From contig OZ252099.1 of assembly GCA_965248305.1 (NCBI GenBank), positions 2,416,338-2,480,337 on the forward strand: a stretch of DNA of 64,000 nucleotides. The letters are read 5' to 3'. The stretch is from Bryobacterales bacterium. Its GTDB lineage: Bacteria > Acidobacteriota > Terriglobia > Bryobacterales > UBA6623. The notes below the pieces were generated by a model. It ran no database searches. It worked only from the letters and a program-made list of their open reading frames with translations, and was not told the DNA's origin. Below, in pieces: positions 1-64,000 of the stretch. The first letter of the stretch is position 1. The number at the start of each line of letters is the position of its first letter. A program made the position numbers and the translations under genes.

Positions 1-109
1 ACCGGTCAGCCATCAAGAGAAAGCTCGGCCTCCGAGGACGAGCAGGCGTGTTGAAGAATGTAATACACGCGGGATGGCGGGTAACCCTCCGACCCGATAT
101 AGGGGTCGG

Positions 110-810
110 CTAGCGGGAACGGAATTGGGCCAGGCGCGTGTGCTCGACCAACTGCTGCATGTTCTGCAGCGTAAAGACCTTGCCTCGCGTGGAGCGAAGC
201 AGTTTCTTCATGTCCCCCCGGCGCACCTTGAACACTCTTCCGGCGATGCAGGCGACTTCCTCGAACCGCTTCCCGTCCGGGTGCCGCTGCAGGCTGAGTT
301 CTCCGAGATGGTGCACGCGCGTGACCTTGTCTCGGGCCGTGCCGTCGTCTTCGGTAAGCTTCGCCTCGATCACGACCCTCGGATTGAACTCGCTCGGGAT
401 CACGAAGTCCGGTGCCTGGTCGAAGCCGCGAAGCTGCTCTGCCCGCTTGGTCTTGCGATAGGTGATGCCGGCCCGGGAAAGGACGGCCTCGATGGCGTTT
501 TCCACGACGTCGCCCACGAGTTCGCTGACGGAATCCCGGTGGGCCGCGAACGGCCGGCCCAGGAGGCGCTCGTACAGCAGGACCGAGTACGGGGCTCCCA
601 GGGTTGCCAGCGATTGCAGGCTGGCCAGCCCGTCCCTCGTATCGGCCTTGTCAAGCCTGTGTAACTCTTCGGGACTGTCTTCGGAACTGCGGACGCCAGC
701 GCATGACAGGCCGCGGCGACCAGGGCGCGGATGCGTTGCCCCGTGGCATCTCCGACCCAAGCCAGCGCCGCGTCGGGACTCATCCGGATCCGCCGGTCCA
801 GGCTGCGCGC
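110..810 (-). pseudogene. PD-(D/E)XK restriction endonuclease-like gene, 5'-truncated and frameshifted
   Basis: Motif QAPDFVIP...VIEAKLTEDDGTARDK in ORF 110..760. The upstream part (RSLDRRIRMSPD...) lies in another frame and is fused to the Sel1 gene. Confidence 0.6.
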
Positions 811-1731
811 CGCCTCAATGTAGTCCTGCCGGATGCCATCGCCCTGGGCGTATCGATCACCGAGTCGGCATTGAGTTTTCGGACCGCCCTGTTCGGCCGC
901 TTTGCAGTACCAGAACTCCGCTTCACCTCGATCCTGATCGACACCGAGGCCGACTTCGTACATGAAGCCGAGACGCTCTTGCACGTCGGAGTGACCCAAT
1001 TGGGCGGCTTCCCGATACCACCGCGCTGCCTTGGTGTAGTTCTTCCTAGCACCTGTACCGCGCTCATACTTCAGTCCTAGGCGATGCTTTGCTTCTTCCC
1101 CACCAAACCTAGCTCGAAGCCAAACCCAACACCACCACGCAAGCCAGAGACCACAGAGAAACGCAATGCCGAAGACTAGAGGCACAAATTCCTCAGCATG
1201 GATTCTCCGGAAGGTGTCCTGAAGTGGAGTTCCAAGAATCGCAGCGACCGACCAACCGAGCCCCCAGAGGCCCACAGCACAGCAAGCCAAGAGAATCGCA
1301 TGCCGCCGATTCGTCGCGAACCGACTACGAATTGCAGCAGCACGCTCTGACGGAGTCACCAATAGGTCCTTCTTCGTCCTGCTCGCCTCTATTTTCAGCC
1401 ACCCTTCCTGGGCCTCGACCTCCCGCGTTGCATCGTTCATGGCTCCTGTCCAAATGAGCGCCGCAAGGGCGGCCAAAATGAAGACCACACCGAGAAGGCC
1501 CCCGGCGACCACCTCCAATAGCACCCCGGCATAGTGCAGACCGATCAAGGCCAGCGCACCCAGCGCCAAGAAATATAGGGTGCGAATGCGAATCTCGAAC
1601 TTCAGTCTACTCACTTGATGACAACGGTTAGAGTGCTGGCGTCGGCTATAGATACTCGAATCAACGCAAGGTCGGACACTGAGCGAAGGCCACCAGCTCG
1701 GGGGAGAGCCCTCTAGTAGCAGGAATTCCAT
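810..1731 (-). CDS. Membrane protein with Sel1-like repeats, C-terminally truncated/fused
   Basis: About 4 hydrophobic segments, then repeats LGLKYERGTGARKNYTKAARWYREAAQLG, LGFMYEVGLGVDQDRGEAEFWYCKAAEQG and LGDRYAQGDGIRQDYIEAA. Start codon uncertain. Confidence 0.75.
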
Positions 1732-2125
1732 GTCCGTCCCCCCGAAGACCTTGGTTGGGCTCTCCATTGCCTTCGATCCGAGCCATCGCTTCTGCGCTAG
1801 GCGCTAGCCGGAAAACGAGCGCAAACGGACGGCGTCTCGCGACCACTCAAGCAGGGACGGGTCCTGACTGTCTGATATCGGCAAGGGGACAGCTTTCTCT
1901 CAATCGACCTATGAGCACTCGCCGGAAAGCGACATCTCGCCTCACCAGTCCTCACTCTCGGCCTTTTTCCGCACCCCTGGACTACCGGAAAAGGAAGGCC
2001 CACATTCTAATGACGTTACGCCGTGGCCCCGGCCGACTCGCACAAGCGCCGGACAATTGCAAATTTTTTGTAATGTATGGTGAGACCAGCGGCGGGTTCT
2101 CCCCGGTCCCGACAGCAAGCCCACC

Positions 2126-4828
2126 ATGGTCGCCTCGATCGGCAAGATCCTCTCCTCCGTCCACGGCGTCGCCTATTACGAACGCGACGGCCACCACGCC
2201 CGCGGCGATCCCGCCCACCGCGAGGCCAGCGCCTGGGTTGGCCGCGGAGCCGCCGCGCTCGGCCTCTCCGGCGCCGTCGACCGCGCGCCCTTCAAGGCCG
2301 TGCTTGAGGGCCGCGTCCCTGGAGGTCCCCGCCTTGGCCGCCGCGACCGGCACGGCAACGTCAACCACCGCCCGGGCCGCGACATCACCCTCTCCGCCCC
2401 CAAGTCCGTCTCCCTGCTCGCCCTCGTGGGCGGCGACGGGCGAATCGTCGCCGCCCACGAGAAGGCGGTCCGTGCCACGTTGGAGTGGATCGAGTCCAAC
2501 GCCGTCGAAACCCGCCTCAAGGATCGCACCACCGGCGCGATCGTCCGCGCGGGCGGGCAGGGCATGGTCGCCGCCACCTTCCGTCACGACACCTCCCGCA
2601 ACCTCGATCCCCAGCTGCACACCCATTGCGTCGTCGCCAACATGGTCCGCTGCCCCGAGGGCAAGTGGCGGACCATGGTCAACGACGGCCTCTACAACTC
2701 CAAGTTGGCCGTCGGCGCGATCTATCGGGCCGCACTGGCGCGGGGCCTCCGTGAACTCGGATACCGGCTCGACCGGACCCACGCCGACGGGCGCTTCGAG
2801 ATCGTCGGCGTGGCGCGGGACTTCGTCCGTGCCTTCTCGACGCGACGGGCTGAGATCGAGGCGGCGCTTGCCGGACCCGGCCCGGGAGGCTTGGGCGCTC
2901 GGCCCGGCCTGACAGGCCTAGCCGCGCTGGTGACGCGCTCCGGCAAGCGCGACACGACCCGCGAAGAGGCCCGGCGCGCATGGTCCCTGCAGGCCAAAGG
3001 TCTGGGATTCCGCCCGGCAGCCCTGATCACGGAGGCGCAGGCCCGCCGGGCGTCAGCCCTGACCGAGCCCGGCAGCGCGCCGGCCAGAGCGGCGGAAGCC
3101 GTCCGGGACGCGGTGCGCGGCCTCGGCGAGCGCGACGTCGTGTTTCCCCATGCCGCCCTGCTCGTCGTCGCCCTCGGGCGCGAGCCCGGTGCCGTTACAG
3201 TCACAGAGGCCGAAACCGCGATCCGGGCGCTGCGCGCCGACCGGCGGCTGTTTCCGGCCGAAGGCTTCCGCCGCGGCCCGCACTGGACCTACGACCCGGC
3301 CATCGCCGCCGAGTCCGAGTCCATCGCCTGGATGCGCGCCGGGCTCGGTGCCGCCCGGGCCCTGCTGCGGCTGACGACCGTGGGAGGGCTGCTGCGCGGC
3401 AGCGGCCTCTTCCGCAAGCGCCGCGAGGCGCTCGCCTTTGCGCTTGCCTCCGGGGACCGGGTCATCGGTCTGCAAGGGTTTGAGGGCTCCGGCAAGGCCC
3501 CGATGCTCGACAGGCTGCGCGCAGTTGCCGAAACCGCAGCCTGTCAGGTGATCGGCCTCGCCCTGTCCGATCCAGAAGCGCGCGCCCTGCAGCGCGCCTC
3601 CGGAATCAGAAGCGAATCCCTGCCCCACTTCCTCGCCCGCCACGCCCTCGTTGCTGCGGGGCAGGTCAGCGCCCGCGTTCGGCAAGGACTGCGAGCCTCC
3701 TTTGATCGCACGCTGCAGGTCGTCGACCGGGCCTCGCACCTCTCCAGCGCGCAAATGTGCGACCTGCTGCGGGTCGCGGCCTCGCTGCGCGTCGCCCGAC
3801 TTGTCCTGCTCGGCGACGGCAACGGATCCGAAGACGCTCACTGGGGCGGGCCCTTCACCCAGTTGCTACGCGCCGGCATGCCGGCGGCGGTCATGACTGA
3901 GGCCGACCGCCGCCGCGAGGCCGATTGGAGCGAGGCGGCCCGTGCCCGCCTCGCCGTAGCCGTCCGCGCCGCGTTCGCCAAGCTAAGCGATCACGTCTCG
4001 GAGGTACCCTTGGAGCGTCTGGCCGTGGCCGCCGCGGCACTGTGGCTGGCCCTGCCCGCTACTGAGCGCGAGGCGACCGCAGTGCTGGCCCAGAGCCCCG
4101 CACTGCGTCAGGAGATCAACGCAGCGATCCGCAGTGGCCTCGTCCGGGAAGGCGCCGTGAGCGGTCCCGCCTGGCGGGGCCGGCGGCTGGTGCCTGTCGA
4201 CCTGAGCCGTGCCGCGCTCGCCGACCCGGCGAGCTACTTGCCGGGCGACACGGCGGTGTTCCTGCGCCCCTACAAGAGGCTCGGTGTCGGCAAGGGTTCC
4301 GAACGCACGGTGGCGGCAGTCGACGCGGAAACATCCGTCGTCTACCTCACCGGCCCAGGCGGCCGAGTCACGCACTGGAAGCCGGGCTCGCTCGCCGCAG
4401 CCGTCGGCGGCGTCGAGGTCTTCCGCGACGAGTCCCTGGAACTTCGCGCCGGAGACCGTGTCCGCTGGACGCACGACGATCTCGACTTGGGCATCTCCGC
4501 GAGCCTTCCCGCGCGAGTCGAAGCGGTCGGCACCGGCCGCGTCCGATTCCGGCTCGAGGACGGACGCATCGCCGAAGTCGTGGATCCCGAGCAACGGCTC
4601 CGCCACCTGGAGTGGGCATGGGCTTCCCTATCCGGCACCCCTCGATCCCGTGCGGCGAAGAACGTCATCGTCGCCGTTGAGACCGACGATCCCCGCCTCG
4701 CCGCGCATGCGGACCTGTACAGAGCCGTTGGTTCCGTTCCAGGCTGGGCGCGTCTCGTGTCCGACAACACCGCCCGGCTCGCCGACCTCCTTGAAGGTGC
4801 CAGCGGCGAGCGCCCTGACCGTTCCTAG
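2126..4828 (+). CDS. MOBF (TrwC/TraI-like) relaxase with degenerate helicase region
   Basis: N-terminal YYERDG, DITLSAPKSVS and HUH motif HDTSRNLDPQLHTH. Walker A/B are degraded (GFEGSGKAP, VVDRAS). Confidence 0.9.
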   Translation: MVASIGKILSSVHGVAYYERDGHHARGDPAHREASAWVGRGAAALGLSGAVDRAPFKAVLEGRVPGGPRLGRRDRHGNVNHRPGRDITLSAPKSVSLLALVGGDGRIVAAHEKAVRATLEWIESNAVETRLKDRTTGAIVRAGGQGMVAATFRHDTSRNLDPQLHTHCVVANMVRCPEGKWRTMVNDGLYNSKLAVGAIYRAALARGLRELGYRLDRTHADGRFEIVGVARDFVRAFSTRRAEIEAALAGPGPGGLGARPGLTGLAALVTRSGKRDTTREEARRAWSLQAKGLGFRPAALITEAQARRASALTEPGSAPARAAEAVRDAVRGLGERDVVFPHAALLVVALGREPGAVTVTEAETAIRALRADRRLFPAEGFRRGPHWTYDPAIAAESESIAWMRAGLGAARALLRLTTVGGLLRGSGLFRKRREALAFALASGDRVIGLQGFEGSGKAPMLDRLRAVAETAACQVIGLALSDPEARALQRASGIRSESLPHFLARHALVAAGQVSARVRQGLRASFDRTLQVVDRASHLSSAQMCDLLRVAASLRVARLVLLGDGNGSEDAHWGGPFTQLLRAGMPAAVMTEADRRREADWSEAARARLAVAVRAAFAKLSDHVSEVPLERLAVAAAALWLALPATEREATAVLAQSPALRQEINAAIRSGLVREGAVSGPAWRGRRLVPVDLSRAALADPASYLPGDTAVFLRPYKRLGVGKGSERTVAAVDAETSVVYLTGPGGRVTHWKPGSLAAAVGGVEVFRDESLELRAGDRVRWTHDDLDLGISASLPARVEAVGTGRVRFRLEDGRIAEVVDPEQRLRHLEWAWASLSGTPRSRAAKNVIVAVETDDPRLAAHADLYRAVGSVPGWARLVSDNTARLADLLEGASGERPDRS

Positions 4829-5268
4829 GCATCCCGGAGCGCCCGCCGGCCGCCGCAGCGTGGCAGCTTGGGGTTTTGGAACCACCCGCGCTCCTAGCCA
4901 CGCAGCCGCATCCGGGATAGACTCGACAGTATTGCGGACACCATGCACACGATTGCGCGAGTAGCCCCGTAGTGCCTCACAGACAAGACCACTCTCGGCG
5001 TCAACATTGCCGCCTCATTCGACCACTCCCGGTCGCTAGCTCCTCTCCCGCTGCTGCTCAGCAGCAGCACACTGTGCCCCCCCCCCCCCCACGATCGCCG
5101 CCAGCGCCGGCCACGGCATCGCGGCCTAGCCCTCCTGAATCAGCGCGCAGGGGGCCAGCCGTATCAGCGCATCCTCGGCCGTGCTGGCGTGGATCGTCGA
5201 GGTGGCGCCGACCGGAACTGCAGATCGCAGTTCGACCAAGCCCGATCCGCTGCTTCCGGGGCCCAGGC

Positions 5269-5519
5269 CTACTCCCGCGCGATGGGGCGCTTCCCGTGCT
5301 TGCGGAAGAGTTCGTTGAGTGCCTCGCCGAGCAGGGACTGGACAGTGCGGTCCTGCATGACGCCGAGCAGGCGCAGCTGGCGGTGGACGGCCGGGGAAAA
5401 GTGGCCGGCGATGGTGACGGTGCCGGGGCCGCGGTTCCGCGAAGGGCGGGGCGAAGGGGGGCTGTCTCGCCGTCGGGGCGCGAGAGCACGCTCGCGAAGG
5501 GGTTGTCAGTCTCAGGCAT
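5269..5519 (-). pseudogene. Ribbon-helix-helix (ParG-like) partition protein, frameshifted
   Basis: MPETDNPF... switches frame to TIAGHFSPAVHRQLRLLGVMQDRTVQSLLGEALNELFRKHGKRPIA, a paralogue of 7600..7851. Lies directly downstream of parA. Confidence 0.7.
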
Positions 5520-6104
5520 TTCGGTCTCCCATGTAGTGGCGCAGCCACGCTCCGAAGGTGCGGATCTCGCCAGCCGCCTTGCTGCGGGGGTACGCCTCCG
5601 CCACGGACAGGCCCAGGGGCAGGCAGTGCGCGAAGGCGGCACGCGCCCCGATCCGGGCCGGCGCGACCGCGGCCCCGTAGTCGCGCGCGGCGGGACTTGG
5701 TTCAGTACGACCGCGAAGGGAAGCGAGGCGAGAGCGCAAAGGCGGGCGGTGGCGTCCAGGGCTGCGATGTCGAACAGTCCGGGGCGGAGCGGGACCAGGG
5801 CCAGGTCGGCGGCGCGGGCCGCAGCCAGCGCGGCGGATTCGGAGTGCGGGGCGGTATCGATCACGACGAGGCCCGCGCCGGAGTGGCGGGCGGTGCCAAG
5901 GGCAGCCTCGAGGCGGGCGGCGGGAACGGCGCCCACGAACGGGGAGCGCCCCCGCTTGTCGCCCCAGAGGGCGGCGCTGGCCTGGGGGTCGAGGTCGACC
6001 AGGGCGGCCGAGCCGCCAGCGCCCTCGAAATCGGCGGCCACATGGACGGCCAGCGTGGTCTTGCCGGTGCCGCCCTTCTGGGCTAACAGTGCGATGGTGT
6101 ACAT
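5512..6104 (-). pseudogene. parA: ParA-family partition ATPase, frameshifted
   Basis: Motifs AQKGGTGKTT, VDLDPQAS, VIDTAP and VLNQ. The C-terminus (RAAFAHCLPLGLSV...AAGEI) is in frame 5512..5739. Confidence 0.85.
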
Positions 6105-6305
6105 TGCGTCCGCAACTCTGCCGAGTCTATCCCGGATGCGGCCGCCTGGCTAGGGGCGCGGGCCCTGCCACGCTCCCACACTGCTGCGATGCCACGAAGT
6201 CGGCGGCAGCCAACTGGCCCCCCACGTCTGGTCTGCCGCCATCGGCGTTTCCTGAGGAATGGAGCGTCTTGATCGACTCGTCCGGACCCAGGTCGTCCAG
6301 CCAGC
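6033..6305. repeat. Diverged direct repeat (parA 5' end plus upstream region), copy 1
   Basis: Aligns by eye with 26662..26932, e.g. gtacattgcgtccgc, ccgagtctatcccggat, ccccacgtctggtctgccgcc, ggaatggagcgtcttgatc. Confidence 0.85.
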
Positions 6306-6591
6306 TGGTGTGCCGGGGGATACGGACAAACCGTCCGTTTTCGCGACGGGCACTACGGGCCAAGCTCGCCTTGCCGCTCTCTCCGCAATTGCGCGTCGCA
6401 ACTGCTTGACGACTAACAGGGGACCGGTTTATTCCGGGCCGTCGTCAGGCCGCGACACAGCCTCCCTGGCCCGGTCGTCGTCGCGGAACCGGGCGAGCCA
6501 CTCAAGGACCTCTCCCACGCGCAGCACGCCACCCCGGTGTGGAATCCGCCCTACCACCTCATCGCGGAATCGCTCGAAGTTGTCTGCCAGC

Positions 6592-7158
6592 TCAGGCCGG
6601 TCGGAGTGCCCAGCCGCCTTCTCCCGCCTCCACGCGGTAGACCTCCGCCGCTCGGCGACTACTGCTGGCCTCGCGGTCAAGGCGCACTACGACGTCGATC
6701 GCCGTGGGGATGGCGGCGCAAGCGGCCTCCCACGAGAAGCCGTCCGCCAGGCTCCATGTCGCGACCTGACGGAGTGCCGTCTCGGCCGAGGTCGCACCTA
6801 TCGCAAGCAAGCTACCGTGATGGCGGCCGTCGCCTAGTGCCCGCAGAACCTCTCCGGCCTCGGGAGGGCACACGTTGGCGAAAACGAGGCGCCTGGGCGA
6901 GTCCCGGAGCGCTCGCGCCACGGCTTCGCGAGGCGATTCGGCAGGGTCGCCGCGCCGCAGGGGGACAAACTCGCGGAGCGGACCGTCCAAGTCCAGCTCT
7001 TCGCAGTCGTCCAGGACAAGCGCGGGCTCGTTGGACGGGAGCAGGCGTGCCAGCGCCTGCAGCAGGGTTGGCTTGCCTGCCCCGGTGATGCCGGTCACGA
7101 GGACGTTGCGCCGTTGGCTCAGGCACGGGCCGCAAGCCTCAAGCACCCCGGGGGCCAT
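6592..7158 (-). pseudogene. Truncated, degenerate VirB11/CpaF-type ATPase
   Basis: NVLVTGITGAGKPTLLQAL, LVLDDCEEL and ALRDSPRRLV. The N-terminal domain is missing and the catalytic motifs are altered. Confidence 0.7.
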
Positions 7159-7209
7159 GCGCCCATACCGAAAAGGTCTCTCGATACGTTGGTTGCCATA
7201 GAACCCACG

Positions 7210-7503
7210 CTAGCCGCGCGGCATCCGACTGGCAAGCACCCTCGGTCTCCTAACGCCCCCGCGCTCGACGTCCCACCCCCTGAACCACCCCAAGGCGCGC
7301 AGCCGGTCATCAGCGGCCTCGGGGCTCGCGCCTGGGCGGCGAGCCATCCAGCGGTCGAGCGCAAAGAGCAGTCCCGCGACCAGCGGGATGGCAGGGTAGC
7401 CGAAAGGATCGTTTCGCTGACTCGGCCGAGGGGCGCCTCGATCCGTCGTGCAGTCCGTCGCGGAGCGGAGCACGAGTTCCCAGGCGGCCGCGTACAGGCC
7501 CAC
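7210..7503 (-). CDS. Small hypothetical membrane protein
   Basis: ORF with one hydrophobic stretch (YPAIPLVAGLLFAL), co-oriented with its neighbours. Confidence 0.3.
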   Translation of the reverse strand: MGLYAAAWELVLRSATDCTTDRGAPRPSQRNDPFGYPAIPLVAGLLFALDRWMARRPGASPEAADDRLRALGWFRGWDVERGGVRRPRVLASRMPRG

Positions 7504-7599
7504 GCCGGCTAGGGCCGGAACGCGGCCCTGTGGACGCTGCGGATCTCCGGCCGCACTCGCTCCAGTCGCCCGGCCCCGCCCCGGCGGTCGGGGCCGGGC

Positions 7600-7851
7600 C
7601 TAGGCGATCGGCGGCAGCTTCCACTTCGCAAACAGCTCGTTCAGCGCCTCGGCCAGCACGGAGTGCATGCTGCGGCCCTCCTGCGCGGCCAGCACGCGGA
7701 GTTGGCGGTGCACGGGCTCGGCGAAGTGGGCGCCGACTAGCCTCGTGGTTCCGTCTCGCTGGCCGCGCTTTCCCTGCGGTCGTTTCGGCGACGGCTCCGG
7801 CTGTGCGCTGCCCCGCAGGGCGTCCGCTAGAGAATTCGTCTTCCTCGGCAT
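7600..7851 (-). CDS. Ribbon-helix-helix (ParG-like) protein
   Basis: LVGAHFAEPVHRQLRVLAAQEGRSMHSVLAEALNELF, with RBS GGAGG upstream. Follows a parA remnant. Confidence 0.8.
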   Translation of the reverse strand: MPRKTNSLADALRGSAQPEPSPKRPQGKRGQRDGTTRLVGAHFAEPVHRQLRVLAAQEGRSMHSVLAEALNELFAKWKLPPIA

Positions 7852-7876
7852 GGCTAGGCCTCCCTCCTATCCGCCG

Positions 7877-8160
7877 CTAGCGCTCCAGGCGCATCCGGGC
7901 CCAGCGGAAGAGTTCGCGGATCTCGGACGCGGCCTTGCCCGCCGGCTCGTGTTCGAGCACGCCGAGCCCGTTGGTGAGCGAATGCTGGAACGCCACGCGC
8001 GCGCCGACTCCGGCACGGGGCGACTTCCAGGCCGCGCCCGGTGATGGCTGCCGCTGCCTGCTCCGGCAGCGGCCCCCGCGACGGGGCCTGGTTCAGCACG
8101 ACGGCCGCCCGGACCCCGGCCAGCGCGCAGATGTCGGCGGTCGTTCCGAGAGCCCGCGCT
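7877..8160 (-). pseudogene. ParA C-terminal remnant
   Basis: ADICALAGVRAAVVLNQAP and RVAFQHSLTNGLGVLEHEPAGKAASEI in shifted frames. N-terminus absent. Confidence 0.65.
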
Positions 8161-8753
8161 TCGGCAGCGTCATCTCAGGCTTGATGCGGGACACCGGCAC
8201 GCTCATGGCCGAACGCAGCGACCGTCACGATCTGGCAGTTAGCCTCCTGAAAAAGGCCCGCAAGTGTTGTATCTCACAATATTCCGTCACGATTTCTCAC
8301 ATTGCTACCCACTCAGTGACAGCCCGATTTGTCGCACAATTCCGTCTGCTGCAGAAGAGAAGTGCGGGATGCGCTTCGTACCTCGCAGATTTCAAATGGC
8401 TTATCTGGACTTGGGCCAGAGCGGATGTTTCGAATTGGATCGATTCTCACACAATCCGCCAGCGGATTAATGGCGTGACGATTCAACGAAATAAAGTGAC
8501 TTACAACAGCAAGTACCGGCCCAACGACCCCCGGCTGCTGTGGGCGTTGGCACGGACCTACCGCATGGTCGCCCGGACGGACGAGAAACAGGCGGAAGCC
8601 GACAGCCTCCTGGCAGCGGCAGCCGAGCAGGACAAGCGGCGCATCTACCCGGCCATTCACCGGGACATCGCCTACGCCATGGCGAGCCAGTCGGAAGCCT
8701 ACGCTCCGGCCGCCGAGCAATGGTTGCGGCTATCGAGATACGCACATTCGTAA
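8150..8753 (+). pseudogene. Fragment of a helical-repeat (TPR-like) protein carrying an in-frame mini-transposon
   Basis: Removing the insert restores DLAVSLLKKARKYRPNDPRLLWALARTYRM..., a TPR-like helix-turn (P-N-D-P) pattern. Confidence 0.45.
8265..8508. mobile_element. 244-bp non-autonomous mini-transposon (TGTTGT...ACAACA ends)
   Basis: Imperfect TIRs TGTTGTATCTCACAATATTCCGT / TGTTGTAAGTCACTTTATTTCGT. 5-bp TSD GCAAG at 8260-8264 and 8509-8513. Lower GC than its flanks. Confidence 0.85.
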
Positions 8754-9121
8754 GGCGCAGCTCTATACTTGGATAGCTTGGCAAGATCCTCCAGCTCAAA
8801 TCGCAGGCGTTGCGCTAAGAATTCGAGTGCTCAATCCAACTAGTCCTTCGGCCGCGAGTTTCATAAGGTGGTTCAGGGCTTCATACGAATTGTGAACATT
8901 CCCATCATGTGCAAAGTGCGGACGTGACGTGGTGCCGTTGCCACCCCTCTCGATGAAGTTCCGCGAGACCTTGGGACGCGCGGTGCAGGCGTTCCCGTTG
9001 GATGGCTTCAGCCCATGTTGTCGTGGGGGCTCCGATTCCTTCAACAAGGCCTTTGTGAGGCGAACGGTTCGACCCAGCCAGCTTCGTTGTGAACAATCTT
9101 CTGCCAAGCTTAGACAAGTAT

Positions 9122-11711
9122 CAGACTTCGTTACATCGGAACTCTCTGCAAAGAGGCCTAGAGCCTCGTAACTAGCTGCTGGGTCAAGCTTTCACGCTCC
9201 CTCCCCGGCCGCATCCGGACTTGACTTGCGCCCCAGAACATGCTATTTTGAATGCATATGTATTCGCCCGCCAAACTGCCCGCGCCCACTGGCCTGCCCG
9301 CCGCTCTGCCGCTCCAACCCCCGCACGCCACGCCCATCAGCGCGCGCCTCAGCATGCTGCGCGAGGGCGACCGCGTCGTCTACTTCGTGCACACCGACCC
9401 CGTCTGCTCGCACACGGCCGACCACAAGCTAGAGCGCAATCTCTGCCTGGCCCGCTTCGCCCTGTTCGGCCTCGCTACGCAGTCCGAACTGGCCCGCGCC
9501 CACGGCATCAGCCAGAGCACCGTCTCGCGCGCCGTGCAGCGGCTGCAGGTGCAGGGTGAGCTTGGCTTCGCGCCCGCCCCCAAGCCGCGCCGCCCCGATG
9601 GCATCGTGGACCCCGCGCAGCTGGCCCAGGCCGCCCGCATGCTGCGGTCCGGGCTCAGCCTGTACCGCGTGGCCCAGCAACTGGGCGTCTCGCAATCGAC
9701 GCTGTGGCGCTACACCCAACAGGGCTTGCTACCGGCCAGCCAGTGCCTGCCACGGCGCCGCGCCGGCGCGCCCGCCGAGCGTGACAGTGACGCTCAGGGA
9801 GCGGGCCCGCAGCCCGGCGGCGCGGCGCCCAGTGCGCCGCCGTCGGCGGCCCCCGGCAAGGAAGACCGCAACCGGCGTGACGCCGCCGCCCCGCGCGGCC
9901 GCGCGGCGCACGACACGGCGGGCCGCGTAGCGGCCAGCCTGGGGGCGCTCGACGGGCGCGCCCCGCGCTTCGCCGCCGCCGCGGCCGTCAGCGGGGGCGG
10001 CGTGCTGACCGCCCTGCCGAGCCTGCTGCAGGCCGGCCTGCTGCGCCACCTCGACCAGCTGACGCTACCCAAGGGCTTCTACGGCCTGCAGTCGCTGCTG
10101 CTGCTGTGGGCCTTCCTGCTGCTGGGCCGGGTGCGTTGCGCCGAGCGGCTGCGCTACCAGCAGCCCGGCGAGTGGGGCGCCCTGTTGGGCCTGGACCGCT
10201 GCCCCTGCCCGCGCACCCTGCGCCGCCGCACGCACCAGCTGGCCGCTGCCAAGGGGCTGCCGGCCTGGGTCGGCTGCCTGACCCAGGACTGGTGTGCAGA
10301 CGATCCGGAGGCCGTCGCCACGCTGTTCGTCGATGGCCACGTGCAGGTCTACAGCGGTCAGGGCCGGCTGCCGAAACATTTCGTGACCCGCCAGAAGCTG
10401 GCCCTGCCGGCCTCGGTCGGCTACTGGGTGCACGCGCTGGGCGGGGCGCCGCTGCTGTGCTTGCACCGCCAGATAGACGCCGGCATGGTGTCTGAGATCT
10501 GGAACGGGATTGTGCCGCAGTTGCGCCAGCTGGGCCTGCTGGCAGGCGCTGGCGCACCACGCCTGACGCTGGTCTTCGACCGCGAGGGCTGGAGCCCGCG
10601 CCTGTTCCGCGAGCTGCGCGCGCTGGGCATCGCGGTGGTGACTTGGATCAAGGGCTCGCAGGCGCAGCGCTGGCCGGATAGCGACTTCCGGGAGGCCGTC
10701 ATCCCAGTGCGCGCCCCGGGCGGGTCGGCCCGCCTGGAGGGCCAGCTGGCCGAGCGACCGTACGATCTGGGCGCAGGCTGCCAGGCGCGCGAGATCCGCT
10801 TCTGGATCGACCGCCGTGTGCGCGGCACGGGCCAGCGCGGCCAGCCGCGCAAGCCGCTCGAGCTGGCGGGTCGGCCGGGGCCGGACCAGCGCCAGCCCGC
10901 GCTGCTGACCACGCATCCCGACCTCACGGCCGAGCAAGCGGCGGGCCTGCTGCGCTCGCGCTGGACGCAGGAGAACTTCTTCAAGTATCTGCGCGCCGAG
11001 TTCGGCCTCGACACCCTGCCCGAGCATGCCCTGGTGGAGGTCGAGGCCGACGCCTGGGTCGTCAACCCGGCCTGCCGCACCATCGGCAAGGCGCTCAAGC
11101 AAGCCCGCAACTCGGTCGGCAACCTGCGCCGCAAGCTGGCCCTGCAAGCCGACGCCGGATCCGCCCCAGCGCGCGCGCTGGAAGCGCGCATCCAGACTTG
11201 CGACCAGACCATCCAAGGCCTGCTGCTGGCACGCAAGGTGACCGACCAGCACATCTTGGCCGGCGAGCTCTCGCCGGAGGCACGGCTGCAGGCCCTGCCC
11301 CAACCGCTGCGCCTACTGCTAGACACCCTGCGCATGCTGGCCTACCGCGCCGAAACAGCGATGACGACCGCGGTTGCGCCCGCGCTCGACAATCCCGACA
11401 CCGCCCGCAGCCTGCTCAAGTCGCTGTTTCAGGCTGACGCCAGCCTGCACCCTGACGAGTCAGCCGGGACCCTCACCGTGCGCCTGCTGCACCAGCCGAC
11501 CCGCGCCCAGGATCGCGCCCTGGCCCCCTTGCTCGACGAGCTCAACCGCACGCGCACCGTCTTCCCCGGCACCCAACTCCGTTTGGTGTACCGCATGCTG
11601 TCGGACGACCTGCCCTGCTCAGCCTCCTCCCAGCCCACCCCGGCCAACCCCAAGCCGCCGCTCCCTGCATCCAAACTATCCAAACCAAATGAAACGGTGT
11701 AACGAAGTCTG
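9122..11711 (+). mobile_element. 2590-bp insertion sequence (unclassified DDE type), copy 1
   Basis: TIR CAGACTTCGTTACA at both ends. 5-bp TSD AGTAT at 9117-9121 and 11712-11716. Second copy at 20000..22389. Confidence 0.92.
9252..11702 (+). CDS. Large transposase with two N-terminal HTH domains
   Basis: HTH motifs QSELARAHGISQSTVSR and YRVAQQLGVSQSTLWR. DDE-like motifs FVDGH, VFDREG and RWTQENFFK. The ORF fills the IS. Confidence 0.85.
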   Translation: MHMYSPAKLPAPTGLPAALPLQPPHATPISARLSMLREGDRVVYFVHTDPVCSHTADHKLERNLCLARFALFGLATQSELARAHGISQSTVSRAVQRLQVQGELGFAPAPKPRRPDGIVDPAQLAQAARMLRSGLSLYRVAQQLGVSQSTLWRYTQQGLLPASQCLPRRRAGAPAERDSDAQGAGPQPGGAAPSAPPSAAPGKEDRNRRDAAAPRGRAAHDTAGRVAASLGALDGRAPRFAAAAAVSGGGVLTALPSLLQAGLLRHLDQLTLPKGFYGLQSLLLLWAFLLLGRVRCAERLRYQQPGEWGALLGLDRCPCPRTLRRRTHQLAAAKGLPAWVGCLTQDWCADDPEAVATLFVDGHVQVYSGQGRLPKHFVTRQKLALPASVGYWVHALGGAPLLCLHRQIDAGMVSEIWNGIVPQLRQLGLLAGAGAPRLTLVFDREGWSPRLFRELRALGIAVVTWIKGSQAQRWPDSDFREAVIPVRAPGGSARLEGQLAERPYDLGAGCQAREIRFWIDRRVRGTGQRGQPRKPLELAGRPGPDQRQPALLTTHPDLTAEQAAGLLRSRWTQENFFKYLRAEFGLDTLPEHALVEVEADAWVVNPACRTIGKALKQARNSVGNLRRKLALQADAGSAPARALEARIQTCDQTIQGLLLARKVTDQHILAGELSPEARLQALPQPLRLLLDTLRMLAYRAETAMTTAVAPALDNPDTARSLLKSLFQADASLHPDESAGTLTVRLLHQPTRAQDRALAPLLDELNRTRTVFPGTQLRLVYRMLSDDLPCSASSQPTPANPKPPLPASKLSKPNETV

Positions 11712-11842
11712 AGTATGAAAGCAACGGGATTGCGCAGGCGATCTTGCCACACTCGCACAAGGAGCACATCGCTCGATGCGGGTGGAATGAGGCACTGCAG
11801 CGGGGCCATTCACTGGTACACTCTTGTCGGAGGAGGATCGGT

Positions 11843-12382
11843 ATGCAAGCGATGCCTGTTGAGGTTGACGACGCGATTGTCTTACTGCTCGGTGCCCCCT
11901 CCGATTCGCTCGCGCGCCATGGCCGCATCGATGGCATCACCCGCCTCGAAAAACTAATCTTCCTAGTCGAGCACGAGACTGACCTCCGAGACCTGCTGAC
12001 GGAGCATGCCGACTTTGAGGCGTACAACTTCGGGCCTTTCTCGGGAAAGGTCTATCAGGCTGTCGATACCCTTGTCGCCGCAGGCCTCCTAGAGGACTCG
12101 GCTGAGCTAGCGAGTTCGCGCGAGGATTCTTGGGAAGCGGAGAAGGTCGTTGGCACGCAACCGGCTGATCCGTACGCGACACGGAACTTCGCCCTCACCG
12201 AGCGAGGTCGGAAGTACTACGAGGCGCTGATCGATGAACTTCCTCCGTTGACGGAGAAGCGGCTCGAAGAGTTCAAGACCAGGTTCGGTGCGCTCCCATT
12301 GCGACAACTGATCCGCTACGTCTACAAGAAATACCCCGACTTCACGACGAACTCTCTGATTAAGGACGAGATCCTGAGGTAG
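11843..12382 (+). CDS. SocA/Panacea/YwgA-like winged-helix protein
   Basis: GITRLEKLIFL...FEAYNFGPFS...FALTERG...LIRYVYKKYP, with a strong RBS GGAGGAGG. Confidence 0.7.
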   Translation: MQAMPVEVDDAIVLLLGAPSDSLARHGRIDGITRLEKLIFLVEHETDLRDLLTEHADFEAYNFGPFSGKVYQAVDTLVAAGLLEDSAELASSREDSWEAEKVVGTQPADPYATRNFALTERGRKYYEALIDELPPLTEKRLEEFKTRFGALPLRQLIRYVYKKYPDFTTNSLIKDEILR

Positions 12383-12383
12383 C

Positions 12384-12953
12384 GTGGAGGGTGTGGAACT
12401 AGTACGGGTCATATCGCCTGTTGTTCTGTTCGTTGCCATCACCGGAGCGATAGTCAGAACGACGAGCTTGCGCGGTGAGCTAGTACAGAAATGGCGTGAC
12501 AGGGTCCGAGTCGCCGAGGCAGGTCTTAGCGAGCGCGCTGCGACAGAATTGCGTACGTTGCAACAGAGCATCCACGATCTGTTGGGCACCGGGGTTAGCT
12601 TCAAACCCGCTCATGTAGTGGCCGACCCAGGGGAGCTGCTATCGAGCGTCAAACGGATTCAACAGCTGATCGACGCCAGGGATGGCATACAGGGAAGCTA
12701 CAACAAGCTGCTCAGCATTCCGAGTGTGTTTTTCTGGGGACTCGTCGTCGCTGATTCTGGCGTCGCATTGTTCCTCGTTGGCTTCGGGGGATTCTGGTCA
12801 CACACCCTTCTTGAACTGATCGGATGGATCGGCTGCGTGCTCTTCGTATTTTCTGCGTTCACCTTAGCATCAGCTCTGTGGCGTTATCGTAAGCACCACG
12901 AGAGGCTGACGCATGCGGACATCCTGTCGTCCCCCCGGGGGAGCAATGCCTGA
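12384..12953 (+). CDS. Hypothetical membrane protein (about 3 TM segments)
   Basis: One N-terminal and two C-terminal hydrophobic helices. Starts 1 bp after the upstream stop. Confidence 0.7.
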   Translation: MEGVELVRVISPVVLFVAITGAIVRTTSLRGELVQKWRDRVRVAEAGLSERAATELRTLQQSIHDLLGTGVSFKPAHVVADPGELLSSVKRIQQLIDARDGIQGSYNKLLSIPSVFFWGLVVADSGVALFLVGFGGFWSHTLLELIGWIGCVLFVFSAFTLASALWRYRKHHERLTHADILSSPRGSNA

Positions 12954-13383
12954 AACGAACGCGGGAGAACGCAGGATGGAAAGGCCCCTATTAGAGTGGT
13001 TGAAGGCGAAGCGCTGGCTGCGAGAAGACACGATCGTGTCGCGGGAACTCCCTTGGATGGGTCGGAGAGTGGACCTCGCGATCCTTACCCGCTCTGGGCG
13101 CACGACCGCCTACGAACTCAAGATTCGCGATAACAGGCGTGCGATCCAACAGGCTGCGTACAACAAGCTAGCGTTTGATCGAAGCTATGTGGTTACGGAA
13201 AGTGAGCCAATGCAGATCAACAAGACGCTAGCTCAAGAAGTTGGTGTCGGATTCATCCTGCTACGACGAGATGGGTCGACCCAAGTAATTCAACGCTCGT
13301 CTACATACGCCCCAAGGCGGACGTTGCGGCAACGTCTCGTGGCTGCGATTCGATCGATGGAAATGGACCATGTTCGACGTTGA
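12946..13383 (+). CDS. Small PD-(D/E)XK nuclease-fold protein
   Basis: RELPWMGRRVDLA...AYELK...AIQQA...YVV...GVGFI. Overlaps both neighbours. Confidence 0.75.
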   Translation: MPETNAGERRMERPLLEWLKAKRWLREDTIVSRELPWMGRRVDLAILTRSGRTTAYELKIRDNRRAIQQAAYNKLAFDRSYVVTESEPMQINKTLAQEVGVGFILLRRDGSTQVIQRSSTYAPRRTLRQRLVAAIRSMEMDHVRR

Positions 13384-14575
13384 GTTCGAGCACTACCTGA
13401 CTTACGGGGCCTCGGACCAACAAACGGTGCGCCGTTTGGCTGGTCAGTTCACCGGGCTCATGATCCCCGGTACAGTCGCGGCGTTTCAACGCGAAGGAAC
13501 CGGTGGCTTCGCCCTCACGCTCTCGGCTACGGAGGCGCAGATACCCTACGTAATCGACCCGCGATTCCCGCTCTTTCTGCAACCTCTTTCTGCGCCGAAG
13601 AAGTCTCACGGAGCTCTGGCTGCAATCCTGGGAAAACCTGACCTCGTTTCACAACAAGAACCCTCAGTCGCGAAGTTCAGTAGGGAATTTATCGACGATA
13701 TCGCCAAGCGTTGGGCAGAGTTCAACGCAGACTACCGCGACTCCGCGAGCGCGAAGTTCGACAAGTACGCCAAGAGGCTGAACGAAGCTGTAGTACCCGA
13801 GGACGCCAAGGGTCCAAAGTACGTGATTCCACCGTATACGATCTGTGAGGGACGCGAAGATCCGTGGTGGGCGATTTCGCGCAGGTTCTTTGACCGAACG
13901 CAGCACCACCTCGGAGGAGGCCACTGCGTCCAGGTCGTCGCCGCTAAGGAAGCTCGATATCTCGGCGAGCTCTTAGCCGACGTCAAGGGGGACCGTGTTG
14001 GCGTTTGGGTGTCATCCTTGAACGAGTTGCAGACCGGGGAGACCGTCCTCGCTGAGTACGCGACCGCGATTGCGAGGGCCAGACAAAGAACCTTCGCGAT
14101 CTACGGCGGTTTCTTCAGTGTGCTGCTGTCGAGCGTCGGCCTAGGTGGCTCGTGCCACGGTATCGGGTTCGGGGAATACCGTAACTATTTGGAACTTCCT
14201 CAGTCTGGGCCTCCGCCCGCCCGCTACTACCTCCCCGTTGTCCACCGTTACGTTTCGCAGGAACTCGCGTACCAACTGTGGCGGTTTGATCCCTTCCTAG
14301 CAGCGTGCAGCTGCGCTGCGTGTGGGGGCAAATCACCTGCGGACCTTGACTACCACTCCTTGATGCGACACTCCGTCTTGTGCAGATCACAGGAGATCCA
14401 GGCGTGGGTAGGGCTCGGTCTCGACGAATCCATTCGCCGTCTCGAGCAGGAGCGCCAGGAGTTCCTGGAACACGTAGTTGCGGCTGGTCTCCCTCGGTTG
14501 GCCGAGGAAGGCGCGCTGCACAACGCGGAGCACTTGCAGAAGTGGATCAACGCCCTTTCCTTGACCAGAGAGTGA
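13370..14575 (+). CDS. Putative TIM-barrel protein with TGT-like Zn site
   Basis: YVIDP, YGGFFS...GSCHGIGFGEYR, and C-terminal CSCAAC...H resembling the CxCxxC-H Zn motif of tRNA-guanine transglycosylases. Confidence 0.6.
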   Translation: MFDVEFEHYLTYGASDQQTVRRLAGQFTGLMIPGTVAAFQREGTGGFALTLSATEAQIPYVIDPRFPLFLQPLSAPKKSHGALAAILGKPDLVSQQEPSVAKFSREFIDDIAKRWAEFNADYRDSASAKFDKYAKRLNEAVVPEDAKGPKYVIPPYTICEGREDPWWAISRRFFDRTQHHLGGGHCVQVVAAKEARYLGELLADVKGDRVGVWVSSLNELQTGETVLAEYATAIARARQRTFAIYGGFFSVLLSSVGLGGSCHGIGFGEYRNYLELPQSGPPPARYYLPVVHRYVSQELAYQLWRFDPFLAACSCAACGGKSPADLDYHSLMRHSVLCRSQEIQAWVGLGLDESIRRLEQERQEFLEHVVAAGLPRLAEEGALHNAEHLQKWINALSLTRE

Positions 14576-15058
14576 TCAGACTCGACTGCCAGCCGTTCTC
14601 GCTTCCGCCAGCTACTTTCTGGCCTCTTGTCGAGACCTTGTCTGATCGTCGTTTTTCCCAATAAATGCAAATTTTCTGGCCCATTCCGCCAGTAGTACGA
14701 ACGCATATCCGACGTTGCGCGATCAGCTATCCCGCCGTGCCAAGACGGTCAACAAGGGGAGTGGCTGCGTTTTCGAGGACACATGAGATGTAAGCATTCA
14801 GGTTTCGGGGCGCTACAGTTAGGCTCTGCCGCAGAACCACGAGAGTAGCGCAGAGGCAGGCGAACCGGATTTCGTCGGCAACCGCAACGCTGAGGCAAGG
14901 AGTTCCGGGGCAGCCGGAGGAGCAACCGGTCGGCGTCGGTGGAGCGGGTGGATGGCGTCGGGCAGGGCTCGATGGGCAAGCAAGAAAATATCGGCTGCGC
15001 ACTTGACTTTGCCTCGGCAACCTTGCCATCGTAGGATCGGGCGGTCAGCCCGGTCGTT

Positions 15059-16882
15059 ATGGGCAGGACGAAGTCCAGCAAGAAAGGACAGCCAGTCGGG
15101 GGGCGGCCCGCGTGCGCTCGCTGCGAGCAACTCCAACGCGCACTCGACGCTGCACAGTCCGACTTGCAGGCTGCGCAGGAACGGGAGGCTGGGCTGCAAG
15201 CCCAGCTGGCGAACCTGCAACGGTCGCTGTTCGGACGCAAGAGCGAGGCCACGCCAGCGGGCGGGGACGACCCGTCCGCCACGGCGACAGTCGCTGCCGA
15301 CCCGTCGGCCGCCGAGACAGCGGCCGGGGAAACGCCCGCGCCGGATCCGGCCGCGAGCAAGGATCCGGCGGTCCGGCCGCGCAGGAAGCGCGGGCGGGAA
15401 CCGGGTTCGCCGACCCCGCCGCGCGAGCAGCGGCCCGACCTGCCCGTGGTGTTCGAGTGGCTGGACGTGCCCGAGCAGGAGCGCCGCTGTCCGGACTGCG
15501 GCACCGCCTACGTGCCGTGCGGGCACAAGATCAGCTGGTTGTACGAGCTGGTCTGGAACGCGCTGGTGCGCAAGGTGGTGCGCCAGCGCTATGGTCCGGA
15601 CTGCGACTGTTGCTCAGCCCGGCCGGTGATCGCCCCGCCGGCTCCCCGGCTGGGCACCAGCCAGTTGGGCACCAGTGTGTGGGCCTGGTGTCTGGTGCAG
15701 GTCTACGCGCTGTTCCGTCCGCAGGCGGCGGTCGCCCGGGATCTGGCGGCACTGGGACTGCGCGTGCCGCAGTCGACGCTGTCAACGGGGCTGCGGCGGC
15801 TCGCGCATCTGTTCGAACCGCTGGATGCGGCGATCGGAGAGTATCCACAGCAGCAGCCGGTGGCCCAGGCCGACGAGACCTCCTGGCCAGTGCAGTGGCT
15901 GGCCCCGAGCGAGGACGACAACAAGGACCCGCCTCCCCGCGGGCGACCCAAGCCGAAGTTCTGGCTGTGGGCCTGTCTGGCCGGCGACACGGTCCGCATG
16001 CGGATCCTGCCGACCCGGGGCCTGGACTCCGCCCGGCAATTGCTCGATTCGTTGGTCGGCCAGGGCGGGTTGATCGTGCTGGTGTGTGACTGCTACAGCA
16101 CGTACAAGGCCTTTGCCAAGCAGTTTCCGAACCTGGTGGTGCTCTCCCATTGCTGGGTGCATATCCGCCGCAATTTCGTGCGGGCCGGCACCGGTCACCC
16201 GGAACTCAAGGCGTGGGCACAGGAGTGGGTCGAGCGCATCGGCGCATTGTTCCAGCTGAACCGACAGCGGCTCCAGCAGTGGGCTCCGCAGCAACCGCTG
16301 GAGCGGCAAAGCGGGGCGTTCCAGGCGCTCCAGCAGCAGTTGCAAGCGCGAGTGGAAGAGTTGTTCGAGCGCGCCCGGGAAGAGGGCGGGGATCGCAAGC
16401 TCGACTGGATTCTGCTCGACCAGGTGGGCCAAGGCCGCAGCCAGCACGGTGCCGAGTTGGCCCGTGTGGATGCGCAAGGACGGGCCTTGGGGGCCTTGCT
16501 GAGTCACCGGGAATCGCTGAGCCGCTTCGTGGCGGACCCGCGCATCCCGCTCGACAACAATTTGTCGGAGCGGGTTCTGCGGGGGCCGGTCATCGCCCGC
16601 TACACCAGCTTCGGCTCGGGCGGGCCGGACGGTGCGCGAGCGGCGGGTCTGCTGTTCGGCGTACTCGCGACCGTGCGCCTGGCGGGCCTGAACCCGTATA
16701 CCTGGATGCTGGACTGGCTGGCGGCCTGTGCCCGCCATGGCAACAAGGCCCCGCAACAGCTCGATCCCTGGCTGCCGTGGCGCCTGAGCGAGCAGCGTCG
16801 GGAACAACTCAGCAAGGCCCCGGTGGACTGGATCCCGTCTGGCGCCAGCAGCGGGGACACCGAGCTGGACAAGGCGGCCTGA
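15059..16882 (+). CDS. IS66-family transposase (TnpC-like)
   Basis: Leucine zipper...LFGRKSE, Zn finger CPDCG, QADET, DCYSTY, HCWVHIRR, LDNNLSERVLR and TVRLAGLNPY. The annotated start is a non-canonical codon. Confidence 0.9.
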   Translation: MGRTKSSKKGQPVGGRPACARCEQLQRALDAAQSDLQAAQEREAGLQAQLANLQRSLFGRKSEATPAGGDDPSATATVAADPSAAETAAGETPAPDPAASKDPAVRPRRKRGREPGSPTPPREQRPDLPVVFEWLDVPEQERRCPDCGTAYVPCGHKISWLYELVWNALVRKVVRQRYGPDCDCCSARPVIAPPAPRLGTSQLGTSVWAWCLVQVYALFRPQAAVARDLAALGLRVPQSTLSTGLRRLAHLFEPLDAAIGEYPQQQPVAQADETSWPVQWLAPSEDDNKDPPPRGRPKPKFWLWACLAGDTVRMRILPTRGLDSARQLLDSLVGQGGLIVLVCDCYSTYKAFAKQFPNLVVLSHCWVHIRRNFVRAGTGHPELKAWAQEWVERIGALFQLNRQRLQQWAPQQPLERQSGAFQALQQQLQARVEELFERAREEGGDRKLDWILLDQVGQGRSQHGAELARVDAQGRALGALLSHRESLSRFVADPRIPLDNNLSERVLRGPVIARYTSFGSGGPDGARAAGLLFGVLATVRLAGLNPYTWMLDWLAACARHGNKAPQQLDPWLPWRLSEQRREQLSKAPVDWIPSGASSGDTELDKAA

Positions 16883-17806
16883 ATGGCCCGTTCCGCCGCC
16901 GCGCTGGACCCGCGCATCGTGCGGCTGGCCTCGACCGCCTTCTGCGGCCACCGCCTGCGACGGAGCCAGATTGCGGACATCCAGGAGATCGTCACCAGCT
17001 TGCCCCTGCTGAGCCGCACCGAACTGGGCCACACCGTCTGCGAGCACCTGCGGTGGCAGACCCCTCGTGGCAGCAACCGCATCCAACTGGCGCTGCGTCT
17101 GCTGGAGGAACTCGAACGGCTCTCGCTCCTGGCCCTGCCCGCCCGCCAAGGCCCCGGACGGGGCCGCCAAGGGCCCCTCTCGCTGGGCGAGCGCAGTGCG
17201 CCCCAAGCCCCGCTCGACGGCCCCCTGCCACAGCTCGAGCCGCTGCGCTTGCGGCTCGTCAGCGGCCGCGATGAGGCCGCCCTGGGGAACGAATTCCTCG
17301 CACGCTACCATCCACTGGGCTATCGCCAGCCCATCGGCTCCCACCTGCGCTACTTCCTCGAAGACCGTCAGGGGCGCCTGCTGGGCTGCCTGTTGTACGA
17401 CTTCGCCGCCCGCTACCTGGCGGTGCGGGACCGCTGGATCGGCTGGCAGGACCAGCCCCACCGGCCGCTGGAGCGGGTTGTGCGGCAAGCCCGTTTCCTG
17501 CTGTTTCCCTGGGTGCGCGTAAAATGCCTGGCGTCGAAGGTCCTGGGGCTGAGCTTGCGCCAGCTGGCCGCGGACTGGCAGCGCGTCCATGGCGTGCTGC
17601 CCGTGCTGGTCGAAACCTATGTCAGCGACCAGCACAAGGGAACCTGCTACCGGGCCTCGAACTGGCACTATCTGGGACAGACCCAGGCGCGCGGTGCCTG
17701 GGGCACGGCGCCAGCGAAGACGCCCAAGGCGGTCTTCGTGTATCCGCTGCAGCGGGACTGGCAGACGGTCCTGCTCGGACCCACACGCCCTGCGCGCTCC
17801 CGCTAG
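16883..17806 (+). CDS. DUF4338 / DruA-like domain protein inside the IS66
   Basis: SRTELGHTVCEHLRW, YHPLGY..PIG.HLRY, RDRWIGW, RFLLFPWVRVKCLASKVL, LVETYV and GTCYRASNW..LG.T. Confidence 0.8.
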   Translation: MARSAAALDPRIVRLASTAFCGHRLRRSQIADIQEIVTSLPLLSRTELGHTVCEHLRWQTPRGSNRIQLALRLLEELERLSLLALPARQGPGRGRQGPLSLGERSAPQAPLDGPLPQLEPLRLRLVSGRDEAALGNEFLARYHPLGYRQPIGSHLRYFLEDRQGRLLGCLLYDFAARYLAVRDRWIGWQDQPHRPLERVVRQARFLLFPWVRVKCLASKVLGLSLRQLAADWQRVHGVLPVLVETYVSDQHKGTCYRASNWHYLGQTQARGAWGTAPAKTPKAVFVYPLQRDWQTVLLGPTRPARSR

Positions 17807-19065
17807 ATGCCCGCCTCCTCGGGCATCCCCAACATCGGCTCAGCCGACCTCCGCCTCGCCATCTGAACGCTTACGTTGCAGGTTCGCCAGCTGGGCTTGC
17901 AGCTCGGCCTCCCGTTCCTGCGCAGCCTGCATGTCGGACTGTGCAGCGTCGAGTGCGCGTTGGAGTTGCTCACAGTGAGCGCACGCGGGCCGCCCCCCGA
18001 CTGGCTGTCCTTTCTTGCTGCACTTCGTCCTGCCCACAACGACCGGGCTGACCGCCCGATCCTACGATGGCAAGGTTGCCGAGGCCAAGTCAATGTCAAG
18101 TGCTCAGCCGATATTCTGCTTGCCCATCGAGCCCTGCCTGACGCCAGCCACCCGCTCCACCGACGCCGACCGGTTGCTCCTCCGGCTACCCCGGAACTCC
18201 TTTGCCTCAGCGTTGCGGTTGCCGACGAAATCCGGTTCGCCTGCCTCTGCGCTACTCTCGTGGTTCTGCGGCAGAGCCTAACTGTAGCGCCCCGAAACCT
18301 GAATGGTTACCATGAGATAGCTTGTGTAGGCAGGGGCTGCTGTCCCGAGAGGGCGGGGAGCAAGGAGGCCCCACCGGGTCGAGACCGTGTTATCAAACAT
18401 GTATCCAGTGTCGAGTCCGCGCCGAGAGCGCTTCGCGGTCAGGCTGACTCTCGAGGTGGCACGGGCAGACTCGATGATGCTCAGGAACGGTCGGACCTTG
18501 GACTTGCCCGGATACCGGCACCACCCCCGTTTGGGACTCCGTTTGGCAGCGGGCGGTGCTCAGCGCAGCGGCGATTTGACCGCCGGAGAGGGGGCGGAGA
18601 GGAGTGAAGGCGTCGCCGAGGGCGGTAGCGTCACGCGCCTTTGATCTCGTCAGGCCTCCTCGAGAGGCTGGGAGGCCTACGCGTGCGCCGGAGGGCCGGT
18701 AGATCTCCAAGCAGGTGGCTGCATCTAACGCAACCATCCGTTGGGGTTTGTGAGCGCATATCCCCTAAGGTGTTGTGGAGGGATTGACACTCTTCCGGGA
18801 TCCGGTAAACCACGGTTCCATTTTCTCCATCCCCCGAAAGGAAGGAGTGACTCGCTATGTCATCCGCTAACTATCCGCCAAGGCACCCGCGCCCACCCGA
18901 ATACCCTCAGCCGGAGCCGCCCATCCGGCTACCGATCGAGCGGTAGTCGCTCAGCCCGGTGCGCGGCTCGACTGGTGATACAGGGTGTCCTGTCCGAATC
19001 ACCGGGGAGGATGACCTTCGGGCTATAATTGAGTCCGAGACGCACCCAAGCAGAAGGGCAGCACC

Positions 19066-19398
19066 ATGCAGTTCAAGGTCGACATAAGGGGGCTGAACCA
19101 ACTCAAGAGCAGGCTTCGACGCATGGCTGACAATGCGCGAGCACTGGATGGGGAGCATTCGGTTCCCCTGAGCGAGCTGTGCCCACCGGGGTTCATGGCA
19201 AGGTACACCGACTTCCGAACCCTCGAAGAGATGTTCGATGCGAGTGGGTTTACGGTTGAGACGCCCGAAGATTTCGCCGCGATCCCAGATTCCAAATGGG
19301 ACGCTTTTGTCGCCAGCGTGACCCAGTTCCCGGATTGGCAGGCGATGCAGGAAAGAGCCGCAGCGGAATGGGGAAGACGCAGGCTTGGGCTCGACTAA
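19066..19398 (+). CDS. Small acidic conserved-hypothetical protein
   Basis: 110-aa ORF, IRGLNQL...VPLSEL...FMARYTDF...EDFAAIPD..WDAFV. First gene of the operon. Confidence 0.75.
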   Translation: MQFKVDIRGLNQLKSRLRRMADNARALDGEHSVPLSELCPPGFMARYTDFRTLEEMFDASGFTVETPEDFAAIPDSKWDAFVASVTQFPDWQAMQERAAAEWGRRRLGLD

Positions 19399-19400
19399 GG

Positions 19401-22400
19401 GTGGACTTCAAGCTCGATCGCTACACTTGGGGAGCACGGGTTCTACCGGTGTACCTCACGGCCGCACCGGCCGTGCTAGCGGTCGCCGCGACTCTCCCGG
19501 AAGGGCTGAACCTGCCGCTCGCCGGGGCGTCGGCCATCGTTTTCCTGCCGCTCTCGTATTTCATGAGCCAAGTCGCCTCGGACTTCGGGAAGCGGCTGGA
19601 GCCGGCTTTGTGGGATTCCTGGGGCGGCCCGCCCACAACGCGATTCCTGCGACACGACAACGAGCAATTCAACCCTGCCACACGCGCGCGGATCCATGCC
19701 CAATTGCGAGCGTTGGAACTCAGGGTCCCTACGGCCGAAGAGGAAAAAGCGGATCGAGAGCGGACACTCGAGCTCTATGGCTCAGCTGTTGATGATATTC
19801 GTCGGCTGACCCGCGATTCTGAACGTTTCCATCTCGTCTACAACGGCAACATCGAGTACGGATTTCGGAGAAATCTGCTCGGCCTGAAGCCAGTTGGCCT
19901 TGCGATCACCGCACTCGCGCTGGTGGCTTCGGGATGGTCCCTCTTTCACGGATGGCATACCGATGGTGTCATTCTACCGGTACCCTTCGTCACTACTCTC
20001 AGACTTCGTTACACCGTTTCATTTGGGTTGGATAGTTTGGATGCAGGGAGCGGCGGCTTGGGGTTGGCCGGGGTGGGCTGGGAGGAGGCTGAGCAGGGCA
20101 GGTCGTCCGACAGCATGCGGTAGACCAAACGGAGGTGGGTGCCGGGGAAGACGGTGCGCGTGCGGTTGAGCTCGTCGAGCAAGGGGGCCAGGGCGCGATC
20201 CTGGGCGCGGGTCGGCTGGTGCAGCAGGCGCACGGTGAGGGTCCCGGCTGACTCGTCAGGGTGCAGGCTGGCGTCAGCCTGCAACAGCGACTTGAGCAGG
20301 CTGCGGGCGGTGTCGGGATTGTCGAGCGCGGGCGCAACCGCGGTCGTCATCGCTGTTTCGGCGCGGTAGGCCAGCAGGCGCAGGGTGTCTAGCAGTAGGC
20401 GCAGCGGTTGGGGCAGGGCCTGCAGCCGTGCCTCCGGCGAGAGCTCGCCGGCCAAGATGTGCTGGTCGGTCACCTTGCGTGCCAGCAGCAGGCCTTGGAT
20501 GGTCTGGTCGCAAGTCTGGATGCGCGCTGCCAGCGCGCGCGCTGGGGCGGATCCGGCGTCGGCTTGCAGGGCCAGCATGCGGCGCAGGTTGCCGACCGAG
20601 TTGCGGGCTTGCTTGAGCGCCTTGCCGATGGTGCGGCAGGCCGGGTTGACGACCCAGGCGTCGGCCTCGACCTCCACCAGGGCATGCGCGGGCAGGGTGT
20701 CGAGGCCGAACTCGGCGCGCAGATACTGGAAGAAGTTCTCCTGCGTCCAGCGCGCGCGCAGCAGGCCCGCCGCTTGCTCGGCCGTGAGGTCGGGATGCGT
20801 GGTCAGCAGCGCGGGCTGGCGCTGCTCCGGCCCCGGCCGACCCGCCAGCGCGAGCGGCTTGCGCGGCTGGCCGCGCTGGCCCGTGCCGCGCACACGGCGG
20901 TCGATCCAGAAGCGGATCTCGCGCGCCTGGCAGCCCGCGCCCAGAGCGTACGGTCGCTCGGCCAGCTGGCCCTCCAGGCGGGCCGACCCGCCCGGGGCGC
21001 GCACTGGGATGACGGCCTCCCGGAAGTCGCTATCCGGCCAGCGCTGCGCCTGCGAGCCCTTGATCCAAGTCACCACCGCGATGCCCAGCGCGCGCAGCTC
21101 GCGGAACAGGCGCGGGCTCCAGCCCTCGCGGTCGAAGACCAGCGTCAGGCGTGGTGCGCCAGCGCCTGCCAGCAGGCCCAGCTGGCGCAACTGCGGCACC
21201 ATCCCGTTCCAGATCTCAGACACCATGCCGGCGTCTATCTGGCGGTGCAAGCACAGCAGCGGCGCCCCGCCCAGCGCGTGCACCCAGTAGCCGACCGAGG
21301 CCGGCAGGGCCAGCTTCTGGCGGGTCACGAAATGTTTCGGCAGCCGGCCCTGACCGCTGTAGACCTGCACGTGGCCATCGACGAACAGCGTGGCGACGGC
21401 CTCCGGATCGTCTGCACACCAGGCCTGGGTCAGGCAGCCGACCCAGGCCGGCAGCCCCTTGGCAGCGGCCAGCTGGCGCGTGCGGCGGCGCAGGCTGCGC
21501 GGGCAGGGGCAGCGGTCCAGGCCCAACAGGGCGCCCCACTCGCCGGGCTGCTGGTAGCGCAGCCGCTCGGCGCAACGCACCCGGCCCAGCAGCAGGAAGG
21601 CCCACAGCAGCAGCAGCGACTGCAGGCCGTAGAAGCCCTTGGGCAGCGTCAGCTGGTCGAGGTGGCGCAGCAGGCCGGCCTGCAGCAGGCTCGGCAGGGC
21701 GGTCAGCACGCCGCCCCCGCTGACGGCCGCGGCGGCGGCGAAGCGCGGGGCGGCGCCGTGGCAGGCACTGGCTGGCCGGTAGCAAGCCCTGTTGGGTGTA
21801 GCGCCACAGCGTCGATTGCGAGACGCCCAGTTGCTGGGCCACGCGGTACAGGCTGAGCCCGGACCGCAGCATGCGGGCGGCCTGGGCCAGCTGCGCGGGG
21901 TCCACGATGCCATCGGGGCGGCGCGGCTTGGGGGCGGGCGCGAAGCCAAGCTCACCCTGCACCTGCAGCCGCTGCACGGCGCGCGAGACGGTGCTCTGGC
22001 TGATGCCGTGGGCGCGGGCCAGTTCGGACTGCGTAGCGAGGCCGAACAGGGCGAAGCGGGCCAGGCAGAGATTGCGCTCTAGCTTGTGGTCGGCCGTGTG
22101 CGAGCAGACGGGGTCGGTGTGCACGAAGTAGACGACGCGGTCGCCCTCGCGCAGCATGCTGAGGCGCGCGCTGATGGGCGTGGCGTGCGGGGGTTGGAGC
22201 GGCAGAGCGGCGGGCAGGCCAGTGGGCGCGGGCAGTTTGGCGGGCGAATACATATGCATTCAAAATAGCATGTTCTGGGGCGCAAGTCAAGTCCGGATGC
22301 GGCCGGGGAGGGAGCGTGAAAGCTTGACCCAGCAGCTAGTTACGAGGCTCTAGGCCTCTTTGCAGAGAGTTCCGATGTAACGAAGTCTGACTCTTCTCAA

Positions 22401-22518
22401 CACCTGTGTTGCCCTCGGGTGGCTGATCGGGGTTCGTTCGACGACTGTTCGCATCACCGCCGACCGCTACGCTCGATACCTCCTGGAGGCAGCACTCGAC
22501 CTGGAGACCCCGACTTGA
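19401..22518 (+). pseudogene. Multi-TM membrane protein (candidate effector) interrupted by IS
   Basis: DRYTWGARVLP...GKRLEPALW..WGGPPTTRFLR...NIEYGFRRNL. Removing the IS and one TSD restores FVTTL-LNTCVALGW...DLETPT*. Confidence 0.85.
20000..22389 (-). mobile_element. Insertion sequence copy 2 with a 200-bp internal deletion (transposase frameshifted)
   Basis: Same TIRs as 9122..11711. TSD ACTCT at 19995-19999 and 22390-22394. Length 2390 vs 2590 bp. Confidence 0.92.
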
Positions 22519-22520
22519 GC

Positions 22521-23405
22521 ATGGTGAAATCCCTAGCCGTGGGTAACGGCGACATGTTCTACATCCGACACGACTCGGACAACTTTTCCGTTATCGATTG
22601 CTCTTTGCCGAGCGATCGTAAGGACGAGATCCTCGACGAGATCGCGGACCAAAGCACGGGGAAGGGGATTTCCCGGTTCATCTCCACCCACCCCGATCAG
22701 GACCACATGTCGGGCTTGGTGAGTTACGACGATCGCTTTGGCATCGTGAACTTCTACGTCGTTAAGAACAAGGCCACGAAGAGCGAAGAGACCGAGGATT
22801 TCAAACGCTACAAGAGCCTCCGCGACGACACCAAGAAGGTGTTCTACCTGGAGCGCGGATGTAAGCGCAGATGGATGAACCAGTCCGACGAGACGCGCGA
22901 CTCGGCGAACATCAACATCCTTTGGCCAATCCTGACCAACGAGCACTTCAAAGATGCCCTTGAGCAGGCTGAAGAAGGCGGTAGCCCCAACAACATCTCG
23001 CCAATCATCCGTTACCGCCGCCCAGACGGAGCTAGTGTGATGTGGATGGGCGACCTTGAGACCGATTTCATGGAGGAGATCAGGGGCGCCGTCGCCCCCG
23101 AGGCCTCGCAAGTCTTGTTCGCACCTCATCACGGCCGTAAGAGCGGCCGCGTACCCAAGGACTGGTTGGAGAAGATCGACCCCACGATCATCGTGGTCGG
23201 AGAGGCTCCCTCATCCGATCTCACCTACTACGACGGGTGGGACACGATCACCCAAAACTCGGCCGGGGACATCGTTTTCGAATGCCTTAGCGGCAAGACA
23301 CACGTCTTCGTGTCGAAATCGACGTACTCCGTAGCCTTCCTTACGAAGGAACAGGGCGTTGGTAATCGACATGGCTGCTACTACATCGGGACCTTCTACA
23401 CGTGA
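22521..23405 (+). CDS. Metallo-beta-lactamase fold (ComEC/Rec2-like) hydrolase
   Basis: VGNGD, IDC, STHPDQDH, NNIS, MGDLE and APHHG motifs. May start at TTG 22515. Confidence 0.88.
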   Translation: MVKSLAVGNGDMFYIRHDSDNFSVIDCSLPSDRKDEILDEIADQSTGKGISRFISTHPDQDHMSGLVSYDDRFGIVNFYVVKNKATKSEETEDFKRYKSLRDDTKKVFYLERGCKRRWMNQSDETRDSANINILWPILTNEHFKDALEQAEEGGSPNNISPIIRYRRPDGASVMWMGDLETDFMEEIRGAVAPEASQVLFAPHHGRKSGRVPKDWLEKIDPTIIVVGEAPSSDLTYYDGWDTITQNSAGDIVFECLSGKTHVFVSKSTYSVAFLTKEQGVGNRHGCYYIGTFYT

Positions 23406-23488
23406 GGCCACGAGAACCGAGGCGCCTGCACGGATACCGGCCCCACCCGCCAAATCAGGACTAGGATCGAACCACCAAGGAGCCACTC

Positions 23489-23680
23489 GTGTCGAGGGTG
23501 AGCAACCTGCTCCGGCAGGTCGAGACGCAAGACCCGCAGCTAGCTGACGACCTGAAGCGGGAGTTGGAGGCGCTGTCCGGGCGGCGTGCATTCGGCCTCA
23601 ACTTCGAGCGACACACCCCCGAGACGGTAGAGCTGCCGCGCCGCCCGGTGCGCAGGGGTGACAAGGCCCGATTCCTGTCG
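23489..23680 (+). pseudogene. N-terminal fragment of a type III-like Mod DNA methyltransferase
   Basis: MSRVSNLLRQV...RRAFGLNFERHTPETVELP.RPVRRGDK, then the similarity is lost. Confidence 0.6.
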
Positions 23681-23899
23681 GCACGGTGCGTGGGGTGGCG
23701 CGAGTTGATGCAAGCGTGGGCGGCCTGCTTGGGCGGCAGTGCAGGCGATGCGGTGCGGTATGGGTAACCACATCAGCGATCGGGACTGGCAGGAAGCCTG
23801 TCGAGAAGCCCGTATGGCTTGGGAGGCGTGGGCAGTGGCTACTCAGGTGGGAGAGTAGCTAACGCCTACGGCGGGTAGGCAGCAGTCCGATCAGCCCTG

Positions 23900-24300
23900 C
23901 CGCATCGGCAAGTTCGTAAGAAGGGACGTGCTGGCGGGCTGTGATTACTGGGTTCCCAATCCCGGATTCATCGTCGAGTTCGAATAGAGCCAGCACTCTA
24001 CGGGTCCGCGGAAGCTCGCGCTCTCCGTGTACGGGGACATGGCCCTCTTGGGGTTCTCCACAAGGCTCTGGATGGAACTCTGCGAACATCGCGACGCAAG
24101 GGACAACGACTCCCTGTATCGCGACGAACAACGAGCCTGGTGCGACACACTGCGGGACCTCGTCCCATTGATCAGGGACTTGCAGCCGACAGTTCGGCTC
24201 TATGCCCGCGATCGGGTCTGGTGCTCGCTCGATCCGGACAGCAGGGAGGACCGGGAACGCTTCTCGGAGTTGATGCGGGAGGAGCGTCCTCCGTCCAGTC
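23900..24300 (+). pseudogene. Decayed nuclease-like gene fragment
   Basis: DYWVPNPGFIVEFE*SQH followed in another frame by PRKLAL...RDEQRAWCDTLRDLVP. Contains an in-frame stop and a frameshift. Confidence 0.45.
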
Positions 24301-24480
24301 GAGCGACGGTAAAAGGCCGCTCTCCCGCTGCTCGACCCGGATCAAGGCTACGCGCGGCGGCGGTGTTTCCCAAGTCAGCGCAGAAGTCGTCAAACGGGGT
24401 TCCGCCCAGCGGTGCGGGGTCACAACAGCCGGACGTGCCGACGGCCGCTTCAATCGCTGGCGAGACCATCGACTCAACGC

Positions 24481-24906
24481 TCACCTCTTCCACCACTTCA
24501 CAACACCTGTCCACCAATCTCCGATGCTTGTCTTCCTATTGTTCTTGTCCGCCTTACGCTGGTCAAGCGCTCTAGCAAATTCCCTTCCCTCAGCCAGTTT
24601 CGTTGCCCAATCCTCCATCGGCTCGCACCACCAGATACGGTTTTCGCGGATCCAGTAGTGACTGCGGCACTTTAGGTTGGAATTGCCAATTGATGGGTCG
24701 AACGTGACGCTTATACCGTCATACTCCATCCGGAATCGGATTGGGTCCAGCATGAACTCGGAGAGCTGTCCGCATCCACACGGGCATAGGTGTACAACTG
24801 TCTTGTGCTTCATACTGATGTACACGAGTCCCGGAACCAGATCCTTCCCATCCGCCGGGATGTACTCGACGAATTCCGGGATCACCGACGTCATACGCCG
24901 TCTCAT
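24481..24906 (-). CDS. DUF6527-like Cys/His-rich protein
   Basis: EFVEYIP...PGLVYIS...HLCPCGCG...PSIGNS...CRSHYWIR. Overlaps the ThiF stop (ATGA). Confidence 0.85.
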   Translation of the reverse strand: MRRRMTSVIPEFVEYIPADGKDLVPGLVYISMKHKTVVHLCPCGCGQLSEFMLDPIRFRMEYDGISVTFDPSIGNSNLKCRSHYWIRENRIWWCEPMEDWATKLAEGREFARALDQRKADKNNRKTSIGDWWTGVVKWWKR

Positions 24907-26030
24907 GGCTGTTCCGTCTTCTTCAGCAGGTCGTTGTTCTCGATCCGGTATCGGACCAGCCAGTCCTTCGTCTCTTCTTCATACTGCCCTATGTGTCGCC
25001 GCCACATTCCGACTGCCAAGGCTGCATTCAACGCTCCCAGATCGGCCAGCTGCAATGCATGGTAATCCTCGTCTCCCGCCCCTTCGGCGGTCGGAATGCC
25101 TTTCCGCCACCGCCCTGGATCGTCTCCCGAGAAAAAGACCTGGCAGCTTCCTCGAACTTGCCCATCCAGGCGCTCGATTCCCATGCCGACATCTATGAAC
25201 GGTACCTTCTCCTCTTCGAGCTTCTCGCACAACGCTGTCCGTGTTTCCGTCTTGTCAACCGCCAAAAACACGAAGTCCAGTCCATCAAACGTGTCGGCTG
25301 GTTCGTCGGAACGCCAGTATTCTCCACGGATCGAAATCCCCGTCCGCATTCGCTCGTACCGCTTTCCAAAGTACTCAGCCTTGTTCTCGCCAATTGCTTC
25401 TTGACTTGCCCATCCAGGCGCTCGCACGAGGTTCCGTCCTTCGATCTCGTCTCCGTCCCAGATCCTGATCTTCCTGACGTCCGTCTTGCTCATCAGATCC
25501 AGGATCCATAGCCCTACACCTCCAAGACCCACGATCCCTATGTTTTGCCCCCTTGCCCGACTTCGCCAGTCTTGCATGTCCCTGGCATCCTCACCCTCTA
25601 TCTCGAATCTGAAGATTTTTTCGATTTGTTCCCTCTGTTCTCCTCCGACGTCTCCCGCGACTCTCGCCGCGTAGACGGCTAGAGCGTGCCACGCATTCGC
25701 GTATTCTCCGTCATCGCGTTTGATTGATATCACGCACTCCCTAGTCTTGTCTGTCCAGAGCACATTCCCTATCGGTTCGCCAGTTGCTTGGTATGCACGT
25801 CCCCCGTCAACCCCGCTTAGCATCGCAGCGTGGCTTGCTCCGCCTGCGTTCTCTGGCGCCTTCATGCTCAGCCCGTCGTCTTGCGTCTCGGCCGAGATTC
25901 GACATCTTCCTGCCTCGCCGTTCTTCTTTCGATACGGTACCTCCCCGAGCGAGATTCGGTTCTGGTGCACTTCGATCGTCCACCCACGCCGCCGTGCCTC
26001 TTGCCGTAGCAGGTCTTCGTATCCTGTCAC
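24903..26030 (-). CDS. ThiF/E1-like adenylating enzyme with N-terminal DUF6791-like domain
   Basis: GLGGVG, DGD...RNLVRAP, NKA, FLAVD, FIDVGMG and QLADLGALNAALAV. Confidence 0.88.
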   Translation of the reverse strand: MTGYEDLLRQEARRRGWTIEVHQNRISLGEVPYRKKNGEAGRCRISAETQDDGLSMKAPENAGGASHAAMLSGVDGGRAYQATGEPIGNVLWTDKTRECVISIKRDDGEYANAWHALAVYAARVAGDVGGEQREQIEKIFRFEIEGEDARDMQDWRSRARGQNIGIVGLGGVGLWILDLMSKTDVRKIRIWDGDEIEGRNLVRAPGWASQEAIGENKAEYFGKRYERMRTGISIRGEYWRSDEPADTFDGLDFVFLAVDKTETRTALCEKLEEEKVPFIDVGMGIERLDGQVRGSCQVFFSGDDPGRWRKGIPTAEGAGDEDYHALQLADLGALNAALAVGMWRRHIGQYEEETKDWLVRYRIENNDLLKKTEQP

Positions 26031-26080
26031 TATCTTTCTTTCCGGCCGGCAATCTCCGGTCGGGGTTTCCCGGTCTATGC

Positions 26081-26329
26081 CTATGACAAGTGTGCCGGGT
26101 CGACCTGCGCGCTAAAGCCGTCTTCAACTTTCACACTTTCGTCTGGTAACAGGATGCCTTTCTCCCCGTTTTGCCTCGTGTAATGTATTGCTGGATTACC
26201 CACGATCGTCCGGTCGGGACTGAGTTTGTCCCACTCCTCTTTGATTTCCTCGTATTTGATCTCGGTCCGAGGCCATTTCACACTTCGTCCCGCAATCACT
26301 ATTTCGAATCCCGCCTTGCGTTCTTCCAT
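26081..26329 (-). CDS. Ubiquitin-like (multiubiquitin-type beta-grasp) protein
   Basis: 82 aa, FEIVIAGR...IKYEEI...IHYTR...GILLPDESVKVEDG. RBS GAGGA. Immediately upstream of the E1-like gene. Confidence 0.75.
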   Translation of the reverse strand: MEERKAGFEIVIAGRSVKWPRTEIKYEEIKEEWDKLSPDRTIVGNPAIHYTRQNGEKGILLPDESVKVEDGFSAQVDPAHLS

Positions 26330-26661
26330 TGTTCTGTCCTCTGTTAGAATTTGCCGACACCCTTCTGGAACTACGTTACCACGGTGTCCACCGCCGCTCG
26401 CACTGCCCATTCGGAGCGCCAGACCCACTGTCACGGCCTTCGGCAACGTTGAGTCGCCGCTGGTAACCGCGCCTGGCGTCCAGCCGACCGTTCGGCTCCA
26501 CGCTGGACTCCCGATCGCGGACCGCGCTCTCCGTAGTCGCCTCCTACCCTTGCAGACTATGGTTATTCATACGGCAGTCCCATTGACTGTGAATCTAGGA
26601 CGTATAACCTGGCTAGCGACAACTACCTTGGCGCGCGGCAATTCTAGTCGTCGTCAGGCAG

Positions 26662-26932
26662 CGGCCACATGGACGGCCAAAGTGGCCTTGCCGGTGCCTC
26701 CCTTCGGGGCTATCAGTGCGATCGTGTACATTGCGTCCGCGACACTGCCGAGTCTATCCCGGATCTGGTCGCCTAGCTAGGGGCGCGGTGCCTGCCACAC
26801 TCCCACGCTGCTGCGATGCCACGAAGTTGGCGGTAACCAGTTGGGCCCCCACGTCTGGTCTGCCGCCGCGAGCGCCTCCTGCGGAATGGAGCGTCTTGAT
26901 CTATTCGTCCGGATCCAAGTCGTCCAGCCAGC
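26662..26932. repeat. Diverged direct repeat copy 2 (truncated parA start)
   Basis: Matches 6033..6305. The minus strand reads MYTIALIAPKGGTGKATLAVHVAA, then breaks. Confidence 0.85.
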
Positions 26933-26939
26933 CGGGCGG

Positions 26940-27135
26940 CGATCTCAGCGCGCGCTGCAGCCCCAGCGAGACGCTCGCGGCGAGCGCGTCCAGCAGGCCC
27001 CTGAGCACCCCGCCGGCCTTCGCCATGCGGATCTCCAGCAGGACGGGCCGGCCGTGCTCGTCGGTGGCCACGGTTACGTACCCCTTGTGCCCGCTGATGG
27101 CGAAGCGGTGGGTAGGGAGGACTACCACTCGTCGG
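26940..27135 (-). pseudogene. TSCPD-like (NrdJ C-terminal-like) domain fragment
   Basis: THRFAISGHKGYVTV...GRPVLLEIRMAKAGGVLRGLLDALAASVSLGLQ. Confidence 0.6.
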
Positions 27136-28522
27136 TCATCGCAGGGAGCGGTCCAGGTCAGCTCGCGGAACCGCGTCGGAATAGATCGCCCGGTCGCCGT
27201 CGTGCGTGCTCTTGCGGCACCGGAAGAGCACATTGCCAGGCTCCTCGCCGGCGGCGTGCCAGCCGCGCCCCTCCTCGATTCCTACGGGCCACGTCGAGCA
27301 GTCGGCGAAAACGGCCCGCAGCGTCCGCTCCGCCCGCGTCCGGAACAGCTCGTCATCAGGCCACGCGAGATGGTTCACGTACAGCGAGCCGCCCGTGGCG
27401 AGCCGCGCGCGCGGGCCGGTAGAACTCGACGGTGAGCAGGTGCTGCGGCAAGGTCCGCGGATTGGAGTACGTGTCGACGACGATTGCCGGCCAGCCCCCG
27501 GGGTCGTTCCGCAGGAAGGCGCGCGCGTCGGCCGCGGAGAACGTGCCGGAAGTTGACGGAGCCGCCTGCAGGAAGATCCCGGCGATCCGTGCCTGGGCCG
27601 GGTCGATGTCCACGAACGCGACATCCAGGGCGCAGGGAGCGCCCCGGCCCAGGGTCATTCCCGCCGCACCGAGGACGAGTACGCGCATCTCGCCGGCCTC
27701 GCAGAGAGTCTTCTCGACGCGCTCGGCATAGGCCCACCCCCTGCCCCCGGCGTCGGGCCTCGATGCGGCCTGCCCGGAGACGTCCAGCATGCGGCCCCCG
27801 CCGTCCAGCTCGACGATGCGGTAGTCGGCATAGGCGTTGCGCTCGACGTACTCGGTCGCCTCGATCCACAGGTCGAGGGCGGGAAACAGGGCCGCGACGA
27901 GCAGTGCCAGGGCGGGAAAGCTGCGCCGGTGCGCCGCGAGGGCGGCCAGGCACAGCGCGGCGACCAGGATGATGGTCGCCGCCGCGGTGCCCAGGAAACG
28001 CAGCAGCACGAATGTCGTCAGCAGCGCCCCGCCCACATTGCCAAAGGTGGACAGCGCGAAGACGCCGCCAGCCGCACGGGCCGCGTCGCCCCGCGCCGAG
28101 CAGGCCAGCGCGAAGAGGACGCACTCCGCGAGCAGCCACCCGATCGGGGCGATGCCGAGCACGCAGTAGACCGCGACCTGCGCCATCGCGGGGACTGGCA
28201 GGCCGAAGGCCAGCAGCGTGCCCGCGCCGCTCAGCCAGAAGGCCGCCCAGGCCGCCGCGGCGGCCAGCCGGATGGCGAGGCCCGGACGGGGATCCGCGCA
28301 ACGCGCGAGCCGCCCGCCCCGCCGGTAGCCGCCGGCCAGCGCCGCCAGGTAGACCGCCAGCAGCACGGCGGTGACAGAGACGGCGCTGCCGGCCCACGGC
28401 ACCATCCTCCGCAGAGCGAGGATTTCGGCCGCGAGGCTGGCATAGCCTTCCGCCAGCAGGATCGCCCCGACCGCAACGGGCGGCAGCGGGGTCAGCGGGT
28501 GGGTCCCGAAGCCGGCTGGCAC
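27136..28522 (-). pseudogene. Membrane-fused spermidine synthase-like methyltransferase, frameshifted near 27410
   Basis: TM region (EGYASLAAEILALRR, STFGNVGG) plus VLVLGAAG, VDIDP, DARAFL and VVDTYS. The tail GGSLYVN is in another frame. Confidence 0.8.
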
Positions 28523-28689
28523 TTGCTAGCGCTCCAGCGCGATCGCGCGCGCCGGATCGAGGAGGCGGTAGACCGCGTAGCGCTTGGCTTGCATCCCTCA
28601 ACGCTACGCCACGGCCCCGCCGCCCACAAGGGGGCTACAGCTGCGCCGCAGGGGAAGAGCGCGCCGCGGGGCGCCCCCGGATGTTGCGG

Positions 28690-28926
28690 TCAGGCCGCCG
28701 AGTCCTTGCCGGCCCGCCCCCTGACGAGGCTCTCGAACGCCGCCTCGGCGGCGGGGTCCTCCATGGCGCCCCATTCCTCGGCGTCCTTCTCGGTGAACGT
28801 CGGGAAGGACGCAAGCAACTCCAGCGTCCGCGCGATCCCGTCGGAGTCGAGTTCGTGGCAGGACAGCGAGTCCCAGAGCTCATCCTCGGAAAGGTGCTCG
28901 TATCCGGTAGGCATCGCGTTCAGCAT
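28690..28926 (-). CDS. Small acidic hypothetical protein
   Basis: 78 aa, D/E-rich, starts immediately after the ardC stop. Confidence 0.55.
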   Translation of the reverse strand: MLNAMPTGYEHLSEDELWDSLSCHELDSDGIARTLELLASFPTFTEKDAEEWGAMEDPAAEAAFESLVRGRAGKDSAA

Positions 28927-28927
28927 A

Positions 28928-29929
28928 TCAGCGACCCCGGCCCGCCTCGCGCTCCGGAACCGGAAGGGCCGGCCCGGCGTCCCGGCCGGCCGAGGCCTCC
29001 CGCCTGGCTGGCTCCATTTCGGGCACCCTCGGGGTGACGTAGCGCGAGATCCGCTCGGCGCCGTAGGCGGCTTGGTAGATCTCGCGGGGATCCTCCCGGA
29101 GCGCCTTGGCCCACTCGGCGGCGAAGCCGGCGTGCCGGGAGGGGTCGTGGCCCAGGCCCAGCCGGCACCCCGTCAGGTACGAGTGGATCTCGGCCCGCAG
29201 CTCCTCGCGGGCGTACTCGCGCGAGCCGAGGCCCCCAGCGAGCCCGCCCTCCAGAGTGGGCCGGTTCAGGCGGGAAGGATGGCCGGTCCAGTGCCCGACC
29301 TCGTGGATGGCGGTCCGGTAGTAGGCCTGCCGGCTGGCGAACCGCTCCGGATCGGGCAGCTCGATGCGGTCCCGCCCGAGGTCGTAGCGCGCGCTGCCGG
29401 AGGCCGAGACATCGATCCCGGGGGCGGCCAGGATCTTCCCGACCGGAGGGCGGTGGCTCCAGACGGTGCCGACGTGATCAAGGCACGGAAGGCCCTCGCA
29501 CTGCTCGGCGTTGTAGACGGGGTTGCGGAACACGCGCGTCTCCCAGCGATCGCCCGTTCTGGGGTCCTGGCCGCCGAAGCGCCAGTGGAGCGCGGTGGTC
29601 TCGCGTTCGCCGGCACGCACCCGGCCGCCCTCCTGGGCGATTTCCTCCGCGGTTCCCCAGCGCGGATCGGAGTAGCCGCGCCGGTCGGCCGCCGCCCCCA
29701 GCCAAATCGCGTTGGCCCCGGTCCAGGGCCGCCCGGCGATGCCCTCCGGGAAGGCGTAGCTGCCATCGCGCTCGACCATCCAGGGAGCCCGGCCCCGCTC
29801 GGCCTGCGTTGCCAGGAATTCAGAGGCGCGGCGGTAGTGCTCGGCGGCGGCGCTGATCTCCAGATCCGCGCGCACGAGGCTTCCGCCCCGAAGCCCGACC
29901 ATGCGCTCGCCGCCGATGCGCACCTCCAT
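28928..29929 (-). CDS. ardC: ArdC-like protein (ssDNA-binding domain plus zincin)
   Basis: APW, GANAIWL, DPRWGT, VYNAEQ, HEVGHWTGHPSRLNR and YAREELRAE. Start approximate. Confidence 0.88.
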   Translation of the reverse strand: MEVRIGGERMVGLRGGSLVRADLEISAAAEHYRRASEFLATQAERGRAPWMVERDGSYAFPEGIAGRPWTGANAIWLGAAADRRGYSDPRWGTAEEIAQEGGRVRAGERETTALHWRFGGQDPRTGDRWETRVFRNPVYNAEQCEGLPCLDHVGTVWSHRPPVGKILAAPGIDVSASGSARYDLGRDRIELPDPERFASRQAYYRTAIHEVGHWTGHPSRLNRPTLEGGLAGGLGSREYAREELRAEIHSYLTGCRLGLGHDPSRHAGFAAEWAKALREDPREIYQAAYGAERISRYVTPRVPEMEPARREASAGRDAGPALPVPEREAGRGR

Positions 29930-29934
29930 GTCCC

Positions 29935-30120
29935 TCACCGGGGTGCCTCCCCGCAGGCGCAGGCGGCGTTGCAGGCCCCCGCCGCGGCGGAGCCGGCATA
30001 CGCCAGGAGCCCAGCCACGACGACGCACACGGCAACGAGCACCAGCGCGCTCGCGACCAGGCCCGGGTCGGGCCGGGAATGACGGAAGGATGTCATCGGG
30101 AACCCGTCGCCCGGGCGCAC
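29935..30120 (-). CDS. Small membrane peptide with a Cys-rich tail
   Basis: Hydrophobic helix followed by ACNAACAC, between ssb and ardC. Confidence 0.3.
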   Translation of the reverse strand: MRPGDGFPMTSFRHSRPDPGLVASALVLVAVCVVVAGLLAYAGSAAAGACNAACACGEAPR

Positions 30121-30135
30121 GACTCGCCGGGCCCG

Positions 30136-30570
30136 CTAGAACGGAATATTGTCATCGCTGCCCCCCGGAGACGGGGCACCCGCTTCCCGAGCGGCCCCCT
30201 CGCCGGGGTCCGCCCCGGCCCCGGCCTGCGCCGGTGCCAGCAGGATGACGTCGCCGGCGAAGCAGGCCACCTCGGTGCGCTGGCGCTTGTGCCCTTCGCG
30301 GTCCTCCCAGCTCCGGGTGCGGAGCCGCCCGGCGACGTGGACCTGGTCCCCTTTCCGCAGACGGTCCCTGTGATCCCTGAGCCGGTCCGCCTTCCACACG
30401 ACGACGTCGTGCCATTCGGTTTCGTCAGCCCACTCCCCGTCGGCGCGGCGGTAGCTGCGGGAAGTGGCGAGCCGGAGGGTGGCCAGCTCCTCGCCGCTGG
30501 CCAGTGTTCGGAATTCGGCGTCCCCGCCGAGATTGCCCAGCAGGAACGATTGGTTGATGGTGCGTGCCAT
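30136..30570 (-). CDS. ssb: Single-stranded DNA-binding protein
   Basis: INQSFLLGNLGGD, LATS, ETEWHDVV, KGDQVHVAGRLRTRSW and C-terminal DDNIPF. Confidence 0.95.
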   Translation of the reverse strand: MARTINQSFLLGNLGGDAEFRTLASGEELATLRLATSRSYRRADGEWADETEWHDVVVWKADRLRDHRDRLRKGDQVHVAGRLRTRSWEDREGHKRQRTEVACFAGDVILLAPAQAGAGADPGEGAAREAGAPSPGGSDDNIPF

Positions 30571-30740
30571 GCATTCGAGGCTAGCCCGGAACGGTTCGGG
30601 CCACAAGCCCGCGGCGCGCCGCAGCCGCGGAAGAGGGCCCGCGAACCGCCCTCCGGCGCCGCAGGGCTCCAGGGTCCCGGTGCTACGATCGGCACTGCCG
30701 TGCCTGACCGGTCCGAGCGAGCGCTTCCGGAGGCCTCCCG

Positions 30741-31115
30741 TTGACGGAGGCCCGCGCGAAACGCCGCCGGCGCGCGCTGGAGGCGTCCGGCATCCTGCGC
30801 TGCCAGTGGCCGCTCAAGGCGGAGGGCCAGGACGACGTCGACGAGACGGCGGACGGCCTGTGGCGGGCGCGGGAAGACGCCAGCTGGGAAGCCCTGCTGC
30901 TGCGCCTCGACACATCGCTCGCCGCGATCGAGACCGAGCACAGCCGCCAATGGCGCCGCGTGCTGGCCCGCCAGAAGCACCGGGAAAGCCGGCTCCAGGC
31001 CACCCTGGAGGCCGCGCCCTCGAGAGTCCCTCTGCGCCTGCGCAGGCTCTGGTGGTGGCTGCGCCTGCGCTCGGCCGGGGGCGGGGCGGGATCCGGACGG
31101 TCAAGTCCGCGCTGA
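30741..31115 (+). CDS. Hypothetical helical protein
   Basis: ORF upstream of virB8, possibly continuing by frameshift to 31390. Confidence 0.3.
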   Translation: MTEARAKRRRRALEASGILRCQWPLKAEGQDDVDETADGLWRAREDASWEALLLRLDTSLAAIETEHSRQWRRVLARQKHRESRLQATLEAAPSRVPLRLRRLWWWLRLRSAGGGAGSGRSSPR

Positions 31116-31425
31116 AGGGCGACCCCGCGACCGGCCCCGAGTGGACCGAGGCCCTCGAGCGCAAGCATTCCCTGCAGGCGGCCGCGCTGGGCGAGCGCCA
31201 CGAGCGCCAGCTCGCCCGCGCCGCGTTCGAGGCCGCGCGGGCCTACCGCGCCGACATGCACCGCCAGGTGGCGCTGTGCCGGCGGGACGCCGCCGCCGTG
31301 CTGCCCGGGCAGGCCGATCGTGAGGCCGGCGTGCAGGCCCGGCCGATGGCCTCCAGCGGCGATCTCGCCGCGCCAGGGACCCCCGGCTGACCCCACCCCG
31401 GCCGGCCTGCGATATGCTATCCGGC

Positions 31426-32091
31426 GTGAGCGAACCCAAGCGTGGCACCGACCCGGCGGGCGACTTCGCGGAGATCTGGGACTCCGAGCGCCGCAACGCC
31501 AGCTACCTCCGGGTCGTCACGGGAGGGCTGCTGGTCCTGCTCCTGGCGCTGTCGACCGGCTGGTGCCGGTCAGCCAGCCGGACCCTGCAGCCGGTGTTCG
31601 TGCGCGTCGACGAGATCGGCCGCGCCGAGGCGCTCGACTACGAGGCGCTGACCTGGCAGAACGACCCCCTGCACCCGTCCACCAAGTACTTCCTGCGCCA
31701 GTTTGTCACCGACCACTACTCGCGGCGGTTCGCGACAGTCGGGGAGCGCTGGCCGCATTCGCTGGCATTCCTGGAGCGCAGCCTGGCCGCCGCGTCCGCG
31801 GAAGCGCACCAGCAGGAGATCGCGGAATTCTCGGCCGGGGTGATCCGCGAGGAGCGCGCCGTGGAGAATCTCGTGCTGCGCATCCTGGCGCGCCCGGAGG
31901 AGCCCCACGAGGCGACCGCCGACTACGACGTCGTGCGTCGGCTGAACGCGCGGGAGGTCGCCCGCGAGCGCTGGACGACGAACATGCAGTTCGTCTTCCG
32001 CGACGTCGACCCCTACGAGCTGACGACCAACCCGATCGGGCTGACCATCACCTACTACGCCGAGGACCGGGCGGTGTCGTCGGGGGGCTAG
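31426..32091 (+). CDS. VirB8/TrbF-family T4SS protein
   Basis: Single N-terminal TM, then VFVRVDEIGRA, YFLRQFV and C-terminal NPIGLTITYY. Confidence 0.88.
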   Translation: MSEPKRGTDPAGDFAEIWDSERRNASYLRVVTGGLLVLLLALSTGWCRSASRTLQPVFVRVDEIGRAEALDYEALTWQNDPLHPSTKYFLRQFVTDHYSRRFATVGERWPHSLAFLERSLAAASAEAHQQEIAEFSAGVIREERAVENLVLRILARPEEPHEATADYDVVRRLNAREVARERWTTNMQFVFRDVDPYELTTNPIGLTITYYAEDRAVSSGG

Positions 32092-32095
32092 GCCC

Positions 32096-32434
32096 GTGGT
32101 TCCCTGGCAGGTGGCGACCGGCCTGACGCTGGTGATCGGCGGCGTTTCGGCCATCCTGCTGCTGGACCGGCTGGACTACCTGACCGGCTACTGGGGCCTC
32201 GTCCTGGGCGAGCACGGATGGGCCATCGCCGCCCCGGCGGTCACGGCCCTGGCCAGCGTCTTCGCCGCGATCCACTGGGCGGCCCGCAAGGCCGGTCTGG
32301 GAGACCTCGGCCGGAAGGTCGACCACATCGACCGGGGCCTCCACGAGGACGGCGCCGCGCACGACCGGGACCTGGCCGCGGCCCTGCGGCGGGACCGCGC
32401 CGCGGAATGGGGCCCGGGCGGGTCCGCCCACTGA
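32096..32434 (+). CDS. Small 2-TM hypothetical protein
   Basis: Two hydrophobic segments, 4 bp downstream of virB8. Confidence 0.6.
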   Translation: MVPWQVATGLTLVIGGVSAILLLDRLDYLTGYWGLVLGEHGWAIAAPAVTALASVFAAIHWAARKAGLGDLGRKVDHIDRGLHEDGAAHDRDLAAALRRDRAAEWGPGGSAH

Positions 32435-32599
32435 CCATCCACGGCACCCGGAGCCGCGCTGCCAGCGCTGGCGGTATTCGCGGCTGCGCCGCGCCCATGC
32501 GGTCGAACTCGACCTGGGTGGGAGACAGCCCCGCGCGGTAGCGAAGGTTCTGGCAACACTTGCAGACGCTCTTGCGCGGCCCCCGGTGCGGCCTGCCGT

Positions 32600-33400
32600 T
32601 TACCCACAAGTCTTGTTCTTACGCAGCCTCAGATGGAGTTTGCTGTCTTGGTCGAGACGGAGACTCCGTTCGCAGGCTTGCACGATGGTGGCCAGCCGGG
32701 TGTAGCCTTCCCACCGCACTTGGTAGCCGGGCCCGCGCAGCGCTTGCGCTTGAAGCCCAGATACCCGCCCAGCATGGTCGTCGTCAGCACTGCCCGCCCG
32801 ATGTTGTCCGGCGGCGGCAGCTTGCGATCCTTCGCAAAGTCCTCCAGGACGGCGATCTCGATGTCGGAAAACAGCGTCTCGGCCGGCAGTTCCGGCGTGT
32901 CGCGGCCCAGCAGCGTCATCGCCATCAGCCGTCACGCGATCACCGCCTTGATCGTCACCGCCCGTTCGATCCACTCCCCCGTTCGATCCACTCCCCCGTC
33001 CGATGCGCCATGTACTCCACCTTGCAGCCCGTCTTCAACACCCGGTGCCAGTCCTCGATGCGCCACCGCAGCCGGTACCATTCCAGCACCCGCTCCGCGT
33101 CCTGCCGGGACTGCACCGCCAGCGTTGTGAGCAGGAACCACTCCAGCCGCTCGGCCCCCTCCGGCTGCGCCTCCTCCCGCACGTGCACCAGGTTCAGCCG
33201 CGCCGCCGCGGCGGCCTTGTCCGGGTCCGGCAGCTCCACCGCCCCTTCTCTCGAACGCCCGGCAAGAGCGGCATCTCTGCTATATCTGGGACGGCTGGCA
33301 AATCGCGACCGTCTATGAAAAACGGGAACTCGACAATGACGGGCTGTCCTGAGGTCCCGATGACGAACCTGCCGGCAAACCGCTCGAACGCATCCGCGCG
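32600..33400 (-). pseudogene. IS4-family (IS50/Tn5-like) transposase remnant
   Basis: LEWFLLTT...WYRLRWRIEDWHRVLKTGCKVE and MLGGYLG...W.GY. Several frameshifts and a 17-bp tandem duplication at 32964-32997. Confidence 0.85.
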
Positions 33401-33531
33401 CGCGTCGTGCGCCGCGCATGCGGTCGCAAGACAAGCACGGCCGGCCCGTCAGCTCGGCGAAGCCGGTCGAGGAGTAGGAATAGCCGGCGGGCAATGCGGA
33501 TCCCTCATTGCAGGAAACGGGTGGTGACTGG

Positions 33532-35071
<1,540 letters not shown>

Positions 35072-35079
<8 letters not shown>

Positions 35080-37430
35080 GTACGTTGGCGCTGATCATTG
35101 GGAGCGGACGACGGTTTTCGGCCTTGCGCGGTGGAAAAATGGCCTTGCGTTCAAAAACATACCTGATTACCCGGGAGTCTCAGCCGCATTTAGGAGTCGA
35201 GAATTTGTAGATTCTAGCCTTGATCCGGTTGACCTAGAATGCTGTTTGATGTATAATAAGTAACTGACAACAAAGGAGTTGCCTATGCCTAAGAACCAAG
35301 TCCAGTTCCAGAAGGGACAGAGCCTGCGGGACTTCCTCAAGCTCTACGGAACCGACCAGCAATGCGCCCAAGCGTTGTTCCAGTCGCGCTGGCCGGAGGG
35401 CTTTCGCTGCCCCGCCTGCGGCTACCATAAGTACTGTCAGCTGCACACTCGCAAGGTCTTCCAGTGCATCCGCTGCAAGCATCAGGCCTCGCTGACCGCA
35501 GGCACCCTGTTGGAGAACACCAAGCTGCCGCTGAGCACCTGGTTCCTGGCGATCTATTGGCTCACGCAATCTAAGAATGGCATCTCGGCGATGGACCTCA
35601 AGCGCCAGTTGGGGGTGAGCTACAACACCGCCTGGATGCTCAAGCACAAACTGATGCAGGCGATGCGCGAGCGGGACGACAGCCAGCCGCTGGGGGGCAT
35701 CGTGGAGATGGACGACGCCTATCTGGGCGGGGAGGCGGTCGGGGGCAAGCGCGGTCGAGGCGCGGCCCGCAAGACGCCCTTCCTGGCGGCGGCACAAGTC
35801 AGCGAGGACGGGCGGCCGCAGCGGCTGCGGCTGAGCCCGGTGGTCGGCTTCCGCCGCCGCGCAGTGCAAGCCTGGGCGCAGCAGCACCTGCGGCCGGGGA
35901 CGCTGGTGCGCTCGGACGGGCTGGCGTGCTTCCGGGGGGTGCAGGCGGCCGGTTGCGAACACCAGCCGCGCGTCACCGGAGGCGGCAAGGGCAGCTGCGA
36001 GACGCCCGGGCTGACTTGGGTGAACACGCTGCTGGGCAACGTCAAGCGCTCGATTGACGGCACCTATCACGCCTGCGACGCGCGTTACGCGGGGCGCTAC
36101 CTCGCCGAATTCGCCTACCGCTTCAACCGGCGCTACCAGCTGGTCGATCTCGTGCCCCGCCTCGCCTATGTCGCCCTGCGCACTGCTCCGCTGCCCTACC
36201 GGCTCTTAACTGTGGCTGGAACTAATGGGTAATCAGGAAAACATAAATTTCTCCGAGACAGGCCGACCTGTGATCAAGATCGCTGAGCTGAAGTCTGGCA
36301 TTACAAATCAGACCAAGTTCACCGACGGTGATTACGATGAGAGCGTGTTTGTGAAAAGTGGCGACATGCTCTTCTCTTGGTCGGGCAATCCAGACACATC
36401 GATTGACGTTTCCCGTTGGGAAGGCCCCGAAGGATGGCTCAACCAGCACATCTACAAGGTGACGCCGCACAAAGGAGTGGACGAAGATTTTCTATTCTTC
36501 CTTTTGCGCTGGCTGCGCCCGCGATTTGCGGAGATTGCGCGCAACAAGCAGACCACCGGGCTTGGCCACGTAACCCTGCAAGACTTCAAGAACATGGCGG
36601 TCGGCTTGCCAAACGAGGTCGAGCAAATAGCGATCGTCTCATTCGTTCGCCCAGTCCAAGAGAAGATCGAGCTAAACCGCCGGATGAACGCGACGCTGGA
36701 GGCGATGGCGCGGGCAATCTTCAAGGACTGGTTCGTCGATTTCGGCCCCACCCGCGCCAAGGCGGAAGGCCGCGCCCCCTACCTCGCCCTCGACCTCTGG
36801 GACCTGTTCCCCGATGCCCTCGACGACGAAGACAAGCCGGTCGGATGGCGGGCTGGGACAGTTGGCGATTGCTTCCGCCTAACCATGGGGCAATCCCCTC
36901 CGGGGAGCACCTATAACGACTTCGGAGAAGGGCTGCCCTTCTTCCAAGGCCGGACGAATTTTGGGTTCCGGTATCCAGAGAATCGCAAGTACTGCACTGC
37001 ACCGACCAGAATCGCAGAGCGCGACGATACTCTCGTGAGCGTTCGCGCGCCGGTCGGCGACATCAACATGGCGTGGGAGAAATGCTGTGCCGGGCGGGGA
37101 GTTGCAGCTCTCCGTCATACGTCGGGGTCACGCTCCTTCACCTACTACTCGGCATCGGCGATACAGCAGGAGTTGAAGCAGTACGAACATACCGGCACGG
37201 TATTTGGCGCAATCAACAAAAAGCAATTCGAAGCCCTAAGTGTCATGGAGCCGACACCAGAGATCGTTGCGCTTTTTGAGAGCCAAGTCGCACCTCTCGA
37301 CGAACGCATCAGGAAGAACGTTTCCGAGAGCAGAACCCTCACCCAGGCTCGCGACCTCCTCCTCCCAAAGCTAATGTCCGGTGAGATCCGCCTTGCCGAG
37401 GCCGAGAAGGGGCTGGAGGCAGTCGCATGA
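35072..37430 (+). pseudogene. hsdS: Type I R-M specificity subunit interrupted by IS1595
   Basis: Removing the IS restores KNGLAFKNI-NFSETGRPVIKI. Two TRDs and conserved IELNRRMNATLEAMA / RDLLLPKLMSGEI. Confidence 0.93.
35162..36237 (+). mobile_element. IS1595-family element, copy 1 (transposase about 35285..36232)
   Basis: TIR CCTGATTACCC, 8-bp TSD AAAACATA. Zn ribbon CPAC..CIRC, EMDDAY, SDG and YLAEFAYRFNRR. Confidence 0.95.
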
Positions 37431-38388
37431 GTTCGCCGTTGGGAAGATCCGTTCGTCTTTTCTTGGTGGATGGAACCGCTACTGGCCTCATCACAGCCGA
37501 GATCATGAACTGGACAGGGCATGTGTTGGCCGGATCGCGCAGCGGCCTGCCCGCCTTTCTCAAGCGTCGGGAGCTCGACCGAACTGGCATCTATTTCCTC
37601 ACGGGACCAGATCCCGAGGACCCGGACACGCTGCAACTCTACATCGGCGAAAGCGACAATGTGCGCAAACGCCTCGTCCAGCACAACAAGGATGAGAAGA
37701 AAGACTTCTGGGAACGCACCTGCGTCGTGACTAGCAAGGACCAGAACATCACCAAGGCGCACGCACGCTATCTTGAGTCCCGGCTGATTGCCATTGCGAA
37801 TGCCGCTGGCACCGCCACTGTCGTCAACGGGACAGCCCCGCCCCCTGTCGCTCTACCTGAGGCCGATGCATCGGATATGGAGTTCTTTGTCGATCAGCTT
37901 CGGCTGATCCTTCCCGTCCTCGGTCTCGATTTTATGCGCCTACGCAAGGCCACGGCGCGGACGACGATAGACGCTACCGAAAAGCCCGGACAAGCCGATG
38001 TTGCACCTCTTTTCCGGCTGGCAAGCAAGACACAGGGCCTCGAAGCCCAAGCGCGCGAAATCGGTGGCGAGTTTGTTGTCCTGGCCGGGTCCGATGCTGC
38101 GAAGGATTGGTCGAGCACATCTGACCACAGCTATTCAAGACGGCACGCTCAGTTGATCAAGTCAGGGAAACTCATGCCCGCAGACAAGGGTCGTGTGCGC
38201 TTTGCTGAGGATGTTGCATTTCGGAGTCCCAGTGCTGCGTCAGCCGTGATTTTCGGAAGGCCGGACAACGGCAGGGTTTCTTGGAAGGTCAGCGGTTCGA
38301 ACGCCACCTACGGGGACTGGCAGTCCGAACAGGCGGTCAAGACATCGTCCGAGGCATCAAATGCCGACGATGATGGCGAGGCTGCAGG

Positions 38389-38392
<4 letters not shown>
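37427..38392 (+). CDS. GIY-YIG nuclease with C-terminal DUF4357-like domain
   Basis: GIYFL...YIGES...RLVQH, and C-terminal FRSPSAASAVIFGRPDNGRVSWK. Confidence 0.9.
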
Positions 38393-41523
<3,131 letters not shown>

Positions 41524-41527
<4 letters not shown>

Positions 41528-44500
41528 CAGCCAAGGCGTTTGAGATACAGGTTCAGGATGATCATCTCGCGCGCATAGCGCAGACTCGGAAGCCAGTCTT
41601 AGCGCTCGCCGAGCTGATCTGGAACGCGGTCGACGCGGACGCGACGCGTATCGACGTAACCCTGATTAACAACGATTTGGACGGACTCGAGGCTATCGAG
41701 GTCACGGACAACGGGCACGGAATCCCCTATGCCCAAGCGGAGGATCTGTTCTCGCGTCTGGGTGGGTCATGGAAGCAATCGCGCACCCACTCCAACGAAG
41801 AAAATCGCATTCTCCACGGCAAGGAAGGGCGGGGGCGATTCCGCGCCTTCTCTCTTGGCCGCGTCGTTGAATGGGACGTTCGTGCCGCTGACCCTTCGGG
41901 TGCCCTTCAGCGCTACCGCATTTCTATGATCGCGGATCGTTTGCGTCGCGTGGAGATCAGCGCCGCAGCCCCCGTCACCGATGGGGCGGGTCGGGGAGTC
42001 ACCGTCACGGTATCGCAGCCCGAGAACGAGTTCCGCTCACTGCGCAACGACACCGCTGTCCATGATCTTGCCCAAATCTTCGCCCTCTACCTTCGGCAGT
42101 ATCCGAAGGTCCGGATCGTCTGCAGCGGCACAGCGCTCGACCCTCGATCGGTCGAGGAGTTGTCGACCTCCTACGGCTTGCCGGAGATTGAGACAACGGA
42201 TGGCAAGAAGCTCCCGGTCTCGCTGGAGATCGTGGAGTGGCGCATCAAGGTGCAGCGGCGGCTGTTCTTCTGCGATGCCAATGAGTTTCCGATCGACGAG
42301 ACGTCGCCTGGCATCCATGCGCCGGGCTTCGAGTTCACCGCTTACCTGAAATCCGACTATTTCGCAGAGCTTCTCGCCTCCAACATGCTCGACCTGGCCA
42401 ACATGGACGCGGCAGCCGTTCGCTGTCTCAATGCCGCTAAGGGGGTTATACGCGAGCACTTCCGCAAGCGCGCCGCCGAAAAGGCCGCCGGATTGGTCGA
42501 GGAATGGCGGAAGGAGGAAATCTACCCTTACGGGGGCGAGCCGACGAACGTCGTCGAGAAAGCCGAGCGCGAGGTTTTCAACGTCCTTGCCCTTAACGTG
42601 AACACCTACCTACCCGACTTCTCGACCTCGGATGAGAAAACCAAGCGCTTCCAGTTCCGCCTGCTCCGCCAAGCCGTGGAGCATGCTCCGGCCGATCTGG
42701 CACGAATCGTTAATGAAGTGCTGGACCTACCTGCGGAAAAGCGCAAAGAGCTGGCTGAACTTCTAGATCGCACCACCCTGGCGGCCATCATCAGCTTGTC
42801 GCGCCTCGTCGCCGACCGGCTCGAATTCTTGCGCGGCCTCGAAACGCTCGTCTTCGATGAGGACCTCAAGAACAGGGTTCGAGAACGATCACAACTTCAC
42901 CGAATCGTGGCCGCCAACTCCTGGATGTTCGGAGAGCAATATCACCTGTCCGTGGACGATCAGTCACTGACCGAAGTGCTCAAGAAGCACATCGAGGTCA
43001 AGGACTGGGAGGTGGAGATTGACACGCCGGTCAAGCGCGCAGACGGCTCGCGGGGCATCGTTGATCTCATGTTCTCTCGAAACATCCAACTCGCCGGCGC
43101 CGAGGATCGGGAGCATCTCGTCGTCGAGCTGAAACGGCCCAAGGTCAAGATTGACTCCGAGGTTGCGGCGCAGATTGAAAGCTATGCATTCGCGGTGGCA
43201 GACGATGAGCGCTTCCGATCCGTTCCGGCTAAGTGGGTTTTCTGGGCGGTGTCAAACGACGTGGACCAGGTGGTGGCCCGCAAGGTTTCCCAGAAGGACC
43301 GGGCGAAGGGCATCCTGTTTCAGGACGAGGAGCAGCGGATCACCATCTGGGTCAAGACCTGGAGCCAGGTCATAAACGATCCTGATTACCCATTAGTTCC
43401 AGCCACAGTTAAGAGCCGGTAGGGCAGCGGAGCAGTGCGCAGGGCGACATAGGCGAGGCGGGGCACGAGATCGACCAGCTGGTAGCGCCGGTTGAAGCGG
43501 TAGGCGAATTCGGCGAGGTAGCGCCCCGCGTAACGCGCGTCGCAGGCGTGATAGGTGCCGTCAATCGAGCGCTTGACGTTGCCCAGCAGCGTGTTCACCC
43601 AAGTCAGCCCGGGCGTCTCGCAGCTGCCCTTGCCGCCTCCGGTGACGCGCGGCTGGTGTTCGCAACCGGCCGCCTGCACCCCCCGGAAGCACGCCAGCCC
43701 GTCCGAGCGCACCAGCGTCCCCGGCCGCAGGTGCTGCTGCGCCCAGGCTTGCACTGCGCGGCGGCGGAAGCCGACCACCGGGCTCAGCCGCAGCCGCTGC
43801 GGCCGCCCGTCCTCGCTGACTTGTGCCGCCGCCAGGAAGGGCGTCTTGCGGGCCGCGCCTCGACCGCGCTTGCCCCCGACTGCCTCCCCGCCCAGATAGG
43901 CGTCGTCCATCTCCACGATGCCCCCCAGCGGCTGGCTGTCGTCCCGCTCGCGCATCGCCTGCATCAGTTTGTGCTTGAGCATCCAGGCGGTGTTGTAGCT
44001 CACCCCCAACTGGCGCTTGAGGTCCATCGCCGAGATGCCATTCTTAGATTGCGTGAGCAAATAGATCGCCAGGAACCAGGTGCTCAGCGGCAGCTTGGTG
44101 TTCTCCAACAGGGTGCCTGCGGTCAGCGAGGCCTGATGCTTGCAGCGGATGCACTGGAAGACCTTGCGAGTGTGCAGCTGACAGTACTTATGGTAGCCGC
44201 AGGCGGGGCAGCGAAAGCCCTCCGGCCAGCGCGACTGGAACAACGCTTGGGCGCATTGCTGGTCGGTTCCGTAGAGCTTGAGGAAGTCCCGCAGGCTCTG
44301 TCCCTTCTGGAACTGGACTTGGTTCTTAGGCATAGGCAACTCCTTTGTTGTCAGTTACTTATTATACATCAAACAGCATTCTAGGTCAACCGGATCAAGG
44401 CTAGAATCTACAAATTCTCGACTCCTAAATGCGGCTGAGACTCCCGGGTAATCAGGTAAACGATTGCAAGGCGCGCCTTCGGTTCTTCGAGGAAAGGCTG

Positions 44501-44632
44501 AACTACACGCCTGATCGGGATTCATCTCTCGAACACCTGAAGAGTACGTACCAGAAATATCTCGCTGATCTGTTCACTGCGAAGTCCGAGGCCGATGAAG
44601 TCGAGGAGGACGCCTTCGAGGTAACGGCCTAG
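41524..44632 (+). pseudogene. GHKL ATPase fused to a PD-(D/E)XK nuclease, interrupted by IS1595
   Basis: ELIWNAVDADA, DNGHGI, GKEGRGRF, then VDLM...VVELKRP...QIESYA. The restored tail reads WSQVIND-CKARLRFF. Confidence 0.88.
43381..44456 (-). mobile_element. IS1595-family element, copy 2
   Basis: Same TIRs as copy 1. TSD TAAACGAT at 43373-43380 and 44457-44464. Near-identical to copy 1. Confidence 0.95.
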
Positions 44633-44890
44633 AAGATCAGTCTTGATCAAGGGCTATTCGGCCACCGCACCCGGCAGGCCCACTCCCGCCCGGCGAGCGG
44701 TTCGGGGAGCCCGTCGCGGGCCGGGCGGTCTCCTGCAAGCTGACGAACAACCCCGACCCGGTGGTAACGCCAGTCGCGATCTCGGTTCGCATGTCGGTAT
44801 CCGTATAGACGTCAAGACGACCGCCGCTCGATCCCGCAGCGGCGCTCGCCCTGGAGCATCCCTCTCGCGATCGGTTTCATCCGCCTCCCC

Positions 44891-46048
44891 CTATCGTCCC
44901 GGTGCGGAACGGTCGTCCTCGCGCGTGCGCTGGAACAGCCGGTACTGGTCCCCCGGCTCCCCCGCGCTCGGCCGCTGGATCGCGCCCGCGGGGATTTCCG
45001 GAACCGGCGCGTCGCGGGCGACGGGCTCGAGCGCCTTCGCCGGCGCGGCCTCCCGCCCTTCCGCCTCGCGCTCCGCGACGCGGTCGCGCTCCGGCTGCAT
45101 CAAGAAGTCGCTGATGTCCTGGGCGTCCCTGGCCGCGCGGTAGATCTCGCGCGAGTCCTCCCGCAGCGCCTTGACCCAATGCCCCACGTAGGAGGCGCTC
45201 CGCGCGGGGTCGTGCCCGAGATCGAGCCGGTCCCCGGTCATCATCGAACTGATCTCGGCCCGCAGCTCCTCGCGCGCGTACTGCTTCGAGTAGGGCCCCT
45301 CGACGATGCCCTCCTGCAGCGTGGCGCGGTTCAACCGGCTCGCGTGCCCCGTCCAGTGGCCCAGCTCGTGCAGCGCCGCCTGGTAGTAGCCCGCCGCCTC
45401 GGGGAAGCGTTCGCGGAACGGCAGGACGATGCGGTCGCCGCGGATGTCGTAGAACGCCCGGTCCCCGCCCGCATGCTCGATCCGCGCCCCGGATCCTTTC
45501 AGGACGCGGTCCGCCTCGGGGTGCCCCGCCCAGGGGCGGCGCCCCTCCGCCCGGGGCGGGAGGCCATCGCACTGCTCCGCGTTGAAGACGTTGTAGGTGT
45601 ACACGCGCGGCGACTGCAGCGCCCGCGTCTCGTACACCGTCGCGCCCTTCTCGTCCCGCACCGGCCGTCCTTCGCTGTCCCTGGCCGCCCGGCGGTCCTC
45701 GAAGTGCCAGTACAGGATCCGCGTCCCCGTCTCGCCGCGCTGCACCTGCCCCCCAAGGCCCTTGACCTGGTTGTAGGTGCCCCAGCGGTGGTCGCCGTAC
45801 CCGCGCTGCTCGGCCACGGACATCAGCCACACGGAATTGCCTCCGCGGTAGGCCTTGCCGGTCTGCACGTTCGCCGGCAGGGCCTGCTCGCCCGGCGCCC
45901 AGGCCTGGGTCCAGGGCGCGGTGCCTTTCTCGATCTGCTCGATCAGCCGCCCGGCGACCTGCCGGTGATATTCGTCGATCCGCCGCAGCCGGTCGGCGGC
46001 GCCCCCCTGCGAGCGGCCCTGCCCGCCCCGCCGCGCCTTATACGCCAC
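44891..46048 (-). CDS. ardC: ArdC-like anti-restriction protein
   Basis: IEKGTAPW, YRGGNSVWL, RWGTYNQ, VFNAEQ, HELGHWTGH and YAREELRAE. Confidence 0.92.
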   Translation of the reverse strand: MAYKARRGGQGRSQGGAADRLRRIDEYHRQVAGRLIEQIEKGTAPWTQAWAPGEQALPANVQTGKAYRGGNSVWLMSVAEQRGYGDHRWGTYNQVKGLGGQVQRGETGTRILYWHFEDRRAARDSEGRPVRDEKGATVYETRALQSPRVYTYNVFNAEQCDGLPPRAEGRRPWAGHPEADRVLKGSGARIEHAGGDRAFYDIRGDRIVLPFRERFPEAAGYYQAALHELGHWTGHASRLNRATLQEGIVEGPYSKQYAREELRAEISSMMTGDRLDLGHDPARSASYVGHWVKALREDSREIYRAARDAQDISDFLMQPERDRVAEREAEGREAAPAKALEPVARDAPVPEIPAGAIQRPSAGEPGDQYRLFQRTREDDRSAPGR

Positions 46049-46238
46049 GGTCGTCCTCCCGGGGTTGGGCCTCGGGCAGGTCCGCGGCCTCGAGCACGTC
46101 CTCGAGATCGACGTCGTCGCGGAACGCTCCGTACTCGGCTGCCTCGTCCGGGTCCATTTCGATGAACGCCGGCGCGGGCGGCCCCGGCGCCGCGGGTGCC
46201 TGGCGGCCGCGCTTCCGATTCGCATGGTTCTGTGGCAT
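46038..46238 (-). CDS. Small acidic hypothetical protein
   Basis: EMDPDEAAEYGAFRDDVDLEDVLE. RBS GGAGA. Overlaps the ardC start. Confidence 0.55.
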   Translation of the reverse strand: MPQNHANRKRGRQAPAAPGPPAPAFIEMDPDEAAEYGAFRDDVDLEDVLEAADLPEAQPREDDRGV

Positions 46239-46264
46239 CGTTCTCCTTCCCCGGGAGCGAGGTG

Positions 46265-47113
46265 TCAGCGGGCTCGCCGGGAGCGCCCTTCGCGCTCGGC
46301 CCGCAGCGACTCGACCGCCCGGTCTACCGTCCTTCGAGCGTATGCAAGCGGCTGCGGCTTGTCACCCCTGCGCCCGGCCAACTCGGCGACGAGAGTCTCC
46401 GGATCGCGCGCCGCCCGCAACTCGCCGCGCACCCAGGCCCAGTCCCGCCCGCTGGGCGAGCTGTCACCCCCCGCGGATCGCGCCGGGCTCCAAGCGGCGG
46501 CCGCCGCCGCAACGGGCACGGGCAGGTCGGAAGGGAACTCCGGCACCTGCGCGACCCGTCCCGTGGAGGCCACCAGCGCGCAGGGCGTGCCGCCCCGTTT
46601 CCAGTTCCTGTAGCCCGGGATCCGCAGGACCCGGGCGACATCGATGACCTGGGTGTCGGCGCCGTAGCGGATCGCGAGCCCCTTCGTCAGCGCCTCGACG
46701 CGGCCATGGTCGAGCGCGCCCCGCGGCACGCTCCACAGGACCTGGAACCGGCCCGGCGAGGAGTGCACGACATGGGTGGGCGGCGGGAGCCTGCCCGCCT
46801 TCGCGTCGGCGAGGATGCGCGCCAGCGACCGGTCGCCGTCTTCGTCGATGTCTAGGTACACCCGCATGACGTCGCCGATCGCGCTCTTCGTCCGGCCCCA
46901 GGCGCCCGGGCGCACCGGATTGACCCCGAGGAACAGGTCGTGGCGCGCGGCGTTGAGGTGCCGCAGCCAGGCCTGCGTGCGATCGGCCGCGACGATCTCG
47001 GCGGAATAGACCTTCTGCACGACGTCGCCGCCGCCCTCCCCGCGGGGGATCGCGACGAGCGCGACGCGGTCCCGCGCGTCGAAAAGGGATCGAATGTAGT
47101 CGCCCGGCCTCAA
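46265..47113 (-). CDS. RepB-type DNA primase domain protein
   Basis: YLDID, VHSSPGRFQVLW, RVLRIPGYRNWK and C-terminal SPSGRDWA...YARRTV. Confidence 0.85.
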   Translation of the reverse strand: MRPGDYIRSLFDARDRVALVAIPRGEGGGDVVQKVYSAEIVAADRTQAWLRHLNAARHDLFLGVNPVRPGAWGRTKSAIGDVMRVYLDIDEDGDRSLARILADAKAGRLPPPTHVVHSSPGRFQVLWSVPRGALDHGRVEALTKGLAIRYGADTQVIDVARVLRIPGYRNWKRGGTPCALVASTGRVAQVPEFPSDLPVPVAAAAAAWSPARSAGGDSSPSGRDWAWVRGELRAARDPETLVAELAGRRGDKPQPLAYARRTVDRAVESLRAEREGRSRRAR

Positions 47114-47162
47114 GCCGCGAGGGTATCCCGGGCGGCGGCCGGAGTCCAGCGCGGCGCCGGGG

Positions 47163-47648
47163 CTAGTAGCTCTGGGAGAGCTGCCGCAGCTTCTGCTCCA
47201 CCCGCGCGCGCCACCGCGCGCGCTCTTCCTCGGCCGACTCGATCAGAATGCCGAATTCGTCGTAGTCGTCGTCCGGCTCCCAGTGGGCCGCGGCCCCTTC
47301 GCCGGGGGGCTCGGGGTTGTCCCCGCCGGCCGGGTCGATGCTGTTGAGGTACGCCAACAACGCCGGCAGGTTGCCGCCCCAGTGCGCCTCCAGCCCCGCG
47401 CGGAACTCGTCGATCTCACTCCCGGTGGGAGGAACCACCTGCGGCGCGTTGTGCCCGGCCTGGTCCGCCGCCTGGTCGAAGGCATCACCGTCCAGTTCAT
47501 AGTCGGAGCCCTCCTCCTCTCCGAGCCGCTCGTATTCGTCTACCGCCTGCGGATCGGGCTCGTAGTCCGAGTCGCCCGGCTGCTGCGCCGGCAGGTTGCC
47601 GCCCAGCGTCAGGCCCAGCGCAACGGAAAGCAGGATGCGCGTCGTCAT
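47163..47648 (-). CDS. Secreted acidic hypothetical protein
   Basis: Signal peptide MTTRILLSVALGLTLGGNLPA followed by a D/E-rich body. Confidence 0.65.
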   Translation of the reverse strand: MTTRILLSVALGLTLGGNLPAQQPGDSDYEPDPQAVDEYERLGEEEGSDYELDGDAFDQAADQAGHNAPQVVPPTGSEIDEFRAGLEAHWGGNLPALLAYLNSIDPAGGDNPEPPGEGAAAHWEPDDDYDEFGILIESAEEERARWRARVEQKLRQLSQSY

Positions 47649-48101
47649 GCCCCGGATTGTACACCCGGCTCGGGGAACTGGATGCCTCTCGTGCGCCGCA
47701 ACGATCCTGACAGTACGGGAGCTGGGCGGTGGCAAGACCGGCAGCAACGTCAGCCGTCCGATCTACCGCACTGCACACGCGGTCGAAGGCAAGTTCAGGT
47801 CCGTTCCGGATCCTGGTCGCCTCAGCGGCGTCCCACTGCTCCTTCCAAATCGTGTGCCAGATTCTTCCAGCCTCTCAACGCTTCTCCCGATCTTCTTTCC
47901 AGCAAGCGTCTCACCTTCAAACCGACTCGCGGTTGCGTAAAAACGGGGCAAGAACAAAGGTGTCCGGAGCAGAGGAATGCGTTCGACGATCGCCGCATCG
48001 CGGGAACGCGAAGGGCAAGATCCTGACTCGGCGGCACGCCGAGCTGCAGCAGCGATGCCCGGGAACAGCCTCAGGCGTTTGCGGTACGAGGCGTCAGGCG
48101 C

Positions 48102-49421
48102 TTACCCGGCCGCGACCATTTGCTCGAACCGCTCTTGGTCAATCACTCTGTTGTTCACCAATGTCGTCTGAACCAGGCGCTCCGATACCCGAAACCATTG
48201 GGCTGCCGCAGTGACGTCGTCAGGTGTCGGTGCAGCGGTCCCAATGAAATCGAGCAGGTCACTGAACGGGCACAAGAAACTCTGCGCAAACGCCCGCTGG
48301 AATCTCTGCCGAACCGACTTGGCGGAGGAGATTAGTCCGAGCCGGTCATTCCCCGACCAGATCGCATCACCCAGCACCCGGCAAAGCTGGAATCGCTTCG
48401 CCTCGGGCCAGTTTGCGCTAAGGGCTACAGTGCTAGTGCCGTGGTCCGAGTCGCGACGGCGGATCCCGTAGGGGATGGATGGGAAGCTGCGGATGTGATC
48501 GAAGCGTTGCGTGCTCACACCTAGAAGATCCCGGAGACGCCCGTTCGGAATCGGACCGCAGGGAACCGCAAGGTTTTCGCGCAACCTGCCCGCGGCTTCT
48601 TCAGCTAGCTTCCACGGGGGCACCCTGGCGCCAGGCACGAAAGCCTGGTCGGAGGGTTCAGCTGAATGAGATCGAGCTGAGGCAATCGCGTTCGATAGAT
48701 CAACCTTCGTCTTCGAGTTCTCAACCGCCCTTAGTCCTTCCTCGAGTGCCTGCGCGACGCCAATTCCCTGGTGCGAAATGCAAGCCTCGCTGACCGCCTC
48801 CTGGCCGAGTTCGTCGACAAACTTGTCCAGCCGTTCCATCAGTTGGATAGGGGCTTCATCCACATCGAAGCCAAGTTTGGCTTCGATCGTCCTCCAGATC
48901 GCAAGATTCGGATCCTCTCTCTCTCTGCGGGCCTGCTGATGGAGATCAAGTAATGTATCGGAGTCATTCGTGGCGAATTCGCGTACGCGCTCCAGGAACC
49001 TGTCGAAGCTCTGTTCAACATCGACAGACGGAATCAAGCCAAGGTAACTGGCCTCGAACTTCACCGGTGCAGGCGAATCCCTGTACCGCGGCTGCGTGCG
49101 GATCCCCACCTGGTCCCCCTCTCCCCAGAATCTGATCGGAGGCCAGGCATAGCCGCCTCCGATCGAGGACATCTCGTGCGCCAAGAGCCATTCGGCAGTG
49201 ATCGCGCCGACGGGTTCCGGCTCATGAAAGAGCCTCCACCAGTTGTCGAGGATCCAGAAGGCCAGATGGGATGGAGGAGCGTGCAGGAACGTGTCCTCGC
49301 AATTGCTCGAAACCCTAAACAGTCTAGTCAGAAACTCGCCATCGGCTTGGATTCCAACTTGGCGAATCTCAGTGGGAGATTGCTCTTCCAGCTCCTTTAC
49401 GATGATTTCCAGCCCTGCCAT
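48102..49421 (-). CDS. ImmA/IrrE-like protein lacking HEXXH
   Basis: C-terminal KRFQLCRVLGD...RQRFQRAFAQSFLCP...AAQWFRVSERLV matches the IrrE layout without metal ligands. Confidence 0.65.
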   Translation of the reverse strand: MAGLEIIVKELEEQSPTEIRQVGIQADGEFLTRLFRVSSNCEDTFLHAPPSHLAFWILDNWWRLFHEPEPVGAITAEWLLAHEMSSIGGGYAWPPIRFWGEGDQVGIRTQPRYRDSPAPVKFEASYLGLIPSVDVEQSFDRFLERVREFATNDSDTLLDLHQQARREREDPNLAIWRTIEAKLGFDVDEAPIQLMERLDKFVDELGQEAVSEACISHQGIGVAQALEEGLRAVENSKTKVDLSNAIASARSHSAEPSDQAFVPGARVPPWKLAEEAAGRLRENLAVPCGPIPNGRLRDLLGVSTQRFDHIRSFPSIPYGIRRRDSDHGTSTVALSANWPEAKRFQLCRVLGDAIWSGNDRLGLISSAKSVRQRFQRAFAQSFLCPFSDLLDFIGTAAPTPDDVTAAAQWFRVSERLVQTTLVNNRVIDQERFEQMVAAG

Positions 49422-49425
49422 TGGT

Positions 49426-49923
49426 TCAGAACCCGTACTTGCTCTTGCACTGTTCCGCGGCAATACGGTCCCGCTTGCTTCCAGAAGTGTGAGCCCACTC
49501 ACTATATCGGTTGTAGACCGGACGTGCGATCGACTCCCAATCCAGCACTGGGTATCCGTGATATTCGGAAGTCACCACGTTCGTTGGGCGTCCCTCGAAA
49601 ATCCAGCCGTCATCGCCCACTGTCCAGATCAGGTTTCCGTGCCCCACCAGGCCCGCTCGCAGGCCTCTCTCGACCAGTCCCGGAATAGTGCGGGCCTTGT
49701 CGCTGGTGAACCCCGCATGTTCGTCGCAAAGTGTGGCGTCGCCCTTCGAGCCTCCTGAGATGCTCAGCCCGAATGCAAGCGGATGCATCTTGTGCTTCTC
49801 GCTGCCCTTATAGCTAACCGAACTCAGCAAATGTTCGAGCAGTTCGTCCGCTGGTGCAGCCAGCAATCGCCTCTTGACGTTGTCGGGACGCCTTTCGTCC
49901 CGTCGCGTGGGGGGCCGCTTCAT
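49426..49923 (-). CDS. Putative RNase-type toxin
   Basis: YKGSEKHK...TLCD...WIFEGRPTN...EYHGYP. Lies 4 bp upstream of the IrrE-like gene. Confidence 0.55.
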   Translation of the reverse strand: MKRPPTRRDERRPDNVKRRLLAAPADELLEHLLSSVSYKGSEKHKMHPLAFGLSISGGSKGDATLCDEHAGFTSDKARTIPGLVERGLRAGLVGHGNLIWTVGDDGWIFEGRPTNVVTSEYHGYPVLDWESIARPVYNRYSEWAHTSGSKRDRIAAEQCKSKYGF

Positions 49924-50369
49924 GTTTCCCAAGGCTGCTCGTCCTCCAATTGAAGCACGTACCTGGACGCGCGGTCCAAATGTTGCAACTAACCGATTTC
50001 GCTGCCTCGAAACGGCTTCGGAGAGCGTGCCCCGAGCCGGAACTCCAGGGAAGATCCCCTCATGGCGAAGAGTCTCAGTCGACGCGGAGGGCCGTCCCGC
50101 AGCGGCGGCAGAGCAGCCGGTCAGGCACGATCGCTCGCGCCGCGCTCTAGCAGTTTCAGCATGGCCAGCGTGACGAGCGGCCCCGAGACCCGGTTGCGAC
50201 CCTCCCGAGGCCACAGGCTGCGTGACGAGTGCAGTATAAGGCCCTTGCGAAGGACCGGCGAGCCCCGACAGCCTCTGAAACGGCCGCAGTGCGGCCGCTG
50301 CCACCGTGGACGCGCGGGGGAGGTAACCCAGATCCTACCGGGTACGTCCGAACCGACACTGGAGACGCA

Positions 50370-50786
50370 ATGTTCGGACGAGACAGGAAAGAGCACCTCA
50401 GCGACCCCTACCCGGGGCTGTTCCAGAACCCGCCCCTGCTGGATCCGGAGTTCGACAGCGACAAGAGCCTGCCGCTGGTCCGCTACCGGATCCTGGTCGA
50501 CGGCGAGCAGGACGCGGCGGGCGAGTTCCATTGCGACCACCGATTCGCCCTCGATGATGCAACGGGCATGATTAATCGCGGTCGCTACGGACGGCTCGGG
50601 AAGTACCTGGCCGAGGTCGAGGTCTACGATGCGGACGGAAACCTGCTCGGCCGCGACAAGCAGGTCCGCACCAGGGTGGCCGACCAGAAGACGGTCCAGT
50701 GGCAAAGCATCGCCGGCCGCGGGGCTCGGGCTGAACGGACCGCGGTAAAGATCCGCGCGATGGGCCCGCCCGCTTCGAGCCGCTAG
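50370..50786 (+). CDS. Hypothetical protein
   Basis: RBS GGAGA and GC3-rich codon usage. Confidence 0.55.
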   Translation: MFGRDRKEHLSDPYPGLFQNPPLLDPEFDSDKSLPLVRYRILVDGEQDAAGEFHCDHRFALDDATGMINRGRYGRLGKYLAEVEVYDADGNLLGRDKQVRTRVADQKTVQWQSIAGRGARAERTAVKIRAMGPPASSR

Positions 50787-51767
50787 CGGTCCAGCCCGGG
50801 CAGCGTCCTGGCCCGCTCGGGCAGCTCGGCCGATCGCGGCAGCTTCGCGCCGTCCCGGCTGGCCCCTTCGAGCTTGGCCCCCGCCATCCGCGCCCCCGCG
50901 AGCCGGCTCCCGGCCAGGTTGGACTCCCGCAGGTCCGCGCCGGTCAGGTCCGGCCCCCGCCGCTCGGGCGAGTCGGCCCCGGCGAGCACGGCCCCCCGCG
51001 CCCGGATCTCGCGCATGTCGGTGTTTTCCAGTGTGGCGTGGTGCAGGTTGACCCCCGCCGCGTTGGCGCGCGCCATCCGCGCGTTGGTGAGATCGGCCTG
51101 TCCGAGGTTAGTGCCGCGCATCGAGGCGGCCTCAAGCACGGCGCGCTGCGCAGGTCCGCATGGCGCAGGTCCGTCCGCTGGCCGCCGCTGGCCTGGAAGA
51201 GCGCCTCGGAGAAGTCCGTCCCGACGGCCCGGATGCCGTACATCCGCGCTCCGTCGAACCCCGCCGCGCGGCCGTCAGCCCCGCTGAAGTCGGCCGCTCC
51301 CAGGTCGGCGTTGGAGAAGTCGGCGTGCGACATCCGCACATCGGTGAAGCGGGCTCCGTAGGCGACGGCTTCGCGGAGAGTGGCCCGCCCCAAATCAGCT
51401 CCCAGCAATCTCGCGTCGACCAGCCTGGCCCCGTCCAGGTTGGCACCTCCGAGCCGGACCTCAAGCCCTCTCACCGCAGTCAGGTTCGCCCCTCGCAAGT
51501 CAGCCCGCTCGAGGGTAGCGCCGTCGAGCCGTGCCCCGGCCATCCGCGCGCCGCGCAGGTCGGCTTGAGACAGGTCCAGGTTCGAGAGGTTCAGCCGCTC
51601 GAGGTTGAAGCCCGCAGGTCCGCCTTGCGGCCATCCTGCCCGCCGGTCTGGAGCCAGACCTGGTGGTCGGCGACGATCTTGCGCAGCTCTTCCGCCCGCT
51701 TCGCGTCAACGATCTTCTCCGCGACGATGTCGGCGAACTGCTGCAGCGCCCGTTCCTCTCCCGGCAT
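50783..51767 (-). pseudogene. Pentapeptide-repeat protein, frameshifted
   Basis: HQVWL..GG.DG.KADL start followed by A(D/N)LxG repeats spread over three frames. Confidence 0.85.
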
Positions 51768-51776
51768 GGCCGCCCA

Positions 51777-52734
51777 TCACCTCCCGGGCCGCGGCCAGAA
51801 GCGCCGCGTTTCCCAGCCGTCCCCCTGCGCCCTCAGGACGTGCACGGCCGAGGACACTCCGCGCCGCCCGTCCCGCCGCTCGACATGCACCACGAAATCG
51901 ATCGCCTGGGCGACCTGCATGCACAGCACGGGCCAGGCGATTCCCTCGCCTCCCCTGCAGGGCGCAGGAGGCGAGCCGCACCAGCGCGCTCTCGGCGTCG
52001 TTGGAGTGGATCGTGCTCAACGATCCCCCGTGGCCCGTGTTCAGCGCCTGGATCAGGTCCGCGGCCTCGCCCCCGCGGACCTCGCCCAGGATCAGGCGGT
52101 CCGGCCGGTGCCGCAGCGAGGCCCTGACCAGGTCCCGGATGGACAGCCCGGACCCGGTCAGCTCGCGCGCCTCCATCTGCAGCAGGTTGGTCGCCTGGAG
52201 CTGGATCTCCGTCGTGTCCTCGATCACGAGGATCCGCTCGTCGTCCGGGATGACTCCGGCGAGCGCCTGCAGCAGCGTGGTCTTGCCGCTCCCTGTCCCG
52301 CCGGCAATCAGGATGTTCCGCCGCGCGCGGAGGTGCTCGGCCGCCTCCTCGTACACGGCCGCAGGCAGGGACCCGGCCGCGACCAGATCCTCGGCGCTGA
52401 ACTGCCGCCCCCCAAAGCAGCGGATGGTGATGGCCGCGTGCTGGACGACGGGAGGCAGCGCGATGGCGACCCGCGAGCCGTCGTCCAGCCGGGCGTCGAC
52501 GATCGGGACCTTCTCGCCGGCCTCCAGCCCGAGCGGCCGGGCGATATGGATCGCGGCCGCGTAGATGTCCTCGGCGGTCAGCCCCGGGGCCGCGACCTCG
52601 GCCGGCTGGCCCCCGCCGCGCTCGACGAAGTACTTGCCGGGCCCGTTGATCATGAGCTCGCTGACGGTCTCGTCCTGGAAGGCCTCCCGTACCACCTCGG
52701 GCAGCAGCGACATGACGCGGTCAAGCGCCGGCAT
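51777..52734 (-). pseudogene. VirB11/TrbB/CpaF ATPase with a late frameshift
   Basis: ELMINGP, GGTGSGKTT, IEDTTE, LRHRPDRLILGEVRG and NTGHGG.LSTIH. Confidence 0.92.
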
Positions 52735-52782
52735 CAGGGCCTCCCGCCGCGGGCGTCCCGCGGCCTTCGCGTTGCAGTGCGA

Positions 52783-54766
52783 TCATCCGTTGTCTCCTTT
52801 CGCGCCCAGCGCGCCCTCGCGGACCGCCTGCCAGTAAGGCTTGTCCGCCGGCAGGAAATAGGGCTTGAGATACACCCGCCTGGCGGCCATCGCGTTGTAG
52901 CCGTCGAACGGGATCACGATCGCCTCGCAGGTGCCGAGCGCTTCGAAGTCGTTGGGGTGGAAGCGCGGCTCGCGGCGGCCCTGGTAGGACCTGCCGGCGC
53001 CCATGCTGGCACGGGCGCCCCCGGCCTTGCCGCTCAGCAGCGAAACGCCCGCCTGCGAGGTGTTCTCGCTGAAGTTGTAGCTGGCCTTCAGGCGTTCCAC
53101 GGTGCCGCACATCTCGGATGCCGCCTTGGATGTGTCAGGGTCGGCCGAGGTCAGGAACACCCGTGTCCGGAACGACTGCAACAACGTCTTCCAGGCATCG
53201 CCGCGCGTCGCGCTCTTCAGGGAAGAGATCGACTGCGTGGCCACGATCGGCACCACCCGCGACTGGCGTGTCAGGGGGAACGCCTTCTCGTCTCCTTGCG
53301 GCTCGTCCTCGCCGACCGTCGCGAACGACTGGTACTCGTCGCCGACGAAGACAGCCGGCCGCCTGCAGCCAGGCCCCCTTGAGCATGACGCCGACCGCGC
53401 GCGCCAGCGCGGGGCTCGTCCCGGCCGGCATGTTCAGGCAGAGCACCGTGCCGTTCTCGATCAGCTCGCGCAGGCGGGGCAGCGGCTGCAGCAGCGCGGG
53501 GACGACCCCGCTGAACGTCGCCCCTTCCTCCGGGACCTCGCCGACGGCCGGCGGGCCGGGGCAGAACACGCGGGCGACCTCCGGCTGGTCGAAGATCCCC
53601 AGGAACGACGAGACGCCCTCCACGACTGACGTCCGCAGCTTGCCATCGAGATTCTGCCAGTCCTTCTCGAGCCACAGCTCGAACGCGGCGAGGCGCCCGT
53701 CGGCGTCGGCAGCGACAGGCGGCCGGGAGGGCCGCTCGCGCCGCGCCTCGATGCCCGCCTCCTCGAGGGTGTCGAGCAGGCCGCGCGTCATGGCCGCGGA
53801 GAGACTGTCCCCCTCGCGAGCCCAGGGCCCGAACCGCTGTAGGGCGGCAAGCCGCGGAGCGAAGTCCTCCGCCCGGACCGTCACGCGCATGGCCGGCTCC
53901 TCCCGCACGTCGGCCTGCGCCTGCACGAGCCGACTGTTCAGCAGGCCGCTGTCGATCGCGCACCGGTACAGGTCGCGGAGCGTCACCCAGCCGCTGCTGT
54001 GGATGCGGTGCAGCTCGATCAGGTTCCGCAGCAGATTGGTCGAGGCCTGCTGCCAGAACGGCTCCTTGCCCTTGCCGAAGAGCTGGTTGAGCAGCGAGCT
54101 GAGCTGGTATGCCAGCGAATAGGAATCGACCTCGGGCGCGTCGAGCGGGTTCCACTGCCACCGGCCGCCGATGCCGATCTCGGCGTAGTCGCCCTCCCTC
54201 CCGCAGGCCCTGAGAATGGCGCGGACGTGGTGGCAGAAGTCGCCCTTGACCTCGAGCACCAGGCCGCTCGCCCGCTTGTCCGGATCGGCGGCCTGCCAGC
54301 TGAACAGCTGCGCGACGAACGGCCGCATGCAGGCGGCCGTCTTGCCGGATCCCGTGGCCCCGAAAACAGCCGTCCCGGTGAAGAGGCCCGCGGCGGGGAC
54401 CGTCAGCCACGTCGGCCGCTCGACCTCGACGGGATCCACCGGGTGGTGCTGCTCTCCGATGACGATGGCGGGCTCGGCCTCCCCGCCGCTGAGCGGCCAC
54501 TTGGGGAGCGTGCCGCGGACAGCGGCTGGGCCGCCGCGCGGCCCCCACACATCCCAGGCCGACAGGGCGAAGGAGCCCGCGACGCCGACGCCGGCCGCCG
54601 GCCAGGCCCAGCCCCACAGCCAGAACAGCCAGTACAGCGCCGGATCGTAGACCGCGACCAGGTCCAGCGCCGGCGCCTCCCCGGGAGCGGGCCAGGGCCA
54701 GAAGCGCCAGCGCGCCAGGACAGCCACCGTGCCGAAGGCCGCCCACGCCAGCGATCGCGGCGTCAT
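52783..54766 (-). pseudogene. VirD4/TraD-like coupling protein with a deletion/frameshift near 53360
   Basis: N-terminal TMs, GATGSGKT and LEVKGDF. DEYQ and VATQSISSL are in the next frame. Confidence 0.88.
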
Positions 54767-54814
54767 CGCGCCGCCCCCCGGGCGCGGCGCACGCCTTCCC
54801 GCAGGGATGAATTT

Positions 54815-54902
54815 GTAGGAGCGACCCCCGGACGCGGGATCATGTGACGCAGTGACGATCCCGTGGTAGTCCGCAGGGCCCGAAAGGGGGGGTCGCTCCT
54901 AC
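54815..54902. repeat. Perfect 15-bp inverted repeat (oriT-like or GTAG REP-like)
   Basis: GTAGGAGCGACCCCC (54815-54829) pairs with GGGGGTCGCTCCTAC (54888-54902), with an inner GGGATC/GATCCC pair. Confidence 0.7.
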
Positions 54903-55063
54903 CATTTTCCAACCCCCTCGACTGCCACCAGACGGCGGCGGTGCCGCTGCAAGTCCTCCGCCCACAAGCAGCTGCGCGGCCAATGCGTGTGACGCCGAGG
55001 ACTGTAGGACCGTGACACGCCCGAGATCCCCGCGTCACAGCGCGAACTACCACGACACCCACC

Positions 55064-56017
55064 TCAGCGCTCCGTCCACCCCAATTCAGCCAAGAGCGCT
55101 TGAACCCCGTCCGGTCGAACGCTGTCCTGCCGGGCCTGGCGGGAATCATTCCTCCGCCGTTGCAACTCGGCGCCCCGATCGATAGTGCCGTTCAGCCCGC
55201 CCCACTGGGACATTGCGGCCTCGTCGAGCGAAGCCAAGGCTCGCTCAACGACCTCCAGTTCGTCCATTTGAGCGTCACTCATACGCCCGACAGGTCCCTC
55301 AATCCCGCGCTCCTGCCACCGGGCCAGGATGCGCCCGACCCCCGTCAAGCGCGTACCGGAAACACCCACTGCGACCACTTCCACGCGCATGTCGCGCTCG
55401 GCAAGCGCAGCCCACAGGGGGGCATGCTCCGCACCCCAGGAGAGCAATTCGTCATACGTCTCCCCACCGATGTCCACGAAGACGAACCGCGCACTTCCGG
55501 CCCCGCAAGCGACCGGCATTTTCCAGCCGAACGGGCGGACCGTCCGTCCGCCATTGCTTGACCCATAGACTCGCTTGGGCAGGATCCGCCGATTAATTCC
55601 CAACGCCTCGAACGCCGCCACTTTCTCGGGCTCGGTGGGCAGCCAGGGCGACCCGAGTTCACCGATGACGAAGTCCAGCGACAGCAGCCGCCGCAGCAGT
55701 GTGCCCGGGGCGGCATCCTTGCGGTGGCGGATGTGCTCGGCGCCGAGGGCGCGGTAGACGAGCCGGGATTTCAGGCGGCAGACCCGACCGATCTCCGGCA
55801 TCTCGAAATCTTCGGCGTATCGGCGCAGCTGCAAGGCCTCGACGATTCGCAGAGCACGCATGCGCACCGTGCTGCCTTCCCCCCCGACTAACCGCCCGTA
55901 CTGCGAGCGCAGGAACACGCCGCTGTGCAGCGCGACCAGCGCGATCCATTCCGCCTCCCTGAGCTTGAAGCCGAGTTCCTCGACGGCCTTCTCGCGGCCC
56001 TGCAGATGCGCGATCAC
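55064..56017 (-). CDS. Conjugation-associated wHTH-containing protein
   Basis: GFKLREAEWIALVALHSGVFLRSQY...YRALG...RHR...RRLLSLDFV...WLPTEPEKV. Coupled to the upstream gene. Confidence 0.7.
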   Translation of the reverse strand: MIAHLQGREKAVEELGFKLREAEWIALVALHSGVFLRSQYGRLVGGEGSTVRMRALRIVEALQLRRYAEDFEMPEIGRVCRLKSRLVYRALGAEHIRHRKDAAPGTLLRRLLSLDFVIGELGSPWLPTEPEKVAAFEALGINRRILPKRVYGSSNGGRTVRPFGWKMPVACGAGSARFVFVDIGGETYDELLSWGAEHAPLWAALAERDMRVEVVAVGVSGTRLTGVGRILARWQERGIEGPVGRMSDAQMDELEVVERALASLDEAAMSQWGGLNGTIDRGAELQRRRNDSRQARQDSVRPDGVQALLAELGWTER

Positions 56018-56880
56018 AGCTCGAGGAGCCCCCCGTCGCCGCTGCGGCCGCCGCCGCCTCCTCCGCCTCCGCTACCCTCGAGGGCGGCCAGGTTGAGCTT
56101 GCGCCGCGCGCGTCCGTCCGCGGCGTGCATGCGGAACCCCGCCGCGAGCTTCGCGGAGATCTCCTTGGCGCGATAGTGTCCCGTCGCGACCTCGACGTTG
56201 ATGCGCCCGCCTCGCCCCTCCGCGTCGACGTACTCGATCTGCAGGTCCGGATAGATCACCTTGCCGTCCACCACCGGTATCCCCAGCGCCTTCGCCGCCG
56301 CCTGCTTGACCCGCTCGGCCGCCTCGCGCCCGGACCGGGCGCGGGCCTTCTCCGCGGCCTTGGCGACCGCCGACTTGAGTTCGGAGTCGCAGCGGATCCG
56401 CTGGACCGTTGCGCCTTCCCCTTCGAGCTTGCGGCACTCCTCCCGCCCGGCCCGGTAGACCGCGGCCTCGTGGGATGCCTCGCGCGCCTTCACGCGACCG
56501 CCCCAGTAGCGCTGCCCGGGATCCAGCTGCTCGCGATGCTGGCCGGCGGCCTCGCGCCGGCCGGCCTGTGTGAGGTGCAGGACCTTGAACGCCCGCCCTT
56601 TCGGCCCCCGCGCGGAGAACTCCTCGACCAGGCCGCGCCGCTTCAGCTCGTCGATCCCGCGCCGCGCCGCGTAGGGATGGCCCCCAAAGCGCTCGGCCGC
56701 GATGTCCGCCACGGCCGCGCAGCGGTAGATCCCGAGATCCTCGAGGGTCCGCGCCTGGCGCGCCGCGAAGCTGACGCGCTCGCGTCGCGGATCGTGTTCC
56801 CGGCGGTGTCCGGTCCGCGACGCACGCACCCGGCCCCGGCCCTGCTGGCGGTCCCGCTCGACCTGCTGGGCCCGGCTCAT
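56014..56880 (-). CDS. wHTH plus PD-(D/E)XK protein (Replic_Relax/MOBC-like)
   Basis: LKRRGLV...LHLTQAG, HEAAVY and YPDLQIEY...NVEVATGHY...ISAK. Confidence 0.65.
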   Translation of the reverse strand: MSRAQQVERDRQQGRGRVRASRTGHRREHDPRRERVSFAARQARTLEDLGIYRCAAVADIAAERFGGHPYAARRGIDELKRRGLVEEFSARGPKGRAFKVLHLTQAGRREAAGQHREQLDPGQRYWGGRVKAREASHEAAVYRAGREECRKLEGEGATVQRIRCDSELKSAVAKAAEKARARSGREAAERVKQAAAKALGIPVVDGKVIYPDLQIEYVDAEGRGGRINVEVATGHYRAKEISAKLAAGFRMHAADGRARRKLNLAALEGSGGGGGGGGRSGDGGLLEL

Positions 56881-59800
56881 CGCCCGCCCCGCAGCGCCGC
56901 CGACCCCTTGACCATGACAGCCGCCTTGTCGGCCGTCGCGGTGGCCGCCAGCGCTCCCAGCATGCCGCCTCCGCTGACGCTGCCGGAGACCAGGCCGGAC
57001 GCCAGTTCCGGGATCTTGAACGTGGCCAGGATCCCGGCCAGGGCGAGCGCGATATACGACACGATCCACATCAGCGCCGCGCCGAGGGCCGTCAGGTCGG
57101 GAGTGAGCGACTCCCAGATGCCGTCGCTGGCCGCGCGCACGGCGGCCAGGAAAACGCGCAGGACGCAGGCGGCGACCGCCGAGTACAGCGAGTACGTCAG
57201 CAGCGTCCGCAGCCACCCCCAGAAGAGGAAAGCGAGCGGCTCGAAGAGCAGGAACGGCACGAAGATCGGCCCCAGGGCGACAGCTACGGCGATCGCGAAC
57301 TGCGCCCAGATCACCTGGGCGTAGCTCAACAGCACCAGCAGCAGCGAGACGATCGCCATGAACACCGCCAGGACCGCCAGCACGGCGCCGGCGATCAGGT
57401 TGCCGCCGATCGCCCCTATGTTGAATATCCAGAAGATGCCCCAGTCGCTCGCCGACGCGATCGCTTCGGTGAACGCCCGCGTGACGAACGCCCCGAGCCA
57501 CCTCCAGGTCGACGAGTAGCTGTCGCGGGTAACCATGTCGGCGACCCACGAGCCCATGCCCACGATCGCCTCCGGCAAGGTCAGCCCGCCCACGGGCATC
57601 GGCGTGTCGTAGTAGAACAGGATCGCCCGCGGGACCATGATGGCCGTCACCAGCCGCACGAAATCCCAGCCGGAGAAGCCGCCGCCGGAGAAGGCGATCC
57701 GCACCCCGGTCCAGACGATGACCATCGCCGCGAGGCCCTCCCACATCTGCTCTCCCGCGCCCAGCAGGGGCGCGGCCATGTCGGCCAGCAGGTCCTCCGT
57801 CAGGCTGTCCAGCATGGCCTTGATCGCGCCGGGATCGTTCGAGTGGATCTGCTGGGCTCGGCTCACCCAACTTTGGAGTTTTTTCGGCAGATGCAGTTGT
57901 AGGTCATTGATTTCATTGAGTCGGATTTCCGCGAAACGGATTTGCGGTCACTACACTTTGTGATCCTTGGCGATATCTCCTGACTGTTCCCTGAGCGCGT
58001 CCCAGTCCAGCGGAATCGTGCGCCGGTGACGCTGGAACGCGAGCCCGGCCGCCGCTGCGAGGCGCGCCTGCTCGTTGTTCGGGTCCACGTCCTGCCGCTG
58101 GCTCCAGGTCTGCCCCTCCGCCGTCCGCATCGTCGTCGTCAGGCGCACCCACGTCCGCATCCGCTCGCGGATCGAGTGCCAGCTGTACGTCACGCCCGCG
58201 GCCCGCAGCCGGTAGCGCAGGGCGTGTACCAGGTGGTAGGCCAGCACCGTAATGAACAGGTGACCCGCCACGCGCTGGCCCAGGCTGTGGTGCAGCGGCC
58301 GCAACCCCAGCTCCTCTTTGAACGAGCGGAACGTCGCCTCGATGTCCGCCAGGCGGCAGTATTCCCGCACGATCCGCTCGTCGTCCCAGTCCGTCCGGCT
58401 GGTGCGCAGCAGGCTCGTGCCCTGCACCCGGTCCCGCTGCCCGTGACGCGGCCCCAGCTCCCACAGCACGGCCTTGGCACGGCCCTTCTCGCCGCGCTCC
58501 ACACGCACCTTGTACTGGCTCGCCACCAGCTTGTGCGTCTGCTCCAAGCGACCCAACTTGCGCAGCACCTTGGCGTACGCCTTCAGGTGGCCCTTGACAC
58601 TGAGCCCCGTGTGCAGCGCCTGCAGGCACGCCTCGTAGCGCGCCCGCCGCCGCTGCAGGAAGTCCTGCTCGTCCCGCTCCCGCTGCGGGCTCCACACGCA
58701 CAGCCGGGCCTCCTCACCTGGATCCGCCTCCGGCCGCTCCGCCGCCGCTCCTGCCGCCAAGCCGGCCTCCGCTGTGCTCAGCCGCCAGATCTGCAGCTGA
58801 TGCCCCCCGGCGCTCTGCCACTGCGTGTCCGCGGCACGCTCCGGGGCCGCCCGCCGCGGCCGCTCCACCGTGATCCAGTGCAGGCCCTGCTCGCGCAGCC
58901 AAGCCAGGTTCTCCGCGCGCACGATGCCGCCGTCGAAGACCACCGTCGGGCGCTCCCCGGCCAGCGCGCCCAGCCGCCGGACCGCTTCCTGCAGCGTGCC
59001 GGGCTCGCCGACGTTGCCCGCCAGCACTTCCGACCGCCGCGGAAAACCCTGCCCGTCCAGCAGCAGGCCGAGCGTGACCAGCGGGCAGTCATGGCGCTTC
59101 TGCTTGGAGCGGCCGCGCGCCGCGTAGGGGTGCTTGGGCCGGCCGGTATGGAAGGTGTTGGTGAGGTCGTAGAAGATGATGCGGGGCTCGAGGCGGAACA
59201 GCTTGCTTTCGTGGGCGAAGAGGGTCGGCTCGATCTGGTCGCGGGCCTGCCAGAGGGCGTCGGAGGCGAGATAGAGGGAGTTGGAGGCGAGGTCGGCGGG
59301 CCGCAGGCCGAGCAGTTCGGGCAGGGCGGAGTCGTGCTGCAGCCAGCGCAGGGTCTCGCGCTCGCTGGCCGGATGCAGGGCGCGGGCGAGGATCTGGGCG
59401 CAGCCGAGGCGGACGTGGCGCGGGCGTAGTCCGGCCTGCTGCAGGCACTCGCGCAGGCCCAGTTGGCCAGCGAGCAGGCGGGCCGCGCCGGCCTCGCGCA
59501 CGTCGGTCTGGCGCAGGCTGGAGGGCAGCAGCGCGAGCGCCTGCTCGCGGGGTGCAGGTGCGGGATCGTCGGCGATCTGGAAGCCGAGGTCGCAATCGCC
59601 GTCGCGCAGGCGGCGGCGGACGAGCGGGGCGACGGCGCTGGCCTCGGCGGCGATGCGCTCGGCGAGTTCGCGCTCGGCCGGATCGGGGTCGGGGTCGGGC
59701 AGCGGACGCTGGCCGGTCAGCTGGTCGCGGACGGCGGCGGCGAGGCGTTTCCAGTGGGGGCGGGCGACGCGCCGATCGAGGCCGGCGGGGAAATGGGCGA

Positions 59801-59965
59801 GGACGATCTGGCGAACCTTGGCACCGCAGCGCTGGGAGTGGACGAGGCGGTAGCTTCCGTGTTGGCTGTCAAGCAGATATCCGGGCAGATGTGTTCTGCA
59901 AGGGCGATTTTCTTGGATTTCTCTGCACATGGTGAGATTCGGTGAGGGGCGGCGGTGGGTGCTGC

Positions 59966-60937
59966 TCAGGCGGCGGCCGGCAACTCCCGAGCGGGCGGTT
60001 CGCTTTGCCAGCAGCGGTCCTCGCGCAGCAGCGCAGTGAGCAGGCAAGCGAGCTTGCGCATGACGGCGACCATGGCGACCTTGTGCTCCTTCTTGTCGGC
60101 GATCAGGCGCTGGTAGCAGGCCTTGCAGGCGGGTTCCCAGCGGGTCGCGGACAGGGCCGCCATGTAGAGGCTGTGGCGGGGCTGGGCGCGACCGCCGCGA
60201 ATGCTGCGGCGACCATGCTGTTTGCCCGAGTCTTGGTCGAACGGCGCCAGGCCCAACAACGAGGCGGCCTGGCGGCGACCGATGGTGCCCAGTTCGGGCA
60301 TCTCGGCACACAGGCAGGCGGCCGTGACCGGGCCGCAGCCGGGCACCGACTGGATGATCTCGGCGCGGCGCGCCAGGGCAGCGTCGGCGGCGATACAAGT
60401 CAGCATGCGCTGCTCGCAGGAGCTGATGTCGGCTTGCAGGCCATTGCAACTGTCAGCGATGCAGGCAGCCGCCTCGGGGGCGAGTTCGGCGCGCAGCTTG
60501 CGGAGGGCGCCGAGCTGTATCACGAGCTTGCGGCGCGCGGCCAGCAAGTCACTGAGCAGCTGCAGGTGATCGTCTTGGGGCGGGGTCGCCACGAGGCTGT
60601 CAAGCTGGCCGAAGCGGGCCAGCATGGCAGCGTCGACGCGGTCGTTCTTGGCGAGTTGTCCGAGGGCCTCGGCGAAGCGCCGCGAGCGCAGCGGGTTGAC
60701 CAGCACGGTCTCCAAGCCGGCCTCGAAGAGGCACTGATGCAGACGGCGGTGATAGCGCCCGGTGGGCTCGAAGACAGCGCGGCTGACGCCGTGCTGCAGC
60801 AGCCACTTGCGCAGGGCGCGGCGGCCGCACTTGTCATTCTTGAAGTGGCGCTCCAAACTGCCCTCGAGGATGTGGGCGTCGAGCCCGGATTTGCCGACAT
60901 CGATACCGGCGATTACGGTGGGCTTGGGTGGTGTCAT
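59966..60937 (-). CDS. IS110 recombinase/transposase
   Basis: GIDVGK, FEPTG, KNDRVDA, SVPGCG, GLAP...SG and VAVMRKL. Confidence 0.95.
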   Translation of the reverse strand: MTPPKPTVIAGIDVGKSGLDAHILEGSLERHFKNDKCGRRALRKWLLQHGVSRAVFEPTGRYHRRLHQCLFEAGLETVLVNPLRSRRFAEALGQLAKNDRVDAAMLARFGQLDSLVATPPQDDHLQLLSDLLAARRKLVIQLGALRKLRAELAPEAAACIADSCNGLQADISSCEQRMLTCIAADAALARRAEIIQSVPGCGPVTAACLCAEMPELGTIGRRQAASLLGLAPFDQDSGKQHGRRSIRGGRAQPRHSLYMAALSATRWEPACKACYQRLIADKKEHKVAMVAVMRKLACLLTALLREDRCWQSEPPARELPAAA

Positions 60938-60944
60938 TCCTGCG

Positions 60945-61075
60945 TTCCTGTCCTTTTGCGATACGGGGCTACACCCACGCTTCCGTTGAGGTCGCGCAGG
61001 AATTGATGCGACGGGCCGACCAAGCTACCGCACGGACCTGAAATCCGAGGGGGAAACGGTCCGACCCGTCGCCGC
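60945..61075 (-). ncRNA. Predicted IS110 bridge RNA (target- and donor-binding loops)
   Basis: Loop sequences match the donor junction (ACGGAAGC, AAAAG) and the target (GCGGTAG). Boundaries approximate. Confidence 0.75.
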
Positions 61076-61555
61076 CTCGGGGGCCTTGCAAGGCCCCCGA
61101 GGCGACCTCCCCCCGCTGGCGAGGGGAGGGATCCGAGGCCTGCCGCTGCGGTGGCTTGCGCCACCTGCGGCAGACCAACGAGACGTACCCAAGTCCTAAC
61201 TGGGGATCCTGTCTCCGGCACACTTCCAAGATAAAAGGCGGTGCCGCCGGCAGCGCCGTGGGGGCGGGTCTGGACGCGCCGGACGAACATAGCCCCATGC
61301 TAGCGGAAAAATCCAAGTATGTCAACCTAGGTAGTCAGCACGTGGTCAGCACATTGAGCAGGATACGCCAAAAAACGGGAAAAGACGCAGAATCCAAGCC
61401 AGCAAGACGCTGTGCAGGCGATTGTTAGGGGAAAATAGGCCGGTCCAAGGGCTTTCGGCAAGTGATTCTAGCTGAGAACCGGGCCAAAACTCCAAACTTG
61501 GGCTCAGGTCGACCTGCATTGCGCTCCTCCGCTTGCCTGAAAGACGAGTTCCCCG

Positions 61556-62458
61556 CTAGTAGGCCGGTAGCTGCGGCGCGGTGAAGGCGTTGTCGGCCCC
61601 CGCCGCGTCGTACCGGGCCATGATCGCGGCGGTGCCGTTGAACGGCGCTTCGACCCCGGCCACCGCCGCGGCCTGGTGCGCGGCGACGGCCTCGCGCTGG
61701 GCGGCCGCTTCCTCGACCGCCAGCTCCTCTTGCAGGGCCGCGAGCTGCAGCTGCGCGGCCAGCAGGTCGCCGCTGGCCGCGGCGGCGCTGATCTGCTTTT
61801 GCTGCAGCGCCGTGGCCGACACTCCCGGGTCGGCGGCGATGCCCTCCAGCCTCTGCCGGATGTCCTCGAGCAGTTGCGCGTTGCGCTCGGCCGCCGCGGC
61901 CCTAGCGCTCGTAAGAGCGTCGAGCCTTCCGATCACATCGGCAAGCTCCTGCGCTACCCGCGCGCCGATGTCAGCCCGCGTTTCCGCGGGCGGAGCGACA
62001 ACCGGCGGGCCGATCGGGGTCGTCACCGGCGCCGACGCCCAGGCGCCGCGGATGTCCGCTTCGGTCGGCAGCGGGGCCAGCAAGCCCGCGGCCAGCTGCT
62101 CCGCGCGGGTCCGGACCTGGCCGGCCCGGCTGATCCAGCCCTGGACCTGGCCCGGGGCACCCAGCACCGTGGCAACGGGGAACATCTGGTTCCAGTTCGC
62201 GAGGGCGCCGATCCGCCCCTCGGCGAACTCGAAGGCCTGGTTCAGCTGCGAATCCAGGGTGTTGATCATGGTCGTGGTGTTGGTGATCAGCGACGCGATG
62301 CCCGCCAGCTGGGCGTTGTTGGTGATGGCGTTATGGACGCGCTGCCCGAACGCGGCGATGTCGAAGGTGGGGAAGCCCGCGCTGGCGCTGCCCGCCAGCA
62401 GCAGGGCGGCCGCAAACGCGCTGGCCAGAGTGCGGCGCTTGCGCCTGGATTTGGTCAT
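61556..62458 (-). CDS. Secreted VirB5/TrbJ-like T4SS protein
   Basis: Signal peptide, then GFPTFDIA and a coiled-coil/Gln-rich body. Located between virB10 and virB6. Confidence 0.65.
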   Translation of the reverse strand: MTKSRRKRRTLASAFAAALLLAGSASAGFPTFDIAAFGQRVHNAITNNAQLAGIASLITNTTTMINTLDSQLNQAFEFAEGRIGALANWNQMFPVATVLGAPGQVQGWISRAGQVRTRAEQLAAGLLAPLPTEADIRGAWASAPVTTPIGPPVVAPPAETRADIGARVAQELADVIGRLDALTSARAAAAERNAQLLEDIRQRLEGIAADPGVSATALQQKQISAAAASGDLLAAQLQLAALQEELAVEEAAAQREAVAAHQAAAVAGVEAPFNGTAAIMARYDAAGADNAFTAPQLPAY

Positions 62459-63726
62459 GGTGTCCTCCTGGAAGTGGAATGCAACTGGAATGCCGGCCGC
62501 GGCACGAGGGCGTCGGAAGTGAAGATGACGCGCAGCCTCTGCCCGGCGCGGATAGTGACTGTCGGCAGCCTGTTCAGGTACCGGTCGAGGATCGTCTCGC
62601 CGACGCGGCCCATGCCGGTGCCGGCCCCGGCGCGCGCCCCTTCGCTGCCGCCCGCGTAGGGCTGGGAGCCGCGCAGCGTGAGTCCGGAGATCACGCCCAC
62701 GGCGCCGGCCGCCCCGATGGTGGACAGGTAGTGCCGGTTCACGCGGTCCTGCAGCCCGGACGCCCCGGCCTGGTCCAGCCCCCCGAACTCGAGACGGATG
62801 TAGCGCCCGTCCGGGAACACGAGGCGGTGGAACGAGACCGCCAGGCGCGCCTGCTGCCAGTCCCCGACGGCCTCGGCGCGGCCGATCGCGCGGGTGCCGC
62901 GAGGGATCAGGATACGCTGGCGGTCCCGGGACCACAGGGGGGCGGAGACGATGGCAAGCGCGGGACCGGGGAAGTCGCCCCGGAGCTGGGTGGCCAGGAC
63001 CGCCTCGAGGATCTGGCCCTCGAGGATCCGCTCCCAGCCCGGAGGGTCGTCCGGCGGCGTCGGCGGCGTCGGAGCCCCGTCGGCCGGCTCGGGCACGCCA
63101 GCAGCGCCCGCCAGCCCGTGCAGTTCGGCAAGCTCGCCGGGACCGGCAGCCGCGACCGGGGCGGGCGCCGTCCTCGCAGCTGGCGGCATGCCCGCCTCCG
63201 CGGCGGGGACCCCGGCCGGATCCGCCCCCGGCCGCAGGGAGAACGCCACCACCGGCGAGGAGAGGGCCTCGTGCTCCCGCCGGATCCGGGCCAGCCGCAG
63301 CTCCTCTCTGAGCTGCCGCTCGGGGGTGTCCGGCTCCGGACCGCTGCCGGGCGAGAGGCCCGGAACGGGTCCCTGCGCGCCGGCCGCCGGCCGCCCGGGC
63401 AGGCCGCCGCCGGCAGTCGCCGCCTGCAGGCGCGCCGTTTCGTCCGCCTCGCGGGCCGCCTGCAACCGGGCGGCCTGGTCCTTGAGCCGCGCGATGGCCG
63501 CCGAGGTGGGCGAGACGACCGCCGCGCCCCCCACGGCCTGCTCGCTGATCGCCTCGTCGGCGGCGGTTTCCCCGGCAGCGCCGGCCTCGCCCTCCTCGTC
63601 GCTCGATGGCGAGGTGAGGATGACCAGGGCCATGATCACGGCCCCCCCAATGATCCCGACCTTGTTGATCACCCCCTTCGGCAGCGTGCCGAGGGGGTTG
63701 CGCGGCCGCCGGATCCAGCCGCTCAC
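62455..63726 (-). CDS. VirB10/TrbI
   Basis: N-terminal TM, Pro-rich linker, LIPRGTRAIG, G.SGLQDRVNRHY and PTVTIRAG. Confidence 0.93.
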   Translation of the reverse strand: MSGWIRRPRNPLGTLPKGVINKVGIIGGAVIMALVILTSPSSDEEGEAGAAGETAADEAISEQAVGGAAVVSPTSAAIARLKDQAARLQAAREADETARLQAATAGGGLPGRPAAGAQGPVPGLSPGSGPEPDTPERQLREELRLARIRREHEALSSPVVAFSLRPGADPAGVPAAEAGMPPAARTAPAPVAAAGPGELAELHGLAGAAGVPEPADGAPTPPTPPDDPPGWERILEGQILEAVLATQLRGDFPGPALAIVSAPLWSRDRQRILIPRGTRAIGRAEAVGDWQQARLAVSFHRLVFPDGRYIRLEFGGLDQAGASGLQDRVNRHYLSTIGAAGAVGVISGLTLRGSQPYAGGSEGARAGAGTGMGRVGETILDRYLNRLPTVTIRAGQRLRVIFTSDALVPRPAFQLHSTSRRTP

Positions 63727-64000
63727 AGCAGCCCCTTGGCCGGCAGGTAGACCCAGTCGGCCCGCTGCTTTCCGATCTGCAGCCAGCCGTCCCGCAGGAC
63801 GCGCTGCGCGACGTACAGGCCGTCCGCGGTGAGCTCGTACTCGACCAGGCTCGGCTTGCCGTCGCGGGACTCGTAGATCGCCGGCGACTCCGGCGCCGCG
63901 CTGCGCAGGTAGGTGTGCCGGCCGTCGTTCCACATCGCCACGACGCTGAAGGGGTCCCGCCGCGCCTTGGCGTCGAGCTTGTACTCGAACTTCGTCGCGC
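63723..64000 (-). CDS. VirB9/TrbG C-terminus (runs off the window)
   Basis: FEY...PFSVVAMWNDGRHTYL...PAIY...SLVEY. Confidence 0.85.
   Translation of the reverse strand, partial: ATKFEYKLDAKARRDPFSVVAMWNDGRHTYLRSAAPESPAIYESRDGKPSLVEYELTADGLYVAQRVLRDGWLQIGKQRADWVYLPAKGLL

Follow-up and report, generated by a model that had tools for sequence, protein, structure and literature searches.

The window analysed here, a stretch of 64,000 nucleotides from the genome of a Bryobacterales bacterium, holds a compact cassette of four ORFs that overlap or abut one another (Table 1). A Shine-Dalgarno sequence, GGAGGAGG, lies 6 nt upstream of the ORF1 ATG, a single nucleotide separates the ORF1 stop from the GTG of ORF2 (+1), and ORF3 and ORF4 each start within the preceding gene, with overlaps of 8 nt and 14 nt at their respective ATG codons. 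The four genes form one translationally coupled unit. Its GC content is 0.57-0.59 (11501-14500) as compared with 0.66-0.76 in the sequence to either side of it, namely 0.71-0.76 on the left (9001-11500) and 0.66-0.71 on the right (14501-16000), where both flanks hold IS elements. The original prediction, which had described four coupled ORFs of lower GC than their flanks, is thus borne out at the level of the letters. Its four domain calls, a SocA/Panacea-like protein, a membrane protein, a PD-(D/E)XK nuclease and a TGT-like zinc barrel, hold up as well. On the left, contigs of relatives from two studies cease to match the window just before 11712, and on the right relatives' contigs part from it at 14577-14580; the unit is bounded by these two points. 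A sigma-70 consensus scan of the region returned no promoter-like site on the + strand, so the cassette promoter is not located; the consensus scan gave one minus-strand promoter-like site, where 0.9 are expected by chance, and one terminator-like site, where 3.0 are expected, and neither number exceeds chance. Contigs from RNA libraries leave parts of ORF4 uncovered, and presence in such a library does not demonstrate transcription.

Table 1. The cassette and neighbouring features, in positions of the window.
Feature	Position	Strand	Remark
TrwC relaxase	2126-4828		upstream of cassette
Transposase_29	9252-11702		left flank of cassette
Cassette leader	11712-11842	+	left limit is the start of the block common to relatives
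Cassette, four ORFs, 2.7 kb	11843-14575	+	
ORF1, 179 aa, SocA/Panacea (PanA)-like	11843-12382	+	open frame 11744-12382; ATG 11843
ORF2, 189 aa, membrane protein	12384-12953	+	GTG start
ORF3, 145 aa, PD-(D/E)XK nuclease	12946-13383	+	open frame from 12913; likely start ATG 12946
ORF4, 401 aa, zinc-bearing TIM barrel	13370-14575	+	ATG start
IS66	15059-16882		right flank of cassette

How widely is this arrangement kept? Of the 32 close loci, 31 have colinear homologues of ORF1, ORF3 and ORF4, and the remaining one (L019) is cut within ORF4; in all 11 distant loci an ORF1 homologue accompanies ORF4 and an ORF3-type nuclease occupies the same operon position. The distant loci have a layout of about 190/200/145/450 aa, two of them (L039 and L040) without the membrane gene. 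In all, 42 loci besides that of the window keep the cassette together, more than chance would give, and conservation of the gene neighbourhood, which had been proposed as a check of the original prediction, is thereby found to be strong. By their record titles the carriers belong to Latescibacterota, Actinomycetota, Chloroflexi, Gammaproteobacteria, Sumerlaeota, Ignavibacteria, Gemmatimonadales, Planctomycetota and Acidobacteriota. Among 61 related genomes ORF4 occurs solely in the window's own, with one other giving just a 20-bit match. The distribution of the cassette is patchy, and its gene order is conserved across phyla. Most carrier loci are chromosomal contigs of 0.3-5.9 Mb; one of 72,556 plasmid records carries the cassette, the Arthrobacter plasmid pSI-1, in which the same four genes, all annotated as 'hypothetical protein', adjoin a relaxase, and a tblastn search of a phage collection gave no cassette match. 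From the patchy spread, the lower GC, the flanking IS elements, the relaxase neighbours and the block limits we conclude that the cassette is a self-contained, horizontally mobile unit.

ORF4 is a zinc-bearing TIM barrel of the TGT/DpdA/Cap10 structural superfamily and represents a separate, unannotated family within it. In a superfamily test its (beta/alpha)8 barrel resembles TGT-family structures more closely than it does other TIM barrels, its best structural matches are tRNA-modifying enzymes, and its match to Cap10 is weaker than those to ArcTGT, TGT or DpdA. The zinc motif that had been noticed earlier as CSCAAC...H reads C313-S-C315-A-A-C318 ... H334, and all 27 close relatives compared keep its four ligand residues; across both ORF4 clades C313 and H334 are invariant (22/22), with C315 and C318 present in at least 90%. 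A Microbacterium locus (L030) encodes an ORF4 homologue without C315 and C318. The ORF4 superfamily comprises 1095 clusters at 50% identity. Most likely ORF4 is an active enzyme, to judge by the invariant polar residues on the barrel's catalytic face. In TGTs two catalytic aspartates serve as nucleophile and general acid. By strand order D63 of ORF4 may match the first of these; opposite the TGT nucleophile no acidic residue of ORF4 could be positioned, and H263 and E269 are invariant alternatives.

At the sequence level the family stands apart. None of its 22 members matches Pfam TGT (PF01702) or PF14350, even at E <= 10, and hhalign gives probabilities of 2-5% against 29 TGTs and of 0.16-0.2 against P4 beta, a single Beta_protein and a 32-sequence Beta alignment. 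ORF4 and seven distant relatives have no match to sce7725_fam (NF033831). A search of PDB chains with the ORF4 profile returned eight matches at E <= 10, none of the TGT family and the best an annexin at 0.13, and Foldseek against PDB and BFVD returned weak, mixed TIM-barrel matches, with P4 beta absent. Of the fold comparison suggested with the original prediction, the affinity to the TGT family was upheld, whereas a sequence match to PF14350 or sce7725_fam was not obtained. No ORF4 form fused to a nuclease was found; the two longer forms (P0122 and P0133) seem to represent a tail extension and a probable mis-join.

ORF3 is a minimal PD-(D/E)XK nuclease related to sce7726 and to P4 cII. In the superfamily test it has a restriction-endonuclease-like fold with a D ... 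(D/E)xK motif, which reads D54 ... E68-L-K70 ... Q79-Q80-A81. The D, E, K and second Q of this pattern, already proposed as a nuclease signature in the original prediction, are the same in all 28 family members (D43, E57, K59 and Q69 in the family alignment, which is numbered from M12). The match of ORF3 to NCBIfam sce7726_fam (NF033832) reaches E 3.6e-8 and 33.5 bits, under the 70-bit cut-off, and among distant relatives one scores 28.5 bits and three others have no match; ORF3 is related to the sce7726 family but lies outside it as curated. Aligned to P4 cII, the ORF3 family gives a probability of 72.5%. A complex prediction of ORF3 with ORF4 scored 0.32, as against 0.00 for the best of three controls, on a scale whose mark is passed by 116 of 157 solved complexes and 2 of 215 mismatched pairs, only 18 of the 157 and both mismatched pairs passing at <=0.60; custom alignments were used for it, so these benchmark counts apply only roughly. 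The prediction runs share at least 87% of contacts and the partner pLDDT is at least 79, and the model lends weak support to ORF3-ORF4 complex formation.

ORF1 appears to be SocA/Panacea-like, with Panacea-like motifs. Its match to Pfam SocA_Panacea (PF13274) covers profile positions 3-105 of 113 at E 0.073 and 14.4 bits, below the 25.7-bit gathering cut-off, and 6 of 26 family members match the same profile at E <= 0.01, the best at 1.3e-5. ORF1 also matches Pfam PadR (E 0.0094) and phrog_14939 (7.4e-10) and carries a winged-helix-like stretch, and in the family alignment T33-R34 and K37 of a TRLEKL stretch are invariant, as is G64-P65-x-S67. One protein-atlas lead for ORF1 is a cluster with PF13274 in 21% of its members; atlas searches with ORF1 and ORF2 returned clusters without names, and the ORF1 profile found a single PDB chain, at E 0.72. 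Four longer ORF1 forms comprise two probable over-long gene calls and two fusions to PF12441, and none of the four is a fusion to a membrane segment. ORF2 is a membrane protein with three hydrophobic segments, seen as Kyte-Doolittle 19-mers at 6-24, 109-127 and 145-163. The first lies near the N-terminus, about 85 soluble residues follow, and the other two form a hairpin at the C-terminus. Proteins at the same operon position have at least two hydrophobic segments in 32 of 32 cases and three in 24 of 32. No family match to ORF2 was found in four libraries.

What could such a unit do? The roles that we assign to all four ORFs are drawn by analogy. We would give an even chance to the cassette being an anti-phage abortive-infection or toxin-antitoxin-type conflict module of the gop-beta-cII/TIM-B kind, built on another branch of the TGT superfamily, one that bears zinc. 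The gop-beta-cII genes confer protection from lambda and P1, and in the absence of beta the gop gene is toxic, according to the available text of PMC9122126; a phage gene sets off cell death through gop-beta-cII, as far as the available text of the preprint goes (bioRxiv 10.1101/2023.04.06.535777). In a module of this kind two effectors, the predicted membrane effector ORF2 and the predicted DNA-cutting effector ORF3, would be held silent by two regulators. ORF1, predicted to be an antitoxin or regulator, would neutralise, or sense for, the adjacent ORF2, a pairing that we propose because PanA is an antitoxin domain that neutralises toxins with transmembrane regions (PMC10440598, available text). 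ORF4, a predicted regulator or sensor, would control the nuclease and possibly the whole module, which we propose because P4 beta restrains Gop and because sce7725/beta proteins pair with sce7726 nucleases. Its chemistry would probably be a glycosidic-bond or nucleobase transfer on a nucleic acid, a nucleotide or a partner protein, independent of preQ0 made by the host. Infection would remove or overwhelm this control, leading to membrane damage and DNA cleavage. With two putative effectors and two putative regulators, the model gives clear single-gene and pairwise predictions.

A bolder version, which we hold to be rather doubtful, is that ORF4 founds a large, unnamed branch of zinc-bearing transglycosylases, whose 7-deazaguanine-free, new nucleobase-transfer or base-excision reaction is the switch of a four-gene immune module across at least nine bacterial lineages. 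If true, the target of this new reaction could be the partner nuclease or PanA protein, in a Cap10-like manner, or the invading nucleic acid. TGT-family enzymes were long viewed solely as tRNA modifiers, to which work on DpdA reportedly added DNA and work on Cap10 added proteins, the latter in immunity. The available text of an October 2026 preprint describes zinc-less 'TIM-B' proteins as toxin regulators (bioRxiv 10.64898/2026.10.19.760177). The cassette adds a further widespread family of this superfamily, one that has kept the zinc site and has invariant polar residues of its own. Being small and self-contained, it is tractable for asking which barrel chemistry restrains effectors, and naming it would cover four families that are now 'hypothetical protein' in RefSeq.

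Could the cassette instead act on the bases of DNA? We regard as unlikely a restriction-like system in which ORF4 binds DNA in the manner of DpdA, ORF3 cuts and ORF1 and ORF2 are accessory. ORF4 would here either exchange or remove a host DNA base as a self mark, with ORF3 cutting unmarked DNA, or, in invading DNA, recognise or excise modified bases, 7-deazaguanines for example, with ORF3 cutting the damaged DNA. The supply of the modified base speaks against this reading. QueC is needed for preQ0, and it was found in none of six host genomes (five cassette-bearing actinobacteria and the window's own), whereas the same search was positive in 13 of 14 control genomes; a canonical TGT is also missing from two of the five actinobacterial hosts. 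A preQ0-fed, Dpd-like role is therefore unlikely, and the substrate of ORF4 cannot simply be taken as preQ0. Moreover, the cassette has no DpdB-like ATPase, DpdC, methylase or specificity domain, its nuclease is a bare 145-aa core, and the conserved membrane protein and PanA-like protein typify abortive or toxin-antitoxin modules, not restriction-modification. The nucleic-acid-modification half of the original prediction is weakened accordingly.

Still another reading, to which we assign quite a low probability, makes the cassette an addiction module of plasmids or integrative elements with no anti-phage role, in which ORF1/ORF2, ORF4/ORF3 or both are toxin-antitoxin pairs that would kill any cell losing the element. 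Relaxase genes adjoin the cassette in the window (TrwC) and on pSI-1, PanA is a known antitoxin domain (PMC10440598, available text), and gop and beta were first interpreted as a toxin-antitoxin pair according to the available text of PMC9122126. The mostly chromosomal location of the loci and the single plasmid record argue in the opposite direction, as does the phage-protective action of the closest characterised analogue, gop-beta-cII (PMC9122126, available text). The genomic surroundings bear on both sides: PADLOC 2.0 models match 15 of 123 flanking ORFs at E <= 1e-5, in 8 of 23 loci, with type I and type IIG restriction-modification, HmaB, Dsr1, SduA, HerA and HEC-01 among the matches, while 15 of the 23 loci have no recognised defence gene in the scanned flanking ORFs, counts that come without a baseline rate. 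Addiction and anti-phage roles are mutually compatible. Finally, a housekeeping tRNA-modification operon with ORF4 as a divergent tRNA transglycosylase is disfavoured and very improbable, since, despite the tRNA-modifying enzymes among its best structural matches, ORF4 has no PF01702 match, is found in one of 61 related genomes and is constantly accompanied by a nuclease, a membrane protein and an antitoxin-like protein, a separate canonical TGT is encoded elsewhere in the window's genome (2.2e-150), and the genes lie in a low-GC segment between IS elements.

We return to the reading of the cassette as an abortive-infection or toxin-antitoxin-type module and to how it compares with known systems. 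As a set, the four genes have no system name in PADLOC 2.0, Pfam, NCBIfam or RefSeq, and ORF2, ORF3 and ORF4 of the window have no PADLOC match even at E <= 1. To this extent the original prediction holds, but to call the combination undescribed goes too far, as its parts parallel gop-beta-cII, sce7725/sce7726 and TIM-B; the original prediction half foresaw this by suggesting a comparison with sce7725/beta-family folds. PanA-PanT pairs are resembled in that ORF1 has Panacea-like motifs and lies directly upstream of a membrane-protein gene; the ORF1/ORF2 pair differs in sitting inside a fixed four-gene unit. ORF1 also matches PDC-M19A of the PADLOC candidate PDC-M19 (7.3e-12, 110 of 294 profile positions), whereas ORF2, ORF3 and ORF4 match no PDC-M19 model, and the literature searched does not name PDC-M19.

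Two characterised users of a TGT-family enzyme in DNA modification or immunity differ by their partners. The cassette lacks the DpdB and DpdC partners of DpdA in the Dpd system of 7-deazaguanine DNA modification and restriction. Cap10 of type IV CBASS is a TGT-family enzyme that acts in attaching a deazaguanine to the N-terminus of the cyclase; the cassette has neither a cyclase nor a QueC-like Cap9. The terms 'DpdA-like' or 'transglycosylase-like' protein in an anti-phage setting were not found in the literature searched. PD-Lambda-2, also a defence system, likewise includes a Beta_protein, yet none of the four proteins of the window matches its PADLOC models. A Beta_protein of same-genus relatives matches PD-Lambda-2_C at 6.2e-41 and adjoins a cII-like nuclease and an HTH-metallopeptidase. 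The sce7725/sce7726 pairs (NF033831/NF033832) are resembled in that ORF3 matches sce7726_fam and adjoins a TIM-barrel partner; unlike in these pairs, ORF3 is below the cut-off, and ORF4 does not match the sce7725_fam profile. A search for NF033831 found it in 0 of 151 phylum-sample genomes and 0 of 14 controls and is hence uninformative. In the literature searched, sce7725/sce7726 do not occur in titles or abstracts, and in the available part of one text they occur as an annotation label only.

The closest parallel is with P4 gop-beta-cII and TIM-B. RefSeq labels P4 cII a 'sce7726 family protein' and P4 beta a 'beta family protein', and the available text of the October 2026 preprint unifies PF14350 'TIM-B' with the TGT/DpdA/Cap10 barrel and couples it to a restriction-fold nuclease, 2TM effectors and others (bioRxiv 10.64898/2026.10.19.760177). 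The cassette shares with these systems a TGT-fold barrel genetically linked to an sce7726/cII-type restriction-fold nuclease, a small membrane protein, carriage on mobile elements and, putatively, toxin-antitoxin-like logic. It differs in several respects. ORF4 keeps CxCxxC...H, whereas the one Beta_protein inspected (L047) lacks CxCxxC; ORF3 is co-directional and minimal, whereas P4 cII is convergent and extended (264 aa), and the TIM-B-linked nuclease has, in the available text, terminal extensions that ORF3 lacks. BLASTP shows no relation between the membrane protein and Gop, and a PanA-like first gene is added. At E <= 1e-5 the PADLOC models gop, beta and cll match none of five ORF3-family and three ORF4-family members, and they do match the P4 controls (P4 beta, 8.2e-188). 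Because no relation of ORF4 to PF14350 can be detected in sequence, its parallel with beta is one of fold class and shared partners, not of orthology. The authors of the TIM-B preprint (bioRxiv 10.64898/2026.10.19.760177) may already list the ORF4 family. In conclusion, the cassette is probably a previously unnamed variant of the gop-beta-cII/TIM-B type of defence or toxin-antitoxin module.

The four-gene cassette (ORF1–ORF4) is a real finding and corresponds to no named system. Its genes are open frames lying exactly where the original prediction placed them (see the table below), and a Shine-Dalgarno sequence, GGAGGAGG, can be read directly upstream of ORF1. The stop of ORF1 and the start of ORF2 are 1 nt apart, ORF2 and ORF3 overlap by 8 nt, and ORF3 and ORF4 by 14 nt; a consensus scan for promoters and terminators gave nothing above chance. 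As had also been noted, the GC content of the cassette (0.57–0.59) is lower than that of the IS-bearing adjoining windows on both sides (0.66–0.76). Contigs of near relatives from RNA libraries, 90–99% alike, reach into each of the four genes, covering them in part, and span all three junctions; they stem from four runs in two studies, and the presence of a contig is no proof of transcription. Their match to the window ends shortly before 11712 on one side and shortly after 14577–14580 on the other, which makes the cassette itself the shared unit. Contigs from two runs carry 15 extra nucleotides at the ORF1/ORF2 junction, immediately after 12383; this insertion nearly repeats the ORF2 start, which points to variation among strains in the region where ORF2 begins.

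The surrounding island, with its TrwC relaxase, appears to belong to an integrative conjugative or mobilisable element, and the second Transposase_29 gene, matched by its profile in two stretches, may be disrupted. Further along, a second low-GC stretch (22419–26030, GC 0.56–0.60) may hold a further set of accessory or defence genes; GC skew and AT skew are both strongly negative at 24.5–26.5 kb of the window.

Features of the cassette and its surroundings in the window
Feature	Coordinates	Strand	Details
TrwC relaxase with AAA_30 domain	2126–4828	+	900 aa; 1.1e-79
Transposase_29 gene	9252–11702	+	9.6e-85; left flank of cassette
ORF1	11843–12382	+	179 aa from ATG; longer TTG frame from 11744
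ORF2	12384–12953	+	189 aa; GTG start
ORF3	from 12913	+	open frame; ATG at 12946 most likely start, 145 aa
ORF4	13370–14575	+	401 aa
IS66 transposase	15059–16882		right flank of cassette
DruA-like (PF14236) gene	16883–17806		directly after IS66 transposase
Second Transposase_29 gene	20009–21955	-	5.9e-78
Metallo-beta-lactamase-fold gene	22419–23405		in second low-GC stretch
ThiF/E1-like gene	24903–26030	-	in second low-GC stretch

Scanning one genome per species, we found 43 cassette loci. The conservation of gene neighbourhood that the original prediction proposed as a check is evident among the 32 loci with 38–68% ORF4 identity, as homologues of ORF1, ORF3, and ORF4 are colinear in 31 of them, the sole exception (L019) being a locus that begins inside ORF4. 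ORF2 is seen by tblastn in 20 of these 32 close loci, and an ORF of ~190 aa at its position was extracted and checked for hydrophobic segments in 23. The 11 distant loci (ORF4 identity 22–31%) all keep ORF1 and share a layout of ~190/200/145/450 aa, save for L039 and L040, which have no membrane gene; this three-gene variant has a tyrosine recombinase upstream and, directly downstream, a 395-aa protein with YnfU-like zinc-ribbon motifs. At another locus, L006, an extra ORF of ~431 aa (3593–4888) lies between the ORF1 and ORF2 homologues and splits the otherwise tight operon.

The distribution of the cassette is patchy. Record titles name Latescibacterota, Actinomycetota (several classes), Chloroflexi, Gammaproteobacteria, Sumerlaeota, Ignavibacteria, Gemmatimonadales, Planctomycetota, and Acidobacteriota, and among 61 genomes of its genus, family, and order ORF4 occurs only in the window's genome, one other giving a 20-bit match. 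One of 72,556 plasmid records, Arthrobacter pSI-1, holds the cassette as four consecutive "hypothetical protein" genes (184, 200, 148, and 409 aa), ~1 kb downstream of a relaxase gene with one further hypothetical gene between; none of the phage records does. PADLOC defence models (E ≤ 1e-5) match 15 of 123 flanking ORFs at 8 of 23 loci, a raw tally; among the systems matched are type I and type IIG restriction-modification, HmaB, Dsr1, SduA, HerA, and HEC-01.

ORF4 has no match in Pfam, NCBIfam, PADLOC, or PHROGs, and a search of 22 family members with a threshold as loose as E ≤ 10 gave no match to PF01702 (TGT) or PF14350 (Beta_protein). Relatives are nevertheless many: of the 8000 candidates scored, 347 proteins reach E ≤ 0.001, with 120 of 120 among the matches listed unnamed or "hypothetical protein"; a profile built from both clades finds 1095 clusters (50% identity) at E ≤ 0.001, 622 of these at ≤ 1e-30. 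The TGT-like barrel originally predicted is borne out by an AlphaFold2 model from a 27-sequence alignment (pLDDT 88.8, pTM 0.89), for which the best five matches among 48,161 PDB representatives are all transglycosylase-family barrels. The predicted zinc motif CSCAAC...H could likewise be located, at C313, C315, C318, and H334, none of which varies among the 27 close relatives; when both clades are taken together, C313 and H334 are present in 22 of 22 and C315 and C318 in at least 90%. In a Microbacterium homologue (L030, 6001–7206) C315 and C318 are replaced while C313 and H334 are kept, and this may be a zinc-free variant of the barrel; its 38%-identical sister locus L031, also Microbacterium, lies outside the alignment. 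A further homologue, P0248, lacks the equivalents of H263 and E269.

Is the barrel catalytic? Other residues invariant in both clades are D63, S79, Y156, E219, G246–G247, H263, G264, G266, and E269. Most lie inside, or at most 5 residues past, the ends of predicted barrel strands, the exceptions being Y156, in the poorly defined region of the fourth strand, and S79, at a helix start. Active sites of TIM barrels sit at strand ends, and because the invariant residues cluster there in the model, ORF4 is probably a working enzyme. Profile–profile alignment with 29 bacterial TGTs remains below significance (probability 2–5%); in the best local register of this non-significant alignment, E219 is opposite the Glu of the TGT "GGLSVGE" stretch and no acidic ORF4 residue faces the TGT nucleophile. 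A role in preQ0-fed DNA modification is unlikely, since QueC, which is required for preQ0 synthesis, was found neither in the window's genome (a single contig, 94.5% complete) nor in five other cassette-bearing isolate genomes (completeness not given) by a search positive in 13 of 14 control genomes, canonical TGT is also missing in two of those five, and the cassette holds no DpdB- or DpdC-like gene. ORF4 may still act on a different base, or on phage DNA that carries modifications.

The nuclease pattern predicted for ORF3 is well supported: D54, E68-x-K70, and Q80 do not vary among the 28 family members compared, and ORF3 matches NCBIfam sce7726_fam at E 3.6e-8 (33.5 bits, short of the curated cut-off of 70 bits). 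ORF2 has no family match; its prediction as a membrane protein agrees with three hydrophobic 19-mers (6–24, 109–127, 145–163) and with at least two hydrophobic segments in all 32 proteins examined from its operon position (three in 24). The SocA-like assignment of ORF1 is tentative: 6 of 26 family members match SocA_Panacea at E ≤ 0.01 (best 1.3e-5), and the window's own protein gives a sub-threshold match (E 0.073) that is nearly full-length (profile positions 3–105 of 113). ORF1 also matches PADLOC PDC-M19A (7.3e-12) and phrog_14939. In two 321-aa relatives with two similar repeats (P0392, P0393), the ORF1-like domain follows an N-terminal region of PF12441, which we take to be a CopG-type antitoxin domain; such fusions would fit a DNA-binding or antitoxin role.

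What might the module do? Beyond the operon, its conservation and distribution, and the folds and motifs, which are directly supported, we infer the functional roles, the enzyme activity of ORF4, and the trigger. The best reading, whose chances we judge about even, is one of two effectors and two controllers: ORF2 would damage the membrane and ORF3 would cut DNA, ORF1 would neutralise, or sense for, ORF2, and ORF4 would control ORF3, perhaps the whole module. The role of ORF1 is proposed because PanA antitoxins act on toxins with transmembrane regions (PMC10440598), that of ORF4 by analogy with beta and the sce7725/sce7726 pairs. A complex prediction, in which the runs have 87% or more of their contacts in common and partner pLDDT is at least 79, weakly suggests that ORF3 and ORF4 associate (score 0.32; best of three controls 0.00). 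Of 157 solved complexes, 116 reach the mark used, as do 2 of 215 mismatched pairs; scores of 0.60 or under account for only 18 of the 157 and for both passing mismatches. These counts apply only roughly here because custom alignments were used.

How does the cassette relate to known systems? It is built of the same kinds of parts as phage P4 gop-beta-cII, which shields E. coli from lambda and P1 and in which gop is toxic without beta (PMC9122126); cell death via this system is set off by a phage accessory gene (bioRxiv 10.1101/2023.04.06.535777). RefSeq labels P4 cII a "sce7726 family protein" and P4 beta a "beta family protein", and the ORF3 family aligns with P4 cII with catalytic motifs in register (hhalign probability 72.5%, E 3.2e-5, 98 columns). 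The likeness extends to the system of an October 2026 preprint that names PF14350 "TIM-B", unifies it with the TGT/DpdA/Cap10 barrel, and lists partners among which are Gop (interpreted as a 2TM effector), another 2TM family, and a previously uncharacterised restriction-fold nuclease, with PanA as antitoxin-like partner in a neighbouring context (bioRxiv 10.64898/2026.10.19.760177). A classical module of TIM-B type occurs in same-genus relatives (L047, 795–3823; also L048 and L049), in 3 of 61 related genomes, the window's not among them. At L047 it comprises a Beta_protein (PF14350, 272 bits; matching PADLOC PD-Lambda-2_C), a convergent cII/sce7726-like nuclease overlapping by 56 nt (matching cll), and an HTH-metallopeptidase.

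The cassette differs in several ways. No relation of ORF4 to PF14350 can be detected by sequence, and ORF4 keeps its zinc cluster; CxCxxC is absent from the single Beta_protein read, that of L047. The cassette nuclease is minimal and co-directional, BLASTP shows no similarity between the membrane protein and Gop, and there is an additional PanA-like gene. Of the cassette proteins tested, none was matched by the PADLOC gop, beta, and cll models, which did recognise the P4 controls. The ORF4 family may already be listed in the supplements of the preprint (bioRxiv 10.64898/2026.10.19.760177). The originally predicted "undescribed" system is not a named one, but neither is its kind new: the cassette is a further variant of a kind of which one member, gop-beta-cII, has been validated by experiment and which has one very recent description from computation, as TIM-B.
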